From: an uncultured Sulfuricella sp. | GTDB taxonomy: Bacteria > Pseudomonadota > Gammaproteobacteria > Burkholderiales > Sulfuricellaceae | Length of the DNA: 64,000 nucleotides | Reading direction: 5' to 3' | Assembly: GCA_964505475.1 (NCBI GenBank) | Contig: CAZDIJ010000008.1 | Location: 381-64,380, forward strand | Shown here: in pieces, positions 1 through 64,000 of the stretch | How positions within the stretch are numbered: the stretch's first letter is position 1 | How the letters are laid out: each line of letters starts with the position of its first letter | Notes under the pieces: model-generated | Told to the model about the DNA's origin: nothing | The model's input: the letters and a program-made list of their open reading frames with translations, nothing else | Databases searched by the model: none | Position numbers and translations under genes: made by a program

Positions 1-1349
1 CCACCGTCACACACAGCAAAAAATCCTGCGCGGTCAACCCGCTCAAGATGAGCCAGCCGATCGGCGCGGCGCTGGCCTTTCTCGGGCTGGACAAGTGCAT
101 GCCGCTGCTCCACGGTTCGCAGGGCTGCACGGCGTTCGGGCTGGTGCTGTTCGTGCGTCATTTTCGCGAGACCATCCCCCTGCAAACCTCGGCGATGAAC
201 GAGGTGACCACCATCCTCGGCGGGCTGGACAATCTCGAACAGGCCATCGTCAACATCTACAACCGCGCCCAGCCGGAAGTGATCGGCATCTGCTCGACGG
301 GGCTGACCGAAACCAAGGGCGACGACGTGGAAGGCTACCTCAAGCTGATCCGCGAGCGCCATCCCGAGATGGCCGGCACCGCGCTGGTGTTCGTGCCCAC
401 CCCCGATTACAGCGGCGCGTTCCAGGACGGCTGGGGCAAGGCGGTGAAGGCCATCGTCGAGGCGATGTGCGAGCCGCGCCCGCGCACCGCCTGGCAGGTC
501 AACGTGCTGCCGGGATGCCACCTCTCCGTCGCCGACATCGAGGAGCTGCGCGAAATCATCGAATCCTTCGGCCTGTTCCCCATCATCGCCCCCGACCTGT
601 CGGGTTCGCTGGACGGCCATATCCCGGAAACTTTCCTGCCCACCACCCTCGGCGGGGCGAAAGCGAGCGACATCCGCGCCATGGGCGGTTCGGCGATCAC
701 CCTTGCCATCGGCGAACAGATGCGCGATGCGGCGGAAGCCTTGCAGGCCAGGACCGGCGTGCCCTACCGCCTGTTCGACCGGCTCACCGGGCTGGCGGCC
801 AACGACGAACTCCTGGGTTTCCTCGCCGAAGTGAGCCTCAACGAAGTACCCGCCAAATACCGCCGCCAGCGCAGCCAGCTGGTGGACGCCATGCTGGACG
901 GGCATTTCCATTTCGGCGGCAAAACCGTGGCGCTGGGCGCGGAGCCGGATTTGCTGTGGCAGATCGGCAGCTTCCTCGCCGAAATGGGCTGCGAAATCGC
1001 CGCCGCCGTGACCACCACCGCCTCGCCGCTGCTGGAGAAGCTGCCTGCCGCCGAAGTGCTGATCGGCGACCTGGAAGACCTGGAAAACCGCGCCGCCGGC
1101 TGCGACCTGCTGATTACCCATTCGCACGGACGCCAGGCCGCCGAGCGGCTGTCCATCCCGTTTTACCGCTACGGCCTGCCGACTTTCGACCGGCTCGGCG
1201 CGGCCCACAAGTTGAGCGTCGGCTATCGCGGCACCCGCGACCTGATTTTCGAGATCGGCAACCTGTTTCTCGACCACCTGCCGCATCCCCATCCCGACGA
1301 ATGGGCGTTGCCGGGAGACCGCCATGAGACGCTTGAAACTCGTCACTGA
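1..1349 (+). CDS. nifN: Nitrogenase FeMo-cofactor biosynthesis protein NifN (5' end lies upstream of the window)
   Basis: The frame of ORF 48..1349 stays open back to base 3 (..SCAVNPLKMSQPIGAALAFLGLD..LLHGSQGCTAF), a NifN/NifK-like N-terminal region. It lies directly upstream of nifX. Confidence 0.85.
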   Translation, partial: TVTHSKKSCAVNPLKMSQPIGAALAFLGLDKCMPLLHGSQGCTAFGLVLFVRHFRETIPLQTSAMNEVTTILGGLDNLEQAIVNIYNRAQPEVIGICSTGLTETKGDDVEGYLKLIRERHPEMAGTALVFVPTPDYSGAFQDGWGKAVKAIVEAMCEPRPRTAWQVNVLPGCHLSVADIEELREIIESFGLFPIIAPDLSGSLDGHIPETFLPTTLGGAKASDIRAMGGSAITLAIGEQMRDAAEALQARTGVPYRLFDRLTGLAANDELLGFLAEVSLNEVPAKYRRQRSQLVDAMLDGHFHFGGKTVALGAEPDLLWQIGSFLAEMGCEIAAAVTTTASPLLEKLPAAEVLIGDLEDLENRAAGCDLLITHSHGRQAAERLSIPFYRYGLPTFDRLGAAHKLSVGYRGTRDLIFEIGNLFLDHLPHPHPDEWALPGDRHETLETRH

Positions 1350-1371
1350 TACCCCCCAAGGAGAACCCGCC

Positions 1372-1791
1372 ATGAAAGTCGCCTTCGCCACCGAAGACAT
1401 GAAGCACGTCGATGCCCATTTCGGCTGGGCCAGGCACTTCGCCATCCATGAAGTTTCGCCGGGCGGGCACCGTTTCGTCGAAGCCATCCAGTTCGACGGC
1501 GACCTCAAGGAAGACGGTTCCGAGGACAAGCTGATGCCGAAGATCGACGCCATCCGCGATTGCGCCATCATCTACGTTGCTGCCATCGGCGGCTCGGCGG
1601 CGGCCAAGGTGGTCAACGCCAAGGTGCATCCGGTCAAGGTATTGCAGCCCGAGCCGATTGCGGAACTGCTCGACCGCCTGCAGAAAGTCCTGCAAGGCAC
1701 CCCGCCGCCCTGGCTGCGCAAGGCGCTGTTGAAAGGCAGCGAACGTAAGTTGAATTTCGACGACAGTGAGGAGGAAGTCAGCCATGTCTGA
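1372..1791 (+). CDS. nifX: Nitrogen fixation protein NifX
   Basis: [28 protein letters not shown].. is typical of the NifX/NifB-C family. AAGGAG lies 8 nt before ATG 1372. The listed ORF start at 1324 overlaps the nifN end. Confidence 0.85.
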
Positions 1792-2260
1792 GGCAATCTT
1801 GTTGAAAAAACCGGGGACGGCGTTGCCGGGTTCGCTGTTCGTCGCCGAACTGGTCAAGCAGTGGCGCGCCCAGGATGCCTACGGCGCGTGGGAAGGAAAA
1901 AGCGACGCAGAATTGCTCGAACCCTATGTGATCGATAAGGAAAAACGCAAGGAAATTCCCATCATCGGCGACCCCGATCCGGAAATCCTGTGGCGCCTGG
2001 AGCTGTTCTACAACGCCGTGGGCCTGGCCATCGAGCGCCAGACCGGCGTGATGGTTTCGCCGATGATGAAGATGAGCCACGAAGGCTTCGGCAAGATGGT
2101 GCTGCTCGCCGGGCGTCTGGTTGTCATCAACAAGCAACTGCGCGACGTGCACCGTTTCGGCTTCCTCACCTACGACAAACTCGCCGAGGAAGGCGACAAG
2201 TTCGTCCAGGCCGGGGTGGAAATGATCCGCCGGTTTCCCGAGGTGGCGAAATATGGATGA
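1784..2260 (+). CDS. NifX-associated nitrogen fixation protein (DUF269 family)
   Basis: Its ATG overlaps the nifX stop and follows GAGGAGG. Conserved nif-cluster position after nifX; sequence ..[35 protein letters not shown].. recalled as DUF269-like. Confidence 0.75.
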
Positions 2261-2441
2261 CGACGCACTCAAGGCGCAGATCAGGAAACTCAACGCCCAG
2301 GCGACCCAGCTCAAGATGGACTTGCACGATTTGTCCGAGGAACTGCCGCTCAACTGGGAAAAAATTCCCGAGGTGGCGGCGCGCACCTTCGAGGCCTACC
2401 AAGCGCTGACGGAAGCACGCAAGCAACGGGTCGGCAACTGA
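2253..2441 (+). CDS. Small nif-cluster protein (DUF683 / CCE_0567-like family)
   Basis: 62-aa helical protein that overlaps the previous stop. Position between the DUF269 gene and fdxB is as in other nif clusters. Confidence 0.65.
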
Positions 2442-2465
2442 ATTGTATTTTTCAAGGAGAGCAAC

Positions 2466-2774
2466 ATGTCGGTATTTTCCGTAACCCTGCCCAGCGGCAT
2501 CGAATGGGTGCCGCAGTTCGTCAAGGGCATCAATATCGAAAAATGCATCGGCTGCGGCCGCTGTTTCAAGGTGTGCGGGCGCGATGTCCTGCAACTGATG
2601 GGTGTCGACGAGGAAGGCGAATTCATCGCCGTCGATCCCGACGACGATGACGATGACGACGAATACGAAAAAAAGGTCATGGCCGTCGCCAAGGGCGAAA
2701 ACTGCACCGGCTGCGAAGCCTGCGCCAAGATTTGCCCGAAGAAGTGCTACACCCACGCACCGATGCCGGTTTGA
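2466..2774 (+). CDS. fdxB: Ferredoxin III, nif-specific (2x[4Fe-4S])
   Basis: Two cluster motifs, CIGCGRCFKVC and CTGCEACAKICP, separated by an acidic DDDDDDDE insert. GGAGAG RBS present. nif context. Confidence 0.85.
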   Translation: MSVFSVTLPSGIEWVPQFVKGINIEKCIGCGRCFKVCGRDVLQLMGVDEEGEFIAVDPDDDDDDDEYEKKVMAVAKGENCTGCEACAKICPKKCYTHAPMPV

Positions 2775-2795
2775 TCGATTTATCGAATTTTTATC

Positions 2796-2969
2796 ATGCC
2801 TCTGAACCATTCTCAGTCGCCACGCCTTCCCTCGCTTGCGGGGGAAGGTTGGGATGGGGGCAAACACCGGCGGTTAAGCGGGCAAACGCCCCCTCCCCAA
2901 CCCTCCCCCGCACGCTACGCGCGCAAGGGAGGGCGTGCCTGCATAGGCTGAAAATAGTTCATAGGCATA
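2796..2969. mobile_element. MITE-like element, family A, full length
   Basis: Terminal inverted repeats ATGCCTCTGAACCATTCTCAG / CTGAAAATAGTTCATAGGCAT (18/21). The interior is a nested GC-rich palindrome. Flanked by ATTTTTATC / ATTTTTTAT, a degenerate 9-bp duplication. Confidence 0.75.
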
Positions 2970-2994
2970 ATTTTTTATTGAGAAAGGAAGCAAC

Positions 2995-3171
2995 ATGGAC
3001 GAAAACGTCGGTTACATCAATTTCGCCAGCGCCGAGGACGTGTCCCTGCACGCCCTGAAATTCGCCCGCGACGCGGAAAAAGGCCATCGCCAACTGGTGC
3101 AGTTGATCTTCGAATTGATGAAACAGCCCGAGCCTGGCAAGGCCGAACTGGAAAAGTTGCTCAAGCGCTGA
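2995..3171 (+). CDS. Hypothetical small helical protein (58 aa), nif-associated by position
   Basis: Not in the ORF track (<60 aa). ATG 2995 is preceded by AAGGAAG, and the third-position GC bias resembles neighbouring genes. Product: MDENVGYINFASAEDVSLHALKFARDAEKGHRQLVQLIFELMKQPEPGKAELEKLLKR. Possibly a Rop-like nif protein (unverified). Confidence 0.5.
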   Translation: MDENVGYINFASAEDVSLHALKFARDAEKGHRQLVQLIFELMKQPEPGKAELEKLLKR

Positions 3172-3199
3172 GCCGGACGAGGCGTCACCAAGGATGTCG

Positions 3200-3234
3200 C
3201 GGCGCGCGGAGAGCGGCACCACCTCCGCGCGCCG
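3200..3234 (+). terminator. Strong hairpin after the small ORF (possible terminator or attenuator)
   Basis: Perfect 12-bp GC stem (CGGCGCGCGGAG / CTCCGCGCGCCG) with an 11-nt loop. Only a weak, displaced T-run (GATTTTC) follows. Confidence 0.3.
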
Positions 3235-3276
3235 GCCATGTGATTTTCAAACAGCACCATCATAAGGAGAAAAGTC

Positions 3277-3648
3277 GTGAAGAAGCACAATATCGCAATC
3301 GTCGGTCTGGGGCGCGTCGGCTCGGTGTTCCTCAACGAACTGCTGGGCGAGAACGTCAGCGGCGTCAAGGTCGTGGCCGCCGTCGAAAAGGCCGAAACGC
3401 CCGCCAAGGCGGCTGCCGCCAAATCCCACGTCAAGGTTCTGTCCCTCGACGAACTGGTCGCCGAGGGCGACAAGATCGACGTGGTGTTCGACTTGAGCGG
3501 CGGCGCCAACGTCGCCGAGGAGCTGCACCGGAAATACGCCGCCAAGGGCAATCAGCACACCATCGTCGCCCCCGAGCGCATGGCGCACCTGATGCTGACC
3601 GTGATGGAAAACCAGAAGAACCTGCCGGACGTTCATCCGCAGCCGTAA
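3277..3648 (+). CDS. Small NAD(P)-binding Rossmann-like protein, function unknown
   Basis: GTG start after AAGGAGAA. The N-terminal IAIVGLGRVGS is a GxGxxG dinucleotide-binding motif. 123 aa, located between fdxB and nifQ. Confidence 0.6.
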   Translation: MKKHNIAIVGLGRVGSVFLNELLGENVSGVKVVAAVEKAETPAKAAAAKSHVKVLSLDELVAEGDKIDVVFDLSGGANVAEELHRKYAAKGNQHTIVAPERMAHLMLTVMENQKNLPDVHPQP

Positions 3649-3716
3649 TCGTAATCACCATCCCGCGCAGGCGCGGCCTCCCCGCCGCTCTGCGCCCCCT
3701 TGCCGGGAGCCGGAAC

Positions 3717-4259
3717 ATGAACCGCCAACAGATGTTGAATCAAGCCAACAACGCCGTCTCCGCCGCCACCCGCGCGCTCGCCTGGGTAATCAGCTCGGAG
3801 GAATACCGCCCGGCCATGCTGCGCGGCATCGCCACGGACGATTTCGACCGCCTGATGGAACGCTACTTTCCCGGAACCGGAACCGACCGCAAGGCATTGG
3901 CCAGCGGCTGCGCGCCGCTGCGCGACGACGAATTCCAGGACATCCTCGATTTACTGATGGAATACCGCGCCGACGACAGCGACGAAACGACATGGCTCGC
4001 CAACGCGGTGGCCGCCGCCTGCCTGGGCGGCAACCATTTGTGGCAAGACCTCGGCCTGGCCAACCGCCAGGAATTGTCCGGCCTGCTGCAAGCGAATTTC
4101 CCGCTGCTTTACGCCAGGAACACCGGCAACATGAAGTGGAAAAAGTTCTTCTACAAACAACTCTGCGAACGCGCCGAAGTGCAAGCCTGCCGCGCGCCGA
4201 GCTGCGCGGTGTGCGGCGACTATGCCGCCTGCTTCGGCGGCGAGGAAGCCGCCGCGTAA
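3717..4259 (+). CDS. nifQ: Nitrogen fixation (molybdenum processing) protein NifQ
   Basis: C-terminal CRAPSCAVCGDYAAC is the Cx4Cx2Cx5C NifQ signature. An internal ATG at 3717 of the long ORF 3240..4259 gives a typical NifQ length of ~180 aa. Confidence 0.8.
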   Translation: MNRQQMLNQANNAVSAATRALAWVISSEEYRPAMLRGIATDDFDRLMERYFPGTGTDRKALASGCAPLRDDEFQDILDLLMEYRADDSDETTWLANAVAAACLGGNHLWQDLGLANRQELSGLLQANFPLLYARNTGNMKWKKFFYKQLCERAEVQACRAPSCAVCGDYAACFGGEEAAA

Positions 4260-4490
4260 CCGTCCCGCCATCCGCGTCCGCACCGGACGCCCCCTCCGCC
4301 TCCGACAAGCATCGGCGGCCGGAGGAAAAAGTGCATAATTCATGGCAATTCTCTAAAATGGCTCCATGATCCCCATCCGCCACCGCGCCCCGGCTTGAAT
4401 TCACCATCAGGTTCCGTTTTCAAGTAGTCCGCGAATGGCTATTTGAAAACAAAATCTTAAGAAACCCACCGTATTTCCAGGAGAGGCACA

Positions 4491-5552
4491 ATGGATATCC
4501 ACAACAAACCGATCCAGCAGCGCATCGAATGGCTGATCGGGCACGCCGACCGGCACGCGGCGGCGTTTTGCAGCCCGGAGCAATACCTCGCGCGGGAACG
4601 CTACCTGGCCGAGCATCCCACCGCGATCACGGTGCTGAAGTGCATGGACGGACGCATCAACATCCCGGTCGCCACCAACACGCCGCCCGGCATCATCACG
4701 CCGATCCGCAACCTGGGCGGCCGTTTCGACCTGGGCTGGCCGCATCTCGGCGAGGTGCTGGCGCACCATGTGCACGAGCGGGTATCCGCCGGGCGGCGGA
4801 TGATGATGCTGATTACCTACCACTATTCCAAGGGCGACCCGCACCGCGGCTGCGCCGGTTTCAGCTACGACACCGAGGCGGCGAAGGCGCATACCTACGC
4901 CATCAAAAAGCAGGTCGAGCATGTCTTCGGCAGCGGCCACGGCACGGTCTACCCGATCGTCTGCGGCTTTGAAACCGACGAGGATGCACTGATCCTGCAT
5001 GGCAGCAACGGCGACAAGCTCGACATGTCGGCGCTGGAAGGAGAGAGTCCGGGCAAGCTGGAACAGCGCCTCGAAACGCTGTTCCCGGACATGCCCAATC
5101 AGGTGCTGCACGATCTGCTGCCGCTACTGCTGGGCAATATCGAGCATATCGCCGAGGTCAAGCAGATGCCCCGCACTCTCGACATCGAGCACCGCGAATG
5201 GATGATCTGCCTGGGGCGCGGCTTCGACTTCCTGCACATGCCCAACCTCGCCCTGATTATCGGCCCCTACAGTCCTGACTTGGCCGACCCGATCAGCAAG
5301 GCGGCGGGCATCATCCAGAGCAACATGAAGGCCGGGCGCATCCCGGACGACGGTTTCCTGCTGCTGACTTCGGTGCCCTATGCCGAGATCGGGGTGGATC
5401 GCGCCCGCGCCGAACTCAAGTCGCGCTTCCTGTCGCAATTCGCCGCCAATGTGATCCGCAGCGAATTTTCCGAACTGGCCGGAAAAATGTTCGTGCGCGC
5501 GGCGGTGCTCAACCCGCGTTCCCGCACCCTGGAGGAAATAGCGCTGGAATAG
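4491..5552 (+). CDS. Uncharacterised protein with collinear beta-carbonic-anhydrase-like motifs
   Basis: GGAGAGG RBS. Motifs in order: LKCMDGR (CxDxR), ITPIRNLGGR (compare the RNxGN motif) and HRGCAGF (HxxC). At 353 aa it is longer than classical beta-CAs. Assignment rests on motifs only. Confidence 0.45.
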   Translation: MDIHNKPIQQRIEWLIGHADRHAAAFCSPEQYLARERYLAEHPTAITVLKCMDGRINIPVATNTPPGIITPIRNLGGRFDLGWPHLGEVLAHHVHERVSAGRRMMMLITYHYSKGDPHRGCAGFSYDTEAAKAHTYAIKKQVEHVFGSGHGTVYPIVCGFETDEDALILHGSNGDKLDMSALEGESPGKLEQRLETLFPDMPNQVLHDLLPLLLGNIEHIAEVKQMPRTLDIEHREWMICLGRGFDFLHMPNLALIIGPYSPDLADPISKAAGIIQSNMKAGRIPDDGFLLLTSVPYAEIGVDRARAELKSRFLSQFAANVIRSEFSELAGKMFVRAAVLNPRSRTLEEIALE

Positions 5553-5556
5553 GCGC

Positions 5557-7038
5557 TTATCGCAGCCTGGCCACCCAGGCTTCCCCAGCCGGCTTGATGA
5601 CATCGAGAACGGCGGCGGGGTAGAAACCGACGGCCAGGACGATGGCCGTGGCGGCCAGGGCAATCGCCAGTTCGCGCGGACGCAGGTCGGCGGCGTCGGC
5701 AACCACCGGATTGGTGACCGGCCCGAAGAAACCACGGCGGTAAATCCCCAGGAAATAGGCGGCGCCGAGCACCATCGCGAACAAGGCGGCCAAGCCCGCG
5801 CCGGTGTGGGTGTTGAGGGCGGACAACAGGATCAGCAGTTCGGCCGGGAAGCCGCTGGTGCCCGGCAGCCCCATGGTTGCCAGCCCCAGCAGCAGGATGA
5901 AAGTGGCCAACAACGGCATGGAGCGCGCCGCGCCGCCCAGGCTGACGATGTCGGTGGAACCGACGCGATGATGCAGGAAGCCGGTCAGCAGGAACAAGCC
6001 GCCGGCCGCCATGGTGAAATTCAGCAGTTGCAGCACCGCCCCCTGCAAACCTTGCAGGTTGAAGGAACTCAATCCCAGCACCACCAGGCCGACATGGGAC
6101 AGGCTGGAATAGGCCAGCATCTGCCGCAGGTTGGTTTGCGCCAGCGCCGCCACCGCGCCGTACAGCACGGCCACGGTGCCCAGCCCGGCGAACAGCCAGT
6201 GCAGCTCGCGCGCCGCTTCCGGCGCCAGCGGCACGGCAAACCGGATCAGGCCGTAGGCGCCGAGCTTGAGGCCGACCAGCAACGCCGTCACCGCCACCGG
6301 ACCTTCCATCGTCATCACCGGCAGCCAGGTGTGCAAGGGAAACAATGGGGTCTTCACCGCGAAACCGAGCAGCAGCAGCAGGAAAATCATCCATTCGACC
6401 CCGCCCGGCGCCGGCGTGGCCAGCAACGACGGCAGGTCGAAAGCCAGACCCGCGCCGGTTTGCGCCGCGTGGCTGAAGGCCAGCATCAGAAAGCCGATCA
6501 GCAGGGGCACGCCGCCCGCCAGCATGACCAGCGTGTATTTCACCGCGGCATAGCGCCGGTTGGGACCGACTCCCCAAAGACTTACCAGGAAATACAAGGG
6601 CACCAGCGACAGTTCCCAGAACAGGAAGAACAGGATGGTGTCGAGCGAACAGAATATCCCCAGGGTGGTGGTTTCCATCAGCAACAGCAAGCTGTAGTAC
6701 AGGCGCGGCAAGGCATGCACGCTGTTCCACGAGGCCAGGATCACGCCGATGAAGAGTAGCACCGTGGCGGGCAGGAACAGCACCGAGATGCCGTCCACGC
6801 CGACCAGGTAATGGATGTTGAGGGTGGGTATCCAGTCGATTTTTTCCACCAGTTGAAAGCCGGGACGAGCCGGATCGAATTTCGCCACGATCGCCAGGGA
6901 AATCGCCAAGTCGATCAACGCCGTAACCAAGGCGACGCGGCGCGCCCATTCGGGGCGCGGCAGCAGCCAGGCGAGCGCGGCGCCCGCGGGAAGGGTGAGA
7001 AACAGCAGGCTGAGCAGGGGAAAAGCGGCGGCGTCCAT
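5557..7038 (-). CDS. NuoM/NuoN (NdhD)-type proton-translocating antiporter-like subunit, last gene of the DAB-like operon
   Basis: 493-aa polytopic protein with ..PLFPLHTWLPVMTMEGPVAVTALLVGLKLGAYGLIRF..AYSSLSHVG.., typical of the PF00361-type family. Its start lies 1 nt after the preceding stop. Confidence 0.8.
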   Translation of the reverse strand: MDAAAFPLLSLLFLTLPAGAALAWLLPRPEWARRVALVTALIDLAISLAIVAKFDPARPGFQLVEKIDWIPTLNIHYLVGVDGISVLFLPATVLLFIGVILASWNSVHALPRLYYSLLLLMETTTLGIFCSLDTILFFLFWELSLVPLYFLVSLWGVGPNRRYAAVKYTLVMLAGGVPLLIGFLMLAFSHAAQTGAGLAFDLPSLLATPAPGGVEWMIFLLLLLGFAVKTPLFPLHTWLPVMTMEGPVAVTALLVGLKLGAYGLIRFAVPLAPEAARELHWLFAGLGTVAVLYGAVAALAQTNLRQMLAYSSLSHVGLVVLGLSSFNLQGLQGAVLQLLNFTMAAGGLFLLTGFLHHRVGSTDIVSLGGAARSMPLLATFILLLGLATMGLPGTSGFPAELLILLSALNTHTGAGLAALFAMVLGAAYFLGIYRRGFFGPVTNPVVADAADLRPRELAIALAATAIVLAVGFYPAAVLDVIKPAGEAWVARLR

Positions 7039-7039
7039 G

Positions 7040-8551
7040 TCAATGATGTCCGAAATGCGCCGAGAGCGCTTGCAGCGAAGCCTCGACCAGTTTCATCCAG
7101 GGTTCGAGATAAAACCCGGTCACCAGCAGCACCGCCAGAATGCCGCCGGCCACCAGATATTCCATCGGCAAGGTGGCCTCGATCGTACCGGGCGGCCGCC
7201 ATTCCGGGCGCGGCGCCAGGAAGGCGCGCTGGAAGGCCCACAGCAGGAAGCCGGCGGTGACCACGTTACCCAGCGCGGCGGCCACGGTGGGCAGCGCGCC
7301 GAACTTGTCGATGGCCGCCTCCAGCACCAGATGCGCCGCGTCGAAGCCGGGGGTGCCGGGCATGCCGATGATGGAAAAGCCTCCGACCAGAAACGTCATG
7401 CTGAGGAAGGGAATGCGGTCGAACAACCCTCCCAGGCGATCGAGCGAAGTCGTGTGGGTGCGCCGGTAGACGAACCCGACCATGAACAGCAAGGCGGTGG
7501 CGGCCAGGCCGAAATTGACCGCGAGCAGGATGCCGCCCTGGAAGCCGGCGTGATGCAGGCTGAACAGGCCGATGGTAATCAGGCTGGTGTGGCTGACCAC
7601 GGCGAAGGCGATCAGGCGGCGCAAATCCTTTTGCAGGAAGGCGAGGAAGGCGGCGTAGAAAACTCCGGTGGCGGCGAAGGCGACCACATAGTTTTGCCAC
7701 TGGACGACGGCCTCCGGCACCAGCGGAAAAACGAAACGCACCAGCCCGTAGATGCCGACCTTGATGCCCAGCAGCAAAACCGGGGCGATGGCCACGTTGC
7801 CATGCTCGGCCATGAGCGGCAGCCAGCCGTGCATCGGAAACAGAGGGGTGCGGATCGCCAGGCCGTAGAACAGCAGGAAGAACACCACCGAGGACAGCGG
7901 GGCGGCGATGTGGATGGCCGCCAGATCGACCAGATCGAAGCTCCAGCGCCCCCCGGCGGCATCGGCATGGCTCCAGCCCGCCACCAGCACGCCGGCCAGC
8001 AACAATAGCAGCCCGGTGCCCTGGAACTGATAAAAACGCGCCAGCGCCAGGTCTTTTTCCGCCGAGGTGGCCCAGCGCCACAACAGATGCCCGACCAGGC
8101 CGATTTCGATGGCCGAGGCCAGCACGAACCAGAGCAGATTGGTGGTGGTGAGCAGGGAAATCAGCACGCCCTCGATGGCCAGCAAGATTCCGATCAGCCG
8201 GCTGGGTTCGCCGAGTCCGCGCACCAGGCCGTAAATGCTGAGCAGGAAGGCGAGCAACGCGGTGAGCAGCACGAACAGCACCGTCACGCCGTCGGCGGCG
8301 GCATGATAGCCGAACGGTCCGAAGAGATCGACCCGTTCGGCCAGTTGCAGCGCCGGGGAGCCGATGTCGATGCGGCGATAAAGCGTGGCGGCCAGCAGCA
8401 ATTCCGCCAACACCAGGAAGCGCCCCAAGATCACCGCGCCGCGCCGTTCCCCGAGCAGCAGCAGGGCGCCCGCGCCGAGCAGCGGAATGGCTTGCAGGGC
8501 GCCGAGCAACGGAAACCCGGACTGCTGCGCCCAGTGAATTTCAGTCATCAT
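7040..8551 (-). CDS. NuoM (NdhD)-type antiporter-like subunit
   Basis: 503 aa, ..TPLFPMHGWLPLMAEHGNVAIAPVLLLGIKVGIYGLVRF..AFAVVSHTS.. . Confidence 0.8.
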   Translation of the reverse strand: MMTEIHWAQQSGFPLLGALQAIPLLGAGALLLLGERRGAVILGRFLVLAELLLAATLYRRIDIGSPALQLAERVDLFGPFGYHAAADGVTVLFVLLTALLAFLLSIYGLVRGLGEPSRLIGILLAIEGVLISLLTTTNLLWFVLASAIEIGLVGHLLWRWATSAEKDLALARFYQFQGTGLLLLLAGVLVAGWSHADAAGGRWSFDLVDLAAIHIAAPLSSVVFFLLFYGLAIRTPLFPMHGWLPLMAEHGNVAIAPVLLLGIKVGIYGLVRFVFPLVPEAVVQWQNYVVAFAATGVFYAAFLAFLQKDLRRLIAFAVVSHTSLITIGLFSLHHAGFQGGILLAVNFGLAATALLFMVGFVYRRTHTTSLDRLGGLFDRIPFLSMTFLVGGFSIIGMPGTPGFDAAHLVLEAAIDKFGALPTVAAALGNVVTAGFLLWAFQRAFLAPRPEWRPPGTIEATLPMEYLVAGGILAVLLVTGFYLEPWMKLVEASLQALSAHFGHH

Positions 8552-8593
8552 CCTTGCAACCTCTGTTCACCGCGGCAAAAGGAAAATATGGGT

Positions 8594-10132
8594 TCATAGA
8601 ATCACCACGAAAGTCGCCATAATCAGCAGCAGCAGGTAGCGCGGCCGCTCCAGCAGGCTTTCCACGGACAGCAGATAGCCGCCCAGGAAGCCCAGGATGC
8701 GGCTGATCCGGCTGCCGCTTTCCTGCATTACCAGACGCCGCTCGAAGTCGTAAAAACGGTCGGCGCACCATTCCAGCATGGCGCCCGCCAAGCCCCGGCC
8801 ATGCACGATTTCGTCGCGGCCGCCGCGGGCGTCGGCGGCGGCGAGTCCCGCGCGGGCATCCTCGGGCATGCCCACCAGGCGGCTGACCACGCGGTCGTCG
8901 AGGTCGCGCATGTCGCGCGCCAGGCTTTGGGTGGGCTTCACCAGCAGCCAGTCGCCCAGCGCCTCCAGCCAGAAACGTTGCAGCGCCGCGGTGTAGAGCC
9001 GCTGGCGGCCGGCCAGCCAGCGCGGCGCCGGGCTGGCCGGATGGCCGGCGAGATGCATGTAGGAGGGCGAAGCGAGCATCTGCCAGGCGCGCCAGGCGGC
9101 GTGCAGCCCGAGATGCCAGGCGGCCAGGGTAAACAGGCCGAGGCCGCACTCCAGGAACATCAGGCCGACCTGGGCGGTGGTGGCGAAGATCAGGGTGCTT
9201 TTCACATCGGTCTGGGCGAGTCCGCCGAGGTAGCCGTACAGGGCGGTAAGCAGGCCGATGAAAGCGATCAGGCTCATCATCGCCGGCGCCTGGATCAGCA
9301 AGGGTTCGAGGCGCAGGGTCAGGTAGACGCCGGCATGCACCATCAGGGCGCCGTAGAAAATCGCGCTGGAGGGGGTCGGTCCCTCCAGCGCCCGGCCAAG
9401 CCAGGGCGAGAAGGGAACCTGCGCCGACTTGGCCAGCGCCGCGAGCATGAAGCCCAGCGCCAGCAGGCCGGCATACAGGGTTTCCAGCCGTCCCGGCGCG
9501 GTAATCCCTGGCCATTCGACCGTGCCCAGCCAGATCGCGGCGAGAGCGATGCCGAGGATGAATCCGGCGTCGCCGATGCGGTTGGTGACGAAAGCGCGCA
9601 GGGCGTTGCCGGTGGCGGTGGGGCGCTCGTAGGCGTAACCGATCAGCAGAAAGGAGCTGACCCCGGCCAGTTCCCAACCCGCGAAGGCCAGTACGGCGTT
9701 GCCGGAAAGCACGATCAGCAACATGCCGGCGCTGAACAGGCTCATCGCCAGGAAAAAGCGGTGAAAACCCGCCTCGCGGTGCAGGTAGTTGACCGAGAAG
9801 CGCAGGGTGACGAGGGCGATCGCCGCGACCAGGGTGGCGATCGGCAGGGACAAAGCATCCAGAGCGAAGGACAGCGGCACGGCGAAACTGCCGCTGCTGA
9901 ACCAGGTACCCACATGGACTTGGCCGGGAACACCCTGGTTGAGGGCAAGCAGATCCAGCGCCAGCAGATGCAGCAAGGCGAGCGCCGCGGCGCCGCTGGC
10001 CAGCCGGGCGGTAAGCGGCTCGGCCGCGTCGCCGGCGGCGCGCCCGGACAATACGCGCAGGGCGACGGCGGCGGCGGCCAGCAAAGGCAGCAACGGGATC
10101 AGCCAGACAAGCCGCACCAGCATATCCATCAT
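8594..10132 (-). CDS. dabB: NuoL (NdhF)-type antiporter-like subunit, candidate DabB
   Basis: ..AFAGWELAGVSSFLLIGYAYERP..NRIGDAGFILGI..SAQVPFSPWLGRALEGPTPSSAIFYGALMVHAGVYL.. . The start was chosen at the ATGATG that overlaps the dabA TGA (ATGA). The listed ORF start at 10261 would overlap dabA by 130 nt. Confidence 0.8.
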   Translation of the reverse strand: MMDMLVRLVWLIPLLPLLAAAAVALRVLSGRAAGDAAEPLTARLASGAAALALLHLLALDLLALNQGVPGQVHVGTWFSSGSFAVPLSFALDALSLPIATLVAAIALVTLRFSVNYLHREAGFHRFFLAMSLFSAGMLLIVLSGNAVLAFAGWELAGVSSFLLIGYAYERPTATGNALRAFVTNRIGDAGFILGIALAAIWLGTVEWPGITAPGRLETLYAGLLALGFMLAALAKSAQVPFSPWLGRALEGPTPSSAIFYGALMVHAGVYLTLRLEPLLIQAPAMMSLIAFIGLLTALYGYLGGLAQTDVKSTLIFATTAQVGLMFLECGLGLFTLAAWHLGLHAAWRAWQMLASPSYMHLAGHPASPAPRWLAGRQRLYTAALQRFWLEALGDWLLVKPTQSLARDMRDLDDRVVSRLVGMPEDARAGLAAADARGGRDEIVHGRGLAGAMLEWCADRFYDFERRLVMQESGSRISRILGFLGGYLLSVESLLERPRYLLLLIMATFVVIL

Positions 10133-13100
10133 GCCGCCTCCCCTTCTGGCTGGCTCCATGGCACCGGGCGGGTCAACAGCGCCGGCGTCAAAGGCTCGCG
10201 CTGGCCGGCGAACCAGTCGGCGGAACATTCCACCTCGGGCAAGCGCGCGCCGCCTTCCCATTCCAGCCAGCCGCGCGCCGGGTCGAAAAGATGAATGGCG
10301 GCGCTCTCCGGGTCCTTGGCGGCGACAATCAGCCAGCCGTTGCCGATCAACTCCTGCAACGGCGGCTGGCGCTGGTAGATGGCGGTGACGAGTTCGACGG
10401 TGTTTTCCACCACCACCAGCAGGCGCATCGCCTCATGGATCTCGATCATCTGGCGCGGCAGGCCGGTGCGCAGGTCGGAACCTGCGCCTTCCATGACGCC
10501 GAGCAGGCCGGTGACGTTGTGCAGTATCTTGGTGCCGCAGCCGTACTGCTCGTTGTTCACCGTGGAAAAATAGTATTCCAGGCTGATCCCCGCGCCCACC
10601 GGGCCGTTGGCCAGCAGCAGCCCTTCCAGCACCTTGCCATCGGGGTCCTCGGCCGGGTCGTAGGAAATCAGAAAGGAACGCCGGTCGAAGAAAGCGCCGC
10701 GGCTCAGGGAACGGCGGCCGATAAAGGCGCAGGCGTTGGTGGCATGCCCCAACTCGGGGCGCGCCTGGGAAAAATCGTAGCGGCGTCCGACGACATGGCG
10801 CAGAGCGCTGTCCTTGCCGATGCCGAGGGGGGCTGAGGCGAGGCGGCGGCAGCGTTCCTGGGCGTGGGCGCGGGAAGCCTCGGCCAATTCACGGTCGAGC
10901 TTGGCATGGGCGGCGCGCAGTTCCGCCGGGATGTCCTCCAGATCGTACCAAATCACCGAGTCGTCGCAGGTGTTGTGCTCCGCGCCGAGAAACCAGGCGC
11001 CCGGCGGAATGGCGATGCCGCGTTCGGCAAGCAGCGCGCGCACCTCGGGGCGGTTGGCCATGCCCGCGAACAGGCGGGCGTTGGGGCCGCTGTGGCGGCC
11101 GGAGCAGGCGCCGCAATCGTAGGCCGATAGATGCGGGTTGTTCTGGCTGTTGGAGCCGTGTCCCACGATCACCGCCAGCGGAGCGAAACGGCCGGTCAGC
11201 CCGATGTTGCGCAGAAAGGCTTGCACCCGGTCTGCCTGCTCGGCGTCGGTGAAACCGGAGGGGCGCGGCGCATCCGGCGTGGCCGGGGCGCTGCCGGCCG
11301 GCGCGGTGAATTCGATGCGGGTCGGCACGCTCAGATCGAAGGATTGGGCGAGCCGGGCGGCGAAGCGGCCGAGACGGCCGGGCAGCAGCATTTTCCCGGC
11401 CAGCACCGCCAGGGCGGCGGGCGCGGCGACGGCGGACAGCAGCGCCGGAACGAGCAGGCCGCGGCGCGTGCCCTGGTGCAGCGTTTCCCGCCACTTCAGG
11501 CGCCGCGCCAGCCGCCGCCGATGCCGGGCGAAAAGCTCCTCGCTGCCGCCCCGCGGCAGTTCGCGCACTTCGTGGGCGGGCTTGGCCACCACCGGGCACA
11601 GCACGGTCGGCGCGTCATCGTCCAGGCCGTACCAGTTGATGAAAACGCTGAAATGGGCGGCCGCGCCGAAGGTTTCGAGGCGGGGATTGATTTCTTCGAG
11701 ATGGCGGCGCATCCCTTCCTCGCGGTCGTCCATGCAGAACACCAACTGCGCTTCGGGATCGGGATTCGCCGGACAGCGCGCGTGATTGGCGGCGACGGCG
11801 GCGAATATCTGCTCGCGGTAGTGGCGCTCGTAGGCATTCAGCCAGACGTAGCCGGTCTGGTCGGCGTCGAGGCGGGACAGGCCGCCGAGCAGCTTTTCCG
11901 CGCCGGCGCGGCCGATCGCGCGGATCTCGCCGCCGCGCAAGGCGAGGTGCTGGGCGAGAAGGAACAACGGCCAGGCGCTGCCGGCCACGCTGGCGCCGCC
12001 GCGCCGGTCGGCGGCGGGAGTCTGGCGCCATGCCCACAACAGCCCGGCCAAGCGGCGCCAGGCAGCCTCATCGACCGTTTCCCGGCGCTGCACGGCTTCC
12101 TGCACCTGGCGCTGCGCCAGGCTCACCAGGTACTCGGGCAGGCGCCCTTCAAACAGGGCGTGGCGCACCACCAATTCCTCGGCGTGGTGGCGGAAATGCC
12201 AGCGCAACACGTCGAGGCTGGCTTCGATGCGCCAATGGCGGCGGCACAGACGCTGGGAAAAAATCCGTTCCAGCACCAGTCTGACCGCGAGGAAGTCCAA
12301 CATTTCCACCGGCGTTCCCAGTCCGGCATGGCCGGGATGGTCATGGCGCCACAGCACCATGCCGAACCAGCCGGGAATTTCCAGGGCGAGCCGCTCCAGA
12401 TAGCCCGCCCAGCGCGCCTCGGGCAGGCCGAGCAGGCCGAGTTCCTGGACGATGGCGTCGAGTGAATCGCCGGGCAGGCGCTCCAAATGGGTTTTCCATT
12501 CCGGCAAGTCGGCGAAGACCCACGCCAGGTCGCTGGCGGCGCTCGCGCGCCAGGCCGCGTAGAAACCTTGCGGACGGCTGGGGTTGTGCCAGGCGGCCAG
12601 CCCCTGGTCGAGGTGGGAGGCGATATGGCGGATCAGCAGCGGGCGCAGTTCGTCGAGCAGGTCCTCGCCGGTAAGCGCGCGCAGCAGGGAACGCAACGTC
12701 CACGCTCCGCCCAGGCGCTCCAGCAGATCGTCCAGCAGCCGGTGGGCTTCCTCGCCGATCTGGAGGGCGACCGAAGGCTGTTCCGCCGCGCTGGCGAGCG
12801 CCGCGGTTTCTCCCGGATCGGAGGAAGGCTCCAGGAGTTCCTCGGGATGCAGCGAGGCATGTTCCAGCCCCAGCGTTTCGACGCAGGCCGCCCACAACTC
12901 TCCGACCGCCGCGGCTTCCCCGGCGTCGCCCAGCAGGCGGCTTCTCGCCTCTTCGGCGACATTGGGCTGAAAAGCGCAAAGGGCGCGGTTTTCCTCTACC
13001 TGCCATTTGAGCTGGCTGCGGGACAGGTGCTTGACCGGGTAAAGCAGCGAGGCGAGCGCCACCTCGCCCAGGGTAACCGTCCGGCCGGGCGCGCGCGCCA

Positions 13101-13401
13101 ACTCGGCGGCGGTGTCGAGACCGGATGCCTCGCGCAGCGCGGACTCCAGATCGGCTCGGCTGATCCTGCCCTGGGCGTAAAATTCGCGGAAGCGTTCTTC
13201 CGGCAGGTAGGCGCTGGCGCCGGTCAATTGGCGTGCGGCGGAAACCGCCTGGGTAAAGTGCAGGTGCTGGTAGCCGTGCAGGGTGTTGTGATGGACGAAA
13301 TCCTTGATCGGCGCCTGCGCCGGCAGCACGTGCTCGAGGCGGTGCGCCAGGTTGCGCAGTTGTTCGCGGATATCGCCGGAATGGTGTGAATCGCCGCTCA
13401 T
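10129..13401 (-). CDS. dabA: DUF2309 protein, candidate inorganic-carbon pump subunit DabA
   Basis: 1090 aa. N-terminal ..PIKDFVHHNTLHGYQHL.., FCMDDREE (CxDxR) and VGHGSNSQNNPHLSAYDCGACSG are the recalled DabA/UPF0753 zinc-site hallmarks. Located immediately upstream of a NuoL-like gene. Confidence 0.85.
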   Translation of the reverse strand: MSGDSHHSGDIREQLRNLAHRLEHVLPAQAPIKDFVHHNTLHGYQHLHFTQAVSAARQLTGASAYLPEERFREFYAQGRISRADLESALREASGLDTAAELARAPGRTVTLGEVALASLLYPVKHLSRSQLKWQVEENRALCAFQPNVAEEARSRLLGDAGEAAAVGELWAACVETLGLEHASLHPEELLEPSSDPGETAALASAAEQPSVALQIGEEAHRLLDDLLERLGGAWTLRSLLRALTGEDLLDELRPLLIRHIASHLDQGLAAWHNPSRPQGFYAAWRASAASDLAWVFADLPEWKTHLERLPGDSLDAIVQELGLLGLPEARWAGYLERLALEIPGWFGMVLWRHDHPGHAGLGTPVEMLDFLAVRLVLERIFSQRLCRRHWRIEASLDVLRWHFRHHAEELVVRHALFEGRLPEYLVSLAQRQVQEAVQRRETVDEAAWRRLAGLLWAWRQTPAADRRGGASVAGSAWPLFLLAQHLALRGGEIRAIGRAGAEKLLGGLSRLDADQTGYVWLNAYERHYREQIFAAVAANHARCPANPDPEAQLVFCMDDREEGMRRHLEEINPRLETFGAAAHFSVFINWYGLDDDAPTVLCPVVAKPAHEVRELPRGGSEELFARHRRRLARRLKWRETLHQGTRRGLLVPALLSAVAAPAALAVLAGKMLLPGRLGRFAARLAQSFDLSVPTRIEFTAPAGSAPATPDAPRPSGFTDAEQADRVQAFLRNIGLTGRFAPLAVIVGHGSNSQNNPHLSAYDCGACSGRHSGPNARLFAGMANRPEVRALLAERGIAIPPGAWFLGAEHNTCDDSVIWYDLEDIPAELRAAHAKLDRELAEASRAHAQERCRRLASAPLGIGKDSALRHVVGRRYDFSQARPELGHATNACAFIGRRSLSRGAFFDRRSFLISYDPAEDPDGKVLEGLLLANGPVGAGISLEYYFSTVNNEQYGCGTKILHNVTGLLGVMEGAGSDLRTGLPRQMIEIHEAMRLLVVVENTVELVTAIYQRQPPLQELIGNGWLIVAAKDPESAAIHLFDPARGWLEWEGGARLPEVECSADWFAGQREPLTPALLTRPVPWSQPEGEAA

Positions 13402-13402
13402 C

Positions 13403-14851
13403 TCAGAATAGCTGGCTCAATTGGTTGATCGAGGCCGTCATCAGATGCAGCGCCGGCGCGGGGAAAAAACCGATCGCCAGGATGCCGGCGGAGAGAACGC
13501 CGGCGGCGGCCAACTCGGTGCGCGTCAGATCGGGGACGTGACGCATGTTTTCGCGCACCGGACCGGTGAACAGGCGGCCGATGGTGCGGATGCCGTAGGC
13601 GGCGCTAATCAGCACGCCCAGGGAAAGCAGCGCCACCCAGCCGCCCCAGCGGGCAAAGCCGCCGACCAGGGCATGCAATTCGGCGATGAAGCTGGCGGTG
13701 CCGGGAAAACCGATGGCGGCGACGAAGGCCAGCACCGTGAAGAAGGCGAAGCGCGGCATGACGCGCACCAGCGAGCTGTAGTCGGCGATGTCGCGGGTGT
13801 GGGTACGGTCGTAAAGCAGGCCGATGAGCAGGAACAGGGCGCCGGCCACCAGGCCGTGGGCGATCATCTGCATCACCGCGCCGGTGAAGCCGGCGGCATT
13901 GAGCGCGGCGATACCGAGCAATACCACCCCCATGTGGCTGACCGAGGAATAGGCGACCATGCCCTTGAGATCGCGCTGGCGCCAGGCCAGCACGCCACCG
14001 TAGATCAGGCTGACCAGGGCGAGGGCGGCAAGCCAGCCCTGGAGGGCGACCACAGCGGCCGGCAGCATTTCGGCCGAGCGGATCAGGCCGTAGGAACCCA
14101 TCTTCAGCAGTATCCCGGAAAGCAGGATGGAAACCGGGCTGGGCGCTTCGACGTGCGCCAGGGGCAGCCAGCCGTGCAGGGGGAAAATCGGCATCTTGAC
14201 GCCGAAGCCGATCAGCAGGCCGATGAACAGCAGTATCTGGATGTTTTCCGGCAGTTTCGCGGCGCCGTGGGCGATCAGCACCATGTCGAAACTGTGGCCG
14301 GGCGCCGCGTCATAGATCATGAGCAGGGCAACCAGCATGAAAACCGCGCCGCCCATGGTGTACAACACGAAGTTGAGCGCCGCGCGGTGGCGGTTCTCGC
14401 CGCCCCAGCGGTCGATCAGGAAGAACAGCGGAATCAGGGTGAGTTCCCAGAACACGTAGAACAGCGACCAGTCGCGCGCCATGAAGACGCCGAGCATGGC
14501 CGATTCCAGCAGCAGGATCAGAAAATAATACCCCTTGATCCCCTCGCGGATGACGCTGGAAGCGAGGATCGCCACCACGGTGAGCAGGGTGGCGAGCAGC
14601 ACCATCGGATAGGAAATGCCGTCCACCCCAAGCGAGAAGGCGCTGCCCAGGCGGGGATTCCAGACATGGGTTTCGAACATCTGGATACCCGGCTGGGAAG
14701 CGTCGAACTGGGTGAGCAGCCCCCATGCCATGACGAAGGCGACGCCGCCGGCCAGCAGGGCGACCAGCCGTATCAGGCGCGGTCTGGCGGCGGGCAGCAG
14801 GGCGATGAGCAGGGCGCCGAAAACCGGGGCAAGCAGCAATACTCTCAACAT
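13403..14851 (-). CDS. NuoM (NdhD)-type antiporter-like subunit, first gene of the DAB-like block
   Basis: 482 aa, ..MPIFPLHGWLPLAHVEAPSPVSILLSGILLKMGSYGLIR..AYSSVSHMG.. . Its stop lies 1 nt before the dabA ATG. Confidence 0.8.
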   Translation of the reverse strand: MLRVLLLAPVFGALLIALLPAARPRLIRLVALLAGGVAFVMAWGLLTQFDASQPGIQMFETHVWNPRLGSAFSLGVDGISYPMVLLATLLTVVAILASSVIREGIKGYYFLILLLESAMLGVFMARDWSLFYVFWELTLIPLFFLIDRWGGENRHRAALNFVLYTMGGAVFMLVALLMIYDAAPGHSFDMVLIAHGAAKLPENIQILLFIGLLIGFGVKMPIFPLHGWLPLAHVEAPSPVSILLSGILLKMGSYGLIRSAEMLPAAVVALQGWLAALALVSLIYGGVLAWRQRDLKGMVAYSSVSHMGVVLLGIAALNAAGFTGAVMQMIAHGLVAGALFLLIGLLYDRTHTRDIADYSSLVRVMPRFAFFTVLAFVAAIGFPGTASFIAELHALVGGFARWGGWVALLSLGVLISAAYGIRTIGRLFTGPVRENMRHVPDLTRTELAAAGVLSAGILAIGFFPAPALHLMTASINQLSQLF

Positions 14852-14930
14852 GGGGTAATGAAAATAGTCCTAGGCTTGGCCGCGAGACGGCACGGAATAC
14901 TTCCTTCCGCCGCGCGGCATGACGGAAACA

Positions 14931-17045
14931 TCAAGGCCGGCGCAGCGGGCAGAAGGCGCCCTCGGTCGCATCATAACCCATGCACATGTAAATGGCATCC
15001 AGCGCCATGTCTTCGTTGGGGAAGATGTTGTCCTGGGTGATCTTGTCGAACAGGCCGGTGTGGCGCATCACGTCGATCACCTGCTTCTTCAGGCCGCTGA
15101 ACACCATGGTGATGTCGTTTTCCTTCAAGCGCTCCACCAGGTGATGGATGACCTCCTCGCCGGAGGCATCGAGTTGGTTGATGCCGTCGCCCACCACCAG
15201 CAGGAACTTGGCGTTGGGTTTGTGGGCGGCCGCCTCGAGAATGGCGTCCTCGAAGAATGGCACATTGGCGAAATAGAGCGAGCCGTCGAAACGCATGACG
15301 ATGATGTTTTCATCGGTCGGCAAATCGGGATGCACGCTCAGGTCGCGCAAGGTGCCGTCGTGATAGCGGCCAAGCTGGGCGACGCGCGGCTGCATGGTGC
15401 GGTACAGGTAGAGGATGATGGCCAGCCCGGCGCCCGCCATGATGCCGTTGTCGAGATGCGGAGCGAAGGCGAGCGTGGCGACAAAAGTGACCACCGAAGC
15501 GACGCCGTCGTGCTTGTGGGCGTGCCAGGCATGCTTGATCGCCTTGAAGTTGACCAGCCCGACCACCGCCATCATGATTACCGCGGCCAGCACCGCCTGC
15601 GGCAGATGGTAGAGCAGCGGGGTGAGGAACAGCAGGGTAACCAGCACGATCAGGCCGGTGAATACCGAGGACATGCCGGTCTTGGCGCCGGCGTTCATGT
15701 TGACCGCGGAACGCGAGAACGACCCGGAAACCGGGAAGGCCTGGCTCAAACTGCCGACGATGTTGGCGATGCCCTGGCCGACCAGTTCCTTGCTTGGATC
15801 GAGGCGCTGCTTGGTCTTGGCGGCGATGGCCTTGGCGATGGAAATGGCTTCCATGAAGCCGACCAGCGAAATCACCAGGGCGCTGCCGAGCAGAGCCATG
15901 ACGTTATCCCAGCCCAGCTTCGGCATTTGCATGTCGGGCAGACCGGAGGGAATGCCGCCGACCACGTCGCCGCCGCCGGAAAGGCTCAGCTCGCCTTCCT
16001 TCACCTTCTTGATGCGCCAGCGGTGGCCGTCGGTATCGACCCCCTTGGGCGCATGGTTCTTCAGGTAAAGGCGTGCCGGCTCCTCGCTGCTGGCCGGCGC
16101 CATGTCGAGGATGAACTTGCGCATGGTGCGCGCCGCCTTGCGTTTTTCGTCCTCGACATCCTTGAGCGTGCCCTGGAGCAGTTCGATCTCATAGTGCAGG
16201 GCGGCGACCAGGCGGTCATCCTCTTCCGGCTCCTTTTCCAGCTTTTTGATGCGCGCCAGCCGGGAAGTGATCTGCTTGTTGATGGAGGCGACGCGCGCCT
16301 CGTTGAACCACGCCAGTTCGATGACTTCGCGCACCTCGCTGTCCATGACCTGCTCGACCTTGACCTTGGCGGTCTGCTCGAAGCCGATCGCCCAGCTCAC
16401 CACCGTGGTGAGCGCCACGGCGATCAGCACCCCCGGCAGCCTGGGCAGGTATTTTTTCAGCCCCCACATGATGGCGAAGGCGGCCACCCCCATGAGCAGC
16501 GTGGGAATATGGGTATCGCCGATCTGTTGCAACACCCCCCAGATGTCGTTGACGAAGTGTTCGCTGCGCCCCATCGACACCCCGAAAATCTTGTTGAGCT
16601 GCGACAGTCCGATGATGATGGCGGCGGCGTTGGTGAAACCGACGATGACCGGGTGAGAGAGAAAGTTGACGATCACCCCCAGCTTGAACAGCCCGAGCAG
16701 CAACTGGATGCAGCCGACCAGCAAGGCCAGCAGGATGGCCAGGGCGATGAACTGCTCCGAGCCGAGCGCGGCAAGGGGCGCCAACGCCGACGCGGTCAGC
16801 AGCGACACCACCGCCACCGGGCCGGTGGCGAGCTGGGACGACGACCCCCACATGGCGGCGATCATCACCGGCAGGAACGAGGCATAAAGCCCGTAATAGG
16901 CCGGCAGCCCGGCCAACTGGGCATAAGCCATGGACTGGGGAATCAGCACCAGCGCCACGGTAATGCCAGCGATCAAATCGGCCTTGACGGCATCGCCGCG
17001 CAACGGGAACCACTTGAGAAACGGAAACAGATTATGGATAGACAT
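14931..17045 (-). CDS. SulP-family anion transporter with C-terminal STAS domain and a large internal insertion
   Basis: N-terminal ..DLIAGITVALVLIPQSMAYAQLAGLP..GPVAVVSLL.. is SulP-type. The C-terminal ~120 aa are STAS-like (..IIVMRFDGSLYFANV..). A ~135-aa charged, coiled-coil-like segment (residues ~225-360) interrupts the membrane domain. Confidence 0.85.
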   Translation of the reverse strand: MSIHNLFPFLKWFPLRGDAVKADLIAGITVALVLIPQSMAYAQLAGLPAYYGLYASFLPVMIAAMWGSSSQLATGPVAVVSLLTASALAPLAALGSEQFIALAILLALLVGCIQLLLGLFKLGVIVNFLSHPVIVGFTNAAAIIIGLSQLNKIFGVSMGRSEHFVNDIWGVLQQIGDTHIPTLLMGVAAFAIMWGLKKYLPRLPGVLIAVALTTVVSWAIGFEQTAKVKVEQVMDSEVREVIELAWFNEARVASINKQITSRLARIKKLEKEPEEDDRLVAALHYEIELLQGTLKDVEDEKRKAARTMRKFILDMAPASSEEPARLYLKNHAPKGVDTDGHRWRIKKVKEGELSLSGGGDVVGGIPSGLPDMQMPKLGWDNVMALLGSALVISLVGFMEAISIAKAIAAKTKQRLDPSKELVGQGIANIVGSLSQAFPVSGSFSRSAVNMNAGAKTGMSSVFTGLIVLVTLLFLTPLLYHLPQAVLAAVIMMAVVGLVNFKAIKHAWHAHKHDGVASVVTFVATLAFAPHLDNGIMAGAGLAIILYLYRTMQPRVAQLGRYHDGTLRDLSVHPDLPTDENIIVMRFDGSLYFANVPFFEDAILEAAAHKPNAKFLLVVGDGINQLDASGEEVIHHLVERLKENDITMVFSGLKKQVIDVMRHTGLFDKITQDNIFPNEDMALDAIYMCMGYDATEGAFCPLRRP

Positions 17046-17134
17046 GGATATTCTTATGTTAGGTTAGGTTTTATTGCCGCTTAACGGCGGACTTCCGGTT
17101 AACGATCGAATCGAACTGCCGCGCCCCGCCGTTT

Positions 17135-17533
17135 TCATCCCGGCGCTCCTGCGGACTTTATCGCCGCCACGGCCAGCGGACACGCCAGTTTTTCCCACGC
17201 GCCCGCTTGCCCGCCCCAGCTTTCCGTGGAATCTATCACCACGCAAGCCACGCACTCGTGCGTATTGGCATAGCGCACCACCTCCCGGGCGGAAAGCGTC
17301 GGCTGGTAGCCGATACGGTACTGAAGCCCGTCTTCCTCGCATTGCCGCAGCAATCCCGCGAGCGGCGCGGGCGGATTTTCCTTGTCGGCCTGCATCAGGA
17401 TTTCCAGCCCGGCGCTCATTCTTTTCGCCAGGCTCGACGCGGACGAAAACAAACGCTGATCGAGATGCTCGCCCTTGACGGCCAGCAATACCCGGCGCGG
17501 GGGAAATGGCACGGCGACTCCCGGTGCGGTCAC
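17135..17533 (-). CDS. Hypothetical protein (possibly USP-like alpha/beta fold)
   Basis: 132-aa ORF with a GTG start, located upstream of the SulP gene on the same strand. No diagnostic motif recognised. Confidence 0.4.
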   Translation of the reverse strand: MTAPGVAVPFPPRRVLLAVKGEHLDQRLFSSASSLAKRMSAGLEILMQADKENPPAPLAGLLRQCEEDGLQYRIGYQPTLSAREVVRYANTHECVACVVIDSTESWGGQAGAWEKLACPLAVAAIKSAGAPG

Positions 17534-17741
17534 TTCGGATCAGCGGCGCGGAAACTTCACGATCTTCGCGGAAACGGCGCAGCCGCGAACCCTTGTTGTG
17601 GAGCGCACCGTCAGGCCGCGGCTAAACCGAACATCCCCGGCTTCATGCCCGACTACGGCCAGCCACAAGGCTTTCAGTTTTTTCATCAACGGCGTCATGA
17701 CGGCTATCTCTCACCAGCGGAATGTCTTGCACCGTCATGAG

Positions 17742-17757
17742 AGCAGATTTCATGCCA
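17742..17757 (-). promoter_or_regulatory. Candidate sigma54 (-24/-12) promoter for the hypothetical-SulP-DAB transcription unit
   Basis: The minus strand reads TGGCATGAAATCTGCT. GG and GC have the consensus spacing of TGGCACG-N4-TTGCW, with two mismatches. It points toward 17533. Confidence 0.5.
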
Positions 17758-17839
17758 AGCCATGAATCAAAGAAACAAGGCTTTGTTTTTAATGAAAACA
17801 AGCGTCACTTTACCAAATCTTGACATTTCCGCAATAGGG

Positions 17840-17854
17840 GTTGCACAATGCAAC
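17840..17854. promoter_or_regulatory. Perfect palindrome GTTGCA-CAA-TGCAAC, candidate enhancer-binding-protein site
   Basis: 6-bp arms with a 3-bp spacer, ~85-100 bp upstream of the candidate sigma54 promoter, in the intergenic region shared with the divergent kinase/regulator genes. Confidence 0.35.
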
Positions 17855-17964
17855 ACTCCATCTACAAAACCCCCTAACCCGCTATTCTTGCAGCGGAGAA
17901 TTGGACTGTTACATCTTTGACAGGCGATGTTTCATTTTGCAACGATTGCCGGTAAGATAGCGCC

Positions 17965-19464
17965 ATGAACTCCCTGCGCCGGAAAATCACCCTCGGCTAC
18001 TATGCGATCGGCACGTTGACCGTCGGACTTTCCCTGTTCGCCTTCGTCGAACTGCGTCTGATCGAGCAGAAAATCCTGGCGGGCGCCAAGGTGTACGAGT
18101 TCTTCGACGCCACCCTGGAAATGCGGCGCTTCGAGAAAAATCTCTTTCTTTACCACCAAGCCGTGGACCGGCGCGAACTTGACGCCTTCGTGGCGCGCGC
18201 CAATCAGCTTCTGCGCGACAATGCCGGCGAGTTCGCCCTGCTCGCCCCCCCCAAAAAAATCGCCGGACTGTCCGAGGAACTCGGCCGTTATGGGCAACTC
18301 GTGGCGGAATACTGGCGCAAGCAGGAAACCCACGCCGGAACCGCCGTGTTCATGGAAGCCGCCATCCGCGCCTCCGGCAAGGAAATCGTCACCCTCGCCG
18401 AAGACATCGCCCGCACCGAACGCGCCGACCTGCAAGGCTCCCTGGAACGGCACCGCATGAAACTGGTGTGGTCGATCGCCGCCCTGATCGCCCTGGTCGT
18501 GGTTGCCGGACAGGTTCTGGCGCGCATGGTGGCGCGCCCGCTCAAACAGATCGAGGACAGCATGGAAGCCATCGCCGGCGGACGCCTGGCCAAGCTCGAC
18601 ATTCATTCCGGCGACCGCGAAATCGCGTCGCTGACGGCGGCCTTCAATCACGTCATGCGTGAACTCGATCTGCGCCAGCGGCACCTGGTGCGCTCGGAAA
18701 AACTGGCCTCGCTGGGCACCATGCTGTCCGGCGTGGCGCACGAACTCAACAACCCGCTTTCGAACATCTCCACCTCCTGCCAGATACTCATCGAGGAAGG
18801 CGGCGAGGGCGACCCGGAATTCCAGCGCGAACTGCTTACCCAGATCGACGAACAAACCCAGCGCGCGCGCAACATCGTCCGCACTCTGCTCGACTTCGCC
18901 CGCGACCGCGACTTCAAGGCCGAAACCCTGCCCCTGGCGCCGCTGATCGAGGAAACCCTGGGCTTCATCAAGGGACAGCTTCCGGCGCGAGTCACCATTC
19001 ACCGCGACATTCCCGATCACCTGACGGTCGCCGCTGACAAGCAGCGCTTGCAACAAGCGCTCCTCAACCTCATCAAGAACGCCATCGAGGCGCAGGAGGG
19101 TAGCGGCGAGGTCGCTATCCGCGCCACGCGCCGCCTTCCTGGCGACATTCCCGCCGCCGAAGCCGCCTTCCTGCATTTCGGCGATTGCGACAGCCGCCGG
19201 GAAATGCTGGAAATCGAAATCCGCGACAGCGGCAGCGGCATCCCCGCCGAAATCCTGCCACGCATTTTCGACCCTTTCTTCACCACCAAGGATGTCGGCA
19301 AGGGATCGGGGCTGGGACTGTTCATCACCTTCGAAATCGTCGAGGAGCACGGCGGCTGCGTCGCGGTAGCCAGCGAGCCGGGAAAAGGCACGGCCTTCCG
19401 GGTGCGGCTGCCGGTTCATCTGCTGGAAAAACCCGGCTCAACCACGGGAAGCACGGGGAAATGA
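17965..19464 (+). CDS. Sensor histidine kinase (2 TM, periplasmic helical domain, HAMP, HisKA, HATPase)
   Basis: H-box ..SEKLASLGTMLSGVAHELNNPLSNI.., plus N and G boxes (..LLNLIKNAIEA.., ..DSGSGIP.., ..GKGSGLGL..). The last 9 codons and the stop lie inside a family-C repeat. Confidence 0.9.
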   Translation: MNSLRRKITLGYYAIGTLTVGLSLFAFVELRLIEQKILAGAKVYEFFDATLEMRRFEKNLFLYHQAVDRRELDAFVARANQLLRDNAGEFALLAPPKKIAGLSEELGRYGQLVAEYWRKQETHAGTAVFMEAAIRASGKEIVTLAEDIARTERADLQGSLERHRMKLVWSIAALIALVVVAGQVLARMVARPLKQIEDSMEAIAGGRLAKLDIHSGDREIASLTAAFNHVMRELDLRQRHLVRSEKLASLGTMLSGVAHELNNPLSNISTSCQILIEEGGEGDPEFQRELLTQIDEQTQRARNIVRTLLDFARDRDFKAETLPLAPLIEETLGFIKGQLPARVTIHRDIPDHLTVAADKQRLQQALLNLIKNAIEAQEGSGEVAIRATRRLPGDIPAAEAAFLHFGDCDSRREMLEIEIRDSGSGIPAEILPRIFDPFFTTKDVGKGSGLGLFITFEIVEEHGGCVAVASEPGKGTAFRVRLPVHLLEKPGSTTGSTGK

Positions 19465-19575
19465 TGGAGTTTCAACAGCGTATGAAGAATAGGCCGTGCA
19501 CCCGCCCGGCAAACGAAAGATATTCCAGCAACTGTTGGTTTCACGCTCTTTCCCCGTGCTCCCCGCGGCTCGAAT
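19439..19575. repeat. Family C repeat (AACCACGGGRAGCACGGGGAAA termini), variant copy
   Basis: Left end CAACCACGGGAAGCACGGGGAAATGATGGAGTT; right end TTTCCCCGTGCTCCCCGCGGCT. The internal ATGAAGAA block is shared with the copy at 29685. Confidence 0.65.
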
Positions 19576-19600
19576 ATAAAATTATGCATCAAAGGAAAAT

Positions 19601-19785
19601 ATGCCTATTAACCGTTTTCAGGTGATTGCCGGCCTCGGCGTGCTACTCCTTCCCCCGCGAGCGGGGGAAGGCTGGGATGGGGGCGACCGGCGGCGAACAA
19701 TTCGCCCCCTCCCCAACCCTCCCCCGCGCGCCTTGCGCGCAAGGGAGGGAGTAAGCGCGTTTACTGAAAACAGTTCACAGGCATG
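19601..19785. mobile_element. MITE-like element, family A, full length
   Basis: TIRs ATGCCTATTAACCGTTTTCAG / CTGAAAACAGTTCACAGGCAT. A perfect 9-bp direct duplication AAGGAAAAT flanks it (19592..19600 and 19786..19794). Confidence 0.85.
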
Positions 19786-19799
19786 AAGGAAAATGCAAC

Positions 19800-21155
19800 A
19801 TGGCTAACGGCAAACTGCTGATCGTGGACGACGAAAAGGTCGCCCTGAAAAACCTCGAACACGTGATGAAGAAGGAAGGCTATGAGGTCACCGCCACCCA
19901 GAGCGGCGCCAATGCGCTGGCACACCTAGAAAAGCAGCCTTTCGACGTGGTGCTGACCGACCTGCGCATGGAGAAGGTGGATGGCATGCAGGTTCTCAAA
20001 AAATGCCGCGACAATTTCCCGGACACCGAAGTGGTGCTGATTACCGGTTACGCCACCCTGGATTCGGCGGTGGAAGCGATGAAGCATGGGGCTTTCAGCT
20101 ATATCGCCAAGCCGTTCCGCCTCGACGAGGTGCGCAAGGTGGTGAGCGAAGCCCTGGAAAAAATCCGCCTGCGCCGCGAAAACCGCGAACTGCGCGAGCA
20201 GATCGACAGCTACCAGGGCAAGGTCAAGATCATCACCCAGGATCCCCACATGGAACGCCTGCTGGAAGTCGCGCGGCAGATCGCCCCGACCGATTGCAGC
20301 GTGCTGATCGTCGGCGAATCCGGCACCGGCAAGGAACTCTTCGCCCGCTATCTGCATTTCAACAGCACCCGCGCCGGCGGCCCGTTCCTGGCGGTCAACT
20401 GCGGCGCCTTCAACGAGGAACTGCTGGCCAACGAACTGTTCGGCCACGTCAAGGGCGCCTTCACCGGCGCCCACGGCGACAAGAAAGGACTGCTCGAAAC
20501 CGCCTCCGGCGGCACCCTGTTCCTCGACGAAGTCACGGAAATGCCGCTATCCATGCAGGTCAAGCTGCTGCGCGTGATCCAGGAACGGGAAATCCTCCCC
20601 CTCGGCGGCACCACCCCGATCAAGGTGGACGTGCGCTTCATCGCCGCCACCAACCGCGACATCCAGGAAACCGTGAAGAACGGCGACTTCCGCCAGGACC
20701 TGTATTTCCGCCTCAACGTCGTCAACCTGCTGGTTCCCCCGCTGGGCAAGCGGCGCGGCGACATCCCCCTGCTCGCCTACCATTTCCTGAAAAAAGCCGC
20801 CACCCTGATGAAAAAGCCGGTGGCCGAAATCTCCCCGGAAGCCATGGAGCTACTGAAAATCTACGATTTCCCCGGCAACGTCCGCGAACTGGAAAACATC
20901 ATCGAGCGCGGCGTCGCCATCGCCACCGGCGGCGTCATCGAAGCCGCCCATCTCCCCGACGATCTGCGCGACCTGACCATCCGCACCTTCAGAAAAAAGG
21001 AAGGCCGCATCCCCTCCCTGGAAGAACAGGAAAAGGACTACATCCAGTGGGTCTTGAGCGAAGCCAATGGCAACCAGACGCAGGCGGCGCAGATACTGGG
21101 AATCGACCGAGTGTCGCTATGGCGGAAACTGAAAAAATATCAGTTGGAAACGTAA
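19800..21155 (+). CDS. Sigma54-dependent response regulator (REC - AAA+ - Fis-type HTH), NtrC family
   Basis: REC domain (..LLIVDDE..DVVLTDLRM..), Walker A GESGTGKE, the GAFTGA sigma54-contact motif, and a C-terminal ..GNQTQAAQILGIDRVSLWRKLKK HTH. Confidence 0.92.
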   Translation: MANGKLLIVDDEKVALKNLEHVMKKEGYEVTATQSGANALAHLEKQPFDVVLTDLRMEKVDGMQVLKKCRDNFPDTEVVLITGYATLDSAVEAMKHGAFSYIAKPFRLDEVRKVVSEALEKIRLRRENRELREQIDSYQGKVKIITQDPHMERLLEVARQIAPTDCSVLIVGESGTGKELFARYLHFNSTRAGGPFLAVNCGAFNEELLANELFGHVKGAFTGAHGDKKGLLETASGGTLFLDEVTEMPLSMQVKLLRVIQEREILPLGGTTPIKVDVRFIAATNRDIQETVKNGDFRQDLYFRLNVVNLLVPPLGKRRGDIPLLAYHFLKKAATLMKKPVAEISPEAMELLKIYDFPGNVRELENIIERGVAIATGGVIEAAHLPDDLRDLTIRTFRKKEGRIPSLEEQEKDYIQWVLSEANGNQTQAAQILGIDRVSLWRKLKKYQLET

Positions 21156-21218
21156 CCGGCGCAACGCAATGAAATACCCCTAACGGGCATACCGAGCTGT
21201 CGCCCATAATAATGAATC

Positions 21219-21300
21219 TAGAAAATGCCGCTCACCTGGCGGGTGAACAGTCAATCTCTTTCAATGGGATATTTCTCTGATTTTTCCCCGTGGTTCAAAT
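21219..21300. repeat. Family C repeat, right-hand partial copy
   Basis: GAAAATGCCGCTCACCTGGCGGGTGAACAG...TTTTTCCCCGTGGTTCAAAT aligns with 29733..29814. Confidence 0.6.
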
Positions 21301-21354
21301 AAGGAAACGCCGGCTCGCCAGGCCATGGAGGACGAAACGACGGTCTGCACGTTC

Positions 21355-22017
21355 TCAGCGCAGGCTGATGACCGGCCAGCCGTGGATTTCCGCGTGGGAT
21401 TTGAGGGTGGGATCGGGATCGACCGCGACCGGGTGGCTGACCCGTTGCAGCAGCGGCAGGTCGTTGAGGGAATCGCTGTAAAAACGGCTGGTTTCCACCG
21501 CGCTCCAGCTTAGCCCCCGTTCGGCGAGGAAGCCGTCGAGGCGGGCAATCTTGCCTTCGCGGAAGCACGGCGTGCCCAGCACCCTGCCGGTGAATTCGCC
21601 GCCGGACTGTTCCGGCTCGGTGGCGATCAGGTGCGCCACCCCCAGTTCGCGGGCGATGGGGGCGGTGACGAAGCTGTTGGTGGCGGTGATGATGGCGGTC
21701 AGGCCGGCCTCGCGCAACGCTTCGGCAACCAGGGCGCGCGCCTTGGCGGCAATGATGGGGCGGATGCGGGTGCGCATGAATTCGGCGTGCCAGGCATCGA
21801 GCTGGCCGCGCGGGTGGCGCGACAGGGGTTTGAGCTGAAAGTCGAGGAACTCGTGGATGTCCAGGGTGCCGGCCTTGTACTGCTCATAAAACTCCAGGTT
21901 GCGCGCCTCGTACACTTCGCGGTCGAGCACGCCCTGGTCGATGAGGAACTGCGCCCACTCGAAGTCGCTGTCGCCGGACAGCAGCGTATTGTCCAGATCG
22001 AATAAAACCAGGTGCAC
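21355..22017 (-). CDS. HAD-IB family hydrolase (phosphoserine-phosphatase-like)
   Basis: Motif I FDLDNTL at the N-terminus, ..ITATN.. and ..YSDSLNDLPLL.. . GTG start at 22017 preceded by GGAGGA. The listed ORF start at 22095 adds 26 unlikely residues. Confidence 0.8.
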   Translation of the reverse strand: MHLVLFDLDNTLLSGDSDFEWAQFLIDQGVLDREVYEARNLEFYEQYKAGTLDIHEFLDFQLKPLSRHPRGQLDAWHAEFMRTRIRPIIAAKARALVAEALREAGLTAIITATNSFVTAPIARELGVAHLIATEPEQSGGEFTGRVLGTPCFREGKIARLDGFLAERGLSWSAVETSRFYSDSLNDLPLLQRVSHPVAVDPDPTLKSHAEIHGWPVISLR

Positions 22018-22090
22018 GAATCCTCCCCTTTCCTGACGGCTGTCATTTTTCAGGGCGCCAGTATAGCCTAAAATAAATTTGGTAAAGCAA

Positions 22091-22115
22091 TTCAACCACG
22101 GGGAGCACGGGGAAA
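22091..22115. repeat. Family C repeat terminus (solo)
   Basis: TTCAACCACGGGGAGCACGGGGAAA. Confidence 0.5.
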
Positions 22116-22207
22116 TCGCAAAGACTCGGAATTTCCCATCAACTGTGGGTGACGCCTTGATTTTTCAACCCCAGACGGATGGCATCCCGCCTGCGGGCGA
22201 GGGGCTT

Positions 22208-22295
22208 TACTCCCTTCTCCCGCAGGCGGGAGAAGGGCAGGGGATGAGGGCGTATAGGTGTATACGGAGCATCCTGAATATTGTTCACAGGCATG
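22208..22295. repeat. Family A element, right-hand partial copy
   Basis: ..CTCCCTTCTCCCGCAGGCGGGAGAAGGGCAGGGGATGAGGG..CCTGAATATTGTTCACAGGCATG matches the right half of the copy at 58187..58325. No left TIR. Confidence 0.6.
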
Positions 22296-22374
22296 TAAAG
22301 TAACGCAAAAAACAAGCGTTCAACTGAGGTTCAAGCATGTTGGCTTTCCCCGTGGTTGGCAATAGGATGAACAA

Positions 22375-23040
22375 ATGAACTTACCCGACCATCTGCTCCC
22401 CGATGCCTGGTACTGGGGCGGACATCTGCTGTTCGCGCCGGTCTTGGCGTGGGCGCTGTGGACCGCGCCGTGGCGGCTTCTCCGCGACGATCTCCGGCAA
22501 AATCTCTGGCTCGGCGCCTGCGTGGCGCTGATGGCGCTGTGGAGCATCAAGACCGGCATCCGCCCCGGCCTGAATTTCCATTTGCTGGGCGTCACCGTGG
22601 CGGCGCTGATGTTCCGCGCCCAACTCGCCATCGTCGCCGCCAGCGTCGCCACCGTGGCGGTTACCCTGGCGTCCGGCGCCGGCTGGCACGGGTTCTCCCT
22701 CAACGTCCTGACCATGGGCGCGCTGCCCGTCCTGCTCAGCTATGGGCTGTACCGGCTGGCCGACCGGGTATTGCCCAATCACCTGTTCATCTACATTTTC
22801 GTCAACGCCTTTCTCGGCGCGATGCTGGCGATGGCCGCGACCGGCCTGGCCTCCACCCTGACCTTGTTCCTCTCCGGCGCCTACGCCCTGGAATACCTCA
22901 AGGCCAACTACCTGCCCTACTATATCCTGATGGGCTGGTCGGAAGGCATTTCCACCGGCATGGCGATTACCCTGATGGTGATCTACCGGCCGGGGTGGGT
23001 CGCCACTTTCGACGACGCGCGCTACTTGAACGGGAAATAG
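22375..23040 (+). CDS. Polytopic inner-membrane protein (about 6-7 TM), function unknown (possibly CbiM/ECF-permease-like)
   Basis: 221-aa strongly hydrophobic protein with an ATG start, AGGA upstream and good third-position GC bias. It lies entirely antisense to the 3' extension of the kinase ORF 22381..24576. Confidence 0.6.
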   Translation: MNLPDHLLPDAWYWGGHLLFAPVLAWALWTAPWRLLRDDLRQNLWLGACVALMALWSIKTGIRPGLNFHLLGVTVAALMFRAQLAIVAASVATVAVTLASGAGWHGFSLNVLTMGALPVLLSYGLYRLADRVLPNHLFIYIFVNAFLGAMLAMAATGLASTLTLFLSGAYALEYLKANYLPYYILMGWSEGISTGMAITLMVIYRPGWVATFDDARYLNGK

Positions 23041-24567
23041 GCAGCCTGTTTCGGCGGGGGTGACGACGGTGAAGCGGGCGCCGCCCGCGCTGTTTTCCAC
23101 CGCGATGCGGCCGTCCATGCTGTGCTCGATAATCATTTTCGACATGTACAGGCCGATGCCGGTGCCTTTTTCCTTGGTGGTGAAATAGGGATCGAAAATC
23201 CGCGGCAATACCTCGGCGGGAATCCCGCCGGCATCGTCCTCGACCGTCACCTCGGCATGGCCGTCCCGGGAGGAGATGGCGATATGGATTACCCCGCCGA
23301 GGACGTTCCGTTCCTGGATGGCTTCCTTGGCATTGGTCAACAGATTGAGCAGCACCTGGGAATATTCGTTGCGGTAGCCGAAAGCCGTCACGCCCTCCTC
23401 CGCCTCCAGGGCGACCGCGATGTTGCCGTTCTTGAAGGCCGCCTCCAGGATGTTCAGGGCGTCGGCCACCGCCTCGTTGACGCTGAAGCGGTTTTTTTCC
23501 TTGTTGGGACGGAAGAAGTTGCGGAAATCATCGATGGTGGTGGACATCTTCTGGATGATGGTCTGGCCGCTGCGCACCGATTTATCGAGATAATCCTTAT
23601 CCAGTTCGTTGAATTCGTAGGCATCCTTGATGTTGGCCAGCAGCAGCGTCAGGGCGTTGATCGGCTGGCGCCACTGATGGGCGATGTTGCCGATCATCTC
23701 GCCGATCGCCGCCAGGCGCGACTGCTGGATCAACAGGTGATCCTTCTCGCGGTTCTTCGCCACTTCCTCCTGCACCCGCCGCTCCAGGGACTGGTTGAGC
23801 TGTTTGAGTTCCTCGGTGCGGCGCCTCACCGTTTCTTCCAGTCCGGCCTGGTTGTCGGCGAGCGCTGCCTCCCTTTCGCGGATAGCCAAAAGCATGGCGT
23901 TGAAGCCTTGCGCCAGCACGCCGAGTTCGTCGCTGCCGTGCACCTGCGCCTGCACCGAATAATCGTTTTTCCGCGTCACCCGCGTCATCGCCTCCACCAG
24001 GCTGTGGATGGGATCGCTGATGGCTTTTTGCAGGCGGATGAAGAGGAAGAACGCGAACGTCAGGGAAACCGCCATGGCGCCGGCGATCAGCGCCAGCTTG
24101 CGCAGGAATTCCCAATAGACCTCACGCAGGTCGGCTTGCAGGTAGAGGACGCCGACCGTTTCCCCGGCGTGCACCACGCTCTTGGCGTAGATCAACTGGT
24201 CGGAAAAAAACAGCGGCTCCTCCAGGGCGGGCAGGGCGGGCGGCAGCCTTCTTTGCCCCGGAATCTGAAATTGCGCCAGGATGTTGCCGCTTCTTCCCTG
24301 CAAGGCGGCGTAGACGATGGTGGTTTCGATGCCGAGCCGCGCCAGCACCCCTTGCGCGGCCTGCTCGTCGGAGAACATCAAGGCCGACGCGGCATTGTCG
24401 GCGATCACGCCGGCATGCACCGCCAGGGCGGTGGCGGCGCGCCCGCGGTACCCCGCCCACTCCCCCACGCCGAGCGCGGCGCTGAGCAGCACCACCGCCA
24501 GCCCATTGGTAATCAGGCCGATCAGCATCAGCTTGCGCTGGATGGGCAGGTTTCTGAACAGCTTCAT
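22381..24567 (-). CDS. Sensor histidine kinase (N-terminal TM sensor domain, HAMP, HisKA, HATPase) with an anomalous ~215-aa C-terminal read-through
   Basis: H-box ..IGNIAHQWRQPINAL.., HATPase ..LLNLLTNAKEAI..DDAGGIP..GTGIGLYMSK..GARFTVVTP. The catalytic domain ends near 23050, but the first in-frame stop is at 22381. ATG 24567 was chosen as start (a TTG at 24576 overlaps the upstream stop). Confidence 0.7.
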   Translation of the reverse strand: MKLFRNLPIQRKLMLIGLITNGLAVVLLSAALGVGEWAGYRGRAATALAVHAGVIADNAASALMFSDEQAAQGVLARLGIETTIVYAALQGRSGNILAQFQIPGQRRLPPALPALEEPLFFSDQLIYAKSVVHAGETVGVLYLQADLREVYWEFLRKLALIAGAMAVSLTFAFFLFIRLQKAISDPIHSLVEAMTRVTRKNDYSVQAQVHGSDELGVLAQGFNAMLLAIREREAALADNQAGLEETVRRRTEELKQLNQSLERRVQEEVAKNREKDHLLIQQSRLAAIGEMIGNIAHQWRQPINALTLLLANIKDAYEFNELDKDYLDKSVRSGQTIIQKMSTTIDDFRNFFRPNKEKNRFSVNEAVADALNILEAAFKNGNIAVALEAEEGVTAFGYRNEYSQVLLNLLTNAKEAIQERNVLGGVIHIAISSRDGHAEVTVEDDAGGIPAEVLPRIFDPYFTTKEKGTGIGLYMSKMIIEHSMDGRIAVENSAGGARFTVVTPAETGCLFPVQVARVVESGDPPRPVDHHQGNRHAGGNAFRPAHQDIVGQVVGLEVFQGVGAGEEQGQGGGQAGRGHRQHRAEKGVDENVDEQVIGQYPVGQPVQPIAEQDGQRAHGQDVEGEPVPAGAGRQGNRHGGDAGGDDGELGAEHQRRHGDAQQMEIQAGADAGLDAPQRHQRHAGAEPEILPEIVAEKPPRRGPQRPRQDRREQQMSAPVPGIGEQMVG

Positions 24568-24572
24568 CACGC

Positions 24573-25145
24573 TCAACGGTCTTGCTGGATGTCGACGATC
24601 CGCGCCAGCGACAGGAGTTTCGAACTAATTTTCAGACCGCCTTGGCGGGCGGCGTCGAGATTGATTTCAAAACGCACCTTGCCGTTTTCCGGGAAGAAAT
24701 TGACCATCACCCCGCGCTTGGCGTACCCCTCCGTGTCGGCCAGGGTCAACATGCCGGCGCCGCGCGACATGGCGGCAATGCGGTCGAGGTGCTTTTCCGC
24801 GGAAGCGGAGACGAACAGCATGGCGCAGTCATGAAGATCCGCCCCTGTGTCGAGCAGGCGGATTTCCATTTTCCGTTCGTTGACCGGCTTGCCGCGAATG
24901 CTCTCCAGCGCCGCCCCGAAGGGATTGCCGCCGAGCACGCAAAGGCGTAGCGGCGCATTGGGCTGCGGCCACTCGACGAATTTGGCGATCTGGTAGATGA
25001 ACGCCGCCTTGAGTTCGTATTCGGCGGGACCGGCGTGCGCCGGCGCCAGCGCCAGGAACAGCATGAATCCGCCCAGCCAGCGGACTCCGGCGATGGCGGC
25101 GCGAATGCCGGCCGGCGGTGCGGCGCGCGTGCTCAAAAACGCCAT
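24573..25145 (-). CDS. YfiR-like periplasmic protein (DUF4154)
   Basis: Signal peptide ..FMLFLALAPAHA, then ..EYELKAAFIYQIAKFVEWP.. and ..VRFEINLDAARQGGLKISSKLLSLA.., as recalled for the YfiR family. Confidence 0.75.
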   Translation of the reverse strand: MAFLSTRAAPPAGIRAAIAGVRWLGGFMLFLALAPAHAGPAEYELKAAFIYQIAKFVEWPQPNAPLRLCVLGGNPFGAALESIRGKPVNERKMEIRLLDTGADLHDCAMLFVSASAEKHLDRIAAMSRGAGMLTLADTEGYAKRGVMVNFFPENGKVRFEINLDAARQGGLKISSKLLSLARIVDIQQDR

Positions 25146-27151
25146 GTGACCGTCCCCAGGATGCTGCGCGGCACTTCGCTGTTTTTCGGTCCGCCGGCGT
25201 TGAAGAATTCGGGATGCCGCGGATCGAGCAGATTGCGCGCCGCCAGGCTCAGATCCAGATCGCGGCGGGGGCGCCAGCCCCAGCGCAGATCCAGGCGGGT
25301 ATAGGCCGGAATGTTGAGGGCGGGCAACTCATCCACGTAGAACAACATGGCGCTCAGGTCGGTCTGCGCGTTCAGGGCGTAGAACGCCTGCAAACTAAAC
25401 TGGTGTTGCGGCGATTCGCCGGCCGTGTTTCTCAGGGAGGTATCGCGGCTGTCGGCATCGCGCTGGACGTTCATCCGCAACCAGGAATAGGCCGCCTTGA
25501 GCCGCCACTTTTCGCTCGGCTGCCAGTTGCCGCTCCACCCCAGGCCGTGGCTGGTGCCGCTCGCCTTGTTCTGCTGCTGGATCGGCATCACCAGCAGCGT
25601 CGGGGTTCCCGCCACGATATACGAAGCCTGCGGCTCGAAGGTCATCAGATCGCGGTGCTCGTTGTAGAAGACCGCGACATCCATGGAAAGCCGCTCCGCA
25701 GGCCGGATGCGGTAGCCCGCTTCGTAGGCGAGCAGTTTCTCGGACTGGATTTCCGGGTTGCCGATCAACTGCATGGCGTTGACCCGTCCGCCCGTTCCCG
25801 GGAACAGCGTCGTCGTGATGCGGGAATCCTCGTCGGTGCGGGAGGGCGTGTGCACGGCGCGCGACACCGCCGCCCAGGCGGTGTGCCGCTCGTCGATCTT
25901 CCAGCGCAGGCGCAGATTGGGCTGGTGCTCGAAGCCGGTGTAATTGTTGTGCTCGAACTTGGAACCCAGGGTCAGGAACAGCTTGTCCCGCGACAGCGCG
26001 ATCTCGTCCTGGATGAATGCGCTGGCGGTGCTGTCGGTGCGGCTGGAGGGCAGGTAGGAGACGACGAAGGTATTGTCCATCTGGTCGCTGGTCTGGCGGT
26101 AGCCGAGTCCCCACACGATGTCGTGATCGCCCTCCCACAGGAAGCGGTGCTGGAAATCCAGGTCGTAGGTGCGGCGCCGCTCGCCCAGGTTGGGGTAGCG
26201 CCGCTCGTAGGTATCGAAATAAGCCTGCAAGGCCCATTCCGAGGTGGCGGACAGCGCCTGCTTCCAGCGCATCAGCAGGTTGGCGCCCTGGATGTCGGTG
26301 GTGTAGCCGACGGGAACATTGCCGGGCGGCGAGAACGACAGCACCGAACCGCTGCGGTCGGAACTGCCGCTGTAGGCGTCGCCCTGCACGGTCAGCGAGT
26401 TGCCGCCGGACAGCGCCCAGTCGGCGCGGAAGCCGGCGGTGCCCAAATCCTGCCGGTCGTGCGCCCGCGCGCCGGAAGCCAGTTTGAAATCATCCTGGAG
26501 CATGCGCTTGGCGTAAACCCGGAAATTCCCGGTTTCGCCCAGCTTGCCGCCATAGCGCACCGCTCCCTGGCGGTCGATGGTGCCGCCGCCCAGGCTCGCC
26601 AGGCCGCCCTGGGTCGCCGCCGCGGGCTTGCTGATGATGTTGATGACGCCGCTCACCGCGTTCGCCCCCCACAGCGTGCCGCCGGGGCCGCGCACCACCT
26701 CGATGCGCTCCACGTCCTCCAGCACCACGTCGTGGGAATCCCAGTACACGCCGGAGAAAGTCGGCGAATAGAGAATGCGCCCATCCAGCAGCACCAGCAG
26801 GTTGTCGCTGTTCTTGCCGTTGAAGCCGCGGCTGCTGATCGCCCAGGTGGAGCCGTCGATCTGCGCCACCTGCATGCCCGGCACCATGCGCAGCAGTTCC
26901 GGGATGCTGGTCATGCCGGAACGGCGGATGTCTTCCGCGCCGATGACGTAGATGGCCGCGGCGGTATCCTCGAGTTTCTGCGGCTTGCGCGCCGCCGAGG
27001 TGACCTCCACGCTCACCTCCATCAACTGTTCCAGGGAATAATCGGTCAGCGCCGGAGCTTCCGCGGCGGGGAACGCCGCCGCGCTGAACAGCAGGCAGGC
27101 GGGAAGCGCCAGCAGGCTTTGCGTTCGGAGGTTGCGGAGTTTATTTTTCAT
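25133..27151 (-). CDS. TonB-dependent outer-membrane receptor (paralogue 1)
   Basis: Signal peptide, plug domain (..LEDTAAAIYVIGAEDIRRSGMTSIPELLRMVPGMQV..), barrel, and a C-terminal ..TVTWRF aromatic terminus. Confidence 0.9.
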   Translation of the reverse strand: MKNKLRNLRTQSLLALPACLLFSAAAFPAAEAPALTDYSLEQLMEVSVEVTSAARKPQKLEDTAAAIYVIGAEDIRRSGMTSIPELLRMVPGMQVAQIDGSTWAISSRGFNGKNSDNLLVLLDGRILYSPTFSGVYWDSHDVVLEDVERIEVVRGPGGTLWGANAVSGVINIISKPAAATQGGLASLGGGTIDRQGAVRYGGKLGETGNFRVYAKRMLQDDFKLASGARAHDRQDLGTAGFRADWALSGGNSLTVQGDAYSGSSDRSGSVLSFSPPGNVPVGYTTDIQGANLLMRWKQALSATSEWALQAYFDTYERRYPNLGERRRTYDLDFQHRFLWEGDHDIVWGLGYRQTSDQMDNTFVVSYLPSSRTDSTASAFIQDEIALSRDKLFLTLGSKFEHNNYTGFEHQPNLRLRWKIDERHTAWAAVSRAVHTPSRTDEDSRITTTLFPGTGGRVNAMQLIGNPEIQSEKLLAYEAGYRIRPAERLSMDVAVFYNEHRDLMTFEPQASYIVAGTPTLLVMPIQQQNKASGTSHGLGWSGNWQPSEKWRLKAAYSWLRMNVQRDADSRDTSLRNTAGESPQHQFSLQAFYALNAQTDLSAMLFYVDELPALNIPAYTRLDLRWGWRPRRDLDLSLAARNLLDPRHPEFFNAGGPKNSEVPRSILGTVTWRF

Positions 27152-27243
27152 GGCGTGTTGATGAAAACCGAAGTCGCGGGGATTTGTAAGTTGTTTTTTA
27201 CCGGCAGTATGCCATTCAAGAGGCTGTTGCGTAAGTGCCGGGC

Positions 27244-27257
27244 TTGACGCGGATCAA
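27244..27257. promoter_or_regulatory. FNR/CRP-family box TTGAC-GCGG-ATCAA
   Basis: 9/10 match to TTGAT-N4-ATCAA, 93 bp upstream of the paralogue-1 ATG. Confidence 0.45.
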
Positions 27258-27314
27258 CAAATCGGAAAATTCGCGCCGCCCGGAAATACCCGGACGCCGG
27301 GAAAAATATCCGGG

Positions 27315-29327
27315 TTAAAACCGCCATGTCGCCGCTCCGTACAGGCTGCGCGGCGCCTCGCTCGTTCTCGGCCCTTCAAACGTAACGAATTCGGGGTGGC
27401 GGCTGTCCAGCAGGTTGCGCGCCGCGACGCTGACTTCCAGGCCGCGCCGTGGCCGCCAGCCCCAGCGAAGGTCCAGGCGGGCATAGGCGGCGACATTCTG
27501 GCTGGGCAGCCGGTCCACGTAATACAGCGAAGCGCTCAAGTCGGTTTTGCCGTCGAGGGCGTGACGGGCGAAGAATTGCAACTGCTGCCGCGGCACCCAG
27601 CCGTTCCTGGCCTCGGTATAGGCGTCGGCGCTGTCCGGGTCGAGCCGGATGGCCGATTTCATCCAGGAATAGCCGGCCTTGAATGTCCATTTTGGCGACG
27701 GCTGCCAGCTTCCCGACAATTCCATGCCATGGCTGGTCCCGCCCGCCTTGTTCTGGAAGCGCAGCGGCACGACCACCCGCGCCGGGGATCCCGCCTCGTA
27801 GAAGGGTGCGGCGGGGTCGAGGGTCATGAGGTGATCGTATTCGTTGTAAAAAACCGCCGCTTCCAAGGAAACCTGCGCGGAAGGCCGCACGCGGTAACCC
27901 GCCTCGTAGGCCAGCAGGTTCTCGGCCTGCAACCCCGGATTGCCCAGTATCCGCACCAGGTAAGGCGCACCGCCGCTGCGCGCGTTTCCGGGAAGCGCGT
28001 CGTAATTGATCGCCACGCCCAGGTCGGCGCGCGACGGGGTGCGCACCGCGCGCGACAGCGCCGCCCAGCCCATCTGCCGTTCGTCGATTTTCCAGCGCAG
28101 GCGCAGGTTGGGCTGATGTTCGAGTCCGGTATGCTCGTTGTGTTCGAGCTTGGCGCCCATGACCAGGTGAAGACGCTCTCCGGCCAGCGCGATTTCGTCC
28201 TGGATGAAGGCGCTGACGATGTCGTCGCGGTGCTCCAGGGGGAAGAACGAGTAGTGGAATTTATCCGCCATCTCGTCGCTCGTCCGGCGCCAGCCCAGCC
28301 CCCACACGATGTCGTGCCTTTCCCCCCACGCATGGCGGCGCTGAAAATCCACATCGTAGGTATCCCGCTTTTCGCCGAGCTTGGCATCCTGCCGTTCGTA
28401 GCCGTCGTAATAAAATTGCAGCGACCATTCCGAACCGACGGAAAGCACGCGCTTCCAGCGCAGCAGCAGATTGCCGCCCTTGAGGGTATTGGAAAAATCC
28501 TGGGGAATGGCGGCGGGCGGCGCCAACTGGATGTAGCGGGCGGAATAATCCGAATTCCCGTCGTAGGCATCGCCTTGCAGCGTGACCGCATCCCCGCTGT
28601 CGAACGCCCAGTCGGCGCGGAAACCGGCGCTCCGCATGTCGCGCCGGTCATGCGCCGGCGCGCCGTCGCCGCGCTGAAAATCATCGTGAACGGAATTCCC
28701 GGCATGGATGCGGAAATGACCGTCCTCCCCGATCTTGCCGCCGTAGCGCGCCATTTGGCGATGTTCGTAATTGCCCGCGCCGCCGCTCGCCAACCAGCCC
28801 TGGGTCGCGGCGGCGGGACGGGTGGTGATGCTGACCACCCCGTTCACCGCATTCGCCCCCCACAGCGTGCCGCCGGGACCGCGAATCACCTCTATCTTTT
28901 CGATGTCTTCCAGCGCCACCTCCTGGGCATCCCAGTAAACACCGGAAAACGACGGCGTGTACAGGGTGCGGCCGTCGAGTTGCACCAGCAATTTGTTGCT
29001 GTAACGGCCGGCGAAGCCGCGGCTGCCGACCGCCCAGGTGGAGCCGTCGATCTGGCCGACCTGCAACCCCGGCGCCAGGCGCAGCAGCTCGGGAAGGGTG
29101 GTCATGCCGGAATGGCGGATGTCTTCCTGAGTAATCACGTAAACCGCGGCGGCCGTATCCTCCAGCCTTTGCGTTTTACGCCCCGCCGAGGTGACCGCGA
29201 CATCCAGCTCCATCAACTGCTCCAGCGAATAATCGGCCAGGGGCGTCTCCTCCGCCCCGGCCGCGGGGACGAGGCAGCCCGCCATGACGGACGACAAGCA
29301 AACGGAAAAAGATAACTGGCGCAACAC
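27315..29327 (-). CDS. TonB-dependent outer-membrane receptor (paralogue 2)
   Basis: Collinear with paralogue 1 over its whole length, with roughly two thirds of residues identical by eye in the plug region. C-terminal ..AATWRF. Confidence 0.9.
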   Translation of the reverse strand: MLRQLSFSVCLSSVMAGCLVPAAGAEETPLADYSLEQLMELDVAVTSAGRKTQRLEDTAAAVYVITQEDIRHSGMTTLPELLRLAPGLQVGQIDGSTWAVGSRGFAGRYSNKLLVQLDGRTLYTPSFSGVYWDAQEVALEDIEKIEVIRGPGGTLWGANAVNGVVSITTRPAAATQGWLASGGAGNYEHRQMARYGGKIGEDGHFRIHAGNSVHDDFQRGDGAPAHDRRDMRSAGFRADWAFDSGDAVTLQGDAYDGNSDYSARYIQLAPPAAIPQDFSNTLKGGNLLLRWKRVLSVGSEWSLQFYYDGYERQDAKLGEKRDTYDVDFQRRHAWGERHDIVWGLGWRRTSDEMADKFHYSFFPLEHRDDIVSAFIQDEIALAGERLHLVMGAKLEHNEHTGLEHQPNLRLRWKIDERQMGWAALSRAVRTPSRADLGVAINYDALPGNARSGGAPYLVRILGNPGLQAENLLAYEAGYRVRPSAQVSLEAAVFYNEYDHLMTLDPAAPFYEAGSPARVVVPLRFQNKAGGTSHGMELSGSWQPSPKWTFKAGYSWMKSAIRLDPDSADAYTEARNGWVPRQQLQFFARHALDGKTDLSASLYYVDRLPSQNVAAYARLDLRWGWRPRRGLEVSVAARNLLDSRHPEFVTFEGPRTSEAPRSLYGAATWRF

Positions 29328-29425
29328 GGGGAAGATTCGGCGTTTTCGGTTAGGATGATGAGGATGCGGTTTTCGGCGAAACTGGCGCGAATTATGCCAT
29401 CAACGCATTCGCTTAGTAAAATTTG

Positions 29426-29439
29426 TTGACCCAGATCAA
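29426..29439. promoter_or_regulatory. FNR/CRP-family box TTGAC-CCAG-ATCAA
   Basis: 9/10 match to TTGAT-N4-ATCAA, inside the longer palindrome TTTGTTGAC-CCAG-ATCAACAAA, 99 bp upstream of the paralogue-2 ATG. Confidence 0.45.
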
Positions 29440-29503
29440 CAAAATCAACACCCGCGAACCGCTCTCCGGCGACCTCCTTCCCCTTCCAAGCTCAAAGTGA
29501 ATT

Positions 29504-29605
29504 ATGCCTCTGAACTATTCTCAGCAAACGCCCACGCCCTCCCTTGCGCGCCTTGCGCGCAAGGGAGGGCGTAAGCGCGTTTACTGAAAACAGTTCACAG
29601 GCATG
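29504..29605. mobile_element. MITE-like element, family A, short full-length variant
   Basis: TIRs ATGCCTCTGAACTATTCTCAG / CTGAAAACAGTTCACAGGCAT. Flanking 9-mers AAGTGAATT / AAGCGAATT match 8/9. Confidence 0.8.
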
Positions 29606-29684
29606 AAGCGAATTCCTGTGGGAGCGAATCAGCCATTCCCCCCCTTTTGCAAAGGGGAGAGCCAGTTGAACCTAAAAAGCGCAG

Positions 29685-29814
29685 TTTAACCACGGGGAAA
29701 TGATGGAGTTGCGGCGAGGCATGAAGAAAATGCCGCTCACCCGGCGGGTGAACAGCCTATCTCTTTCAACCGGTTGTTTTCCCGATTTTTCCCCATGTTC
29801 CCCGTGGTTCAAAT
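29685..29814. mobile_element. Family C element, full length
   Basis: Termini TTTAACCACGGGGAAATGATGGAG ... TTTTTCCCCATGTTCCCCGTGGTTCAAAT are inverted repeats. The interior carries TCACCCGGCGGGTGA, a 5-bp inverted repeat (TCACC / GGTGA). No obvious target duplication. Confidence 0.6.
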
Positions 29815-29840
29815 AGGGAATTTAGGTTGAATTTTCCAAC

Positions 29841-29960
29841 ATGCCCATGAACTATTTTCAGGCGATTGCCGGTAGCGGCGCGCCACTCCTTCCCCCGCCT
29901 GTCTCGCCGTGGTCGCCGCCGAGCGGCGGGGACACTCCTTGCGGGTGCGGGGGAAGGCGG
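29841..29960. repeat. Family A element, left-hand partial copy
   Basis: Left TIR ATGCCCATGAACTATTTTCAGGCGATTGCCGG (compare 19601). No right TIR before the nifJ terminator. Confidence 0.55.
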
Positions 29961-29973
29961 CGAGCGGCGGCGC

Positions 29974-30008
29974 AAACAAAAACGCCGCGCGGTTTCCCGC
30001 GCGGCGTT
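29974..30008 (-). terminator. Rho-independent terminator of nifJ
   Basis: On the minus strand: 12-bp perfect stem AACGCCGCGCGG-GAAA-CCGCGCGGCGTT followed by TTTGTTTG, 23 nt after the nifJ stop. Confidence 0.8.
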
Positions 30009-30030
30009 CGTGGACGCATCCGCCGGATGC

Positions 30031-33000
30031 TTATTCCTCCTTGGCGGCGGCCTTGCCTTTCTTGGCGTGTTCGCCGCCGGCCATGTGCTCGTAGAAGGCG
30101 AAGCGCTTGTTGATTTCGCTTTCATAGTGCGCCAGCAAGGTATCGTTCGCCCCCATCTGCTGCACCAGGCCGCGGAAACGCGGTTCGTTCTTGACGAAGT
30201 CGATGTAGGACACCGATGGCTTGGCCGAATCCATCACCAGCGGCACCTTGCCTTCGTCGGCGCGGCGCGGGTCGTAGCGGAACAGCGGCCAGTGGCCGGT
30301 GTTGACCGCCAGTTCCTGCTGCTGGTGCTGTTTCGACATGTCGAAGCCGTGCTCGACGCAGGGGCTGTAGGCGATAATCAGCGACGGGCCGTCGTAGGAT
30401 TCCGCCTCGATGAAGGTCTTGAGGGTGTGGATGTCCTTGGCGCCGTAGGCGACGTGCGCCACGTAGCAATGACCGTAGCTCATGGCGATTTGCGCCAGGT
30501 CCTTCTTGCCGGTGGGTTTGCCGCCGGCGGCGAACTTGGCGGTGGCGCCCTTCGGCGTGGCCTTGCAGGCCTGGCCGCCGGTGTTGGAATAGACTTCGGT
30601 ATCCAGCACCAGGATGTTGACGTTGCGCCCGGAAGCCAGGACGTGATCCACGCCGCCGAAGCCGATGTCGTAAGCCCAACCGTCGCCGCCGATGATCCAC
30701 ACGCTGCGCTTGACCAGGGCGTCGGCCACGCTTTCCAGGTTGCGCGCCTCGGCGCCCTCGACGGTGGCGAGCTTGGCTTTCAGCTTGGCCAGGTTGGCGC
30801 GCTGCTGCTGGATGCCGGCTTCGTCGGCCTGGCTGACGGTGAGCATCGCCTCCACCAGGTCGGCGCCGATCCGGTCGCGCAACTTGTGCAGCAGTTCCTT
30901 GGCGAATTGATTGTGCTTGTCGAGGGTGAGGCGGAACCCCAGGCCGAATTCGGCATTGTCCTCGAACAGCGAGTTCGACCAGGCCGGGCCGTGGCCGTCC
31001 GGGTTGGTGCTGTAGGGGGTGGTCGGCAGGTTGCCGCCGTAGATCGACGAGCAGCCGGTGGCGTTGGCCACCACCATGCGGTCGCCGAAAAGTTGCGTGG
31101 CCAGCTTGATGTAGGGGGTTTCGCCGCAGCCGACGCAGGCGGTGGGAAATTCAAAGAGCGGCTGCATCACCATCGCGCCCTTGATGGTGGAGGCGCGCAG
31201 CTTGGTGCGGTCGAATTCCGGCAGGCTCATGAAGAAGTCGAAGTTTTCCTTCTCCTGCTGGCGCAACGGCACCTGATCGCGCATGTTGAGCGCCTTGTAG
31301 TTGGGGTCGGTCTTCGACACCGCCGGGCAGATGTCCACGCACAAGCCGCAGCCGGTGCAGTCTTCCGGCGCGACCTGGTAGCTGATGTGCATGCCCTTCT
31401 CGAATTCCTTGCCGGTCACCTGGATGTGCTTGAAGGTGGGCGGCGCGTCCTTGGCCAGTTCGACCGGGAACACCTTGGAGCGGATGGCGGTGTGCGGGCA
31501 GACGAACGGACACTTGCCGCAATAGATGCATAGCTCTTCGTCCCACACCGGGATTTCCAGCGCCAGGTTGCGCTTGTCCCAGATGGCCGTGCCGACCGGC
31601 CAGGTGCCGTCGGCGGGAATCGCCGATACCGGCAGCAGGTGGCCGCGCCCGGCCATGATCTCGGCGGTGACGCGCTTGACGAATTCCGGGGCGTGAGCGC
31701 CCACCGGATCGGGCATTTCAAAGTTGCTGGTGGCGGCAGAGGGAATTTCCACCTTGTTGATGTTGGCGACGGTTTCGTCGATGGCCTGGTAGTTGCGTTC
31801 GACGATGTCCTTGCCTTTCCTGCCGTAGGTCTTCAAAGCCGCGGCCTTGATCGACTCGATCGCCGCTTCGCGCGGCAGCACCCCGGAAATGGCGAAGAAG
31901 GCGGTCTGCATCACGGTGTTGATGCGCGCGCCCATACCGGTTTTCTTGGCGATGGCGACGGCGTCGATGGTATAGAACTGGATATTCTTGGCGATCATCT
32001 GTTGCTGCATCTTGCGCGTCAGGGTGTCCCACACCTTGTCCGGCGCGGCCGGCGAGTTGAGCAGGAACACCGCGCCCTCGGCGGCGTGCTCCAGCATTTC
32101 ATAACGCTCCAGGAACACCGGCTGGTGGCAGCCGATGAAGCCGGCCTCGTTGTGGCCGATCAGGTAGGAGGAATGGATGGGCTTGGGGGAAAAACGCAGG
32201 TGGGAAATCGTCGCCGCGCCGGCCTTCTTCGAGTCGTAAACGAAATAGCCCTGGGCGTAGAGGTCGGTTTCCTCGCCGATGATCTTGATGGTGTTCTTGT
32301 TGGCGCCCACCGTGCCGTCCGAGCCGAGACCGAAGAACATCGAGCACATCACGCCCTGGCTGGCGTCGATGCGGTAGCCGTCATCCCAGGCCAGCGACAG
32401 GTGGGTGACGTCGTCGATGATGCCGACGGTGAAATTGTTCTTCGGGGTGTTGCGCTCCATCTCGGCGAAAACGCCGTTAATCATGCCGGGGCGGAACTCG
32501 CGCGAGGCCAGGCCGTAGCGCCCGCCCACCACGCGCGGTATCTGGGTGAACTCGGCGCCACCGGAGGAATAATAGGTGGCGATGGCGGTGACCACGTCCT
32601 TGTACAGCGGCTCGCCGTCCGCGCCCGGCTCCTTGCAGCGATCCAGCACGGCGATGGTTTTTACCGTGGTGGGCAACGCGGAAAGGAACACATCCGCCGC
32701 GAACGGGCGGAACAGGCGCACCTTCAACACGCCCACCCTCTCGCCGCGCGCAGTCATGTGCCGCACGGTTTCCTCGACCGCTTCCGCGCCGGAACCCATG
32801 ATGATGATGACGCGCTCGGCATCTTCCGCGCCGATGTATTCATAGAGCTTGTACTGGCGTCCGGTGAGATCGGCGAACTGATCCATCGCGGCCTGGACGA
32901 TGCCCGGCAAGGCGCTGTAATAGGTATTGACGGTTTCGCGCCCCTGGAAATACACGTCGGGATTCTGCGAAGTGCCGCGGATCACCGGCTTCTCCGGGTT

Positions 33001-33627
33001 CAGCGCGCGCGCGCGGTGCGCCTGCACCAGGTCGTCGCGGATCATCCGGCGCACCACTTCGTGGCTGACTTGCTCGACCTTGGCGACTTCGTGGGAAGTG
33101 CGGAAACCATCGAAAAAATGCATGAAGGGAATACGCCCTTCCAGGGTGGCGACCTGGGCGATCAGCGCCATGTCCATGGCTTCCTGCACCGAATTCGAGG
33201 ACAGCATGGCGAAACCGGTGGAACGCGCCGCCATCACATCGCTGTGGTCGCCGAAAATCGACAGCCCCTGCGCCGCCAGCGAGCGCGCCGCGACGTGCAT
33301 GACGAACGGCGTCAACTCGCCGGCGATCTTGTACATATTGGGAATCATCAGCAACAAGCCCTGCGACGCGGTAAACGTCGTCGTCAGCGCGCCGGTTTGC
33401 AGGGCGCCATGCACCGAGCCGGCCGCGCCGGACTCAGACTGCATTTCGATCACCTCGGGGACGGTGCCCCACAGGTTCTTGATGCCGTGCGCCGACCAAT
33501 GATCCGAGTACTCGCCCATCGGCGAAGAAGGCGTAATCGGATAAATGGCGATCACCTCGTTGGTGAGGTGGGCGATATATGCTGCGGCCTCGTTGCCGTC
33601 GATCGTAACCATGTGGACATGTGACAT
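30031..33627 (-). CDS. nifJ: Pyruvate:ferredoxin (flavodoxin) oxidoreductase
   Basis: 1198 aa. N-terminal ..TIDGNEAAAYIAHLTNEVIAIYPITPSSPMGE.., two ferredoxin-type motifs (CIYCGKCPFVCP, CTGCGLCVDICP) and TPP-binding ..GGDGWAYDIGFGG.. . Confidence 0.93.
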   Translation of the reverse strand: MSHVHMVTIDGNEAAAYIAHLTNEVIAIYPITPSSPMGEYSDHWSAHGIKNLWGTVPEVIEMQSESGAAGSVHGALQTGALTTTFTASQGLLLMIPNMYKIAGELTPFVMHVAARSLAAQGLSIFGDHSDVMAARSTGFAMLSSNSVQEAMDMALIAQVATLEGRIPFMHFFDGFRTSHEVAKVEQVSHEVVRRMIRDDLVQAHRARALNPEKPVIRGTSQNPDVYFQGRETVNTYYSALPGIVQAAMDQFADLTGRQYKLYEYIGAEDAERVIIIMGSGAEAVEETVRHMTARGERVGVLKVRLFRPFAADVFLSALPTTVKTIAVLDRCKEPGADGEPLYKDVVTAIATYYSSGGAEFTQIPRVVGGRYGLASREFRPGMINGVFAEMERNTPKNNFTVGIIDDVTHLSLAWDDGYRIDASQGVMCSMFFGLGSDGTVGANKNTIKIIGEETDLYAQGYFVYDSKKAGAATISHLRFSPKPIHSSYLIGHNEAGFIGCHQPVFLERYEMLEHAAEGAVFLLNSPAAPDKVWDTLTRKMQQQMIAKNIQFYTIDAVAIAKKTGMGARINTVMQTAFFAISGVLPREAAIESIKAAALKTYGRKGKDIVERNYQAIDETVANINKVEIPSAATSNFEMPDPVGAHAPEFVKRVTAEIMAGRGHLLPVSAIPADGTWPVGTAIWDKRNLALEIPVWDEELCIYCGKCPFVCPHTAIRSKVFPVELAKDAPPTFKHIQVTGKEFEKGMHISYQVAPEDCTGCGLCVDICPAVSKTDPNYKALNMRDQVPLRQQEKENFDFFMSLPEFDRTKLRASTIKGAMVMQPLFEFPTACVGCGETPYIKLATQLFGDRMVVANATGCSSIYGGNLPTTPYSTNPDGHGPAWSNSLFEDNAEFGLGFRLTLDKHNQFAKELLHKLRDRIGADLVEAMLTVSQADEAGIQQQRANLAKLKAKLATVEGAEARNLESVADALVKRSVWIIGGDGWAYDIGFGGVDHVLASGRNVNILVLDTEVYSNTGGQACKATPKGATAKFAAGGKPTGKKDLAQIAMSYGHCYVAHVAYGAKDIHTLKTFIEAESYDGPSLIIAYSPCVEHGFDMSKQHQQQELAVNTGHWPLFRYDPRRADEGKVPLVMDSAKPSVSYIDFVKNEPRFRGLVQQMGANDTLLAHYESEINKRFAFYEHMAGGEHAKKGKAAAKEE

Positions 33628-33863
33628 CAGAAACCCCTATAAAACCATATTAGTTCAACAAGATAAATTTGCCGCACGATTTGCTCGGAGCGAAATCCGC
33701 GAGTTTGTCATGTTATATATATGACTTATATATTACAAGTATTGCGCCGCAAAAAAATTCAATGATTCGATTGATTATTTCAACCCAGATTATTCATTAG
33801 GGCGCGAGATGATGGCGAGGCGGGCTGGGTTGCGAGGCAATTTGGCTGCCGGGAGGAAGCCAC

Positions 33864-33887
33864 AAAAAAAACCGCCCGGAAGGGCGG
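33864..33887 (-). terminator. Rho-independent terminator of the dsrC/tusE-like gene
   Basis: On the minus strand: CCGCCC-TTCC-GGGCGG followed by TTTTTTTT, ~30 nt after the stop. Confidence 0.8.
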
Positions 33888-33918
33888 AGAAGGGAGAGAA
33901 GGGGGAAACCTGAAGATG

Positions 33919-34251
33919 CTAGACGCAGCCGGTCGGCTTGGGCAAGCCGGCGATGCGGCAACCCTGCTTGGCCGGCCCATAGGGAAACAGCTCGTAGAGA
34001 TACTTGGAGTTGCCCTTGTCCGCGCCGTATTCCTTGGTCATGGCTTTTTGCATCAAGCGGATGTTGGGCACCGTGCCGCTTTCGGCGAAGCCCTGGCGCA
34101 GGAAATTGATGACCTCCCAGTGGTTTTCGGTCAGATCCAGCTTTTCCTTGGCGGCGATGCTCCGCGCCAAATCCTCTGACCACAAGGAAAGATCGCGCAA
34201 GTAACCTTCCGGGTCGGTTTCCACGGTAATGCCGTTAATTTCAAATTCCAT
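33919..34251 (-). CDS. TusE/DsrC/DsvC-family sulfur-relay protein with both C-terminal cysteines
   Basis: 110 aa ending ..GCRIAGLPKPTGCV (Cys-X10-Cys, penultimate Cys), the DsrC-type C-terminal arm. Confidence 0.85.
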   Translation of the reverse strand: MEFEINGITVETDPEGYLRDLSLWSEDLARSIAAKEKLDLTENHWEVINFLRQGFAESGTVPNIRLMQKAMTKEYGADKGNSKYLYELFPYGPAKQGCRIAGLPKPTGCV

Positions 34252-34421
34252 GATGGTCTCCTTAATTCAAGTTTCAATATTAGGCTTGCTTGTGAACTTG
34301 GATTAAGTTTAATAAATCCATACAATTCTTGTCAACTACTTTCTTGAAAAAATTTTCAGGTTATTTCATACCCCCCGGATAAGCGCGGTATAATGTTGAA
34401 AATTAAAGTAATTAGCCTGCC

Positions 34422-37400
34422 ATGTCCGCTTCCCCGCCCGCCTCGCCCATTTCCCGCTGCATGATCGCCGACCGCCAGCGTCTGCGCCGCCTGGAGCAGA
34501 AAATCCACGAACTGGCGCGTACCGGCAAACCCCGCGACAAGCTGGCGGTACAACTGGAAACCCAACTGGCTGCCTCCGCAGCCATGGCCGCGCAGCGCCT
34601 GGCGGGGCTGCCCAAGCCATCCTTTCCCGAGGAATTGCCGGTATCCGGCAAGCGCGCCGATATCGCCGCCGCCATATCCAATCATCAAGTGGTGATCGTC
34701 TGCGGCGAAACCGGCTCGGGTAAGACTACCCAGTTGCCGAAGATTTGCCTGGAGTTGGGGCGGGGCATCCACGGCCTGATCGGCCACACCCAGCCGCGCC
34801 GGCTGGCGGCGCGCACGGTGGCCGCACGCATCGCCCAGGAACTCGCCACCCCCCTGGGGCGCGCGGTAGGCTACAAGGTGCGCTTCAACGACAACATAGG
34901 CGCGGACAGCTATATCAAGCTGATGACCGACGGCATCCTGCTCGCCGAAACCCAGCACGACCGCCTCCTTTCCGCCTACGATACGATCATCATCGACGAG
35001 GCGCACGAACGCAGCCTCAATATCGACTTCCTGCTCGGCTACCTCAAGCAGCTTCTGCCCAAGCGCCCCGACCTCAAGGTCGTCGTCACTTCCGCCACCA
35101 TAGATGCCCGGCGCTTTTCGGAACACTTCGGCGGCGCGCCGGTGATCGAGGTATCGGGACGCCTGTACCCGGTGGAAATCCGCTACCGCCCGCTGAAAGC
35201 AGCATCCGGCAAGGGCGCCGACAAGGAGGCCACGGAGGGCATGGAGGACGCCATCCTCGACGCGGTGGACGATCTCGCGCGCCTGCCGCAGGGCGGCGAC
35301 ATCCTGATCTTCCTGCCCGGCGAGCGGGAAATCCGCGACACCGCCGAAGCCTTGCGCAAGCACCACCCCGCCGGAGCCGAAATCCTGCCGCTCTATGCGC
35401 GCCTCTCCGCCGCCGAACAGGAGCGCATCTTCAAGCCGGGCGGCGGACGGCGCATCGTGCTCGCCACCAACGTGGCGGAAACCTCGCTCACCGTGCCGGG
35501 CATCCGCTACGTAATCGACCCCGGCCAGGCGCGCATCCTTAGATATAGTTACCGCGCCAAGGTCGAGCGCCTGCTGGTCGAAAACATCTCCCAAGCCTCC
35601 GCCAACCAGCGCGCCGGACGTTGCGGACGGGTGATGAGCGGGGTGTGCGTGCGCCTTTATTCCGAAGAAGACTTCGCCGTCCGCGCCGCCTACACCGACC
35701 CGGAAATCAGGCGCAGCAACCTGGCGGCGGTGATCCTGCGCATGAAGGCGTTGGGGCTGGCCGACGTGGAGAATTTCCCCTTCATCGAGCCGCCCGACAG
35801 CCGCGCCGTCGCCGATGGCTTCAAGCTGCTGGAGGAACTCAACGCCGTCGATGAGCGCGGCGACCTGACGCCGCTGGGACAGGAACTGGCAAGGCTGCCG
35901 ATCGACCCGCGCATCGGGCGCATGGTGCTGGCCGCCAAGACGGGCAACTGCCTTGCCGAAGTGCTCATCATCGCCGCCGCGCTGTCTCTGCAAGACCCGC
36001 GTGAGCGTCCGCTGGAGCACCAGCAGGCGGCCGACGAGAAACACCGCCGCCACCAGGACGACAATTCCGATTTCCTGGCTTTTCTCAATCTCTGGCAGGC
36101 CTACGACGAGGCGCTCAAGCACCAGAAATCGCGGCGCAAGCTCACCGACTGGTGCCGCGGCAACTTCCTTTCGCCGGTGCGGATGCGCGAATGGCGCGAA
36201 CTGCATGGCCAGTTGCACAGCGTGGTGGCGGAAATGGGCTGGCGCGAAAACCAGGTGGCGGCGTCTTATGAGGAAATCCACCGCGCCCTGCTCGCCGGAC
36301 TGCTCGGCAACATCGGCTTCAAGAGCGATGCCCAGGAATACGAGGGGGCGCGCGGCATCAAGTTTTCCCTCTTCCCCGGCTCAGCGCTGTTCAAGAAAGG
36401 GCCGAAATGGGCGATGGCGGCGGAACTCGCCGAGACCACCCGCCTCTACGCCCGCTGCGTGGCGAAAATCGAGCCGGAATGGCTGGAACAAGTGGGCGCC
36501 CATCTGACCAAGCGCCATTATTTCGACCCGCATTGGGAAAAGCAGCCGGCGCAGGTGACGGCTTACGAGCGCGTCACCCTCTATGGCCTTACCGTCGTCT
36601 CCAGGCGGCGCGTCCACTATGGCGCGATCCACCCCGGCGAGGCGCGCGAAATCTTCATCCGCGGCGCGCTGGCGGCGGGCGAATTCCTGACCCGCGCGCC
36701 GTTCTTCGAGCACAACCGCAAGCTGATCGCCGAAGTCGAGGAACTCGAGCACAAATCGCGCCGCCAGGATGTGCTGGTCGACGAGCACACCCTGTTCGCC
36801 TTCTACGATGCGCGCATCCCGGCGGGCATCCACAACGGCGCGGACTTCGAGAAATGGCGGCGCGAGGCGGAGAAGAGCAATCCGAAACTCCTATACATGA
36901 CCCGCGACGACCTGATGCGCCACGGCGCGGATAGCGTCACCGAGGAACAGTTCCCGGAAACCCTCGCCGTCGCCGGCAGCGAGTGCCGGCTCACTTATCG
37001 CTTCGAGCCTGGCCACCCGCTCGACGGCGCCACCCTCGGCGTGCCGCTGCATCTCCTCAACCAGGTCGATGCCGAACGCTGCGAATGGCTGGTGCCGGGC
37101 ATGCTGCGCGAGAAAGTCACCTGGCTGGTCAAGGCGTTGCCCAAGCGCATCCGGGCGGCGTGCGTGCCGGTGCCCGAATTCGTCACCGGGGCGCTGGTTG
37201 CCTTTTCACCCTCTCCCCGCCCCTCTCCCGTCAAGGGAGAGGGAGTAAAAGCCCCCTCCCCCCTCGCGGGGGAGGGCTGGGGAGAGGGGGTACGGCGTTC
37301 TTTGAATGCAACGCTCGCCGCCCACATCCAGCGCAAGACCACCCAGGAAGTCCCGCCCGACGCCTGGAAGGGAAACGACCTCCCCGCCCACCTGCGCATG

Positions 37401-38372
37401 AATTTCCGCATCATCGACGAAGCCGGCGCGGAACTGGCGAGCGGGCGCGATCTCGCCGAACTCAAGGTCAAGCTCGGCCAGGCGGCGCGCCTCACCTTCG
37501 CCCGCGCACCGGAGCTGGATGTCGAGCGCGAAGGACTGACCGCCTGGGATTTCGGCGATCTGCCGGAGAAGATCGCCTTCACGCGCAACGGCCACCCCAT
37601 CACCGGCTACCCGGCGCTGGTGGATGAAGGCGAAAGCGTCGCCATCCGCCTCTTCGACACCCCCGAGGTCGCCGCCGCGGCGATGCGCGGTGGGGTGCGG
37701 CGGCTGCTGAGGCTGTCCCTGGCGGCGCAGATGAAGCAAGCGGAAAAAAATCTGCCCGGCTTCACCCAAAGCGCCATGCAGTTGCGCGCCGTGGACTCCC
37801 CCGACGATCTGCGCGAAGACCTGCTCACGGCCATCGCCGACCGCGCCTTTATCGGCGAGGACGACATCCCCCGCAACGAAAAACAGTTCGCCGCGCAAAA
37901 GGATCGCGGCCGCGCCCGCCTGTCCGCCGTGGCCGATGGCGCCTGCCGCCAGCTTGGCGCCATCGCCGCCGAATACCACGCGATCCAGGGACGCCTGGCG
38001 AAAACCCCGCATCCGGTGGCGCGGGACATCCGCGAACAGCTCGGCAATCTGCTCTACAAAGGCTTTCTCGCCGCCACCCCATGGCCGCAACTGGCTCACC
38101 TGCCGCGCTATCTCAAGGCCATCCTGCATCGTCTCGACAAGCTGCCCAACGAACGCGACGCCCGCCACATGGCGGCGATCCGCGAATGCTGGGAAATGTA
38201 CGAAAAACGCTTGGAAAAGCACCGCAAGGAAGGCGTCGCCGACCCGGCATTGGCGGATTTTCGCTGGATGATCGAGGAACTGCGCGTTTCGTTGTTCGCC
38301 CAGGAGTTGAAGACCCCTTATCCGGTATCCACGAAGCGCCTCATGAAAATCTGGGACGGCGTGAAAAATTAG
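34422..38372 (+). CDS. hrpA: ATP-dependent RNA helicase HrpA (DEAH box)
   Basis: 1316 aa. GETGSGKTTQLP Walker A, DEAH (IIIDEAHERS), ..SATID.., ..QRAGRCGR.. . Carries an in-frame repeat-derived insertion (see 37207..37292). Confidence 0.93.
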   Translation: MSASPPASPISRCMIADRQRLRRLEQKIHELARTGKPRDKLAVQLETQLAASAAMAAQRLAGLPKPSFPEELPVSGKRADIAAAISNHQVVIVCGETGSGKTTQLPKICLELGRGIHGLIGHTQPRRLAARTVAARIAQELATPLGRAVGYKVRFNDNIGADSYIKLMTDGILLAETQHDRLLSAYDTIIIDEAHERSLNIDFLLGYLKQLLPKRPDLKVVVTSATIDARRFSEHFGGAPVIEVSGRLYPVEIRYRPLKAASGKGADKEATEGMEDAILDAVDDLARLPQGGDILIFLPGEREIRDTAEALRKHHPAGAEILPLYARLSAAEQERIFKPGGGRRIVLATNVAETSLTVPGIRYVIDPGQARILRYSYRAKVERLLVENISQASANQRAGRCGRVMSGVCVRLYSEEDFAVRAAYTDPEIRRSNLAAVILRMKALGLADVENFPFIEPPDSRAVADGFKLLEELNAVDERGDLTPLGQELARLPIDPRIGRMVLAAKTGNCLAEVLIIAAALSLQDPRERPLEHQQAADEKHRRHQDDNSDFLAFLNLWQAYDEALKHQKSRRKLTDWCRGNFLSPVRMREWRELHGQLHSVVAEMGWRENQVAASYEEIHRALLAGLLGNIGFKSDAQEYEGARGIKFSLFPGSALFKKGPKWAMAAELAETTRLYARCVAKIEPEWLEQVGAHLTKRHYFDPHWEKQPAQVTAYERVTLYGLTVVSRRRVHYGAIHPGEAREIFIRGALAAGEFLTRAPFFEHNRKLIAEVEELEHKSRRQDVLVDEHTLFAFYDARIPAGIHNGADFEKWRREAEKSNPKLLYMTRDDLMRHGADSVTEEQFPETLAVAGSECRLTYRFEPGHPLDGATLGVPLHLLNQVDAERCEWLVPGMLREKVTWLVKALPKRIRAACVPVPEFVTGALVAFSPSPRPSPVKGEGVKAPSPLAGEGWGEGVRRSLNATLAAHIQRKTTQEVPPDAWKGNDLPAHLRMNFRIIDEAGAELASGRDLAELKVKLGQAARLTFARAPELDVEREGLTAWDFGDLPEKIAFTRNGHPITGYPALVDEGESVAIRLFDTPEVAAAAMRGGVRRLLRLSLAAQMKQAEKNLPGFTQSAMQLRAVDSPDDLREDLLTAIADRAFIGEDDIPRNEKQFAAQKDRGRARLSAVADGACRQLGAIAAEYHAIQGRLAKTPHPVARDIREQLGNLLYKGFLAATPWPQLAHLPRYLKAILHRLDKLPNERDARHMAAIRECWEMYEKRLEKHRKEGVADPALADFRWMIEELRVSLFAQELKTPYPVSTKRLMKIWDGVKN
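37207..37292. repeat. GC-rich palindromic repeat unit inserted in frame within hrpA
   Basis: CACCCTCTCCCCGCCCCTCTCCCGTCAAGGGAGAGGG..CCCCCTCCCCCCTCGCGGGGGAGGGCTGGGGAGAGGGGG is the same unit type as the intergenic copies at 48859 and 43793. It is translated as ..[28 protein letters not shown].. . Confidence 0.75.
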
Positions 38373-38446
38373 GCGATTCCCGGATAGCGCCGCATGGGAA
38401 GCCGTGCTATTTTCGCCTCCCCCTCAACCCATAAGGAAGAACAATC

Positions 38447-38614
38447 ATGATCGAAATCTGGCTGAACGGCACCCGTCTTTCCATGCTGATGCTCACCGCG
38501 TGGGGCAAAGAACCGGAAGTGGGGCAATCGTATACCCACCTTGGCCGCAACTATACGGTTGCCAAGGTAAGCACCGACCCCCGCACCAAGAACTACAAGG
38601 TGGAACTGGCCTGA
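38447..38614 (+). CDS. Hypothetical small protein (55 aa)
   Basis: Not in the track (<60 aa). ATG is preceded by AAGGAAG at 7 nt, with coding-like third-position bias. Product: MIEIWLNGTRLSMLMLTAWGKEPEVGQSYTHLGRNYTVAKVSTDPRTKNYKVELA. Confidence 0.45.
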   Translation: MIEIWLNGTRLSMLMLTAWGKEPEVGQSYTHLGRNYTVAKVSTDPRTKNYKVELA

Positions 38615-38719
38615 CCATGGCGAAAGCGGGGGGTCGGCATCCGCCCGGAAGCGTCCGCCCTTTTTGCCGGCTGCAATACCGGCTAGAATAGCCCCGTACC
38701 CAACACAAGCGGAGCCGAC

Positions 38720-39412
38720 ATGCCCACCGATGCATATGACATCATCCAGGCGCTGGTCAAGGCGCAATTGGTCGAAGACACCTACGAGCGCGGCGAAAAA
38801 CTGCATCCGGTGGTCGCCCTGTCGCGCGGCTACGGCAGCGGCGGCGAGGAGATCGGCCACGAACTGTCGCGCCGCCTGCAAGTCGGCTACTTCGACAAGG
38901 AAATCCTCAACGAAATCGTTTCCCAGAGCGGCGGCGACAAATACCTGCTGGAAAAGCTCGACGAAACCGTGAAGAACCGCTGGGACGCCTGGATACTCTC
39001 GTTCCTCTCCGGCGACAACGTGCTCAACGAAAACTACCAGCGCTACCTGGTCAACGTCATGCTCGGCATCCTCGATACCGGCGGCGTCATCATGGGGCGC
39101 GGCGCGCACCTGATCCTGGCGCAGCACGAGGTATTCCGCGTGCGCATCATCGGCTCGCCGGAAGCGTGCGCCAAGCGGGTGATGGCCAGCGAAGGGCTGA
39201 CCATGGAAGCGGCGCTCAAGGAAGTGGACAAGAAAAACCACGAGCGCGGCAAGTTCGTCTGGGATTACTGGAAACACCGCCTCAGCGACCCGACCGAATT
39301 CGACCTGGTCATCAATACCGATCATTTCCAGGATTTCACCCAGATCGCTGAACTGATTATCGACGCCATGCATGGCGTGGGCATCAAAACCGCCGCGCAG
39401 GTGGCGAAATGA
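38720..39412 (+). CDS. Cytidylate-kinase-like family protein (P-loop NMP-kinase fold, degenerate)
   Basis: ..VVALSRGYGSGGEEIGHELSRRLQVGYFDKEIL.. and ..FRVRIIG....R...... are typical of the cytidylate kinase-like family (recalled). Confidence 0.65.
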   Translation: MPTDAYDIIQALVKAQLVEDTYERGEKLHPVVALSRGYGSGGEEIGHELSRRLQVGYFDKEILNEIVSQSGGDKYLLEKLDETVKNRWDAWILSFLSGDNVLNENYQRYLVNVMLGILDTGGVIMGRGAHLILAQHEVFRVRIIGSPEACAKRVMASEGLTMEAALKEVDKKNHERGKFVWDYWKHRLSDPTEFDLVINTDHFQDFTQIAELIIDAMHGVGIKTAAQVAK

Positions 39413-39855
39413 CCGCCAAGACCCGCGAAACCGCCGCCCTCGAACTCAGCATCGTCAGCGTCGAGGCCGAAATATTCAACGGCACGGCGCACAAGATCTC
39501 GGTGCCCGCGATGATGGGCGAAATCGGCATCCTGCCGCGCCACACGCCGCTAATTACCCGCCTGCGCGCCGGTGAAATCCGCGTTCACACCACCGACGGC
39601 AAGCAGGTGCTGATCTATGTATCCGGCGGCCTGCTGGAAATCCAGCCGCACGTGGTGACCATCCTCGCCGATGCCGCCACCCGCGCCGCCAGCGCCGACC
39701 ACGCAGCCGCCGAGGAGGCGCGCCGCCTCACCGAGGAAGCGATGGACAAGCAAAAACGCTTCGGCAGCCTCGACCGCGCCCACTCCGAACTGCTCGCCGC
39801 CGTCGCCGAACTCAGCGAATTGCAGCGCCTGCAAAAGAAAAAGCGCCGCTGGTAA
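39409..39855 (+). CDS. F-type ATP synthase epsilon-subunit paralogue (orphan, outside any atp operon)
   Basis: ..LSIVSVEAEIFNGTAHKISVPAMMGEIGILPRHTPLITRLRAGEIRV..VSGGLLEIQPHVVTILADAA.. is clearly AtpC-like. Its ATG overlaps the upstream stop (ATGA). Confidence 0.75.
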   Translation: MTAKTRETAALELSIVSVEAEIFNGTAHKISVPAMMGEIGILPRHTPLITRLRAGEIRVHTTDGKQVLIYVSGGLLEIQPHVVTILADAATRAASADHAAAEEARRLTEEAMDKQKRFGSLDRAHSELLAAVAELSELQRLQKKKRRW

Positions 39856-39870
39856 TCCCTCTTCCCCCGG

Positions 39871-39887
39871 CGCACCGCTATGGTGCG
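39871..39887. promoter_or_regulatory. NtrC-type binding site CGCACC-GCTAT-GGTGCG
   Basis: Matches TGCACC-N5-GGTGCA at 10 of 12 conserved positions. ~200 bp upstream of the sigma54 promoter at 40083. Confidence 0.5.
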
Positions 39888-39986
39888 CCGCCGCAGCCCC
39901 TCCGCAATACATATTTTCAGTTTATTTTTCAGTAAGTTGCATAAGCCTGCCGGCACTCCTCCGCCCCCTTTTTTCCAAGCCCTCCA

Positions 39987-40003
39987 TGCACCGATGAAGT
40001 GCG
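39987..40003. promoter_or_regulatory. Weaker NtrC-type half-conserved site TGCACC-GATGA-AGTGCG
   Basis: Left half perfect, right half 4/6. ~90 bp upstream of the sigma54 promoter. Confidence 0.3.
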
Positions 40004-40082
40004 CTCGCCACTCCGCGGCATAAGCAGCAAAAAATCTACATTTTTCATCCAAAACAGCATGTTGCCTCCATCTTTACGAGGC

Positions 40083-40098
40083 TGGCACGGCTGTTGCT
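40083..40098 (+). promoter_or_regulatory. Sigma54 (-24/-12) promoter of the nitrate assimilation operon
   Basis: TGGCACGGCTGTTGCT fits TGGCACG-N4-TTGCW exactly. ~70 nt upstream of the nrtA ATG. Confidence 0.8.
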
Positions 40099-40165
40099 CA
40101 CAAGACAAGCATTGGTTTAGTAGCATTTCATTGACTTGTTTCAATACTTAGATAAGGAGCACAGC

Positions 40166-41443
40166 ATGAGCAACGATACCGTCGGCAAACCGGAAGTCCG
40201 CGTGGACGACAGCAAAAGAACTTTCGTGAAAAAAAGCGCGACCCTGCTCGGCGGCGCAGCGCTGATGTCGCTGGTGCCGCCCGGCGTGCGCAACGCGGCC
40301 TGGGCCGCCGGCTCCGACGCGCCGGAAAAACCCGAATTGAAGGTCGGCTTCATTCCCCTCACCGACTGCGCTTCGGTGGTGATGGCGGCAATGCAGGGTT
40401 TCGACAAGAAGTACGGGATCAAGATCGTTCCCACCAAAGAGGCCTCCTGGGCGGCGGTGCGCGACAAGCTCACCAACGGCGAACTGGATGCCGCCCACGT
40501 GCTGTACGGACTGGTCTATGGCGTGCATCTGGGCATCGGCGGCCCGAAGAAGGACATGTCGGTGCTGATGGCGATCAACAACAATGGCCAGGGCATCACC
40601 CTTTCCAACCAGTTGAAGGACAAGGGCGTCACCGACGGCGCCTCCCTGCGCGCCTTGCTCACCAAGGAAAGCCGCGAATACACCTTCGCCCAGACCTTCC
40701 CCACCGGCACCCATGCGATGTGGCTGTATTACTGGCTGGCGGCGCACGGCATCAACCCCTTCACCGAAGCCAAGACGGTGGTGGTGCCGCCGCCGCAGAT
40801 GGTCGCCAACATGCGCGTCGGCAACATGGACGGCTTCTGCGTCGGCGAACCGTGGAACGCCCGCGCCATTTTCGACAAGATCGGCTTTTCGGCGGCGACC
40901 AGCCAGGACATCTGGAAGGATCACCCGGAAAAGGTGCTCGGCACCACCGCCGAATGGGTGCAGAAGTATCCCAACACCGCCCGCGCCCTGACCGCCGCCG
41001 TGCTGGAAGCCTCGCGCTTCATCGACACCACCGCCAACCGCCACCAGGTCGCCACCACCATCGCCGACAAATCCTACGTCAACGCCCCGGTCGAGGTGAT
41101 CGAAGGGCGCTTCATGGGACATTACGACAACGGCATCGGCAAGAAGTGGGAGGACCCCAACATGATGAGGTTCTACAACGACGGCGCGGTGAATTTCCCC
41201 TACCTCTCCGACGGGATGTGGTTCCTCACCCAGCACAAGCGCTGGGGTCTGCTCAAGGATGACCCGGATTACCTGGGCGTTGCCAAGAAGATCAACCAGA
41301 TCGACATCTACAAGCAGGCCGCCGCGCTCACCAAGACGCCGGTTCCCAAGGAAGTCATGCGTTCCTCCAAGCTGATCGACGGCGTGGTGTGGGACGGCAA
41401 GGATCCCAAGGCCTACGCCGCCGGTTTCAAGGTCAGGGTTTGA
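40166..41443 (+). CDS. nrtA: Nitrate/nitrite ABC transporter substrate-binding protein (NrtA/CmpA/NasF family), Tat signal
   Basis: ATG 40166 after AAGGAG. Tat-like signal ..KRTFVKKSATLLGGAALMSL.. . ..LKVGFIPLTDCASVVMA..WLYYWLAAHGINP.. is typical of NrtA. Confidence 0.88.
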   Translation: MSNDTVGKPEVRVDDSKRTFVKKSATLLGGAALMSLVPPGVRNAAWAAGSDAPEKPELKVGFIPLTDCASVVMAAMQGFDKKYGIKIVPTKEASWAAVRDKLTNGELDAAHVLYGLVYGVHLGIGGPKKDMSVLMAINNNGQGITLSNQLKDKGVTDGASLRALLTKESREYTFAQTFPTGTHAMWLYYWLAAHGINPFTEAKTVVVPPPQMVANMRVGNMDGFCVGEPWNARAIFDKIGFSAATSQDIWKDHPEKVLGTTAEWVQKYPNTARALTAAVLEASRFIDTTANRHQVATTIADKSYVNAPVEVIEGRFMGHYDNGIGKKWEDPNMMRFYNDGAVNFPYLSDGMWFLTQHKRWGLLKDDPDYLGVAKKINQIDIYKQAAALTKTPVPKEVMRSSKLIDGVVWDGKDPKAYAAGFKVRV

Positions 41444-41512
41444 TGAAAAACCTCCCGGTTGGCTGGCTACAACGGCAGCCGGCCGGGACGGAACAAGCGA
41501 AAGGAAGTGGAA

Positions 41513-42412
41513 ATGAGCGCACTCGCCGCAACGACAAACGATTTGGATGAAACGATGGACACCCCCAAGCCCCATGCCTCTCCCAAGGCGCCCAGTGAAA
41601 TCAAGGCCGCCACGCCGCCGCTCGACAAACCTTCCGCCGGACAGATGCTCGGGACGGTGTTCCGGTGGCTGCTGCCGCCGGTGCTGGGGTTGCTGCTGTT
41701 CATCGGCATCTGGGCCTTGGTGTCGCAATCCAGCCCGCAACTGCCGACCCCGGCGAAGACCTGGAACTCAGCGGTGCAACTCTTCAGCGACCCGTTTTAC
41801 CGCAAGGGTCCCAACGACCAGGGCATCGGCTGGAACATCCTCGCCTCGCTGGAGCGGGTCGGCATCGGCTTCGGCATGGCGGCCTTGATCGGCATCCCGC
41901 TGGGTTTCATGATCGGGCGTTTCCCCTTCCTCTCCGCCATGACCGCGCCGGTCATCAGCCTGTTGCGCCCGGTATCGCCGCTCGCCTGGCTGCCCATCGG
42001 CCTGCTGGTATTCAAGGCGGCCAACCCGGCGGCGATCTGGGTGATCTTCATCTCCAGCATCTGGCCGATGATTATCAACACCGCCGTGGGCGTGAACCGC
42101 ATCCCCCAGGACTATATGAACGTCGCCAAGGTGCTCAACCTGTCGGAGTGGAAAATCTTCACCAAGATCCTCTTCCCCGCCGTGCTGCCCTACATGATCA
42201 CCGGCATCCGTCTCTCCATCGGCGTCGCCTGGCTGGTGATCGTCGCCGCGGAAATGCTCACCGGCGGCGTAGGCATCGGCTTCTGGGTGTGGGACGAATG
42301 GAACAACCTCAACGTCGAACACATCATCATCGCCATCTTCGTGGTCGGCATCGTCGGCCTGCTGCTGGAACAGGCGCTGGTGATGCTGGCGAAGCGATTC
42401 AGTTATGAATGA
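41513..42412 (+). CDS. nrtB: Nitrate ABC transporter permease
   Basis: ATG 41513 after GGAAGTGGA. ..GIGWNILASLERVGIGFGMAALIGIPLGFMIGR..PVSPLAWLPIGL.. is a binding-protein-dependent permease signature. Confidence 0.88.
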   Translation: MSALAATTNDLDETMDTPKPHASPKAPSEIKAATPPLDKPSAGQMLGTVFRWLLPPVLGLLLFIGIWALVSQSSPQLPTPAKTWNSAVQLFSDPFYRKGPNDQGIGWNILASLERVGIGFGMAALIGIPLGFMIGRFPFLSAMTAPVISLLRPVSPLAWLPIGLLVFKAANPAAIWVIFISSIWPMIINTAVGVNRIPQDYMNVAKVLNLSEWKIFTKILFPAVLPYMITGIRLSIGVAWLVIVAAEMLTGGVGIGFWVWDEWNNLNVEHIIIAIFVVGIVGLLLEQALVMLAKRFSYE

Positions 42413-42414
42413 TT

Positions 42415-42473
42415 TTTAACCACGGGGAGCACGGGGGAAAACCCGTTTTTTATCCCCGTGCTCCCCGTGGTAA
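42415..42473. repeat. Family C minimal hairpin (two termini back to back)
   Basis: TTAACCACGGGGAGCACGGGGGAAAACCCGTTTTTTATCCCCGTGCTCCCCGTGGTAA, between nrtB and the ATPase gene. Confidence 0.7.
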
Positions 42474-42493
42474 TAGGTAATAAAGGAAGAGCT

Positions 42494-43285
42494 ATGGAAA
42501 AGTACGTTCAAGTCGAAAACGTCCAAATGGTTTTCGCCACCAAGAAAGGCCCGTTCGTCGCGCTGCGCGACATCGACCTCAACATCGCCCAGGGGGAATT
42601 CATCTCCCTGATCGGCCACTCGGGCTGCGGCAAATCGACCCTGCTCAATCTGGTGGCGGGACTGACCACCCCGAGCAACGGCGCGATGCTCTGCGCCGGG
42701 CGGGAAATCGCCGGCCCCGGACCGGAGCGCGCGGTGGTGTTCCAGAACCACAGCCTGCTGCCCTGGCTGACCTGCTTTGAAAACGTCTATCTGGCGGTGG
42801 AGCGGGTATTCGGCCGCGCCGAAAGCAAGGCGACCATGAAGAAGCGCACCCACGAGGCGCTCGCCCTGGTCGGCCTGACCCACGCCGAGCACAAGCACCC
42901 CCACGAGATTTCCGGCGGCATGAAGCAGCGCGTCGGCATCGCCCGCGCCCTGTCGATGCAGCCCAAGGTGCTGCTGATGGACGAACCCTTCGGCGCGCTC
43001 GACGCCCTGACCCGCGCCCACCTCCAGGACGAGCTGATGAAGATCGCCATGGCGACCCACAGCACCGTGGTCATGGTCACCCACGACGTGGACGAAGCGG
43101 TGCTGCTGTCCGACCGCATCGTCATGCTGACCAACGGCCCGGCGGCGACCATCGGCGAAATCCTCCACGTCCAACTGGAGCGCCCGCGCGAGCGGCTGGC
43201 GCTGGCCAACGACCCGAAATACCACGAATACCGTGGCGCGGTGCTGGAATTTTTGTACCACCGCCAACTGCGCCCGGCGGCTTGA
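42494..43285 (+). CDS. Nitrate ABC transporter ATP-binding protein (NrtD/NasD type)
   Basis: ATG 42494 after AGGAAGAG. Walker A GHSGCGKST, signature SGGMKQRVGIAR, Walker B LLMDEP. Confidence 0.88.
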   Translation: MEKYVQVENVQMVFATKKGPFVALRDIDLNIAQGEFISLIGHSGCGKSTLLNLVAGLTTPSNGAMLCAGREIAGPGPERAVVFQNHSLLPWLTCFENVYLAVERVFGRAESKATMKKRTHEALALVGLTHAEHKHPHEISGGMKQRVGIARALSMQPKVLLMDEPFGALDALTRAHLQDELMKIAMATHSTVVMVTHDVDEAVLLSDRIVMLTNGPAATIGEILHVQLERPRERLALANDPKYHEYRGAVLEFLYHRQLRPAA

Positions 43286-43296
43286 GAAATACAAAA

Positions 43297-43420
43297 ATGT
43301 AGGTTGGGTTAGGCGCGGTTTTTCGCGCCGTAACCCAACAAACCCAAAACCTCCTTTAAAAACGGTTTGAAGGATCAGGTCTTGTTGGGTTACGGCGCAC
43401 GCGCCTAACCCAACCTACAT
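43297..43420. repeat. Family D REP-like nested palindrome
   Basis: Outer arms ATGTAGGTTGGGTTAGGCGCG / CGCGCCTAACCCAACCTACAT. Inner arms CGCGCCGTAACCCAACAA / CTTGTTGGGTTACGGCGCAC. Confidence 0.75.
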
Positions 43421-43444
43421 GGGTGAACCTAAAAGGAAAGAATC

Positions 43445-43765
43445 ATGAACGACTGGACCAAAATCTGCACCCTCGAAGACATCCCGCGCCAAGGCAGCAG
43501 GGTGGTGGAAAGCGCCCAGGGACGCATCGCGGTGTTCCGCACCCACGACGACGCGGTGTTCGCCCTTGCAGACCGTTGCCCGCATCGCGGCGGACCGCTG
43601 TCGCAGGGCATCGTATGCGGCTGCAAGGTCACTTGTCCGCTGCACAACTGGAACATCCAGCTCGCCGACGGCCAGGCGGTCGCCCCGGACGTGGGACATG
43701 CCGATTCCTACCCGGTGAAGGTGGAGGATAGCGTCGTATTTGTAGCACTTAGCAGTTCTACCTAG
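43445..43765 (+). CDS. nirD: Nitrite reductase [NAD(P)H] small subunit (Rieske-like, cluster-less type)
   Basis: ..ICTLEDIPRQGSRVV....IAVFRT.DDAVFALADRCPHRGGPLSQGIV.....CPLHNWNI.. . Confidence 0.85.
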   Translation: MNDWTKICTLEDIPRQGSRVVESAQGRIAVFRTHDDAVFALADRCPHRGGPLSQGIVCGCKVTCPLHNWNIQLADGQAVAPDVGHADSYPVKVEDSVVFVALSSST

Positions 43766-43792
43766 TTCAGATTTAGCCACCTTTGGTTTTAG

Positions 43793-43896
43793 CTCCCTCC
43801 CCCAGCGGGGGAGGGTTGGGATGGAGGTGATTCCAAATCGTTCGGTAAATGATTTGCTCGCCCCCATCCTGTCCTTCCCCCGTTGGAGGAAGGGAC
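43793..43896. repeat. GC-rich palindromic repeat (family B) between nirD and nirB
   Basis: CTCCCTCCCCCAGCGGGGGAGGGTTGGGATGGAGG ... CCCCCATCCTGTCCTTCCCCCGTTGGAGGAAGGGAC. Confidence 0.65.
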
Positions 43897-43994
43897 GTAC
43901 TAACACCGAACGTCATGAAATCCGACAAGGTAGAAGTATTGAGTGATGGGAGAAATGCAACCCCAGCCATCACTCGCGACAAAGGAGCAATAAA

Positions 43995-46571
43995 TTGGAA
44001 AAAATGAAACTGGTGCTGGTCGGCAACGGCATGGCCGGGATGCGCGCCGCCGAGGAACTGCTCAAGCTCGCCCCCGACCTCTACGACATCACGGTGTTCG
44101 GCGCCGAGCCGCACCCCAACTACAACCGCATCATGCTCTCTCCGCTGCTGGCGGGCGAACAGACGGTGCGGGACATCATCATCAACGATCTCGGCTGGTA
44201 CGCGGAGCACGGCATCACCCTGCACCTCGACAAGAAGGTGGTGAAGATCGACCGCAAGGCCTGCACCGTCACCGCCGCCGACGGCACCAGCGCCGCCTAC
44301 GACCGGCTGATTCTCGCCACCGGCTCAAAGCCCTTCATCCTCCCGGTGCCGGGCAACGAACTGGACGGCGTGGTGAGCTTCCGCGACATCGCCGATGTCG
44401 AGGCGATGGTCGCCGCATCGCAACAATACCGGCACGCGGTGGTCATCGGCGGCGGCCTGCTCGGCCTGGAAGCCGCCTACGGACTGAAGCTGCGCGGCAT
44501 GGACGTGACCGTGGTGCATCTCGCGCCCTGGCTGATGGAACGCCAACTCGACCGCAGCGCCGCCGGGCTGCTGCAAAAGAGTCTGGAGGAAAAGGGCCTC
44601 AAATTCCTCCTGGAAAAACGCACCGAGAAACTCCTCCCCGCGCTTCACACCTCGGCCGCCACGACGGCATCGCCTGACTCCCCCCTTTGCAAAAGGGGGG
44701 CGGGGGGGGATTTCAGCGGTGGTGGTGAAACGACCTCTGACGAAATCCCCCCTAACCCCCCTTTTGCAAAGGGGGGAATGAATACGCAGCGCGTCGCCGC
44801 AGTGCGCTTCCAGGACGGTTCGGAAATCCCCGCCGATCTGGTGGTGATGGCCGCCGGCATCCTCCCCGACGACGCCCTGGCGCGCTCCGCCGGCATCTAT
44901 TGCGAGCGCGGCATCGTGGTCAGCGACACCCTCCAGACCTTCGATCCGCGCATCTACGCGCTGGGCGAATGCGTCAGCCATCGCGGCATCAATTACGGGC
45001 TGGTCGCCCCGCTCTTTGAAATGGCGAAAGTGTGCGCCAACCATCTGGCGCGGATGGGCATCGCCCGCTACAGCGGCACGGTGACTTCCACCAAGCTCAA
45101 GGTCACCGGCATCGAACTGTTCTCGGCGGGTGATTTCAGCGGCAACGAGCGCAGCGAGGAACTGGTGTTTGCGGACGCCGCCGCCGGCATCTACAAAAAG
45201 CTGGTGCTGGAAAACAACCGCATCAAGGGCGCGGTGCTCTACGGCGACAGCGTGGACGGCAGTTGGTACTTCCAGTTGATGCGCGAGGGCGCGGACGTAT
45301 CCGCGTTCCGCCGCACCCTGTTGTTCGGCCAGGCGCATCTCGGCGATTCCGGCCACAACCCGGAAACCCGCGTCGCTTCTTTACCCGACAGCGCCGAAAT
45401 CTGCGGCTGCAACGGCGTGTGCAAGGGCGACATCGTCAAGGCAATCCGCGACAAGAATCTCTACACCCTCGACGAAGTGCGCTCCCACACCAAGGCCTCG
45501 GCCTCCTGCGGCTCCTGCACCGGGCTGGTGGAATCGCTGCTGGCGCACACCCTGGGCGGCGATTATTCCGAATCGCCGAACAAGAAGCCGCTGTGCAAAT
45601 GCACCGACGCCACCCACGACAAAGTGCGCGCCGCCATCGCCGAACACGGTTTCAAAACCATGGAAGCCGTGCGCGCCCACTTCGAGTGGAAGACCCCCGA
45701 CGGCTGCCCGACCTGCCGCACCGCGCTCAATTACTACCTGCTGTGCGCCTGGCCGCTGGAATACCGCGACGACCCGCAATCGCGCTATATCAACGAGCGC
45801 GCCCACGGCAACATTCAAAAGGACGGCAGCTACTCGGTGGTGCCGCGCCTCTTCGGCGGGATGTGTACGCCGGATCAATTGCGCGCCATCGCCGATGTGG
45901 CCGACAAGTTCCAGGTGCCGGAAATGAAGGTCACGGGCGGCCAGCGCATCGACCTGTTCGGCATCAAGAAGGAACAGCTCCCGGCGATGTGGAAAGACCT
46001 CAGCGACGCCGGCTTCGTCTCCGGCCACGCCTATGGCAAGGCGATGCGCACCGTCAAGACCTGCGTCGGCAAGACCTGGTGCCGCTTCGGCACCCAGGAT
46101 TCGACCGGGCTGGGCGTGAAACTGGAGGAACTCACCTGGGGTTCGTGGATGCCGCACAAATTCAAGCTCGCCGTCTCCGGCTGCCCGCGCAACTGCGCCG
46201 AGGCGACCATCAAGGACTTCGGCGTGGTGTGCGTGGATTCCGGCTACGAATTGCACGTCGGCGGCAACGGCGGCATCAAGGTGCGCGTCACCGACCTGCT
46301 GGCCAAGGTGGAAAGCGAAGCGGAAGTGCTGGAATACTGCGGCGCCTTTTGCCAACTCTACCGCGAGGACGCCCATTACCTGGAGCGCACCGCCCCGTGG
46401 ATAGAGCGCGTCGGCCTGGAGAAACTCAAGGCCGCCATCGTCGCCGACCCGGAGAAGCGCAAGGCGCTCCATGCCCGCTTCCTCGAATCGCAGCAACCGG
46501 CGCAGATCGACCCGTGGAAGGAACGGGCGAACGGAGTGCAGGCCGGGGAGTTCGCGGTGCTGAGGGGATAA
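43995..46571 (+). CDS. nirB: Nitrite reductase [NAD(P)H] large subunit
   Basis: N-terminal LVLVGNGMAG FAD/NAD fold, BFD-like CGCNGVCKG, and sirohaem/4Fe-4S motifs ..TCVGKTWCRFG.. and ..SGCPRNCAE.. . Carries an in-frame repeat insertion at 44676..44779. Confidence 0.92.
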   Translation: MEKMKLVLVGNGMAGMRAAEELLKLAPDLYDITVFGAEPHPNYNRIMLSPLLAGEQTVRDIIINDLGWYAEHGITLHLDKKVVKIDRKACTVTAADGTSAAYDRLILATGSKPFILPVPGNELDGVVSFRDIADVEAMVAASQQYRHAVVIGGGLLGLEAAYGLKLRGMDVTVVHLAPWLMERQLDRSAAGLLQKSLEEKGLKFLLEKRTEKLLPALHTSAATTASPDSPLCKRGAGGDFSGGGETTSDEIPPNPPFAKGGMNTQRVAAVRFQDGSEIPADLVVMAAGILPDDALARSAGIYCERGIVVSDTLQTFDPRIYALGECVSHRGINYGLVAPLFEMAKVCANHLARMGIARYSGTVTSTKLKVTGIELFSAGDFSGNERSEELVFADAAAGIYKKLVLENNRIKGAVLYGDSVDGSWYFQLMREGADVSAFRRTLLFGQAHLGDSGHNPETRVASLPDSAEICGCNGVCKGDIVKAIRDKNLYTLDEVRSHTKASASCGSCTGLVESLLAHTLGGDYSESPNKKPLCKCTDATHDKVRAAIAEHGFKTMEAVRAHFEWKTPDGCPTCRTALNYYLLCAWPLEYRDDPQSRYINERAHGNIQKDGSYSVVPRLFGGMCTPDQLRAIADVADKFQVPEMKVTGGQRIDLFGIKKEQLPAMWKDLSDAGFVSGHAYGKAMRTVKTCVGKTWCRFGTQDSTGLGVKLEELTWGSWMPHKFKLAVSGCPRNCAEATIKDFGVVCVDSGYELHVGGNGGIKVRVTDLLAKVESEAEVLEYCGAFCQLYREDAHYLERTAPWIERVGLEKLKAAIVADPEKRKALHARFLESQQPAQIDPWKERANGVQAGEFAVLRG
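44676..44779. repeat. Palindromic repeat (CCCCCTTTGCAAAGGGGGG type) inserted in frame within nirB
   Basis: TCCCCCCTTTGCAAAAGGGGGGCGGGGGGGGATTTC...GAAATCCCCCCTAACCCCCCTTTTGCAAAGGGGGGA. A related half-unit is intergenic at ~29635..29660. Translated as ..SPLCKRGAGGDFSGGGETTSDEIPPNPPFAKGG.. . Confidence 0.75.
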
Positions 46572-46575
46572 CGAA

Positions 46576-46618
46576 ATGTAGGTTGGGTTAGGCGCATGCG
46601 CCGTAACCCAACCTGCAT
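46576..46618. repeat. Family D REP-like hairpin
   Basis: ATGTAGGTTGGGTTAGGCGCATGCGCCGTAACCCAACCTGCAT, between nirB and nasA. Confidence 0.75.
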
Positions 46619-46634
46619 GACGTAAGGAGGAATC

Positions 46635-48839
46635 ATGTTATTCGGCAGAACCCAGAAAAACCCCATCAAGATCGCCGACAAGGGCGTGATGGAGTGGCGC
46701 TACGCCACGTGCGGCTATTGCTCGACCGGCTGTTCCATCGAGGTCGGCCTCGACGCGGACGGCAAGCCGGTGTCGTCGCGTGGCGTGGCGGATGCCGACG
46801 TGAACCGGGGCAAGCTGTGTCTGAAGGGGCTGTTCGAGCACGAGCTGTTCAGCTCCGCCGGACGCGGCACGCAACCGCTGATCCGCGACCACTGGCACCA
46901 GTCCTGGCAGGCGACGGATTGGACCAGGGCGCTGGACAAGCTGCACGATGAAATCCGCCGCGTCCAGGCCAAGCATGGGGCGGACTCTTTTGCCATCATC
47001 TCCACCGGGCAGATGTTGACCGAGGAGTTCTACACCCTCGGCAAGCTCACCCGCGGCCTGATCGGCACCAACAATTACGACGGCAACACCACCCTGTGCA
47101 TGTCGTCGGCGGTGTCCGGCTACAAGCGCTCTTTCGGCTCGGACGGCCCGCCCGGTTGTTACGAGGATTTCGAGCACACCGACTGCCTGATCGCCTGGGG
47201 TTCCAACCTGCCCGAGCAGCACCCGATCATCTACTGGCGCATGAAGGAGGCGCAGGAGAAGCGCGGGTTTCCATTGATCGTGGTCGATCCGCGCGTCACC
47301 ATGCTGGCGCAGAACGCCCATATCCATCTGGCGATCACCCCCGGCACCGACGTGGTGCTGCAAAACGCGCTGATGCACGTCATTTTCGCCGAAGGGCTGG
47401 AAGACCAGCGCTACATCGACGCCAACACCCACGGCATCGCCGAACTGCGCGCGCTGGTCGCCCAGTACGACCCGGTCACTGCGTCGAAAATCTGCGGCAT
47501 CGACGAGGACACCATCCGCGTGGTGGCGCGCACCTTCGCCAAAGCTGGTGCGGCCATGCAAATCTGGACGATGGGCATCAACCAGTCCACCCACGGCTCC
47601 GACGGCGTAGTCGGCATCAACAACCTCGCCCTGATTACCGGCAACATTGGCAAGCCGGGCGGCACCTCGCTATCCATCACCGGCCAGTGCAACGCGATGG
47701 GTACGCGCGAGTGGTCGTCGTGCTCGGGGCTGCCCAACTACCGCGTTCTGGAAAACCTGCAGCACCGCGAGGAAGTGGCGAAATTCTGGAACGTCGATCC
47801 CGAATTTTTCCCCAAGAAACGGGGCATGTACCAGACCGACATTTATCAGGCGATGGAGGCCGGGCAGATCAAGGGCATGTGGCTGATCGCCACCAACCCG
47901 CTGTCGTCGCTGCCCAACACGGCGCGCATCCGCAAGGCGATGGAGAAACTGGAATTCTGCTGCGTGCAGGACTGCTATCAGGACACCGAAAGCGCGCAGT
48001 ACGCCCACCTCTACCTGCCCGCCGGAACCTGGGCGGAAAAGGAGGGCGTGATGACCAACACCGAGCGGCGCATCAATCTCATCAACCCCCTCGCCACCCC
48101 GCCCGGCGAGGCCAAACCCGATTTGTGGATATTCAACCGGGTGGCGGAGCGTTTCAATAGCGATGGCAAAGTGAAGTTCCCGGAAAAAGCCGCCGACGTG
48201 TTTCTGGAAATGGGCGAGCTGTCGAAAGGCCGCCTGGCGGACATCTCCGGCATGAACCACGAACTGCTGGAAAAGAATCGCGGCGTGCAGTGGCCTTACA
48301 CCGCCGAACAAGCGGCGCAAGGCATCGCCCCGCCCAAGGGCGGCAAACGCCTGTATAGCGAGGACGGCGTATTCAGTTATCCCGATGGCCGCGCCAACCT
48401 GATCCCGCTGCCCTTCATCGACAACAACGAAGTACCCGACGCAGCCTTCCCCTTCTGGCTCAACACCGGGCGGCTCATCGAGCACTGGCACGGGCGCACC
48501 AAGACCGGCAAGATCGGCAACAACAACAAGTTCAGCCCGATCCCCTTCATCGAGATCAACCCCGACGCGGCGGCGGAACTGGGTATTGCGCGCGGCGACT
48601 ATGTGCGCCTGGTATCGCGCCGCTCCGACGCGGTGGCGATGGCCATGCCCACCCAGCGGGTGGCGAAGAACGCGCTGTTCCTGCCTTTCCATTTTCACGA
48701 CTGCGCCAACCGCCTGACGCTGGGACTGCTCGACCCGCACTCGCGCCAGCCCGCTTACAAGCAGTCGGCGGTGAGGATCGAGAAGATTGCCGATCAAGTC
48801 GCAGCGGCACGGTTGAGCAAGGAAATGCGCAAGTTTTAA
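46635..48839 (+). CDS. nasA: Assimilatory nitrate reductase catalytic subunit (molybdopterin oxidoreductase, NasA/NarB type)
   Basis: AAGGAGG RBS. No twin-arginine signal. N-terminal CGYCSTGCS...GKLCLKG 4Fe-4S motif. Bis-MGD enzyme body; 734 aa with no C-terminal 2Fe-2S extension. Confidence 0.88.
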   Translation: MLFGRTQKNPIKIADKGVMEWRYATCGYCSTGCSIEVGLDADGKPVSSRGVADADVNRGKLCLKGLFEHELFSSAGRGTQPLIRDHWHQSWQATDWTRALDKLHDEIRRVQAKHGADSFAIISTGQMLTEEFYTLGKLTRGLIGTNNYDGNTTLCMSSAVSGYKRSFGSDGPPGCYEDFEHTDCLIAWGSNLPEQHPIIYWRMKEAQEKRGFPLIVVDPRVTMLAQNAHIHLAITPGTDVVLQNALMHVIFAEGLEDQRYIDANTHGIAELRALVAQYDPVTASKICGIDEDTIRVVARTFAKAGAAMQIWTMGINQSTHGSDGVVGINNLALITGNIGKPGGTSLSITGQCNAMGTREWSSCSGLPNYRVLENLQHREEVAKFWNVDPEFFPKKRGMYQTDIYQAMEAGQIKGMWLIATNPLSSLPNTARIRKAMEKLEFCCVQDCYQDTESAQYAHLYLPAGTWAEKEGVMTNTERRINLINPLATPPGEAKPDLWIFNRVAERFNSDGKVKFPEKAADVFLEMGELSKGRLADISGMNHELLEKNRGVQWPYTAEQAAQGIAPPKGGKRLYSEDGVFSYPDGRANLIPLPFIDNNEVPDAAFPFWLNTGRLIEHWHGRTKTGKIGNNNKFSPIPFIEINPDAAAELGIARGDYVRLVSRRSDAVAMAMPTQRVAKNALFLPFHFHDCANRLTLGLLDPHSRQPAYKQSAVRIEKIADQVAAARLSKEMRKF

Positions 48840-48858
48840 TTTTCATAGGCCGACAAGT

Positions 48859-48966
48859 CCCCTCTCCCGCAGGCGGGAGAGGGTTAGGGTGAGGGAATAT
48901 CGGGATGCGAATCCGCCCCGGACTCCCTCACCCCCGGCCCCTCCCCCGCCTGCGGGGGAGGGGAGC
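48859..48966. repeat. GC-rich palindromic repeat pair (family B) between nasA and the DmsBC-like gene
   Basis: CCCCTCTCCCGCAGGCGGGAGAGGGTTAGGGTGAGGG ... CCCTCACCCCCGGCCCCTCCCCCGCCTGCGGGGGAGGGGAG. Confidence 0.7.
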
Positions 48967-48984
48967 AAACCGTGGAGAAGCGAA

Positions 48985-50868
48985 ATGTACCAAGCCCGAG
49001 ACAACGAACCCGCTTACGCCTGCCTCGACGATCCGGCCTGCCGCACGCAGAACCGCTACGGCAAATCCATCGAAACCGTCGCGCCCGGCGACCCGCGCCG
49101 CGGACAAACCCTCGCCATCAACGGCGACCCCGCCGTCGGCGCCAACCCCAACCGCTACAAGCAGCATGGCTTCTACTTCAACGCCGACAACTGCATCGCC
49201 TGCCACGCCTGCGAGGCGGCCTGCTCGGAGAAGAACGACAACCCCGCGCACCTGGCCTTCCGCTCGGTGGGCTTCGTCGAGGGCGGCAGCTATCCGAACA
49301 TGGCGCGCGTCAATATTTCATTGGCCTGCAACCACTGCGACGACCCGGTGTGCCTGAAGGGCTGCCCGACCCGCGCCTACACCAAGTTCGCCGAATACGG
49401 CGCGGTGCTGCAAGACCCCGACATCTGCTTCGGCTGCGGCTACTGCACCTGGGTGTGCCCCTACAACGCGCCGCAGCTCGACCCGGTGAAGGGACAGGTG
49501 ACCAAGTGCAATATGTGCGTCGATCGCCTCGAAGTCGGCCTGAAACCCGCCTGCGCCGCGGCCTGCCTGGGCAAGGCGCTGGATTTCGGGGTGATCGAGA
49601 ACATCCCGGAAGGGCGCAGCCAGGCTCGGATCGACATCCCAGGTTTTCCCAGCCCGGAGATCACCCACCCCAACGTGCGCTTCCAGCAGACCCGCAGCCT
49701 GCCGCGCGACATGCTGCGGGTGGACAGCGTGCCGCTCAAATACCACCGCGACGACGCTGGCGGCGCCTACCGCCCGGAGCTCGATCCCAAGCACGGTTTC
49801 AAGCGCGAGTGGAATCTGCGCAAACTGCTCGGTTCCCACGAAAACGCCCACATCGCCTTCACTCTGAGCGCCCAGGCGGTGATGGGCGCCTTCCTGCTGC
49901 TCACCCTGGGGGCGGCGGCATTCGCCCCGCTGGCGTCCTTCAATGCCAGCCCGGCTTTCCTGCCGGCGCTGGCGGCGATGGTGGGGCTGATGGGCGCAGG
50001 CCTGTTCAAGCTCAACATGCATCTGGGCAAACCGCACCGTTTTTACCGGGGGTTCTACAACCTCAAGCACTCACCGGTCAGCCGCGAAATCGCCGGAGTA
50101 TCGGCGTTTTTCGCCGGACTGTCGGGCTATGCCCTGCTTGCCCTGTTCGACCGCCCGCCGGCCGCGCTGCAAACCTTGTGCGCGGGAATCGGCCTCGCCG
50201 GCATGGCTTTCGGCGGCTATTACATGATTAAGCTCTACCTCATCCCGGCGCGCCCCTTCTGGAACCACTGGCATACCGGCGCGGCGTTCGCCGGCTCCGC
50301 GCTGTCGCTCGGTGCGCCGCTGCTGGGGCTGATCGCACTGGCGGCCGGAGCCGCGGCGCCGGAACTGGGACGCCTGCTGGCCGCCGTGGCGGGGGTGGGG
50401 TTGGCGCTGGAAGGGGCGGGATTGATCGCCCACGCCCGCCGCCTGCGTACCCAGGAAAGCGAAGGCGCAGCCTCGTTCTACGAGCAGAGCACCACTTTCG
50501 GCTGCTCCTATCGGCTGCGCAACATCCTGCTCGGCGCAGCCCTGCTGCTGGCCTTGTTCCTCGCTTTCGCGGACGGCCAGAACCAGGTTTTGTTCGTACC
50601 GCTGGCGCTGTTGGCGCTGTTCCAAGCCATCCTCGGGCGGGCGCTGTTCTACGTGCCGGTGATCCCCACCACCCTGCCGGGCGCGTTCTTCTGGCGCAAC
50701 CCCGGCTTCGTCGAGCACGCCCGCGAAACCGGCCTGGCCGCCATGCCGCAACTCGGCGTGGCGTATCAGCGCCACCATGCCTTCCGGCTCGGCGAATTGC
50801 TGGATACGCTGGCGAAAACCCCGCTCCGGGAAAAACTCGCCCAAATGAAAAGGGTGTTTACCGGGTGA
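48985..50868 (+). CDS. Fusion of a DmsB/NrfC-type four-cluster ferredoxin with a DmsC-like polytopic membrane anchor
   Basis: ATG 48985 after GGAGAAG. Four cluster motifs: CIACHACEAAC, CNHCDDPVCLKGCP, CFGCGYCTWVCP and CNMCVDRL..CAAAC. From about residue 300 onward there are multiple hydrophobic helices. No signal peptide. Confidence 0.75.
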   Translation: MYQARDNEPAYACLDDPACRTQNRYGKSIETVAPGDPRRGQTLAINGDPAVGANPNRYKQHGFYFNADNCIACHACEAACSEKNDNPAHLAFRSVGFVEGGSYPNMARVNISLACNHCDDPVCLKGCPTRAYTKFAEYGAVLQDPDICFGCGYCTWVCPYNAPQLDPVKGQVTKCNMCVDRLEVGLKPACAAACLGKALDFGVIENIPEGRSQARIDIPGFPSPEITHPNVRFQQTRSLPRDMLRVDSVPLKYHRDDAGGAYRPELDPKHGFKREWNLRKLLGSHENAHIAFTLSAQAVMGAFLLLTLGAAAFAPLASFNASPAFLPALAAMVGLMGAGLFKLNMHLGKPHRFYRGFYNLKHSPVSREIAGVSAFFAGLSGYALLALFDRPPAALQTLCAGIGLAGMAFGGYYMIKLYLIPARPFWNHWHTGAAFAGSALSLGAPLLGLIALAAGAAAPELGRLLAAVAGVGLALEGAGLIAHARRLRTQESEGAASFYEQSTTFGCSYRLRNILLGAALLLALFLAFADGQNQVLFVPLALLALFQAILGRALFYVPVIPTTLPGAFFWRNPGFVEHARETGLAAMPQLGVAYQRHHAFRLGELLDTLAKTPLREKLAQMKRVFTG

Positions 50869-50904
50869 TTTCCGATGGCCGCCGGCCATCCCGGCGGCGC
50901 GGCG

Positions 50905-51453
50905 TCAAAACCAGATTTCCGGGTAACGCCGCGACGCCGGAATATTGTTGACCAGCAGCGCCACCGCCAGCAGGATCAGGGGTCCCACGGCGGCGGGCAT
51001 CAGCACGTACCAGAAACCCAGATCGTGTATCTCGGCGGAACCGATCACCGCGATCAAGGCCGTGGCGCCGCCGGGCGGATGCAGCGTCCGGGTGGCGTGC
51101 ATCAGGGCGATGGCGCTGGCGACCGCCAGCGCTTCCGCGAGCCAGGGATAGGGATGGAACAGCTTCCAGCAAATGACGCCGACGATGGCGGAAAGCACGT
51201 GCCCGCCCACCAGATTGCGCGGCTGCGCCAAGGGGCTGCGCACCGCGCCGTAGACCAGCACGGCGGAGGCGCCGAAAGAGCCGATCATCAGCGACAGATC
51301 GGTTCCGCCGAAAAAGAGCCGATCCACCCAGGCCACCCCGGCGATGCCGAGGAAGCCGCCGATCCACGACCAGACCATTTCTTCGTTGCTGACCCGCGGC
51401 GGGCTGCCGCGAGTGGTGCCGCGCATCTTGCGAAAATACTCGGGGATTTTCAC
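50905..51453 (-). CDS. HPP-family membrane protein (candidate nitrite transporter)
   Basis: ..GASAVLVYGAVRSPLAQPRNLVGGHVLSAIVG..ALMHATRTLHPPGGATAL.. contains the HPP motif. The GTG start overlaps the CBS gene stop (GTGA). Confidence 0.75.
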   Translation of the reverse strand: MKIPEYFRKMRGTTRGSPPRVSNEEMVWSWIGGFLGIAGVAWVDRLFFGGTDLSLMIGSFGASAVLVYGAVRSPLAQPRNLVGGHVLSAIVGVICWKLFHPYPWLAEALAVASAIALMHATRTLHPPGGATALIAVIGSAEIHDLGFWYVLMPAAVGPLILLAVALLVNNIPASRRYPEIWF

Positions 51454-52055
51454 CGCGACTCTTCCAGGCGGTAGGCGGCAAAAAAATCCTTGCGCAGCAG
51501 CAAGCCGCGCAGGCGGCCAGCGTCGTCCACAACCGGCATGCCGCGTCCGCCGTGCCGGTGGAAGGCCGCGACGATTTCCCCGAACCCGGCATCGCCAGCC
51601 ACCGTCACGGCGGGAGCGGTCATCGCCGCGCCCACCGTCGTCTCGTGGCAACGGTGCTTGAATTCAAAGCCGCCGTCCAGCATGCCCAGCAGCAACTCCA
51701 GGAAAGTATCCACCTTGAGCCGCCGCAGGAAGTCGGTCTCGGTAAGCATCCCGATCACGTGGTTTTCGCCGTCCACCACGGGCAGCCCCTTACAGCCGGA
51801 GCGCACCAGCGCCCTGGCGGCCTCATCGAGGGGCATGCCGGGAAGCAGGGGGGGTATCTCCGCCCGCATCAGGGTTCCCGCCCTGACGTTGCCGAACAGG
51901 CGTTCCAGCGCATGGTAATGCGCCAGGTGATAGATGGTGCGGAAATCTTCCGTGGTGATGTCGATGTAACCGGGAATGCGCCGCATCGCATCCAGGATGT
52001 CCCCGTCGGTCAACGCCATCTCCGGCGCGGGATTCTGGTTAGTGGTCTCTTCCAT
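51450..52055 (-). CDS. CBS-domain pair protein
   Basis: Two CBS-like repeats (..LPVVDGENHVIGMLTETDFLRRL.. and ..MPVVDDAGRLRGLLLRKDFF..). Translationally coupled to the HPP gene. Confidence 0.75.
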   Translation of the reverse strand: MEETTNQNPAPEMALTDGDILDAMRRIPGYIDITTEDFRTIYHLAHYHALERLFGNVRAGTLMRAEIPPLLPGMPLDEAARALVRSGCKGLPVVDGENHVIGMLTETDFLRRLKVDTFLELLLGMLDGGFEFKHRCHETTVGAAMTAPAVTVAGDAGFGEIVAAFHRHGGRGMPVVDDAGRLRGLLLRKDFFAAYRLEESR

Positions 52056-52186
52056 GGCGGCAAATCGGCCGAGTAAATTGATAGGGATTTATTCTAGCAG
52101 CTTGCAGGACGAATCCGAACCCCGCGGGGTTTCACACCTCGCCGCTACGGGTGCATAATGCAAGGACAGCAACATGACCAGGAGAG

Positions 52187-52807
52187 ATGAGCATGAGCGA
52201 AACCAGTAGCGAAATCAGTGCGGAAACACAGGAAAGCGGCGCGGCGGGATTCTGGCGGCGCTACCGCCTGCCGGCCATCGCCGCCGTGATCGGCGTGGTG
52301 GTTGCCGGCTGGCTTTTCATTTCAAAAGACCTGGCCGTGCGCCAGGTGGAAGAAACCGCCGCCGCCCAGCGCGCCGATCTGGTGAAGCAAATCGAGACGC
52401 AAAAGGCGGAAACGCTAAAACAAGCCGCCGCGCAACAGGCCGAGACGGTAAAAAAATCGCTGACGATGTTCGGCGTGCCGCTGGCATGGGCGATACGGCG
52501 CGAAATAATGGCGGACAACCTGGATCAAATCGACCAGTACGTCACCGACCTGCTCAGGCTCGAAGGCTTCGAGCGGGTAATGGTGGCGAAGGCCGACGGA
52601 GCGATCGCCGTGGCCAGCGACCGCAAGCACCTGGGCGCCGCCCTCGGCAGCCTCTACGACGAGCGCCACCTGACGGCGGAACAGATCACCGTGGAGGAAG
52701 CCGCCCCCGGAAAATGGCTGCTGATCGTGCCGCTCATGGGACTGAACGCCCGCCTCGGCACGATGGCCGTCGATTACCAGAGCGCGCCCGCCGCGCCGGG
52801 GCAATAG
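52187..52807 (+). CDS. Hypothetical membrane-anchored protein with a coiled-coil segment
   Basis: One N-terminal TM (..LPAIAAVIGVVVAGWLFI..) followed by an A/Q/E/K-rich helix. ATG 52193 is the better-spaced start relative to GGAGAG. Confidence 0.55.
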   Translation: MSMSETSSEISAETQESGAAGFWRRYRLPAIAAVIGVVVAGWLFISKDLAVRQVEETAAAQRADLVKQIETQKAETLKQAAAQQAETVKKSLTMFGVPLAWAIRREIMADNLDQIDQYVTDLLRLEGFERVMVAKADGAIAVASDRKHLGAALGSLYDERHLTAEQITVEEAAPGKWLLIVPLMGLNARLGTMAVDYQSAPAAPGQ

Positions 52808-52869
52808 CCGCCGGGCACGGGTTTGGCCTTACCGGAACACGGTGCCGCACCCATCGACGCTGGAGTCAT

Positions 52870-52891
52870 TGACAACATATCCGCGTTGTCA
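52870..52891. promoter_or_regulatory. Inverted repeat TGACAAC-N8-GTTGTCA overlapping a TTGACA hexamer, candidate TA operator/promoter
   Basis: Lies 12 bp upstream of the TumE-like ATG at 52903. The -10 region is poor. Confidence 0.3.
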
Positions 52892-52902
52892 GCATATCCA
52901 AC

Positions 52903-53183
52903 ATGAAAGCCCGTAAAATCTTCAACCGCCGTGTCGTTCTGTCCTCCCATGCCTTTCGGAACTGGTCGCCCGGGAAGTCCCCTTGCCGGTTCCCGGATGC
53001 GCGCACAGCTACAAGTATCGGCTGGCCTTGGTGGTAAACGGGATATGCATGCTGCGCTACGATAACGAGCAAGGCAAAGGCGACCACAAGCACCTCGGGG
53101 ACGAGGAAACACCCTATGCGTTCAGCACCCCGGCGCGGCTGGTCGCCGACTTCTGGAACGATGTGACAAGGATGACGAAATGA
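52903..53183 (+). pseudogene. TumE-like (DUF6516) toxin gene interrupted by a frameshift
   Basis: ATG 52903 opens MKARKIFNRRVVLS.. in frame 1. The conserved distal part ..LSELVAREVPLPVPGCAHSYKYRLALVVNGICMLRYDNEQGKGDHKH.. continues in frame 3, and ORF 52983..53183 has only a TTG start. The switch lies near 52940..52955. Family name recalled from memory. Confidence 0.5.
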
Positions 53184-53524
53184 AAACCGTGACCCTGGAA
53201 GTGCGCAAACTCTCCGACACCCTGGCGAACATGGCGCAAACAATGGAGAACAACACGCCGACCGAGCCGCGCATCGCCTTCGAATCGCAGGAACTGCTGT
53301 GGAAAGTCCTCACCCTGAAACGCTGGGAACTGCTGGCGGCGCTGACCGGCGCGGGCGCGATGAGCATCCGCGAAGCCGCGCGGCGCGTTCAACGCGACGT
53401 GAAAGCGGTGCATGGCGACGTCCATGCCCTGCTCGACGCCGGCATCCTGCAAAAAACCGACGACGGCCTGATCGTCTTCCCCTACGACGCGGCGCGCGTC
53501 GATTTCATGCTGCACGCGGCGTAG
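53180..53524 (+). CDS. HTH DNA-binding protein, candidate antitoxin partner (TumA / HVO_A0114-like)
   Basis: ATG overlaps the upstream stop (ATGA). ..RWELLAALTGAGAMSIREAARRVQRDVKAVHGDVHALLDAGIL.. is a winged-HTH-like segment. Confidence 0.55.
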   Translation: MKTVTLEVRKLSDTLANMAQTMENNTPTEPRIAFESQELLWKVLTLKRWELLAALTGAGAMSIREAARRVQRDVKAVHGDVHALLDAGILQKTDDGLIVFPYDAARVDFMLHAA

Positions 53525-53714
53525 CTCACACAGGCTTATCAAGTCTAGCCATTTGAGGCGATCCAGCAAAGGGACACGGCTGTAGGCGATCAGCCGCTCG
53601 TCGGAAATTTCGAGAAGTCGGGGGACGGCATGATCATGCCTACCCCACCATCCCCCTCGCCCCCTCGTCCTCCTTTCTTGTATCATTCCACGCTCTTCCC
53701 CAAAGAGTCGCGCC

Positions 53715-54887
53715 ATGACCGTCCTGCCCCACATCCAACTCAACGCCCCCCGTTTCGTCGCCTTGCGCCGCGACCTCCACGCCCATCCCGAAACCGCCTT
53801 CGAGGAAAAACGCACCGCCGATCTGGTGGCGCAGACCTTGGCGGCGCTGGGCGTCGAGGTGCACCTCGGGCTGGCCGGCACCGGGGTGGTGGGGGTATTG
53901 CGCGCCGGCAGCGGTACGCGCGCCATCGGCTTGCGCGCCGACATGGATGCGCTGCCGGTGCAGGAGCAGAACCGCTTTCCCCATCATTCGCGCGAAGCGG
54001 GGAAGATGCACGCCTGCGGCCATGACGGCCACACCGCGATGCTGCTGGCGGCGGCGGACTACCTGGCGGCGACGCGCAATTTCGACGGCACGGCATATTT
54101 CATCTTCCAGCCCGCCGAGGAAGGCGGCGGCGGGGCGCGGCTGATGATCGAGGAGGGGCTGTTCGAGCGCTTTCCCATGGAGGCGGTGTTCGGCATGCAC
54201 AACTGGCCGGGGCTGGCGGCGGGGCAGTTCGCGGTGATGCCAGGCCCGGTGATGGCTTCGGCCGACCACTTCGACATCGTGGTGCGCGGCCACGGCGCCC
54301 ATGCCGCCATGCCGCATCAGGGGGTAGACCCGGTGGTGGCCGGGGCGGCGCTGGTGCAGGCCTTGCAGGGCATCGTCAGCCGCACCCTCGACCCGCTCGA
54401 CAATGCGGTGCTGAGCGTGACCCGCTTCCATGCCGGCGACGCCTACAACATCATCCCCGAGCAGGCGCTGCTCGCCGGCACGGTGCGCGCTTTCCGCGCG
54501 GAGGTGCAGGCTCAGGTGGAAACGGCGATGGAGCGGGTGTGCAACGGCATCGCGGCGAGCTTCGGGGTGCAGGTGACGCTGGACTACCAGCGCGGCTACC
54601 CGGCCACCGTCAACTCCGCCGCCGAGGCCGAATTATGCCGCCGCGCGGCGGCCGGGCTGGTCGGCGCTGAAAACGTCCACGCCGGCATGCGCGCGTCGAT
54701 GGGCGCGGAAGATTTTTCCTGCATGCTCCAGGCCAAGCCGGGCTGCTATGTGTGGCTGGGCAACGGACTGGGCGAGGGCGGCTGCATGCTGCACAACCCC
54801 CATTACGATTTCAACGACGAGGTTCTGCCGCTCGGCGCGAGCTATTGGGCGCGCCTGGTGGAGCAGACGCTGGGAGGCAAAGCATGA
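53715..54887 (+). CDS. M20-family amidohydrolase (hippurate hydrolase / N-acyl-amino-acid amidohydrolase type)
   Basis: ..LRRDLHAHPETAFEEKRTA..GLRADMDALP..MHACGHDGHTAMLL.. . Confidence 0.88.
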   Translation: MTVLPHIQLNAPRFVALRRDLHAHPETAFEEKRTADLVAQTLAALGVEVHLGLAGTGVVGVLRAGSGTRAIGLRADMDALPVQEQNRFPHHSREAGKMHACGHDGHTAMLLAAADYLAATRNFDGTAYFIFQPAEEGGGGARLMIEEGLFERFPMEAVFGMHNWPGLAAGQFAVMPGPVMASADHFDIVVRGHGAHAAMPHQGVDPVVAGAALVQALQGIVSRTLDPLDNAVLSVTRFHAGDAYNIIPEQALLAGTVRAFRAEVQAQVETAMERVCNGIAASFGVQVTLDYQRGYPATVNSAAEAELCRRAAAGLVGAENVHAGMRASMGAEDFSCMLQAKPGCYVWLGNGLGEGGCMLHNPHYDFNDEVLPLGASYWARLVEQTLGGKA

Positions 54888-54906
54888 TCCTTGAAACCTC
54901 GGTTAG

Positions 54907-54975
54907 CCACGAATGGATACGGATGCATCACGGATTATCCATGACATATCCGTGTAAATCCGTGTCCATCCGCGG
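54907..54975. repeat. Nested hairpin repeat (CCACGAATGGATACGGAT type)
   Basis: Outer arms CCACGAATGGATACGGAT / ATCCGTGTCCATCCGCGG (15/18). Inner arms CACGGAT / ATCCGTG. Confidence 0.5.
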
Positions 54976-54993
54976 AAAAAAAAGGAAGATGGA

Positions 54994-56025
54994 ATGACCG
55001 ACGGCTTGTTCGCCAGCCCCGCCGCCTTCCACCGGGCGTTCTCCGGCGGGCTGGCCGGCCTGCTGGAAAAAGGCGGGCTGGGGCCGTTCATCCTGGTATG
55101 CGCCAACGCCAGTTTCAGCCACGACATTTACACGACCGCGGCGGACGGCCTGCAACGGCTTTACGGCGAACTGCGCGGCGCCTGCGCCGCGGCGCTGGAG
55201 CAGGGGCGCGAAATTCAGGCGGTGGAAGAAGACCTGCTGGTCTTCCTGAAGATCCAGGCGATCGGCCTGGAGCGGCTGAAACCTACCGAAACGCGCCGCG
55301 CCGGGGAGTGGGAAGTGCAATTCAACCACCTCCGTTCGTTCCGCCCCAAGCGCATCACCGCGCGCGTGCCGGAATACCTGCACGCCCCCTTCGACGAGGC
55401 GGGCTTCCATTTCAACAAGGGTTTCATGCAGCAGGAGGCATTCTGGGCCGGCGAGTTGTGCGGCCGCCACGCCACGCTGTACTACAATAAGTACCCCTTC
55501 GTGGATTTCCACGGCCTGCTGGTGCCTGAGCGGGAAAGCCGCCTGGCGCAATATCTCACCGAGTCGCACCACTTTTACTTGTGGGAAGCGACCGCCGAAC
55601 TGGCGAAAACCTTGCCGGGCGCGGGCTTCGGCTATAATTCGCTGGGCGCTTTCGCTTCCGTCAACCACCTGCATTTCCAGATGTTCGTCAAGCCGTCCGG
55701 CTTCCCGGCGATGGCGCCGGAGTGGCGGCACAACGGCGGTTCCCGTCCCTACCCGGCGAATTGCGCGGCCTTCGCCGAGCCGCGCTCGGCCTGGGACTTT
55801 CTCCACGATCTGCACGAGCGCGAAACGCCCTACAACCTGCTCTACGCCGCGAACCGCCTCTATGTCTTCCCGCGCCGCAAGCAAGGCACCTACCCCCAGC
55901 CCGCCTGGACCAGCGGCTTTACCTGGCACGAACTGGCGGGCGGCATCATCGCCTTCAATCGCGAGGACTTTGAACGGCTGGACGCGACGGCTATCGAAAA
56001 GGAGCTGGCCGCACCCGGTCTTTGA
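54994..56025 (+). CDS. HIT-superfamily-like nucleotide phosphorylase/transferase (GDP-hexose phosphorylase-like, HxHxQ variant)
   Basis: ..YNKYPFVDFHGLLVPE.. and ..SVNHLHFQMF.. resemble the GalT/VTC2-branch HIT motif. Assignment by motif only. Confidence 0.45.
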   Translation: MTDGLFASPAAFHRAFSGGLAGLLEKGGLGPFILVCANASFSHDIYTTAADGLQRLYGELRGACAAALEQGREIQAVEEDLLVFLKIQAIGLERLKPTETRRAGEWEVQFNHLRSFRPKRITARVPEYLHAPFDEAGFHFNKGFMQQEAFWAGELCGRHATLYYNKYPFVDFHGLLVPERESRLAQYLTESHHFYLWEATAELAKTLPGAGFGYNSLGAFASVNHLHFQMFVKPSGFPAMAPEWRHNGGSRPYPANCAAFAEPRSAWDFLHDLHERETPYNLLYAANRLYVFPRRKQGTYPQPAWTSGFTWHELAGGIIAFNREDFERLDATAIEKELAAPGL

Positions 56026-56030
56026 TTTTC

Positions 56031-56135
56031 ATGCCTCTGAACCATGGGTATGCGGGGGAAGGTTGGGATGGAGGCAAACACCGGCGGTTAAGCGGGCAAA
56101 CGGCCCCCTCCCCAACCCGCAGGCGGGAGAAGGGA
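56031..56135. repeat. Family A element, left-hand partial copy
   Basis: ATGCCTCTGAACCAT followed by GGGGGAAGGTTGGGATGGAGGCAAACACCGGCGGTTAAGCGGGCAAACGGCCCCCTCCCCAACCC, nearly identical to the interior of the copy at 2796. No right TIR. Confidence 0.65.
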
Positions 56136-56272
56136 CGGTGGCCGGGGATCGCTCGGAGGCCGTTGTCATGGCGGCGGGCGGCGCGATCGGGTTACCGGCG
56201 GCTTTGATTCTTGTGGGATCGCCATTCCTTCCCTAAAATGGGGAAACTCCGTCAATCCAGTGGCACGCCCAA

Positions 56273-57595
56273 TTGTCTACCCCCGTTCTCCGCCGTTCCC
56301 GGCATCTCTGGCTATCGCTCCGGCTGTGGAAACGCCGGCTGGTGTTCTGGTTCGGCGCGATCAGCGTCGGTCTGGCGGCGATTGCCTTTGCCGCCGGCAG
56401 CGATTTGACCAACCACTATTTTCACCTGCTGATCGCCTATTCGCCTTACCTGCCGCTGATCGTCACCCCGTTGGGGCTGGCGCTGGCGGTAGCGATCACC
56501 CGGCGTTTTTTTCCCGGCTCGCAGGGCAGCGGCATTCCCCAAAGCATCGCGGCGCTCGGCATGCAGGAAGCCGAGGCGCGCAATGGCGTGCTGTCGCTGC
56601 GCATCGCCATCGGAAAAATCCTGATGACGCTGCTGGGCTTGCTCTCCGGCGCCTCCGTGGGGCGCGAGGGACCGACGGTGCAGATCGGCGCATCCATCAT
56701 GCACGCGCTGAGCAAATTGACCCGCTTTCCGCGCCGCGAGATGGGGCGCGGCCTGATCCTGGCCGGCGCGGCGGCGGGCATCGCGGCGGCCTTCAACACG
56801 CCGCTCGCCGGGATCGTCTTCGCCATCGAGGAAATGAGCCGCTCGTTCGAGCAGAAAACCAGCGGCACCGTGCTCACCGCGGTCATCATCGCCGGCATGA
56901 CCTCGCTGGCGTTGATGGGCAATTACAATTACTTCGGCCATACCGGGGCGGTATTGGAGTTCAACCAGGGGTGGATCGCGGTGCCGGTCTGCGGCTTTCT
57001 CGGCGGCTTGCTGGGCGGCCTGTTCAGCCAGTTGCTCATCGCCTCCTCGCGCGGCCTGCCGGGACGCCTCGGCGTCATGATGCGCGAACGCCCGGCGGCG
57101 TTCGCCGCGCTGTGCGGCCTGGTTCTGGCGCTGATCGGGCTGGCGTCGGGCAGCACGACTTACGGCACCGGCTACGACGAAGCCAAGCAAATCCTCGAAG
57201 GCACCCAACCCATGCCGGAAACCTATGGCATCCTGAAAATGCTGGCCACGCTGGTTTCCTACATCAGCGGCATCCCCGGCGGGATTTTCGCCCCATCGTT
57301 GGCGGTCGGCGCGGGATTCGGCTCGAACATGGCGCCTTTTCTCCCCTACGCGCCAGCCGGGGCGGTGGTGATCCTGGGCATGGTGGCTTATTTCGCCGGA
57401 GTGGTGCAGGCGCCGATCACCGCTTTCGTGATCGTCATGGAAATGACCGACAACCACGACATGCTGCTGCCGCTCATGGCCGCCTCGCTGATCGCCTCGG
57501 CCTCGTCGCGCCTGGTGTGCAGCAAGCCGCTGTATAAGGCCATGGCGGAAAAATTCCTGGCTCAGGCTCCCCCGAAGACGCCGCCGAGTTCATAG
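56273..57595 (+). CDS. ClC-family voltage-gated chloride channel / H+-Cl- antiporter
   Basis: GSGIPQ, GREGPTVQ and GIFAPSL selectivity-filter motifs. Only a TTG start is available at 56273. Confidence 0.88.
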   Translation: MSTPVLRRSRHLWLSLRLWKRRLVFWFGAISVGLAAIAFAAGSDLTNHYFHLLIAYSPYLPLIVTPLGLALAVAITRRFFPGSQGSGIPQSIAALGMQEAEARNGVLSLRIAIGKILMTLLGLLSGASVGREGPTVQIGASIMHALSKLTRFPRREMGRGLILAGAAAGIAAAFNTPLAGIVFAIEEMSRSFEQKTSGTVLTAVIIAGMTSLALMGNYNYFGHTGAVLEFNQGWIAVPVCGFLGGLLGGLFSQLLIASSRGLPGRLGVMMRERPAAFAALCGLVLALIGLASGSTTYGTGYDEAKQILEGTQPMPETYGILKMLATLVSYISGIPGGIFAPSLAVGAGFGSNMAPFLPYAPAGAVVILGMVAYFAGVVQAPITAFVIVMEMTDNHDMLLPLMAASLIASASSRLVCSKPLYKAMAEKFLAQAPPKTPPSS

Positions 57596-57628
57596 CGGCG
57601 AAAAGCCCCCCCACCGCGCGAGTTCACG

Positions 57629-58153
57629 CTAGTGCTTCTCCCGCTGCATCAGGTAGGATTCCACCAGGGTGAAGAAGCGGTCGTAAAAATCCTTGTCGGA
57701 AATCGTTTCCGCGCCGACCTTGACCAGCGAGTCGGAACTCGACCCCAGCGGCAGGGAAATCGAGCCGAGCGTGGAAATCCCCAGGCTGGTGGACTGATGG
57801 GCTTTTTTCAATTCGTAAACGGTCTGCAAGGCGCTGGCGAAAATGATCGACCCGGAAGGCTGCTCCCGGCACACGACCCTCAGATTAATCACCACATTCG
57901 CCTCGGTGTCCGGCCGAAAATCCTTCTGCGCCGTTACCGTCCCCGGATCGGCGCCGGTGATCCGGTAGCCCTGGCTAAGCAGCGCGAATTGCGCGCTTTC
58001 GCAGACATCCCGCGCCGGTTCGCCGAAATCCCGCCGGTAGGGCGAATCGCCCTTGAATTGTTCCGCCTCGTAAACGCCGTGCGCCACGTTGCGCCCCCCG
58101 CATCCCAGCATGAGAAGCGTGGCCGCCAAAGCGGCGGCAAGGGATGGTTTCAT
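57629..58153 (-). CDS. Lipoprotein (DUF2242-like)
   Basis: Lipobox ..ATLLMLGC at residues 12-18; 174 aa. Confidence 0.65.
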   Translation of the reverse strand: MKPSLAAALAATLLMLGCGGRNVAHGVYEAEQFKGDSPYRRDFGEPARDVCESAQFALLSQGYRITGADPGTVTAQKDFRPDTEANVVINLRVVCREQPSGSIIFASALQTVYELKKAHQSTSLGISTLGSISLPLGSSSDSLVKVGAETISDKDFYDRFFTLVESYLMQREKH

Positions 58154-58186
58154 GCTGTTTCTCCCAAGTAACCGGCATATCCGAAT

Positions 58187-58325
58187 ATGCCTATGAATAA
58201 TTTTCAGGCGCCCTCACCCCCGTCCCTTCTCCCGCAGGCGCACCCTAAAGGGCATAAAGGAGAAGGGGCGGGGATGAGGGAGCACGGGATGCAAGGCAAC
58301 ATCCTGAATATTGTTCATAGGCATG
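58187..58325. mobile_element. MITE-like element, family A, full length
   Basis: TIRs ATGCCTATGAATAATTTTCAGG / CCTGAATATTGTTCATAGGCAT (20/22). A perfect 9-bp duplication TATCCGAAT flanks it (58178..58186 and 58326..58334). Confidence 0.85.
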
Positions 58326-58485
58326 TATCCGAATCCATCCCGCCATTATCCTATAAAAAGCCGCCCAGCTTGGAAAATCGCGCCCGCAAAGCGCGTTACG
58401 CCGATTTCAAAAACAGCTTACCGCGCGGCGAAAGGCCACGCCTGCCGCACTTGATCTTTGTCGCCCGTCTGCGCACAATCTTTAC

Positions 58486-59604
58486 ATGGCGGACTTCCTT
58501 ACCCTATCGCCCCAAGCCTCCGGCGCCAGCCGGGAAATCCGCATCGGCGGAAGCTGGGTGCTGCGGCGCGCCGGCGAACTGGAGCGCATCCTGGAGCGGT
58601 GCGCCTGGCCCGGCGGCGACCTGCTCGTCGACGGAGCGGCGCTGGATGAGATGGATACCGCCGGGGCATGGCTGCTGTTCCGCGCCCTGCGCGATCTGGA
58701 GCAGGCGGGGCGCAAGGTCGAGTTGCGCGGACTGAAGCCCGAGTTCGCTTCGCTCATGGAGATGATCGCGGCGCGCGGCGCGGAGACCTCGGTCAGCCAG
58801 CCGCCGCGGCGTTCCTGGCTGGAACGGCTGGGGCGTAATTTCACGGAGCATTTCGAGCAGGCGGCAGGGATGCTGGCCTTCATCGGCGAGGCCGCCGTGG
58901 CGGGCGCGCGGCTGCTCCGCCAGCCATCCCGGATACGCCTGCGCCCGGTGCTGCACAACATCCAGAGCGCCGGCGTCGAGGCGCTGCCCATCGTCGGCCT
59001 GCTGTCGTTCCTGATCGGCGTGGTGGTGTCCTACCAGGGTGCGGGACAGTTGGCGCGCTACGGCGCCAGCATCTTCGTGGCCGACCTGGTCGGGCTTTCC
59101 ATGCTGCGCGAGATGGGGCCGCTGCTTACCGCGATCATCGTCGCCGGACGCTCGGGGTCGGCGTTCACCGCCCAGATCGGCACCATGAAGGTGACCGAGG
59201 AAGTGGACGCCATGCGCACCATCGGCATCGCGCCCATGGAACTGCTGGTGCTGCCCAAAATCCTCGCCCTGCTGATCGCCCTGCCCCTGCTCACCGTGTA
59301 TGCCGACATCCTCGGCGTGTTCGGCGGCATGGTGATGGCGAAAACCCAGCTCGGCATCAATTTCCACGATTTCCTCGACCGCTTCGACAAGGCGGTCTCG
59401 CTGGCTTCGCTGATGGTCGGCATCGGCAAATCCCTGGCGTTCTCGCTGATCGTGGCGCTGGTGGGGTGCTTCCAGGGGTTCCGGGTAGGCGGCAGCGCCG
59501 ACAGCGTGGGACGGCAGACCACCGTTTCGGTGGTGCAGGCGATTTTTCTGGTGATCGTGATGGACGCAGTGTTTTCCGTCATTTTCAGTTGGCTGAAAAT
59601 ATGA
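58486..59604 (+). CDS. MlaE-family ABC permease with an N-terminal STAS domain
   Basis: The N-terminal ~100 aa are STAS-like (..IGGSWVLRRAGELERIL....LLVDGAALDEMDTAGAWLL..). The rest is MlaE-like (..GPLLTAIIVAGRSGSAFTAQIGTMKVTEEVDAM..). Confidence 0.85.
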   Translation: MADFLTLSPQASGASREIRIGGSWVLRRAGELERILERCAWPGGDLLVDGAALDEMDTAGAWLLFRALRDLEQAGRKVELRGLKPEFASLMEMIAARGAETSVSQPPRRSWLERLGRNFTEHFEQAAGMLAFIGEAAVAGARLLRQPSRIRLRPVLHNIQSAGVEALPIVGLLSFLIGVVVSYQGAGQLARYGASIFVADLVGLSMLREMGPLLTAIIVAGRSGSAFTAQIGTMKVTEEVDAMRTIGIAPMELLVLPKILALLIALPLLTVYADILGVFGGMVMAKTQLGINFHDFLDRFDKAVSLASLMVGIGKSLAFSLIVALVGCFQGFRVGGSADSVGRQTTVSVVQAIFLVIVMDAVFSVIFSWLKI

Positions 59605-60383
59605 CGGCGGAGCAGTACGTGGTCGAGGTAAACGGCATCTGCACCCGTTTCGGCGACGCGGTGGTGCACGACAACGTGAGCCTCGACGTGCGCCGCGGCG
59701 AAATCTTCGCCCTGGCGGGCGGCAGCGGCTGCGGAAAATCCACGCTGCTGCGCGAAATCCTGTTGCTGCAAGCGCCGCAGGCGGGCACGATTAAAGTATT
59801 CGGGGTGCCGGTGCTGGGACTCGACGACGAGGCGGCGCTGCCCTTGCGGCGGCGCTGGGGAGTGATGTTCGAGCGCGGCGCGCTGTTCAGTTCGCTCACC
59901 GTGCTGGAAAACGTGGGGCTGCCGCTACGCGAGCACACCCGCCTGGACGGCGCGCTGATCGACGAACTGGCGGCCTTGAAAATCGCCCTGGCCGGCCTGC
60001 CGCCCAGCGCCGGAGCGAAGTACCCCAGCGAGCTTTCCGGCGGCATGCGCAAGCGCGCCGCCCTGGCGCGCTCCCTGGCGCTGGACCCGGAGCTGGTGTT
60101 CCTCGACGAACCCACCGCCGGCCTCGACCCCCTGAGCGCCAGCGGCTTCGACGAACTGGTGTTGAACCTGAAGGAATCCCTGGGTCTCACCATCATGATG
60201 GTGACGCACGACCTCGACCTGCTGTGGCGGGTGGCAGACCGGGTGGCGGTGCTGGGGGAAAACCGGGTGCTGGGCATCGGCACCATGGAAGAGCTGTCGC
60301 GGGCGGAACATCCCATCATCCGCGAATATTTTTACGGCCCGCGCGGGCGGGCGGCGAAGGAACAAGCGTGGAAACCAAAGTAA
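59601..60383 (+). CDS. ABC transporter ATP-binding protein (MlaF-like)
   Basis: ATG overlaps the permease stop. Walker A GGSGCGKST, signature LSGGMRKRAALAR, Walker B VFLDEP. Confidence 0.88.
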   Translation: MTAEQYVVEVNGICTRFGDAVVHDNVSLDVRRGEIFALAGGSGCGKSTLLREILLLQAPQAGTIKVFGVPVLGLDDEAALPLRRRWGVMFERGALFSSLTVLENVGLPLREHTRLDGALIDELAALKIALAGLPPSAGAKYPSELSGGMRKRAALARSLALDPELVFLDEPTAGLDPLSASGFDELVLNLKESLGLTIMMVTHDLDLLWRVADRVAVLGENRVLGIGTMEELSRAEHPIIREYFYGPRGRAAKEQAWKPK

Positions 60384-61288
60384 ATTACACCCTGGTCGGG
60401 CTTTTCGTGCTGCTGCTCGGCGCGGCGCTGGCGGCCGGCACCCTGTGGCTGAGCGCGGGCGGCGGCTATCGCAAGGTGTACGACACCTACCTGGCCTACA
60501 CCGGCGAATCGGTATCCGGCCTCAACTTCGAGGCGCCGGTCAAGTATCGCGGCGTGGAGGTGGGCAGGGTGAAGCGCATCTCCCTGGATCAGGGCGAAAG
60601 GGTGCGCCTGGAACTGGAAATCGAGCGCGGCACGCCGATCAAGACCAGCACGGTGGCGGTGCTGCGCGTGCAGGGGCTGACCGGGGTGGCCTACGTCGAA
60701 CTCGATGGCGGCACGCGCGACGCCCCCTTGCTCGAGGCGAAGGACGGCGAGAAATACCCCGTGATCGAGACCGGGCCTTCCCTGCTGACGCGCCTGGACT
60801 CGGCGGCCTCCGACCTGCTCACCAGCCTTAACCGGGTTTCCAACAGCATCAACGCGACCCTCGACGAGGACAACCGGAAGTCCTTCAAGAAAATGCTGGC
60901 CGACATGGCGACCCTGACGGGCGCCCTGGCCGTGCGCAAGGACGCCATCGAAGCCAGCCTGCAAGGAGCGGCGCGCACCGCCGAGAACACCGCCAAGGCC
61001 AGCGCCGGATTGCAGCGCCTGATCGAACGCCTGAACGACAGCGCCCAGTCGCTGGAGAAAATGGGGCGGGACGTTTCGCACGCCAGCGCGGTGACCGGCA
61101 AGGTGATGGAAAGCACCGGCGAAAACGTAAGCCAGGCGGCGAACGAGCTGACCCTGGAAATATCGCGCACCCTGGCCGAAATGCGCGAGTTGAGCGCCTC
61201 GCTCAGACAATTGAGCAACGAAGTGGAACGCCATCCCAACATGCTGCTGCTCGGCAAGCAGCCGGCCGCGCCGGGGCCGGGCGAATAG
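60368..61288 (+). CDS. MlaD/MCE-domain protein
   Basis: GTG start overlapping the ATPase end. N-terminal TM, then the MCE core ..GLNFEAPVKYRGVEVGRVKRISL.. . Confidence 0.8.
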   Translation: METKVNYTLVGLFVLLLGAALAAGTLWLSAGGGYRKVYDTYLAYTGESVSGLNFEAPVKYRGVEVGRVKRISLDQGERVRLELEIERGTPIKTSTVAVLRVQGLTGVAYVELDGGTRDAPLLEAKDGEKYPVIETGPSLLTRLDSAASDLLTSLNRVSNSINATLDEDNRKSFKKMLADMATLTGALAVRKDAIEASLQGAARTAENTAKASAGLQRLIERLNDSAQSLEKMGRDVSHASAVTGKVMESTGENVSQAANELTLEISRTLAEMRELSASLRQLSNEVERHPNMLLLGKQPAAPGPGE

Positions 61289-61299
61289 GAGAACGAAGC

Positions 61300-61911
61300 A
61301 TGAACCGGATCAAGAACGGAATCGTCATTGCCGCCCTGGCGGCGCTGGGCGGCTGCAACGCCCTGCAACCTGTCCAGCGGGCGCAGCCCGACACCTATGT
61401 CCTGGATGCGCAATTCCAGCCCGCCGCCGCGCAAGGCACGCTCACCCTGGCGGTGGCGCGGCCGCGGGAAAGCGCGGGCTACGACAGCGCGCGCATGGCC
61501 TACGTGAAAAAGCTCCACGAACTGGATTATTTTTCCCGCAACCAGTGGGTCGACACCCCCGGCAAGATGCTGGCGCCGCTGCTGGTGCGGGCGCTGGAGG
61601 CGGGCGGCGCGTTCCGCGCCGTGGTGCCGTCCCCCGGCGCGGCCGCCGGCCAACTGCGCCTGGAAACCGACATCGTGCGCCTGCAACAGGAATTCCTGAC
61701 CACGCCGAGCCGGGTGCGCTTCACCCTGCGCGCCCAATTGATCGACGTACCCGGCAGGCGGGTGATTGCGACGCGGGAATTCGACATCCTCGAAAACGCC
61801 CCCAGCGACGACCCCTACGGCGGAGTGCTGGCGGCAAACCGGGCGGTGCGGCGCGCCCTGGACGCCACTGCGGAATTCTGCGCCGCCCAGGCGGGATCGC
61901 TCAAGCCGTGA
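61300..61911 (+). CDS. ABC-transport auxiliary lipoprotein (PqiC / DUF330-like)
   Basis: Lipobox ..AALAALGGC. 203 aa; last gene of the Mla/Pqi-like operon. Confidence 0.7.
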   Translation: MNRIKNGIVIAALAALGGCNALQPVQRAQPDTYVLDAQFQPAAAQGTLTLAVARPRESAGYDSARMAYVKKLHELDYFSRNQWVDTPGKMLAPLLVRALEAGGAFRAVVPSPGAAAGQLRLETDIVRLQQEFLTTPSRVRFTLRAQLIDVPGRRVIATREFDILENAPSDDPYGGVLAANRAVRRALDATAEFCAAQAGSLKP

Positions 61912-61916
61912 GCGGC
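61899..61916 (+). repeat. 18-bp direct repeat GCTCAAGCCGTGAGCGGC, copy 1 (covers the lipoprotein gene stop)
   Basis: Identical 18-mer at 62684..62701. The two copies bracket the vapBC cassette. Confidence 0.85.
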
Positions 61917-61976
61917 TACGCTTTTCCGTCTGGATGCGCTACACTACACATAGCACACATATACACGGAGCGCGCC

Positions 61977-62207
61977 ATGCCCCAACTCCATTGCTACGTC
62001 CCCGAAGAGATTGCCCGGCAAGCCCAGCGCCGCGCCGAACAATCCGGCCTGAGCCTATCCCGTTATCTGGCGGAACTGGTCAAGCACGACGCCGAAGTCA
62101 ACGCGGTCTGGCCGGAAGGCTATTTCGACCTCTTCGGCAAGTGGGAAGGCGACCCGCCGGAGCGGCCTCCGCAATTGCCCCTGGAAAAGCGGTTGGAAAT
62201 CGAATGA
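61977..62207 (+). CDS. vapB: Antitoxin (ribbon-helix-helix, VapB-like)
   Basis: MPQLHCYVPEEIARQAQRRAEQSGLSLSRYLAELV.. is RHH-like. The stop overlaps the vapC ATG (ATGA). Confidence 0.75.
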   Translation: MPQLHCYVPEEIARQAQRRAEQSGLSLSRYLAELVKHDAEVNAVWPEGYFDLFGKWEGDPPERPPQLPLEKRLEIE

Positions 62208-62608
62208 TCTACCTGCTCGACACCAACGTCTGCATCCACCTGCTCAACGAACGACACCCGCCCATCCTGCAACGCTTCCGCAGCCACACCCCAGCCGAAA
62301 TCGCCCTGTGCAGCATCGTCAAGGCCGAACTGCTCCACGGCGCGCGGCGCAGCCGGCGGATGGAAGCCAACCTGCAACTGCTCAAGGCCTTTTTCGCGCC
62401 GCTGCGCAGCCTGCCCTTCGACGACCCATGCGCCGAGCACTACGGGCAAATCCAAGCCGATCTGCTGGCACAAGGCAAGCCCATCGGCCCCAACGACACC
62501 CTGATCGCCGCCATCGCCCGCGCCAATGACGCCACACTGGTCACGCACAACACTGGCGAATTCAGCCGAGTGGCGGGGTTGCGGCTGGAGGATTGGGAAA
62601 ACACGTAA
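62204..62608 (+). CDS. vapC: PIN-domain ribonuclease toxin VapC
   Basis: [11 protein letters not shown].. (acidic D6), ..[10 protein letters not shown].., ..[12 protein letters not shown].., ..LVTHNTGEF.. . Confidence 0.88.
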
Positions 62609-62683
62609 TGAGTGAACAGCCACAACATGGAACGTACGACAGGCATCCGGCGCAATGCCCTTCGTGGACTGCGCCCTACACTT

Positions 62684-62701
62684 GCTCAAGCCGTGAGCGG
62701 C
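62684..62701 (+). repeat. 18-bp direct repeat GCTCAAGCCGTGAGCGGC, copy 2
   Basis: Perfect copy of 61899..61916, 785 bp downstream. Confidence 0.85.
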
Positions 62702-62766
62702 GCCTCCACAACCTTCCCCCCGTTTCATGGTTAAATAGCGCCTTTTTTCGCCCCGCCCGGAACATC

Positions 62767-64000
62767 ATGACCCTCAGCATCACCCAGCGCATCGCCCAGG
62801 AACTTTCCGTCCATCCCAACCAGGTTCAGGCCGCCGTCGATCTGCTCGACGAAGGCGCCACCGTGCCCTTCATCTCGCGTTACCGCAAGGAAGCCACCGG
62901 CAGCCTCGACGACACCCAGATGCGCAATCTCGAAGAGCGCCTGCGCTACCTGCGCGAGTTGGAGGAGCGGCGCGCTGCGATCATCAAGAGCGTGGCGGAG
63001 CAGGGCAAGCTCAGCCCGGAACTGGAAAAGGATTTGCTCGAAGCCGACAGCAAGACCCGCCTGGAAGACCTTTACCTGCCCTACAAGCCCAAGCGCCGCA
63101 CCAAGGCGCAGATCGCCCGCGAGGCCGGTCTGGAGCCGCTCGCCGAGGCGCTGCTGGGCGACCCCTCGCTGGCGCCGGAAGAAGCCGCGCTGGCTTATGT
63201 CGATGCCGGCAAGGGCGTGCCCGACGTCAAGGCGGCGCTGGAAGGCGCGCGCCACATCCTGATGGAGAAATTCGCCGAGGATGCCGAACTGCTGGGGCAG
63301 TTGCGCGAATACCTGTGGAACAACGCCGTGCTCAAGTCCACCGTGCTGGAGGGCAAGGAGGAGGAAGGCGCCAAATTCCGCGACTATTTCGATTCCCGCG
63401 AGCCGCTGAAGAACATCCCCTCGCACCGCGCCCTGGCGCAATTGCGCGGGCGCAACGAGGGCTTCCTGCAATTGGCGCTGGTGCTGGAGGAGGACGGGCA
63501 GGCCAGGGAACAGGGGCGCAACGCGCCGCCCAACCGCTGCGAGCAGATGATCGCGCGGCGCTTCGGGATTAAATCTTCACCGGCAGCCCTCTCCCCAACC
63601 CTCTCCCGCGAGCGGGAGAGGGAGCAAACGCCGCAGCTCCCGCTCGCGGGAGCTGGTTTGAAATGGTTGAACGAAACCGTCCGCTGGGCGTGGCGGGTGA
63701 AGATTTTCCTGCACCTCGACCTGGAACTCACCAACCGCCTGCGCGAGGCCGCCGAGGCGGAGGCGATCAAGGTATTCGCCCGCAACCTTCACGATCTGCT
63801 GCTCGCCGCGCCCGCCGGGCCGCGCCCGACCATGGGGTTGGACCCCGGCCTGCGCACCGGGGTGAAGGTGGCGGTGGTGGACGCCACCGGCAAGCTGGTC
63901 GATACCGCCACCATCTATCCCCACGAACCCAGGCGCGACTGGGAGCGCTCGCTCGCCGTGCTGGCGGCGCTGGCCGCCAAGCACCGGGTGGAACTCGTCA
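62767..64000 (+). CDS. tex: Transcription accessory protein Tex (S1-domain protein YhgF family), 3' end beyond the window
   Basis: Not in the ORF track because it runs off the window. The frame is open from ATG 62767 to 64000. Product: [72 protein letters not shown].. . Confidence 0.9.
63586..63657. repeat. GC-rich palindromic repeat units inserted in frame within tex
   Basis: GCCCTCTCCCCAACCCTCTCCCGCGAGCGGGAGAGGGAG..CAGCTCCCGCTCGCGGGAGCTGG, translated as ..[25 protein letters not shown].. . Confidence 0.7.

Follow-up and report, generated by a model that had tools for sequence, protein, structure and literature searches.

A compact CsoSCA2-type carbonic anhydrase homologue beside a DAB-type operon and a SulP gene in an uncultured Sulfuricella

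The locus and its 3′ junction

The window, that is, the whole stretch of 64,000 nucleotides analysed here from an uncultured Sulfuricella sp. (contig CAZDIJ010000008.1), carries on its plus strand a gene for a protein of 353 residues, assigned below to the CsoSCA2 family, whose neighbours are nifQ and a convergent five-gene DAB operon followed by a transporter gene. The features of this region are the following.

4479..4483, plus strand: Shine-Dalgarno sequence AGGAG, 7 nt 5′ of the CsoSCA2 ATG, read directly from the sequence
4491..5552, plus strand: CsoSCA2 gene, ATG start, 353 aa, TAG stop (open reading frame list)
5553..5556: gap GCGC of 4 bp between the convergent stops (CsoSCA2 TAG and DAB-operon TAA)
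5557..14851, minus strand: convergent five-gene DAB-type operon, M-DabA-L-M-M (Pfam families on called genes)
13403-14851, minus strand: NuoM-like gene, first in transcription order (Pfam)
10129-13401, minus strand: DabA gene, second (E 6e-238)
8594-10261, minus strand: NuoL-like gene, third (Pfam)
7040-8551, minus strand: NuoM-like gene, fourth (Pfam)
5557-7038, minus strand: NuoM-like gene, fifth and last (Pfam)
14931..17045, minus strand: SulP-family transporter gene, 5′ of the DAB operon (open reading frame; a recurring part of the island)

The open reading frame, its motifs and the distance of 4 bp between the stops, as given in the preliminary description, were all confirmed on the sequence, with the TAG of the CsoSCA2 gene at 5550-5552 (plus strand) facing the TAA of the last DAB-operon gene, written TTA, at 5557-5559 (minus strand). 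The claim that no terminator lies between the stops also holds, as the terminator scan and the folding of the junction gave none in the 4-bp gap; terminator-like sites were not enriched in 4200-5800 (2 found against 1.8 expected from shuffles), and the folding of the 3′ junction does not exceed that of shuffles (z = -1.27), so that the idea of a bidirectional terminator there was dropped. In the 231-bp spacer 5′ of the gene, no sigma-54 or sigma-70 promoter was found, the scan returning one weak intragenic site, and a TGGC-N-GAAAA stretch in this spacer, inspected by eye, was discarded as a sigma-54 site because its -24/-12 spacing does not fit. The translated DabA shows both a CxDxR motif (FCMDDR) and an H-x14-C pair (GHG...DCGAC).

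Family assignment and predicted active site

Sequence and structural model assign the 353-aa protein to the compact variant of CsoSCA2, the non-carboxysomal homologue of CsoSCA, the beta-class carbonic anhydrase (CA) of alpha-carboxysomes. The family was named by Sutter, Kerfeld and Scott (2022, Front Microbiol 13:872708, PMC9164163), with Sulfuricella among the described carriers, so that the protein, not recognised as a named family in the preliminary description, does have one, and what is new here is another member of a known family. Its homologues comprise more than 2,300 sequences in about 530 clusters at 50% identity, and NCBI labels family members as 'carboxysome shell carbonic anhydrase domain-containing protein'. 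The protein scores 27.2 bits against the Pfam model PF20686 (CsoSCA_cat), above the cut-off of 21.5, and this is its sole CsoSCA match in Pfam, PF20687 and PF08936 not being matched; the equivalog model of carboxysomal CsoSCA, TIGR02701, gives 40.7 bits, below its cut-off of 241. PF00484 (Pro_CA) is not matched even at E up to 10, nor is PF10070 (DabA) matched.

The two comparisons suggested at the outset, by profile and by predicted structure, converge on CsoSCA. A search of PDB sequences with the protein returned matches to CsoSCA only, and the family profile matches the CsoSCA structures 8THM (E 1.2e-14) and 2FGY (E 1.6e-14), with a weak match to the COS hydrolase 3VQJ (E 0.005) in the CxDxR region. 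The AF2 model (pLDDT 94, pTM 0.90) has CsoSCA as all of its top five Foldseek matches (E 6e-16 to 6e-15, query TM 0.75-0.77; best 8THM, E 6e-16, TM 0.77), followed by other beta-CAs, which bears out the proposal that this is a beta-CA-type protein. Alignment with genuine carboxysomal CsoSCA by hhalign extends over 294 columns with a probability of 96% and begins at CsoSCA residue 188. The domains and predicted active-site residues map as follows.

4512..4613, plus strand: N-terminal segment, residues 8-41, helices H8-26 and H29-41 (DSSP on the AF2 model)
4623..5165, plus strand: catalytic beta-CA domain, about residues 45-225, with the predicted zinc ligands and the Asp-Arg dyad D53/R55
4641-4643, 4821-4823 and 4851-4853, plus strand: codons of the predicted zinc ligands C51, H111 and C121 (CsoSCA alignment)
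5190..5198, plus strand: H234-R-E236, aligned with His397 and Glu399 of HnCsoSCA (2FGY alignment, hhalign)
5202..5549, plus strand: C-terminal second (pseudo-CA, 'defunct') domain, residues 238-353 (Foldseek and hhalign alignments)

In the model, the first catalytic strand lies at residues 45-51, and the two-helix N-terminal segment stands in for the Rubisco-binding N-terminal domain (about 144 aa) of carboxysomal CsoSCA, as the hhalign alignment also indicates. The motifs LKCMDGR (residues 49-55), ITPIRNLGGR (69-78) and ITYHYSKGDPHRGCAGF (108-124) are present, and by alignment C51, D53, R55, H111, C121, H234 and E236 correspond to Cys173, Asp175, Arg177, His242, Cys253, His397 and Glu399 of the Halothiobacillus CsoSCA. 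All seven are invariant in 36 family representatives with no more than 29-60% identity to the query, and the motif set is thus not a matter of chance. The zinc motif needs correction with respect to the preliminary description, which read it as HxxC: H118 of 'HRGC' varies within the family, whereas H111 is invariant, and the pair is thus H111...C121, an H-x9-C of the CsoSCA type. In HnCsoSCA, a role as proton shuttle has been proposed for His397, and both it and Glu399 are regulatory active-site residues (PMC13684180; preprint 10.64898/2026.04.02.716132). About 80% of CsoSCA have a vicinal Cys-Cys redox switch, and CsoSCA is inactive when both cysteines are changed to Ala (preprint 10.64898/2026.04.02.716132). 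The switch has no counterpart here, as it aligns with G147-S148 (hhalign); with Gly-Ser in the place where CsoSCA needs the Cys pair, CA activity cannot be taken for granted.

The protein shows no essential difference from the compact CsoSCA2 described in PMC9164163, sharing with it a length of about 350 aa, an N-terminus of some 40 residues in two helices, a non-carboxysomal locus, an active and a defunct domain with shortened loops, and all active-site residues of CsoSCA. With CsoSCA itself (CsoS3, the 'epsilon' CA; PDB 2FGY, 8THM, 9G4T) it has in common the two-domain fold, the Cys/His/Cys zinc ligands with H-x9/10-C spacing, the Asp-Arg dyad and the equivalents of His397 and Glu399, but it is only about 20% identical, has shorter loops and carries neither the CsoSCA_N Rubisco-binding domain nor the Cys-Cys switch. 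The closest structural relative reported for DabA (PF10070) is CsoSCA (PMC13684180). DabA likewise has a zinc site of beta-CA origin, with CxDxR and a His...Cys pair, and a role in inorganic-carbon supply; it differs in its size (about 830-1,100 aa), its binding to the membrane subunit DabB, its buried active site and the Leu that vectorial DabA has at the His397 position (PMC13684180), where CsoSCA2 keeps the invariant His234. The canonical beta-CAs (PF00484; E. coli Can, CcaA) share the core fold, the CxDxR and the following RNxG segment, whereas in CsoSCA2 nine residues instead of two separate the zinc His and Cys, and a fused degenerate second domain takes the place of the dimer partner. 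Weak matches to these enzymes, by profile and by fold, rank behind those to CsoSCA.

Gene neighbourhoods and co-occurrence

The host genome, 99.9% complete, encodes a RuBisCO large subunit, one DabA and a separate canonical beta-CA, and neither a BMC shell domain nor a RuBisCO small subunit was found in it; the CsoSCA2 gene is encoded outside any carboxysome locus, in contrast to carboxysomal CsoSCA with its co-encoded shell proteins, CsoS2 and form IA RuBisCO.

The suggested tie to the DAB/SulP island is sustained by the relatives, as an M-DabA-L-M-M operon stands beside CsoSCA2 in 39 of the 98 informative related loci (those with enough flank, found with single-protein queries and not independent samples), and SulP recurs. 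Genes in these loci were called with the CsoSCA2 gene fixed as seed and with a GC3 weight. The pairing, still present where protein identity has fallen to 42%, takes three gene orders: convergent, the commonest order outside Nitrosomonadaceae, with the operon directly convergent on the CsoSCA2 gene in 14 of 69 close loci; co-directional, as M-DabA-L-M-M-CsoSCA2 with gaps of about 60 bp, in 21 loci of Nitrosomonadaceae; and divergent, in one locus (L076). On the tree of CsoSCA2, linkage to DAB requires 8 changes of state and is therefore spread over the family. Among convergent loci the stop-to-stop gap ranges from -56 to +596 bp, so that the 3′ overlap is not conserved; together with the co-directional gene of Nitrosomonadaceae, this speaks against the reciprocal regulation by convergent transcription that had been put forward being a conserved feature. 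Homologues of the SulP gene (43-84% identity) occupy the same cluster end in L001, L027, L038, L049, L057, L068 and L128 and adjoin an Ehr-type module in L004, L006, L007 and L061, the position in related loci being either the far cluster end or next to CsoSCA2.

The Ehr-type module, with NuoL/H/M/CD/B genes, is operonic with CsoSCA2, which then directly follows the NuoB-like gene, or convergent with it in 14 loci, and Sulfuricella genomes differ in whether DAB or Ehr lies between the SulP and CsoSCA2 genes, which are the same in either case. Most CsoSCA2 genes do not adjoin a DAB operon, and just under half of the informative loci lack both modules in their vicinity. The gene lies between sulfate-assimilation and rRNA-methylase genes in about 20 loci of Accumulibacter, with DabA elsewhere in the genome, and beside nadE and glnB in Polaromonas-type loci, and it is without such neighbours in Desulfurispirillum and in a Parcubacteria genome. 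The carriers include many sulfur oxidisers (Sulfuricella, Sulfuricaulis, Thiodiazotropha), ammonia oxidisers, Accumulibacter, Desulfurispirillum and Parcubacteria. A link with nif genes was rejected, as nifN/X/Q queries match none of 80 related loci and the upstream neighbours are not conserved. The description of CsoSCA2 in PMC9164163 makes no link to M-DabA-L-M-M, SulP or Ehr, 'DAB' appearing in its reference list only.

At the level of whole genomes, the expected co-occurrence with dabA is weak, and it is in physical adjacency that the association shows. In an even class sample with DabA in 104 of 401 genomes (26% background among those lacking CsoSCA2), DabA occurs in 3 of the 7 CsoSCA2 genomes and in 101 of the 394 others; conversely, 4 of these 7 lack DabA, and 101 of the 104 DabA genomes lack CsoSCA2. 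Of the three genomes that encode both, two have the five-gene operon converging on CsoSCA2, and the other carries a DabA of the DAB1 type at a distance of about 9 kb. CsoSCA2 would accordingly be an accessory to such pumps and is not an obligate subunit, being co-operonic with DAB in Nitrosomonadaceae only and not obligately co-occurring with DabA. A general need of Ehr complexes for CsoSCA2 was likewise rejected, since in a sample of 400 genomes about 48 have Ehr-CD-like genes, of which just 3 also encode CsoSCA2.

Proposed role in carbon supply

The reading favoured here, with somewhat better than even confidence, is that the protein is a soluble cytoplasmic zinc CA that works with the SulP and DAB pumps as a carboxysome-free carbon-supply module. 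The membrane DAB complex would use an ion gradient to drive the irreversible hydration of incoming CO2 to HCO3-, SulP may add HCO3- uptake, and CsoSCA2 would interconvert CO2 and HCO3- reversibly in the cytoplasm, turning pumped bicarbonate into CO2 for an unencapsulated RuBisCO (probably form II) and balancing the CO2/HCO3- supply against the demand of the carboxylase. The whole would form a two-component module without a carboxysome, similar to that built artificially by Flamholz et al. 2022 and proposed as a pre-carboxysome stage.

A CA that is free in the cytosol next to an energised CO2 pump would contradict the classical cyanobacterial rule, according to which a CA in the cytosol collapses the bicarbonate pool. 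The premise of the preliminary description that a free CA must short-circuit the DAB pump is, however, weakened by experiment, as DAB2 and a cytosolic CA expressed together did no harm, Rubisco-dependent E. coli growing in air and C. necator being improved (PMC9894237). The natural pairing of DAB and CsoSCA2 fits this observation that a pump and a CA can support Rubisco-dependent growth without a carboxysome. Natural clusters of pump and CA are found in carboxysome-less nitrifiers, sulfur oxidisers and lucinid-clam symbionts, and they would be suited to asking by what means autotrophs that lack a compartment enrich carbon, and whether a CsoSCA2-like enzyme was the ancestor of the carboxysomal CA; the gain from the present gene, one more member of CsoSCA2, is modest.

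The two systems may instead be alternatives, brought together only in a 'toolkit' island and each expressed at its own time, the CA when CO2 is plentiful and the pump when it is scarce, with switching in this genome possibly running through colliding convergent transcription. This is rather unlikely, although CA and DAB/MpsAB are mutually replaceable in CA-free E. coli and C. necator (PMC9894237; see also PMC8552792), the genes converge here with 4 bp between the stops and no terminator, and convergent order is the commonest outside Nitrosomonadaceae: in the 21 loci of that family the CA gene is read in the same direction as the pump genes and lies behind them at a distance that implies co-transcription, the variable gap elsewhere shows that the overlap is not conserved, and the canonical beta-CA of the genome could already do the housekeeping. 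Physical attachment is another conceivable arrangement, in which CsoSCA2 would be a peripheral CA module of complex-I-like assemblies (the four-antiporter DAB here, the Ehr type in sister genomes), analogous to CupA/B on cyanobacterial NDH-1 or to the gamma-CA of plant complex I. The operons with DAB in Nitrosomonadaceae, the 14 loci with an Ehr-type module, the shared SulP and CsoSCA2 flanks across Sulfuricella genomes and the structural kinship of CsoSCA and DabA are in its favour, but it is very unlikely in view of the many loci with neither module, of the scarcity of CsoSCA2 (only 7 sampled genomes) relative to Ehr-CD-like genes and DabA, and of a model that is compact and soluble, with no transmembrane or docking extensions.

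Some beta-CA-fold enzymes of sulfur bacteria hydrolyse COS or CS2, and the protein could accordingly act in vivo as a COS/CS2 hydrolase, or as a CO2/bicarbonate-binding regulator, rather than as a CA. The many sulfur oxidisers among the carriers, the weak match to 3VQJ and the absence of the Cys pair on which CsoSCA activity depends point in this direction; nevertheless, the carriers extend to ammonia oxidisers, Accumulibacter, Desulfurispirillum and Parcubacteria, the genes conserved around CsoSCA2 are those of inorganic carbon and not of sulfur, and the match to 3VQJ is limited to a motif common to all beta-CAs. The sensor role that had been considered earlier finds no signalling or DNA-binding domain to act through, and the full catalytic set, including the proton-shuttle His, is retained. 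A function other than that of a CA is thus highly improbable, and the soluble CA of a carboxysome-free module remains the preferred interpretation.

An extension of this preferred interpretation, speculative and quite unlikely as it stands, would treat SulP, a complex-I-type antiporter machine and CsoSCA2 as a modular island for concentrating carbon without a carboxysome, with DAB and the cofactor-less Ehr as interchangeable engines. If this is true, the enigmatic Ehr complexes would have a first function, in energised CO2/HCO3- handling, with CsoSCA2 as the CA module in analogy to cyanobacterial NDH-1/CupA, and the pair of DAB and CsoSCA2 would be a living example of the pre-carboxysome stage in the evolution of CO2-concentrating mechanisms. 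The suggestion derives from the sister Sulfuricella genomes, which carry one or the other machine between the same SulP and CsoSCA2 genes.

Identity, fold and active site of the window protein

The preliminary description regarded the 353-aa product as a beta-carbonic-anhydrase-like protein of no recognised named family. [quoted passage not shown] The protein scores 27.2 bits with Pfam PF20686 (CsoSCA_cat; gathering score 21.5), and the meaningful matches in a PDB sequence search were CsoSCA entries only (8THM, 2FGY, 9G4T, 9SK*). Members are numerous and closely conserved: 2,326 homologues were found with E <= 1e-3, most of about 353 aa and 70-80% identical, from Beta- and Gammaproteobacteria, some already labelled 'carboxysome shell carbonic anhydrase domain-containing protein', and the result of an exhaustive search, clustered at 50% identity, comprised 530 clusters. 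When 36 representatives (29-60% identity to the window protein) were aligned, 13 columns proved invariant, including C51, D53, R55, H111, C121, H234 and E236, and the profile of this alignment, compared with structures, matched CsoSCA (E 1.2e-14 to 7e-14) and next, weakly, canonical beta-CAs. The AlphaFold2 model, with 51 homologues as input, is confident (pLDDT 94, pTM 0.90); in it, two N-terminal helices (8-26 and 29-41) precede the catalytic domain, which is followed by a second domain at the C-terminus. With this model, Foldseek placed five CsoSCA chains at the top (E 6e-16 to 6e-15, TMq 0.75-0.77), and below them a two-domain Porphyridium beta-CA and ordinary beta-CAs. The published compact CsoSCA2 variant has an N-terminal domain of about 40 residues, predicted to form two helices, shortened loops, an active and a defunct domain, and all the catalytic residues (PMC9164163); every sequence-level feature of it is found in the window protein, which on this basis is assigned to the compact variant. 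Sulfuricella is among the carriers reported there, the enzymes being said to 'have yet to be studied' (PMC9164163), and the sole later paper using the name found in our literature search takes CsoSCA2 sequences as an outgroup.

The likeness to the carboxysomal enzyme resides in this fold, the zinc ligands, the Asp-Arg pair and the equivalents of His397 and Glu399. In alignment with Halothiobacillus CsoSCA (2FGY chain positions are shifted by 28 relative to native numbering), C51, D53 and R55 fall on Cys173, Asp175 and Arg177, H111 and C121 on His242 and Cys253, and H234 and E236 on His397 and Glu399; because of this alignment and their invariance, C51, H111 and C121 are the predicted zinc ligands. 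H118, the zinc histidine of the 'HxxC' proposed earlier, varies among family members and is no ligand. The differences are the lack of a CsoSCA_N domain, a score far under the cut-off of TIGR02701, the NCBIfam equivalog of the carboxysome enzyme (40.7 against 241 bits), and the absence of the vicinal Cys-Cys pair, the redox switch of carboxysomal CsoSCA, which falls on G147-S148 in alignments to 2FGY and to the genuine CsoSCA of another genome, G195. CsoSCA is reported to be inactive if reduced, as is its Cys-to-Ala variant (2026 preprint 10.64898/2026.04.02.716132). H234 occupies the position of the proposed proton-shuttle histidine, which is leucine in the vectorial enzyme DabA (PMC13684180); since it is invariant in the CsoSCA2 alignment, CsoSCA2 appears to be an ordinary reversible CA, not a gated one.

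The gene, its 3' junction and the host genome

Gene calls and Pfam families give the order nifQ, CsoSCA2 and, on the other strand, Proton_antipo_M, Proton_antipo_M, Proton_antipo_N+M, DabA and Proton_antipo_M, the last five forming the DAB-type operon M-DabA-L-M-M. The junction is composed of the following elements:

7 nt 5' of the CsoSCA2 ATG, plus strand: ribosome-binding site AGGAG, read in the sequence
4491..5552, plus strand: CsoSCA2 ORF, ATG start, 353 aa
5550-5552, plus strand: TAG, stop of CsoSCA2
5557-5559, minus strand: TTA, stop codon of the final gene in the adjoining DAB operon

The spacer between the two stops is GCGC, with no terminator-like element in this gap; from 4200 to 5800 terminator-like sites have the same frequency as in shuffled sequence, and the predicted fold of the 3' junction is no more stable than those of its shuffled versions (z = -1.27). 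Sequence reading and the terminator scan therefore confirm the ORF, the convergent stops 4 bp apart, the terminator-free gap and the motifs quoted in the preliminary description (LKCMDGR, residues 49-55; ITPIRNLGGR, residues 69-78; ITYHYSKGDPHRGCAGF, residues 108-124); the observation is real, and its core interpretation of the protein is right. The translated window DabA retains a CxDxR and His...Cys site of its own. For the NuoL-like gene (8594-10261), the public call (cf. L085:5763-7301) places the start 43 codons into the longest ORF (512 vs 555 aa), the long form giving a 133-bp overlap with dabA and the short form a 4-bp ATGA-type overlap. Upstream, a spacer of 231 bp separates CsoSCA2 from the nif cluster at 48-4259 (nifN, nifX, a 164-aa ORF, fdxB, two small ORFs, nifQ).

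In the window's assembly (3.25 Mb, 99.9% complete) no BMC shell domain, no alpha-CA and no Ehr-type module were found; it has one canonical beta-CA and a single DabA, inside the window. The RuBisCO large-subunit sequence is split over two contig ends (G000:C111:2-715 and G000:C5:76111-76308), and because no small subunit was found in the genome the enzyme is probably of form II. The split and the missing subunit together suggest form II or else an assembly gap at the cbb locus.

Genomic neighbours of CsoSCA2

The 80 closest genomic loci (CsoSCA2 69-80% identity) were fetched and searched with the window's neighbouring proteins. None of the 80 matched the nif proteins, and the upstream context is therefore particular to the window's genome. 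Of these loci, 69 have at least 1.5 kb of sequence downstream of CsoSCA2, and in 14 of the 69 a complete M-DabA-L-M-M operon and CsoSCA2 run directly towards each other. Several Candidatus Thiodiazotropha symbionts are among the carriers, as are Sulfuricella, Rhodocyclaceae and unclassified Beta- and Gammaproteobacteria. Beyond these 14, the operon lies 8 kb away in locus L047 and is divergent in L076. In at least seven related loci a SulP homologue of the window transporter is located at the far end of the DAB operon; in others it stands directly beside CsoSCA2. This recurrence bears out the suspected tie to the DAB/SulP island. The convergent overlap, proposed as a regulatory feature, is not conserved: stop-to-stop distances range from -56 to +596 bp, so the 4-bp spacing of the window is not a conserved feature, and the Nitrosomonas and Nitrosospira genes are co-directional. 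In Nitrosomonas oligotropha the homologue (45% identity) is the last gene of the M-DabA-L-M-M operon, on the same strand, and a scan with it found 21 Nitrosomonas and Nitrosospira loci arranged as M1-DabA-L-M2-M3-CsoSCA2, the genes being about 60 bp apart.

Neighbourhood assigned per locus in the FastTree set of CsoSCA2 sequences (n=113)
DAB co-directional: 21 loci
DAB convergent: 16 loci
DAB divergent: 1 locus
DAB about 9 kb away: 1 locus
Ehr-type module: 14 loci
Other context: 45 loci
Flank too short for assignment: 15 loci

On this tree, whose counted loci are interrelated and not independent, the DAB-linked state needs 8 changes; the conserved linkage is thus dispersed through the family and not limited to one clade.

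The second recurring neighbour is a six-gene complex-I-like module (NuoL-, NuoH-, NuoM-, NuoCD- and NuoB-like proteins and one protein without family), on which CsoSCA2 converges, or of which it is the last gene, in 12 of 80 close loci and two of seven class-sample genomes. Since the NuoCD-like subunit is without the four NiFe-binding cysteines and the NuoB-like subunit keeps its cluster cysteines, the module is classed, on sequence, as an Ehr-type complex. Three Sulfuricella MAGs (L004, L006, L007) carry SulP (71-74% to the window's), the Ehr module and CsoSCA2 (77-78%), a cassette swap in which the module occupies the position of M-DabA-L-M-M in the window (4491-17045) and L001; CsoSCA2, Ehr and DAB stand in a row in L047. 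In Sulfuricaulis-like and other genomes (L015:1380-6227, L050:7723-9366, L124 (G113:C1), L014, L016), CsoSCA2 follows the NuoB-like gene on the same strand, 40-110 bp downstream, and apparently closes the Ehr operon. Ehr-CD-like genes occur in about 48 of 400 sampled genomes, far more commonly than CsoSCA2, so any functional tie between the two would be facultative.

An even class sample of 401 genomes has CsoSCA2 in 7 and DabA in 104. Co-occurrence with dabA, suggested earlier as a check, is weak at genome level: only three of the seven CsoSCA2 genomes have DabA. Two of those three, the window's genome and G346, have the five-gene operon in convergent orientation to CsoSCA2, whose counterpart in the third, G195, adjoins a complete carboxysome/DAB1 locus. 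There (L127, G195:C89:176000-195900) the distance from CsoSCA2 (64% identity) to a genuine carboxysomal csoS2-csoSCA pair is about 3.6 kb; ahead of that pair stand a LysR gene and a DAB1-type set of DabB, a small ORF and DabA, so the locus has both CA types. Accumulibacter has both genes, widely separated, with CsoSCA2 between cysN/D/H and an rRNA methylase gene; nadE and glnB adjoin it in Polaromonas-type loci, and no related neighbours surround it in Desulfurispirillum and one Parcubacteria genome. From these non-DAB contexts and the sparse co-occurrence, CsoSCA2 is a free-standing enzyme repeatedly kept beside inorganic-carbon machinery and no obligate subunit.

A predicted free CA beside an energised CO2 pump

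CsoSCA2, as a predicted active cytosolic CA, would work with the SulP/DAB island. An old objection, also the premise of the preliminary description, is that a free CA short-circuits a bicarbonate pump. This premise is weakened by the results of Flamholz et al. (PMC9894237), where neither E. coli nor C. necator was harmed by DAB2 together with a cytosolic CA, and the combination enabled Rubisco-dependent E. coli to grow in air; in their model, moderate co-expression makes pumping cheaper and brings the supplies of CO2 and HCO3- into balance, and a pump plus cytosolic CA is proposed as a step preceding the rise of carboxysomes. By analogy, the clusters described here and, in nitrifiers that lack carboxysomes, the co-transcribed DAB-CsoSCA2 operons rather probably represent a natural pre-carboxysome pump-plus-CA state.

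Alternation of CsoSCA2 and DAB instead of cooperation seems unlikely. Physical docking of CsoSCA2, as a CA module, on DAB or Ehr complexes is still more doubtful, adjacency to both standing beside the many other contexts of a free-standing enzyme; and it is least probable that the protein serves not as a CA but as a sensor or as a COS/CS2 hydrolase. Our literature search found no paper tying CsoSCA2 to DAB operons, SulP or Ehr modules; the CA genes beside formate hydrogenlyase/dehydrogenase genes in Wood-Ljungdahl organisms (Scott and colleagues, 2024 minireview) are a different juxtaposition. The interest is family-wide, in the role of a free CsoSCA-type CA beside an energised CO2 pump without carboxysomes, and not in the window copy itself.

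Two minor observations concern individual loci. In three Rhodocyclaceae loci (L029:11243-11644, with matching ORFs in L065 and L069) the CsoSCA2-DAB gap of about 570 bp is taken up by a conserved ORF, about 123-133 aa long, which contains an internal repeat (…SARR-AH-L-GN-Y…), and tandem CsoSCA2 duplicates occur at L106:10025-12245, L116:7752-9938 and L118:10010-12185, the second copy being 35-44% identical to the window protein.

Follow-up and report, generated by a model that had tools for sequence, protein, structure and literature searches.

The five genes that run down the minus strand of the window (the whole 64,000-nt stretch of DNA analysed here), from position 14851 to position 5557, raise the question of why a DabA protein should be encoded together with four antiporter-type subunits of the complex I kind, and whether the five products work as one machine. 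The arrangement, M1-DabA-DabB-M2-M3, is confirmed as a real and widely conserved operon and, judging by its sequence, most likely encodes an enlarged, previously uncharacterised variant of the bacterial DAB inorganic-carbon pump. The reading preferred here, with a probability of about 0.6, is that the products would form a single DAB-family (DabAB/DAC/MpsAB) membrane complex, i.e. a pmf-driven vectorial carbonic anhydrase with an extended, multi-subunit arm.

The open reading frames and spacers listed in the initial annotation were borne out by an ORF check and by reading the junctions directly. M1 (482 aa; 13403..14851, minus strand, as are the other four) is separated from DabA (1090 aa; 10129..13401) by 1 nt (TGA-G-ATG), DabA and DabB (512 aa; 8594..10132) share an ATGA overlap (-4 nt), 42 nt lie between DabB and M2 (503 aa; 7040..8551), and M2 is followed after 1 nt (TGA-C-ATG) by M3 (493 aa; 5557..7038), a packing that indicates translational coupling throughout. 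GC3 is 0.84-0.87 in the five operon frames vs 0.6-0.7 in overlapping frames, and the start of DabB lies at 10132 and not at that of a longer ORF from 10261, as supported by orthologues of 496-523 aa. The earlier family assignments were upheld as well: the 1090-aa product contains the DUF2309/DabA motifs, including CxDxR, and matches PF10070 with 790 bits; the NuoL/NdhF-type protein behind it matches PF00662 and PF00361; and the three NuoM/NdhD-type proteins match PF00361 (231 bits for M1 and 201 for M3) and exceed the 264-bit cutoff of the NCBIfam NuoM-subfamily model TIGR01972, with 491 (M1), 268 (M2) and 455 bits (M3). Additionally, Pfam and NCBIfam profile searches found no other Nuo, Ndh or Mrp subunit gene in the operon cluster, in line with the earlier remark on Nuo and Ndh subunits.

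A survey of the gene neighbourhoods of dabA homologues, covering a related set of 80 genome loci (DabA 47-82 % identical), shows that co-operonic M genes recur. All five genes are complete and in order in 58 of the 80 loci; in 18, the contig ends where genes are missing; three (L036, L064 and L071) have one gene that is split or partial; and L075 is the only locus without DabB-M2-M3 although the sequence continues past dabA. With that exception, the order M-A-L-M-M is kept wherever the contig allows, the median gaps being 4, -8, 10 and 14 nt. Four sampled loci in which DabA identity is only 36-47 % have the same order, as do Ca. Accumulibacter and the Sulfuritortus calidifontis isolate genome. 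Order and tight spacing together span Beta- and Gammaproteobacteria as DabA identity falls from 82 % to 36 %; the arrangement is far beyond chance. Two distant five-gene loci have lost the DabA Zn ligands, and in these DabB and some M subunits also lack key channel residues, a joint loss that one would predict for a head and channels acting in concert. Many of the hosts are sulfur-oxidising bacteria, and many are marine symbionts.

DabA, the cytoplasmic subunit, is predicted to be a Zn-dependent, beta-carbonic-anhydrase-like head. Of 81 sequences, 80-81 conserve its Zn ligands (C556, D558, H748 and C763), and these align with the ligand motifs of DabA2 (9rd0_A; phmmer E 2e-69) from the DAB2 pump of Halothiobacillus neapolitanus (DabA2-DabB2; PDB 9rd0, PMC13144422), with which the protein has in common PF10070 and the same Cys/Asp/His/Cys site. 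An AlphaFold2 (AF2) model (pLDDT 80) gave as its top Foldseek match the beta-carbonic anhydrase CsoSCA (probability 0.87). DabA differs from DabA2 in its length (1090 vs 827 aa), the extra residues falling mainly around 95-255, 395-515 and the C-terminal tail, and in this respect resembles the long DabA1 (1046 aa in H. neapolitanus). It also differs in having His886, invariant in 81 of 81 sequences, at the position of DabA2 Leu658; Leu is strictly conserved there in the characterised DabA1 and DabA2, and the chemistry of the active site may not be the same as in the characterised pumps. The sole hydrophobic stretch of the protein, residues 649-689 (11335..11457, minus strand), is a helix-hinge-helix (AF2 helices 650-672 and 674-689) with conserved A660-P661 and K670, and is presumed to be the counterpart of the membrane-inserting 'finger/elbow' motif described for DabA1 and DabA2 (PMC13144422; bioRxiv 10.64898/2026.05.01.722082). 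As in the solved DAB1 and DAB2, this hairpin presumably inserts into DabB at the place of the missing TM12-15 of NuoL.

DabB is a NuoL/NdhF-type protein in which TM1-11 are followed by a lateral-helix-like region and, at the C-terminus, one further TM helix. Matches to NuoL models are limited to positions 3-353 of 615 and end after TM11, and no counterpart of NuoL TM12-15 was detectable. As in DAB2, TM1-11 are conserved, the gene is translationally coupled to dabA, and the protein has kept His344 and the D188/K235 ion pair; E154, R185 and H266 are present as well, and the key residues are invariant across orthologues. By sequence, however, DabB is nearer to cyanobacterial NdhF1 (E 1e-58), its best PDB match, and to E. 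coli NuoL (2e-47) than to DabB2 (9rd0_B; 6.5e-30), and its top Foldseek match is E. coli NuoL (RMSD 2.4-2.9 A over ~365 residues). Two features set it apart from DabB2. First, the TM5 Glu and its Arg partner (Glu154/Arg185) are kept, whereas DabB2 has Ile151 at the Glu position, where restoring Glu halves growth yield (PMC13144422). Second, where DabB2 has only a short axial helix, DabB carries a lateral-helix region of ~120 aa plus an anchor (residues 371-512; 8597..9022, minus strand): the start motif of the NuoL lateral helix, LYTAALQRFWLEALGDWLLVKP, is followed by ~96 mostly helical, amphipathic residues (helical in AF2 secondary structure, although pLDDT in this region of the single-chain model is <50) and by the anchor helix RPRY-LLLLIMATFVVIL (residues 493-512), which is present in all sampled five-gene forms and absent from three-gene A-L-M forms. 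HMMER aligns DabB 359-422 to NdhF1 554-615, a local alignment matches the 'WGFDWLYDKVFVKP' region of E. coli NuoL, and 96 aa separate VKP from the terminal TM, vs 38 aa in E. coli NuoL. A lengthened lateral helix has a parallel in the Nitrospira 2M and Manganitrophaceae complex I, in which each extra pump subunit comes with a 26-aa lateral-helix insertion (PMC9040806). At the level of sequence, the retained TM5 pair and the extended, anchored lateral helix would make sense only given lateral neighbours.

The three NuoM-type proteins are candidates for such neighbours. Aligned to E. coli NuoM, M1 has the complete channel set (E136, K219, H226, K250, H306, H332 and E391), invariant in 74 of 74 sequences, and its best PDB matches are ND4/NuoM/NdhD1 chains (E 2e-89). 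M3 has E142, K229, H236, K258, H315 and E400, invariant in 62 of 62. M2 is full-length (PDB NuoM matches up to E 3e-45) with a degenerate channel: it keeps K264, H241 and H321, and has Ala147 for the TM5 Glu, Arg234 for the TM7 Lys and Ala406 for the TM12 Glu. Among 66 M2 orthologues, the TM5 position is A, V, F, T or L, all 66 have Arg at the TM7 position, and 64 have A or V at that of TM12; the distant loci L086, L091, L092 and L095 show the TM5/TM7 pattern again and vary at TM12. Thus, three canonical channels are to be expected, not four, and the suggestion that several ion channels drive the head would extend to M1 and M3, whose Lys/Glu residues are all kept, but not to M2. The idea of a complete complex-I/Mrp-like arm fared similarly. 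Several features point to a complex-I-like arm, namely the DabB clamp motif and anchor, the TM5 Glu/Arg pair and the M1/M3 channels; however, because DabB lacks TM12-15 and the small subunits NuoA/J/K or MrpB/C/E/F/G are not encoded, the arm is not complete.

The initial annotation took the characterised DAB/Mps pumps to be two-component systems, like DAB2; that view is now outdated, for DAB1 (DabA1-DabC-DabB1; Thermocrinis albus and H. neapolitanus) is a DabABC heterotrimer in which DabC, a hydrophobic subunit required in vivo, aligns structurally with the NuoM helices beside NuoL (bioRxiv 10.64898/2026.05.01.722082). DabC thereby sets a precedent for an M-position subunit in a DAB and, compared by description, its non-pumping character recalls the degenerate M2. 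Unlike DAB1, the present operon encodes three full-length NuoM-type proteins, two with intact channels, and its gene order is M-A-B-M-M rather than A-C-B; unlike DAB2, which has two subunits, it comprises five genes. The architecture had also been thought undescribed, which holds in part. The COGNAT 'clade C' neighbourhood (Klimchuk et al. 2017, PMC5700660), noted in a 711-genome set, fits the operon in its description, with ybcC (COG3002) upstream of a nuoL homologue and NuoM (COG1008) and SulP (COG0659) frequent nearby; it was reported without a predicted function, a subunit count, residue analysis or a link to CO2 hydration. A characterisation of the five-gene form was not found in the literature, the DAB structure papers found being on two- and three-subunit forms only.

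Among the competing explanations, the one that survives best, although improbable, holds that the M subunits are in the complex but act only as structural or allosteric scaffolds like DabC, with DabB and the DabA finger alone coupling one ion per CO2. It draws on DabC being required yet non-pumping (bioRxiv 10.64898/2026.05.01.722082), on the clear degeneracy of M2, on the strong degeneracy of the single M in three-gene A-L-M forms, and on one H+ per CO2 being thermodynamically sufficient. Against it, M1 and M3 keep the TM5 Glu, TM7 Lys, TM8 Lys, His and TM12 Glu in all 62-74 orthologues, buried charges that a pure scaffold does not need and that DabC lost, and both proteins surpass DabB (57 %) and DabA (54 %) in conservation, with median identities to the window across loci of 68 % (M1) and 63 % (M3). 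Rather less probable is a Mrp-like cation/proton exchanger or Na+-coupled system, in which CO2 hydration would be tied to Na+/H+ antiport or a Na+ gradient and the extra M subunits would offer a second ion path. MrpB/C/E/F/G and the MrpA C-terminal domain were not found encoded in profile searches, and M1 and M3 fit NuoM models far better (491 and 455 bits) than MrpD models (~150 bits), even though PF00361 subunits are common to Mrp antiporters and many hosts are marine symbionts. Na+ use has been argued for staphylococcal MpsAB, whereas DAB2 is proton-specific (PMC13144422), and ion specificity is not readable from sequence.

Quite unlikely is a module with a redox partner, docking on a Hyf/complex-I-like Q-module by analogy with the cyanobacterial NDH-1MS-CupA, or one run in reverse, with an exergonic DabA reaction driving ion export, as in the original COGNAT proposal of energy-converting complexes of a new type (PMC5700660). 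In L005 and in the Ca. Accumulibacter loci L084/L085, a Hyf-like set (NuoH-like, PF00361, NuoCD-like and NuoB-like) does share the strand of M1 and stops 70-245 nt upstream of it, and L009, probably also L031, has Hyf-like genes downstream; yet this neighbour is confirmed in three of ~90 loci inspected (L005 and L084/L085; looser in L009), is absent from the window, and has antiporter subunits of its own. For reverse operation, the free energy of CO2 hydration is too small to pump several ions, and characterised DABs consume pmf (PMC13144422). The cyanobacterial NDH-1MS/MS' complexes (NdhF3/NdhD3/CupA and NdhF4/NdhD4/CupB) do resemble the proposed system in placing a CO2-hydrating head on an NdhF(L)-NdhD(M)-type arm, but here there is no Cup protein, redox (Q or ferredoxin) module or NdhA/B/C/E/G, the DabA head is unrelated to CupA, and with the NdhF3 model DabB reaches 138 bits (cutoff 589). 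Likewise, the Nitrospira 2M complex I and Ca. Manganitrophaceae Complex_I_3 have more NuoM-type subunits and a longer L-type lateral helix, but are redox-driven with full Nuo sets, in contrast to a carbonic-anhydrase-like head and an L-type subunit without TM12-15. Lastly, the view of the M genes as a Nuo/Mrp operon remnant beside an ordinary two-gene DAB, which the label 'NADH-quinone oxidoreductase subunit M' given by annotation pipelines might encourage and which the initial annotation had raised against itself, is very unlikely and effectively refuted by synteny, as dabA-dabB sits between M1 and M2, and order and tight spacing persist over the range of identities and taxa given above; M1 and M3 are, moreover, strongly constrained, and all equivalog NuoM models score below cutoff.

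The surroundings of the operon include two genes that the initial annotation missed, as it had the degeneracy of M2. A 704-aa SulP/STAS anion transporter (14931..17045, minus strand; PF00916 and PF01740; GC3 0.87) lies 79 nt upstream of M1, with no terminator-like site found between the two, and is probably co-transcribed with the operon; it occurs at >=50 % identity in 35 of 80 loci, on the same strand in 27 of those. It has ~120 aa inserted between the transport-domain halves and scores 437 bits on TIGR00815 (cutoff 380) and just 138 on the BicA model (cutoff 880), and by sequence it is a candidate bicarbonate transporter. On the other side, a 353-aa CsoSCA-like beta-carbonic anhydrase homologue (4491..5552, plus strand) converges on the operon, its stop codon 4 nt from that of M3. 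It matches PF20686 (CsoSCA_cat; E 3e-6), PDB 8thm_A (E 2e-4) and TIGR02701 (E 1.4e-10, although its 41 bits fall short of the 241-bit cutoff), and its CxDxR (C51, D53 and R55), H111 and C121 are all invariant in 18 of 18 sequences; an orthologue adjoins the operon in 17 of 80 loci. The functional unit probably takes in both proteins. Divergent from SulP are a sensor histidine kinase (17965-19464) and a sigma-54-dependent NtrC-family response regulator (19800-21155; 17965..21155 together, plus strand; Pfam and NCBIfam), orthologous pairs of which adjoin SulP-M1 in L003, L007, L011, L021, L038 and L082 (Sulfuritortus calidifontis), and which may possibly control the cluster. A tentative sigma-54-type promoter-like motif, TGGCATGAAATCTGCT, is located in the intergenic region upstream of SulP (17742..17757, minus strand); the window has three matches vs 0.38 expected, and most related loci do not conserve the motif at the corresponding position, a clear one occurring in L007 only.

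Under the preferred reading of a single five-subunit DAB complex, CO2 entering the cell would be hydrated to HCO3- by a pmf-driven 'vectorial' carbonic anhydrase, the membrane part of which is enlarged from one antiporter-like subunit to four. What the sequences show directly is the gene content and the conservation of order, spacing and residues; we infer the physical complex, the order of its subunits, the ion stoichiometry and the direction in which it operates. DabB, keeping from NuoL the intersubunit ion pairs Glu154/Arg185 and Asp188/Lys235, would clamp along the NuoM-type subunits with a lateral-helix region that exceeds the one in E. coli NuoL by ~58 residues, as NuoL does in complex I. 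M1 and M3, with complete Lys/Glu/His proton paths, are predicted to translocate ions. For M2, in which the carboxylates of TM5 and TM12 are missing, a role as spacer or relay is predicted instead of pumping, which would place it alongside the non-pumping half-NuoM DabC of DAB1. Several ions per CO2 might then drive or gate the single catalytic head. Some points count against this scheme. One H+ at normal pmf is energetically enough for ~1000-fold HCO3- accumulation, which leaves the need for several channels unexplained. M2 would break a continuous charged axis if placed between pumps, and the neighbouring CsoSCA-like carbonic anhydrase, if active and free in the cytoplasm, would short-circuit a bicarbonate pump. 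His886 in DabA also weighs against the scheme, as does the absence of carboxysome and RuBisCO genes from the 64,000-nt window. Taken with the candidate bicarbonate transporter and the CsoSCA-like protein, the operon may constitute an inorganic-carbon supply island in this diazotrophic relative of Sulfuricella, and, if several ions are indeed used per CO2, bicarbonate could be accumulated against a steeper gradient or where pmf is low.

Five genes on the minus strand, tightly packed and read in the order M1 (13403-14851, 482 amino acids), DabA (10129-13401, 1090 amino acids), DabB (8594-10132, 512 amino acids), M2 (7040-8551, 503 amino acids) and M3 (5557-7038, 493 amino acids), make up the operon considered here. 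The five ORFs were taken as the coding frames because codon-position GC marks them, GC3 being 0.84-0.87 in these frames versus 0.6-0.7 in the overlapping ones. The close spacing reported in the initial annotation was confirmed in the sequence, the successive junctions being TGA-G-ATG, an ATGA overlap, 42 nt and TGA-C-ATG. The DabB start at 10132 is backed by orthologue lengths of 496-523 amino acids, with which the longer ORF starting at 10261 does not agree and was rejected. Scans for terminators and promoters within the operon gave counts near the shuffled expectation. The family assignments also held when checked against Pfam: DabA belongs to PF10070 (790 bits, gathering score 25, with model positions 2-747 of 747 spanned), DabB carries PF00662 and PF00361, and M1, M2 and M3 each carry PF00361. 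In the NCBIfam model of the NuoM subfamily (TIGR01972, cutoff 264), M1, M2 and M3 score 491, 268 and 455 bits, and all three lie under every NuoM equivalog cutoff in that collection.

The arrangement is widely conserved. More than 570 genomes, in a scan with each species represented by one genome, contain a relative of the DabA of the window, and the best 80 of these (DabA 47-82 % identical) were compared at the locus level by tblastn with the window proteins. Wherever the contig allows, the order M1-DabA-DabB-M2-M3 is found in all 80 best loci, of which 58 are complete, 18 have missing genes at contig ends and three contain a split or partial gene; L075 is the sole locus of the 80 without DabB-M2-M3 despite sequence that continues. 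Median intergenic gaps along the operon are 4, -8, 10 and 14 nt in this set. That the M genes are a remnant of a Nuo or Mrp system, or merely neighbours by coincidence, was rejected on this conserved synteny across loci. The closest genome among the best 80 is that of an uncultured Sulfuricella sp., with 82 % identity in DabA and 87-90 % in the membrane subunits. On these values, a relative of Sulfuricella (Betaproteobacteria) is the most likely source of the window. Hosts of the 80 loci include Sulfuricellaceae, Thiobacillus, Rhodocyclaceae/Azonexaceae, Sedimenticolaceae, Candidatus Thiodiazotropha, a Lamellibrachia endosymbiont, Chromatiaceae, Acidiferrobacterales and Thiohalomonas, such that lucinid and tubeworm symbionts are both represented. 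A look-up by protein identity added Candidatus Accumulibacter and the isolate genome of Sulfuritortus calidifontis, in which the gene order is histidine kinase, sigma-54 response regulator, SulP, M, A, L, M, M. One operon-bearing locus (L076) is labelled as a Candidatus Bathyarchaeota metagenome-assembled genome; since its proteins are 50-66 % identical to proteobacterial ones, the archaeal label probably reflects a binning contaminant.

While the initial annotation drew the DAB-like unit at five genes, and those five genes stand, its extent does not, as a SulP/STAS transporter gene and a convergent carbonic anhydrase-like gene also adjoin it. The SulP gene (14931-17045, minus strand, GC3 0.87) lies 79 nt upstream of M1, with no terminator-like site found between the two in the scan, and accompanies the operon, at 50 % identity or more, in 35 of the 80 loci. 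Its product passes the SulP subfamily model TIGR00815 (437 bits, cutoff 380) and falls well short of the BicA equivalog model NF050096 (138 bits, cutoff 880). The transporter has an insertion of approximately 120 amino acids (residues ~238-357), charged and coiled-coil-like, between the halves of the transport domain; betaproteobacterial orthologues give a single 2.1-kb tblastn match across it, and gammaproteobacterial orthologues appear to be without it, since they match in two abutting or overlapping pieces that total only ~1.7 kb. On the other side, a plus-strand gene (4491-5552, 353 amino acids) converges on M3 with the two stop codons 4 nt apart. Its product shows a weak but reproducible match to the CsoSCA catalytic domain (Pfam E 3e-6, TIGR02701 E 1e-10, PDB 8thm_A E 2e-4) and has a CxDxR motif (C51, D53, R55), H111 and C121 that are invariant in 18 orthologues. 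This stand-alone protein is regarded as CsoSCA-like rather than CsoSCA, because it does not have the full three-domain architecture of that enzyme, scores 41 bits on TIGR02701 against a cutoff of 241 and matches the catalytic domain only in the surroundings of the Zn site. The gene accompanies the operon, at ~70 % identity, in 17 of the 80 loci, and there are no carboxysome genes in the window.

Genes for a sensor kinase and a sigma-54-dependent response regulator run divergently from the operon, and a sigma-54 promoter may tentatively be placed upstream of SulP, near the activator gene; it is no firmer than that because related loci do not keep the motif at the corresponding place. Between this motif and SulP are two small minus-strand ORFs (17135-17533 and 17541-17697) with no family matches. 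The left flank of the operon is a nif cluster, the part at 48-4259 (plus strand) encoding NifE/N-type (PF00148), NifX-type (PF02579), DUF269, 2x[4Fe-4S] ferredoxin and NifQ proteins. Further along the plus strand, the genes in 40083-48839 apparently serve nitrate assimilation, as they encode a binding protein resembling NMT1/NrtA, a nitrite reductase of the NirB type and a molybdopterin reductase of the NasA type. A second sigma-54-type motif, TGGCACGGCTGTTGCT (40083-40098), comes ahead of these genes, and a fused Fer4_11 and DmsC-like protein is encoded after them at 48889-50868. Elsewhere in the window (25133-29327 and 30031-33627 on the minus strand, 34422-38372 and 56273-57595 on the plus strand) there are two tandem TonB-dependent receptors, a 1198-amino-acid NifJ-type pyruvate:ferredoxin/flavodoxin oxidoreductase, an HrpA-type helicase and a CLC channel. 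In a groundwater betaproteobacterium and in Candidatus Accumulibacter, a Hyf/formate-hydrogenlyase-like set (NuoH-like, PF00361, fused NuoC-D-like and NuoB-like) is encoded on the strand of M1 and ends 70-245 nt ahead of that gene (L005, 1641-8466; L084 and L085, 1-3438), and in L009 similar genes, NuoL-like and NuoH-like (19660-22631), lie ~2 kb downstream of M3. This adjacency could be functional, as a source of CO2 from formate, or coincidental.

The head subunit has the hallmarks of a DAB enzyme. In a phmmer search of the PDB, the sole match to the window DabA was DabA2 of Halothiobacillus neapolitanus (9rd0_A, E 2e-69), with FCMDDREE aligned to FCIDVRSE and GHGSNSQNNPH...DCGAC to GHGSSTTNNPH...DCGAC. 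Because these motifs align, C556, D558, H748 and C763 are assigned as Zn ligands, corresponding to C351, D353, H524 and C539 of DabA2, and 80-81 of 81 orthologues retain them. A Foldseek search with the AF2 model of DabA, in a structure library that runs to April 2026 and evidently does not include 9rd0, returned only a weak beta-carbonic anhydrase (CsoSCA) match and not DabA2. The only hydrophobic stretch of the protein (residues 649-689) is a conserved helix-Pro-helix segment that is helical in the model, and it is taken here as the presumed counterpart of the membrane-inserting finger or elbow of both DAB structures. Residue 886 (codon 10744-10746, minus strand) is a His that is invariant in 81 of 81 sequences, at a position occupied by a strictly conserved Leu in the characterized DabA1 (L825) and DabA2 (L658). 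Canonical beta-carbonic anhydrases have Gln or His at the aligned site, which is that of the hydrogen-bond donor to the transition state. His occurs at this position in those five-gene forms whose active site is intact, in three-gene forms and in some others, while Leu occurs in DabAs associated with MpsC or P-II; the comparison drew on related loci L088, L089, L090, L093 and L094. The residue suggests an active-site chemistry unlike that of the characterized DABs.

DabB is closest to cyanobacterial NdhF1 (E 1e-58), followed by E. coli NuoL (E 2e-47) and then DabB2 (E 6.5e-30), and on the NdhF3 model it scores 138 bits against a cutoff of 589. Its NuoL fold was confirmed by Foldseek superposition of the AF2 model on E. 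coli NuoL (2.4-2.9 A over ~365 residues). The NuoL models cover DabB over only their initial 353-357 of 615-630 positions: no equivalent of NuoL TM12-15 follows TM11, and no residue aligns with K399/D400. What does follow TM11 is a motif, LYTAALQRFWLEALGDWLLVKP, homologous to the start of the lateral helix in NdhF1 (LYQFSLHKWYFDELY) and E. coli NuoL (WGFDWLYDKVFVKP), then ~96 mostly helical, amphipathic residues and a terminal TM helix, the corresponding span in E. coli NuoL being 38 residues. This 'RPRY + TM' anchor was found in every five-gene form examined and not in the L subunits of three-gene forms. As the C-terminal 150 residues have pLDDT values <50 in the single-chain AF2 model, the reading as a lateral helix rests on motif, length and co-occurrence. 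The complex I of Nitrospira (2M) and Manganitrophaceae has an insertion of ~26 residues in the lateral helix per extra pump subunit (PMC9040806). DabB also keeps both ion pairs of NuoL (E154/R185 and D188/K235), all four residues being invariant. The two-subunit DabB2 has Ile151 at the Glu position, which its authors read as loss of a regulatory pair, and restoring the Glu halved growth yield (PMC13144422). The Glu retained in the window DabB fits with a subunit that has a lateral neighbour.

The initial annotation had envisaged four antiporter-type channels driving one carbonic anhydrase-like head. Based on alignment to E. coli NuoL, NuoM and NuoN, three canonical ion paths are predicted (M1, M3 and the path formed by DabB and the finger of DabA), but not the fourth, the channel residues of M2 being degenerate. 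M1 has E136, K219, H226, K250, H306, H332 and E391, invariant in 74 sequences, and M3 has E142, K229, H236, K258, H315 and E400, invariant in 62; these residues amount to the full NuoM set save His348, a Phe in M3. In M2, the TM5 Glu is replaced by a hydrophobic residue, the TM7 Lys by an invariant Arg and the TM12 Glu by Ala or Val, and K264, H241 and H321 are retained. In the distant loci L086, L091, L092 and L095, the gene that follows dabB likewise lacks the TM5 Glu and has Arg at the TM7 position, with a TM12 position that is variable. Across loci, M1 and M3 have median identities of 68 % and 63 %, as against 54 % for DabA and 57 % for DabB. They are old paralogues, since their mutual identity (38 %) is about that of each to E. 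coli NuoM (33 %). Given the degeneracy of M2 and the invariance of the M1 and M3 residues, three ion paths are expected rather than four, with M2 as a relay or spacer. The strongest rival holds that the M subunits are scaffolds only, a role that the residues of M2 would suit and in which the invariant sets of M1 and M3 would have no part in ion passage.

An exhaustive profile search yielded 4264 representative clusters of DabA, of which ten were sampled. Among these ten, the five-gene form was encountered again at 36, 41, 46 and 47 % DabA identity, a three-gene SulP-A-L-M form twice, forms associated with MpsC or P-II, and one DabA paired with an 888-amino-acid PF00361 protein that may be an L-M fusion. 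Therefore, the membrane parts of DABs carry one, ~1.5 (with DabC, a half-NuoM subunit), two or four antiporter-type subunits. In the three-gene forms, L has 467-479 amino acids and a polar tail without the terminal anchor helix, and M is strongly degenerate; intermediate architectures are located at L089 8001-13972, L094 8001-13905 and L090 238-5764. Some DabA homologues (representatives P0383, P0385, P0388, P0395, P0399, P0402 and P0411) reach 1250-1440 amino acids through N-terminal extensions of 400-570 amino acids, and P0383 sits in an M-A-L-M-M-SulP cluster with an L subunit of 678 amino acids. Two distant five-gene loci (L086, 4690-7896; L092, 3723-6842) encode a DabA without Zn ligands, Cys being replaced by Ser and the His and Cys motifs gone, together with a DabB and some M subunits that are also without key channel residues. 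Both have the appearance of pseudo-enzymes built on the same scaffold. The joint loss, in two cases only, hints at co-constraint between head and channels.

Neither a Q-module nor a Cup protein nor small membrane subunits are encoded, and the L-type subunit is truncated, so the system is not complex I, NDH-1MS or Mrp. Complex I and NDH-1MS have a Q-module and small membrane subunits or a Cup protein, none of which is encoded in the cluster, and a Pfam scan of 35 window ORFs found no NuoB/C/D/H/A/J/K or Cup families. In complex I and NDH-1, NuoL/NdhF is also full-length and includes TM12-15 together with the Lys of TM12, whereas DabB is cut short. The Mrp (CPA3) antiporters have the C-terminal domain of MrpA and the small subunits MrpB/C/E/F/G, which are absent from the cluster, and cluster proteins score ~120-160 bits on the MrpA and MrpD models, for which the cutoffs are 540-1100 (NCBIfam). 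With the known DABs it shares a head subunit of PF10070, the set of Zn ligands and the coupling to a NuoL-like subunit, to which the presumed finger may be added, and it departs from them in subunit composition, in not having the TM5 Glu loss of DabB2 and in having His886 in place of the conserved Leu. DAB2 is a heterodimer of A and B and DAB1 a heterotrimer of A, B and C, whereas here five genes are conserved, three of them NuoM-type. Klimchuk et al. 2017 (PMC5700660) noted ybcC upstream of a nuoL homologue in a neighbourhood that "frequently contains" SulP and NuoM genes, and did not draw a functional conclusion from it. A 2018 preprint by Desmarais et al., a 2024 minireview of the inorganic-carbon toolkit and two 2026 structure papers treat two- and three-subunit DABs only. 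Full-text searches, subscription-only papers apart, found no description of the five-gene form beyond that of Klimchuk et al. and no characterization of it. The operon is a real, conserved and common variant of DAB, not categorically new and glimpsed earlier.

The best-supported reading of the operon product is a DAB-family vectorial carbonic anhydrase, driven by the proton-motive force, with a membrane arm extended in the manner of complex I. Ions would pass via several antiporter-type subunits, coupling would be sent laterally to DabB and the DabA finger through a central charged axis and the lateral-helix clamp, and one buried carbonic anhydrase site would be gated, as proposed for DAB1 and DAB2. 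Four elements of this picture are inferred: assembly of all five proteins into a single complex, placement of the M subunits at the NuoM side of DabB, use of more than one ion for each CO2, and operation towards hydration. The reading has difficulties, as one H+ is already energetically sufficient, M2 would break a continuous charged axis and the adjacent cytoplasmic carbonic anhydrase would oppose a bicarbonate pump unless regulated or localized. Besides scaffolding and the coincidental adjacency rejected above, rivals to this reading are coupling to Na+ and a redox partner or reverse operation. A bolder version of the DAB reading makes the operon a distinct class of DAB machine, in which one DabA head would be driven by DabB, two active NuoM-type pumps and a relay or spacer, with an extended lateral-helix clamp, at least three H+ per CO2 and charge-relayed lateral coupling as in complex I; this is given a probability of roughly one in three. 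The five-gene form may also be the ancestor of both DAB1, with its half-M DabC, and DAB2, with its lost TM5 Glu, each a reduced descendant. If it were such an ancestral multi-pump form, it would be a redox-free, minimal model of long-range coupling in the membrane arm of complex I.

Two questions are open in the field, namely, how proton flow is turned into one-way CO2 hydration in DABs and by what means complex I couples antiporter-like subunits that lie far apart. The variant keeps the features by which NuoL couples to its neighbours (the TM5 Glu with its Arg partner, and an anchored lateral helix) and adds two intact NuoM-type channels without a redox module, and so it could be a simple test system for lateral coupling and for ion/CO2 stoichiometry. 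Present annotation divides the machine into 'DUF2309' and 'NADH dehydrogenase subunit M/L' proteins, and the variant changes how inorganic-carbon uptake ought to be annotated in many sulfur-oxidizing autotrophs and symbionts. Inorganic-carbon acquisition by these autotrophs may depend on the five-gene machine.

Follow-up and report, generated by a model that had tools for sequence, protein, structure and literature searches.

What supplies electrons to a nitrate reductase of the assimilatory (Nas) type when its neighbour is a membrane protein? The partner of NasA, NasC and NarB is ferredoxin, flavodoxin or an NADH reductase. On a contig of an uncultured Sulfuricella sp., of which we analysed a 64-kb window (the whole stretch of 64,000 nucleotides), a Nas-type molybdoenzyme gene is instead followed by a gene for a fusion of a DmsB-like ferredoxin with a DmsC-like membrane anchor. 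An initial annotation had suggested that this anchor may feed the enzyme from the quinol pool on the cytoplasmic side. Here, we confirm both open reading frames (46635-48839 and 48985-50868) and find that topology, phylogenetic placement, gene neighbourhood and the integrity of the fusion all support that reading. We found no description of such a pairing in the literature searched.

Results

The first gene (46635-48839, + strand) encodes a 734-aa protein that domains, family scores and trees identify as the catalytic subunit of a Nas-type Mo-bisPGD nitrate reductase, predicted to be cytoplasmic. Pfam detects three domains only, Molybdop_Fe4S4 (residues 19-70), Molybdopterin (79-506) and Molydop_binding (607-710); neither a BFD 2Fe-2S nor a flavin domain is among them. 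The N-terminus, MLFGRTQKNPIKIADKGVMEWRYATC, has neither a twin-arginine motif nor a hydrophobic h-region; its 25-residue extension is conserved and signal-less. The original description likewise gave the enzyme neither a Tat signal nor a 2Fe-2S or flavin domain at its C-terminus. The FS0 cysteines are C26, C29, C33 and C62, the molybdenum ligand is C155 (TTLCMSSAV), followed by Met156, and the active-site arginine is Arg358.

The protein falls short of the cutoff of every NCBIfam nitrate reductase model, NasC and NasA included. Its highest raw score, 525 bits, is to the broad Fdh-alpha model, whose own cutoff is 666, and the NarG family score is 40 bits. It shares 34-40% identity with conventional NasA/NarB, 30% with E. 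coli NapA and 29% with FdhF; among solved structures the top relative is monomeric NapA (2NAP, 438 bits). Because of its CM(S/A)SA motif, its active-site arginine and this top relative, the enzyme groups, as judged from sequence, with Nas/Nap enzymes and not with formate dehydrogenases. In neighbour-joining trees the fusion-partnered molybdoenzymes form a single clade of their own, sister to conventional Nas. Conventional NasA paralogues encoded in these clusters carry a BFD 2Fe-2S domain, which the partnered enzymes lack.

The ATG of the second gene (48985-50868, + strand) lies 145 nt past the molybdoenzyme stop. An alternative GTG at 48889 falls in a REP-like palindrome, and in alignments the orthologues always start at the MF/MY..RxNEP position. 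Domains, homologues and a structure model characterize the 627-aa product as a DmsB-DmsC fusion, the putative electron-input subunit, with both termini predicted inside. Both domains named at the outset are recovered by Pfam, as Fer4_11 (residues 112-203, E 2e-21) and DmsC PF04976 (283-556, E 3.4e-20). The four-cluster, DmsB/PsrB-like ferredoxin domain spans residues 59-205 (49159-49599, + strand), has DMSO_dmsB as its best NCBIfam model and carries the four cysteine groups noted earlier, C70/73/76/80, C115/118/123/127, C148/151/154/158 and C175/178/190/194. The membrane half (residues 287-559; 49843-50661, + strand) is identified by its helices, the DmsC alignment and Foldseek as an eight-helix DmsC/PsrC-like domain that probably binds quinol. 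Its His346 (codon 50020-50022) and Glu368 (50086-50088), in the TM2-TM3 loop on the predicted cytoplasmic side, align with E. coli DmsC His65 and Glu87, both of which are required for quinol oxidation (PMC8076601). These two residues and the 16 cluster cysteines are unchanged in 93 of 93 homologues at 40-84% identity.

The ferredoxin domain is 38% identical to E. coli DmsB and the membrane half 33% identical to E. coli DmsC over TM1-4. Of the structure models, the second has a mean pLDDT of 81.6 and a pTM of 0.83, but its Fe-S domain is of only moderate confidence (pLDDT 43-80); helices are mostly above 90 and connecting loops lower. The best Foldseek matches of the two halves are chain B (E 6.5e-6, TM 0.63) and chain C (TM 0.60) of Thermus PsrABC (2VPW). 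We reject the idea that the fusion is a frameshift artefact of two genes, given that full-length homologues of about 600-680 aa number more than 3,500 and that it is one ORF at every related locus examined. A simply recruited SoeBC is likewise rejected, since the fusion is closer to E. coli DmsB/DmsC (139 and 47 bits) than to an Azospirillum SoeB/SoeC (100 and 30 bits).

AlphaFold models place eight transmembrane helices in the fusion. Across the 93 homologues, lysines and arginines average 17.7 in the Fe-S-side loops versus 0.6 in the opposite loops, an excess of roughly 28-fold, and in aligned loops the charges are swapped between the fusion and E. coli DmsC. As had been supposed, the fusion has no signal peptide; a 'PRRG' at residues 36-39 is unconserved among orthologues. 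Given the charge bias and an export signal on neither protein, the Fe-S domain and the quinol site are predicted to be cytoplasmic, inverted relative to E. coli DmsC.

The pairing of the two genes is nearly universal. They lie side by side in 210 of 211 relatives from Pseudomonadota and Nitrospirota, and the fusion co-diverges with the molybdoenzyme (r = 0.92; three locus sets in both cases). Pairing was found at 71 of 72 loci, and a reciprocal search gave 70 of 71. Among distant relatives (Acidobacteriota, Actinomycetota, Campylobacterota and others) the genes adjoin in 67 of 72, and in distant phyla their order is reversed. The pairing is kept in well over a thousand bacterial species, and its annotation is routinely wrong. 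The usual company is nirBD plus nrtABC, with nirD and nirB adjacent at 148 surveyed loci; many genomes have the pair without adjacent nirBD. It stands alone amid unrelated genes in genomes of several Thiotrichaceae, Leucothrix and Cocleimonas, and hence is a self-contained module. Some clusters hold a conventional BFD-type NasA besides the pair. Sulfur oxidisers, symbionts of tubeworms or clams and large sulfur bacteria make up many of the hosts, and the pair is present too in aerobic heterotrophs and methylotrophs (Oleispira, Ketobacter, Litoribacillus, Methylophaga). One locus (L152) has the molybdoenzyme with no fusion within 3 kb, and at five loci from Campylobacterota a distant fusion has no adjoining molybdoenzyme; these orphans count against a quinol-fed pair.

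The pair belongs to a nitrate-assimilation operon whose genes are all on the + strand. A sigma-54 (-24/-12) promoter-like site, TGGCACggctgTTGC (40083-40097, + strand), lies 70 nt 5' of an ATG at 40167 and is the single exact match to TGGCAC-N5-TTGC in the window. Similar sites occur 54-94 nt 5' of the molybdoenzyme gene at seven loci, six of them without adjacent nirBD; at the other (L024) nirD ends 835 nt upstream. The genes nrtA (40136-41443; Pfam NMT1_2, E 3.4e-106), nrtB (41459-42412; BPD_transp_1) and nrtC (42458-43285; ABC_tran) encode the periplasmic nitrate-binding protein, permease and ATPase of an ABC transporter. The true nrtA start is likely the ATG at 40167, which has an AAGGAG ribosome-binding site before it. 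Then come nirD (43445-43765), for the Rieske-type small subunit of an NAD(P)H nitrite reductase (CPHRGGPL...CPLHNW in the translation), and nirB (43995-46571), for the large subunit (TIGR02374, 914 bits versus a cutoff of 578); nirD orthologues adjoin nirB in related loci. The statement that the operon has no nasC-like reductase stands, with the caveat that NirB, an FAD/NADH protein, and the Rieske-type NirD are encoded directly upstream of the pair. The TIGR02374 match in nirB falls into two stretches. An in-frame insert of about 50 aa in nirB is a REP-like palindrome (44679-44777, repeat I1), and a GC-rich REP-like double palindrome (48858-48964, inverted repeats I2 and I6; I2 with 26-nt arms, 92% complementary) lies in the 145-nt spacer.

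Discussion

We propose, with a probability of roughly two in three, that the two proteins are a two-subunit, membrane-bound, cytoplasm-facing quinol:nitrate oxidoreductase that carries out the first step of nitrate assimilation. Complex formation, the quinol donor, the direction of electron flow and electroneutrality are what we infer from the data above. Quinol would donate two electrons at the DmsC-like site, and these would pass through the four [4Fe-4S] clusters of the DmsB-like domain to FS0 of the Nas-type subunit and on to the Mo-bisPGD site (Cys155), where nitrate brought in by NrtABC would be reduced; NirBD would then convert the nitrite to ammonium. The reaction should be electroneutral, because the quinol and nitrate sites share the N side and the anchor is haem-free. 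Electron transfer from quinol (about +0.1 V; menaquinol -0.07 V) to nitrate/nitrite (+0.42 V) is downhill. Conventional Nas centres are low-potential (Synechococcus NarB). To run on quinol, a Nas enzyme would have to have its potentials retuned, something that sequence does not reveal, and this counts against the proposal.

Several known systems share features with the proposed complex. The enzyme shares with NasA, NasC and NarB the catalytic fold, FS0 motif, Cys-Met pair and arginine, cytoplasmic location and a nitrate transporter and nirBD context, but has the extra N-terminal segment and no BFD or flavin domain. E. coli DmsABC has the same four-cluster and membrane halves with the His65/Glu87 pair, although there B and C are separate chains, the partner is a Tat-exported DmsA-type enzyme and the orientation is the opposite one. 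Thermus PsrABC provides a template for an Fe-S wire to a haem-free quinol site; however, it is periplasm-facing, with separate subunits and another catalytic subunit and substrate. Among described NrfD/DmsC-type molybdoenzyme complexes, only the sulfite dehydrogenase SoeABC has been proposed to be oriented towards the cytoplasm, its anchor inverted. Its SoeC carries equivalents of His65 and Glu87 (PMC8076601), but its subunits are separate and its electrons run from sulfite to quinone. NarGHI also moves electrons from quinol to nitrate at a cytoplasmic active site through a four-cluster subunit, whereas NarG is an Asp-ligated type II enzyme and NarI, a di-haem cytochrome b non-homologous to the fusion anchor, oxidises quinol at the outer face, which makes it electrogenic. 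In some actinobacteria NarGHI is also assimilatory. NapA with NapG/NapH (E. coli napAGH) links a Nas-related enzyme to the quinol pool via a poly-ferredoxin and a membrane protein, but that enzyme works in the periplasm after Tat export, NapH bears no relation to DmsC and NapB/NapC cytochromes are usual.

The same complex and chemistry could serve a mainly dissimilatory purpose, disposing of excess quinol-pool electrons or, with NirBD, ammonifying nitrate, and a dual role is possible. We regard this as unlikely, although many of the hosts handle nitrate as an oxidant, NirBD serves assimilation and fermentative ammonification alike (PMC5728499) and a conventional NasA beside some pairs might indicate a different job. 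ATP-driven NrtABC behind a sigma-54 consensus at the operon head is typical of Ntr-controlled assimilation, sigma-54-like sites also precede stand-alone pairs, no energy conservation is predicted with both sites on one side of the membrane, and the aerobic heterotrophs and methylotrophs have the pair as well. Less probable still is a supply of NADH-derived electrons through NirB and NirD, with the fusion an accessory (tether, redox sensor or overflow route). In Paracoccus-type systems NirB-like and NirD-like proteins (NasB/NasG) do feed the nitrate reductase NasC, and Gates and co-workers reportedly showed in 2011 that the Paracoccus NasC-NasG-NasB system is soluble and NADH-driven, without a membrane subunit. 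The adjacency of nirB and nirD in most loci, as possible donors, counts against our proposal. However, pairs lacking neighbouring nirBD are common, and the fusion gene, next to that of the enzyme with few exceptions, diverges in step with it. Invariant cluster ligands and quinol-site residues would be superfluous in an inert tether, and the enzyme lacks the BFD domain of NADH-linked NasA paralogues.

The family scores, with no nitrate reductase cutoff reached and Fdh-alpha on top, might point to another substrate (chlorate, selenate or formate) or to an oxidative direction with electrons delivered to quinone. The active-site motif is not the Sec/Cys-His of formate dehydrogenases, the linkage to nitrate transporter and nitrite reductase genes is steady across phyla, and nitrite oxidation with quinone as the acceptor is uphill, so that we judge this very improbable. 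We give least credence of all to a classical periplasm-facing, Dms-like complex exported by an unrecognised route. Its one attraction is that the closest named relatives, E. coli DmsB/DmsC, sit in a periplasm-facing complex (PMC8076601). Export would mean moving an N-terminal domain of about 285 residues, loaded with cofactors, across the membrane with neither a Tat nor a Sec signal on either protein, in strong opposition to the positive-inside rule, and the partner NirBD and importer NrtABC point to nitrate in the cytoplasm.

If the pair is indeed a quinol:nitrate oxidoreductase of assimilation, the cost of nitrate reduction would be paid in quinol-level reductant, not in NAD(P)H or ferredoxin.

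Results

The molybdoenzyme gene moA (window positions 46635-48839, 734 aa) and the gene for the DmsB-DmsC fusion (48985-50868, Fe-S/membrane, 627 aa) lie 145 nt apart at the end of a plus-strand operon with the order nrtABC-nirD-nirB-moA-fusion, in which they are preceded by nrtA (40136/40167-41443), nrtB (41459-42412), nrtC (42458-43285), a Rieske-type nirD (43445-43765) and nirB (43995-46571; NCBIfam TIGR02374, 914 bits, cutoff 578). The sigma-54 consensus TGGCACggctgTTGC is found 70 nt 5' of the nrtA ATG and is the sole exact match in the 64-kb window. In keeping with a Nas enzyme, moA thereby shares its operon with nitrate-uptake and assimilatory nitrite reductase genes under predicted nitrogen control. 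The closest relatives of both proteins are found in Gallionellaceae and Sulfuricella genomes (93% and 92% identity for the molybdoenzyme), which points to a betaproteobacterial lithotroph of this group as the source of the window. An ATP synthase epsilon gene precedes the operon, and a minus-strand pair convergent with the fusion gene (50905-52055) follows it, encoding an HPP-family membrane protein (PF04982, about 50905-51430) and a CBS-pair protein (51450-52055). HPP proteins are nitrite transporters of cyanobacteria and plastids; HPP/CBS genes are not conserved beside the nitrate reductase pair in other loci.

REP-like palindromes occupy three of five intergenic spacers of the operon (43297-43420, 46571-46623 and 48858-48964) and may affect mRNA stability or segmental decay. 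Those in the nrtC/nirD and nirB/moA spacers have the motif ATGTAGGTTGGGTTA…TAACCCAACCTAC in common, whereas the one between moA and the fusion gene is a GC-rich double hairpin. The nirB coding sequence is itself interrupted in frame by a 99-nt REP-like palindrome (44679-44777; 48-nt arms, 83% complementary), seen as about 50 extra residues (…SPLCKRGAGGDFSGGGETTSDEIPPNPPFAKGG…) in the N-terminal flavoprotein (Pyr_redox_2) part. NirB is 858 aa here against about 805 aa in orthologues, and its family match falls into two pieces. The protein may tolerate this insertion, or it may be an assembly or mobile-element artefact.

The initial annotation described the molybdoenzyme as a NasA/NarB-type protein that has no Tat signal and no C-terminal partner domain, and this description holds. 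Pfam finds exactly three domains (Molybdop_Fe4S4, Molybdopterin and Molydop_binding) with none C-terminal to them, and the N-terminus is devoid of a twin-arginine motif or h-region, as in the orthologues, which agrees with the cytoplasmic location of Nas enzymes. The cysteines of the [4Fe-4S] site FS0 (C26/C29/C33/C62) are present, as in Mo-bisPGD Nas enzymes with an N-terminal [4Fe-4S] cluster, and TTLCMSSAV and NAMG-TRE align to Nas/Nap sequences, supplying the C-M-(S/A)-S-A ligand motif and the active-site Arg. The closest solved structure is monomeric NapA from Desulfovibrio desulfuricans (2NAP, 438 bits), whose Mo-ligand Cys-Met and active-site Arg align with Cys155-Met156 and Arg358; formate dehydrogenase H (FdhF), in contrast, has Cys/Sec-His at the Mo-ligand position. 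The molybdoenzyme shares 34-40% identity with conventional NasA/NarB and 30%, 29% and 22% with E. coli NapA, FdhF and DmsA, respectively, and it reaches no NCBIfam equivalog cutoff (NasC 463 bits, cutoff 1100; haloarchaeal NasA 444, cutoff 1000). On the question of Nas/NarB, Nap or other affiliation, neighbour-joining trees, which are quick distance trees rather than rigorous phylogeny, place the fusion-adjacent enzymes in one sister clade to conventional Nas, with members from Pseudomonadota, Nitrospirota, Acidobacteriota, Actinomycetota, Campylobacterota, Polyangiales, Omnitrophota and Latescibacterota. Judged by its sequence, the molybdoenzyme is a Nas/Nap-type nitrate reductase that belongs to a separate clade. 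A Nas enzyme is also expected to use a soluble donor, either ferredoxin or flavodoxin, or else NAD(P)H by way of a flavoprotein or a C-terminal 2Fe-2S domain (BFD), but the molybdoenzyme has no BFD or flavin domain and its conserved partner is the membrane DmsBC fusion.

A signal-less extension before FS0 (residues 1-25, 46635-46709) is conserved across the clade and missing from conventional NasA. It reads MLFGR..KNPIKIADKGV.EW in Proteobacteria, comprises about 40 residues in Sulfurimonas and Latescibacterota, and could serve to dock the fusion.

The proposed DmsB-DmsC architecture of the second protein was recovered as a four-cluster Fer4_11 domain and a DmsC domain (PF04976, E 3.4e-20), with all four reported Cys groups in place. 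A frameshift artefact of two genes, raised as a concern at the outset, is ruled out, as the fusion stays one conserved ORF across thousands of sequences. It is a single ORF of 598-681 aa in the best 120 (67-84% identity) of more than 3,500 homologues from a word-indexed search, and likewise in the related loci that were inspected. Among 1.84 billion cluster representatives, an exhaustive HMMER search recovered 469 clusters at E ≤ 1e-30, many of them full-length fusions with 30-58% identity. The plasmid collection contained no full-length fusion, and its best matches to the molybdoenzyme were conventional Nas enzymes (37-40% identity). Two other readings of the fusion N-terminus were discarded: a longer ORF starting at GTG 48889 would include a REP-like palindrome, and orthologues begin at the ATG, and a possible hidden Tat motif (PRRG, residues 36-39) is not conserved and has no h-region behind it.

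None of the 16 cluster cysteines varies in an alignment of 93 sequences (40-84% identity), as in the four-cluster subunits of complex iron-sulfur molybdoenzymes (CISM), and His346 and Glu368 are likewise invariant. The Fe-S half shares 38% identity with E. coli DmsB, and the membrane half can be aligned to DmsC over TM1-4, which maps DmsC His65 and Glu87 to these two residues. Mutation of these DmsC residues blocks quinol oxidation or binding (PMC8076601). A first AlphaFold model from 25 close homologues gave a good membrane domain but an Fe-S domain with pLDDT below 50. Adding the Nitrospirota and Oceanospirillales clade, for a total of 93 sequences, mended the Fe-S domain (mean pLDDT 81.6, pTM 0.83) and gave eight TM helices. 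For both halves of the model the best structural match lies in a single crystal structure, the Thermus polysulfide reductase PsrABC with bound menaquinone (2VPW), in its chains B and C, respectively. The anchor is accordingly a haem-free, eight-helix DmsC/NrfD-type domain (PF04976, PsrC-like fold) with the quinol-site His and Glu, and the fusion is real and conserved and looks competent.

Behind TM8 follows a highly conserved cytoplasmic tail (residues 560-627, 50662-50868; PTTMPGAFFWRN.GF.EHARE.GLA.MPQ.GV) that lies outside DmsC and is of low confidence in the AlphaFold model. Either the Fe-S domain or the catalytic subunit might be its point of contact.

Charge bias and the missing export signals on both proteins predict that the Fe-S domain is cytoplasmic, in agreement with the orientation first suggested. 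Among 93 homologues, the loops on the Fe-S side (the pre-TM1 segment, TM2-3, TM4-5, TM6-7 and the C-tail) carry a mean of 17.7 K+R against 0.6 in the four opposite loops, or 0.144 against 0.018 per residue; the bias was also computed on 25 sequences. In E. coli DmsC the TM1-2 (KGDLRAEAQQR) and TM3-4 (MLKKLSPALR) loops are basic, whereas their counterparts in the fusion have zero and one basic residue, and the quinol-site loop has five basic residues in the fusion compared with two in DmsC (pairwise alignment). In both systems the DmsC-like domain has its N-terminus on the side of the Fe-S protein, which makes a B-to-C fusion geometrically simple. Combined with the swapped charges, it suggests that the whole module is flipped, with both the Fe-S domain and the quinol site cytoplasmic. 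SoeABC is a precedent for such an inverted DmsC/NrfD-type anchor (PMC8076601).

A fusion search of GTDB species representatives matched 447 genomes, and the molybdoenzyme gene was directly upstream on the same strand in 71 of the 72 loci with enough upstream DNA (median gap 60 nt). The reciprocal molybdoenzyme search matched 322 genomes, with the fusion downstream in 70 of 71 loci. Gene order is unchanged in a second clade of at least 570 genomes (Nitrospirota, Oceanospirillales, Methylophaga, Methylocaldum and others). For the first three locus sets combined, 210 of 211 loci are paired, and the identity of one protein to its counterpart in the window tracks that of the other (r = 0.92). A third clade of at least 594 genomes (Acidobacteriota, Acidimicrobiales, Campylobacterota, Polyangiales, Omnitrophota and Latescibacterota) has the reversed order fusion, molybdoenzyme, nirB, nirD, with 67/72 loci paired. 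The fusion next to nasA, which the initial annotation had flagged as an arrangement not known to be characterised, is hence a near-obligate pair in several phyla. Most loci have nirBD and/or nrtABC beside the pair, and in several Thiotrichaceae, Leucothrix and Cocleimonas genomes it stands alone amid housekeeping genes. The sigma-54 consensus occurs 54-94 nt 5' of the molybdoenzyme gene in seven loci, six of which have no adjacent nirBD.

The single exception in the reciprocal search, locus L152 of a Cocleimonas MAG (3001-8202), holds the sole close molybdoenzyme orthologue (83.5% identity) with no fusion within 3 kb downstream. Its place is taken by unrelated sequence rich in AT, which could reflect a rearrangement or a MAG chimera. 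Conversely, distant fusion genes with no adjacent molybdoenzyme gene are found in five Campylobacterota loci (L294, L301, L303, L310 and L323). Of the three examined, L294 and L301 adjoin the chemotaxis genes CheA, CheW and MCP, and L323 adjoins response-regulator GGDEF/EAL signalling and ABC-transporter genes.

Some clusters hold both a fusion-partnered enzyme and a conventional NasA: L043 (2528-5320), L070 (11598-14588), L212, L213, L218, L221 and L238. A C-terminal BFD [2Fe-2S] domain, which the fusion-partnered clade lacks, was confirmed on the NasA paralogues of L043 and L070, and the others were recognised by similarity only. In Methylophaga and Motiliproteus, a gene for a flavoprotein resembling the NirB N-terminus precedes the conventional NasA. 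In such clusters, two nitrate reductases with different sources of reducing power are neighbours.

Several fusion records are named "aspartate carbamoyltransferase" in NCBI and UniRef (Endoriftia, Escarpia symbionts, Nitrospirales, Oleiphilus), which looks like a propagated error, or "DMSO reductase anchor/iron-sulfur subunit"; examples of misnamed or DMSO-named records are P0015, P0024, P0025, P0280 and P0341.

Discussion

Here, we propose that the fusion and the molybdoenzyme form a complex that would carry out quinol-dependent nitrate reduction. Quinol would be oxidised at a cytoplasm-side His346/Glu368 site, electrons would pass through four [4Fe-4S] clusters to FS0 and Mo, where nitrate would be reduced, and NirBD would convert nitrite to ammonium. 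Unlike NarGHI, the enzyme would be electroneutral. By standard potentials, electron transfer from quinol to nitrate is strongly downhill. We infer complex formation, the quinol donor and electroneutrality from the conserved residues and the gene pairing. The gain would lie in a saving of NAD(P)H or ferredoxin, which fits the many lithoautotrophic hosts. Sparing is not a full explanation, however, because marine heterotrophs carry the pair and some clusters retain a conventional NADH-type NasA.

The system departs from the known architectures with which it was compared. DmsABC-type CISM enzymes have a Tat-exported, periplasm-facing catalytic subunit of the DmsA type (type II/III) and separate B and C polypeptides, whereas here a Nas-type subunit with no Tat signal is combined with one fused chain whose Fe-S side is predicted to be cytoplasmic. 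The NarG-type subunit and di-haem NarI of NarGHI are lacking (narG 40 bits, narH 54 bits); Pfam detected no NarI-type cytochrome b domain, and the anchor is of the DmsC type. Derivation from the cytoplasm-facing SoeBC of sulfur oxidisers is not supported, as the fusion scores lower on SoeB/SoeC than on E. coli DmsB/DmsC, a comparison with one Soe example, from Azospirillum and encoded beside xsc. The system is best described as Nas-like in its physiology, with an electron input that resembles DmsBC/PsrBC turned upside down, and on sequence features it fails the defining tests for full membership of either the Nas or the DmsABC-type family.

We put at roughly 60% the probability that the pair represents a fourth class of prokaryotic nitrate reductase in terms of architecture, in addition to Nar, Nap and soluble Nas. 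This class would be haem-free, cytoplasm-facing, quinol-dependent and assimilatory, and would combine an enzyme from a distinct Nas clade with a fused DmsBC in inverted orientation. A dissimilatory or redox-balancing role, which would leave the chemistry unchanged, is unlikely. More doubtful is the idea that NirBD supplies the electrons and the fusion acts as an accessory, given that stand-alone pairs exist, that the redox and quinol residues of the fusion are invariant and that the molybdoenzyme has no BFD domain. That the enzyme of this Nas/Nap-kind clade acts on a substrate other than nitrate is very improbable, and we give the least credence of all to a periplasmic orientation of the complex, against which the charge bias and the missing export signals both speak.

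All modules of this proposed fourth class are known, and what is new to the searchable literature is the combination of a Nas-type enzyme with a fused, inverted DmsBC, and its scale. To our knowledge, textbooks and reviews up to 2025 recognise only three nitrate reductase types. A 2025 review gives NAR, NAS and NAP only (PMC12300631), and according to a 2020 phylogenomic study canonical four-cluster or membrane-anchor subunits do not accompany any member of the Nas/Nap/Aio/Fdh clade (PMC7331816), a generalisation that the pair contradicts on a large scale. No description of Nas(A) with DmsBC or a membrane anchor was found in the openly available full-text literature, and an earlier one in subscription-only papers is possible.

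The pair occurs in well over a thousand species from at least about eight phyla, and cultured hosts (Azohydromonas lata, Caldimonas tepidiphila, Litoribacillus peritrichatus and Sulfuricella sp. T08) make the hypothesis directly testable. Given that fusion records are misnamed, metabolic reconstructions may wrongly infer DMSO respiration or miss the donor for nitrate assimilation. The system would also be a second independent case, after SoeABC, of an upside-down DmsC/NrfD-type anchor, and would help to test proton-pathway ideas in that family. If the proposal is true, the quinone pool would pay for the first step of nitrate assimilation in these organisms in place of NAD(P)H or ferredoxin. 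This would alter the energy accounting of nitrate assimilation in sulfur- and iron-oxidising lithoautotrophs, chemosynthetic symbionts, methanotrophs and Nitrospirota, in which NAD(P)H is costly because it needs reverse electron flow and quinol is a cheap reductant.
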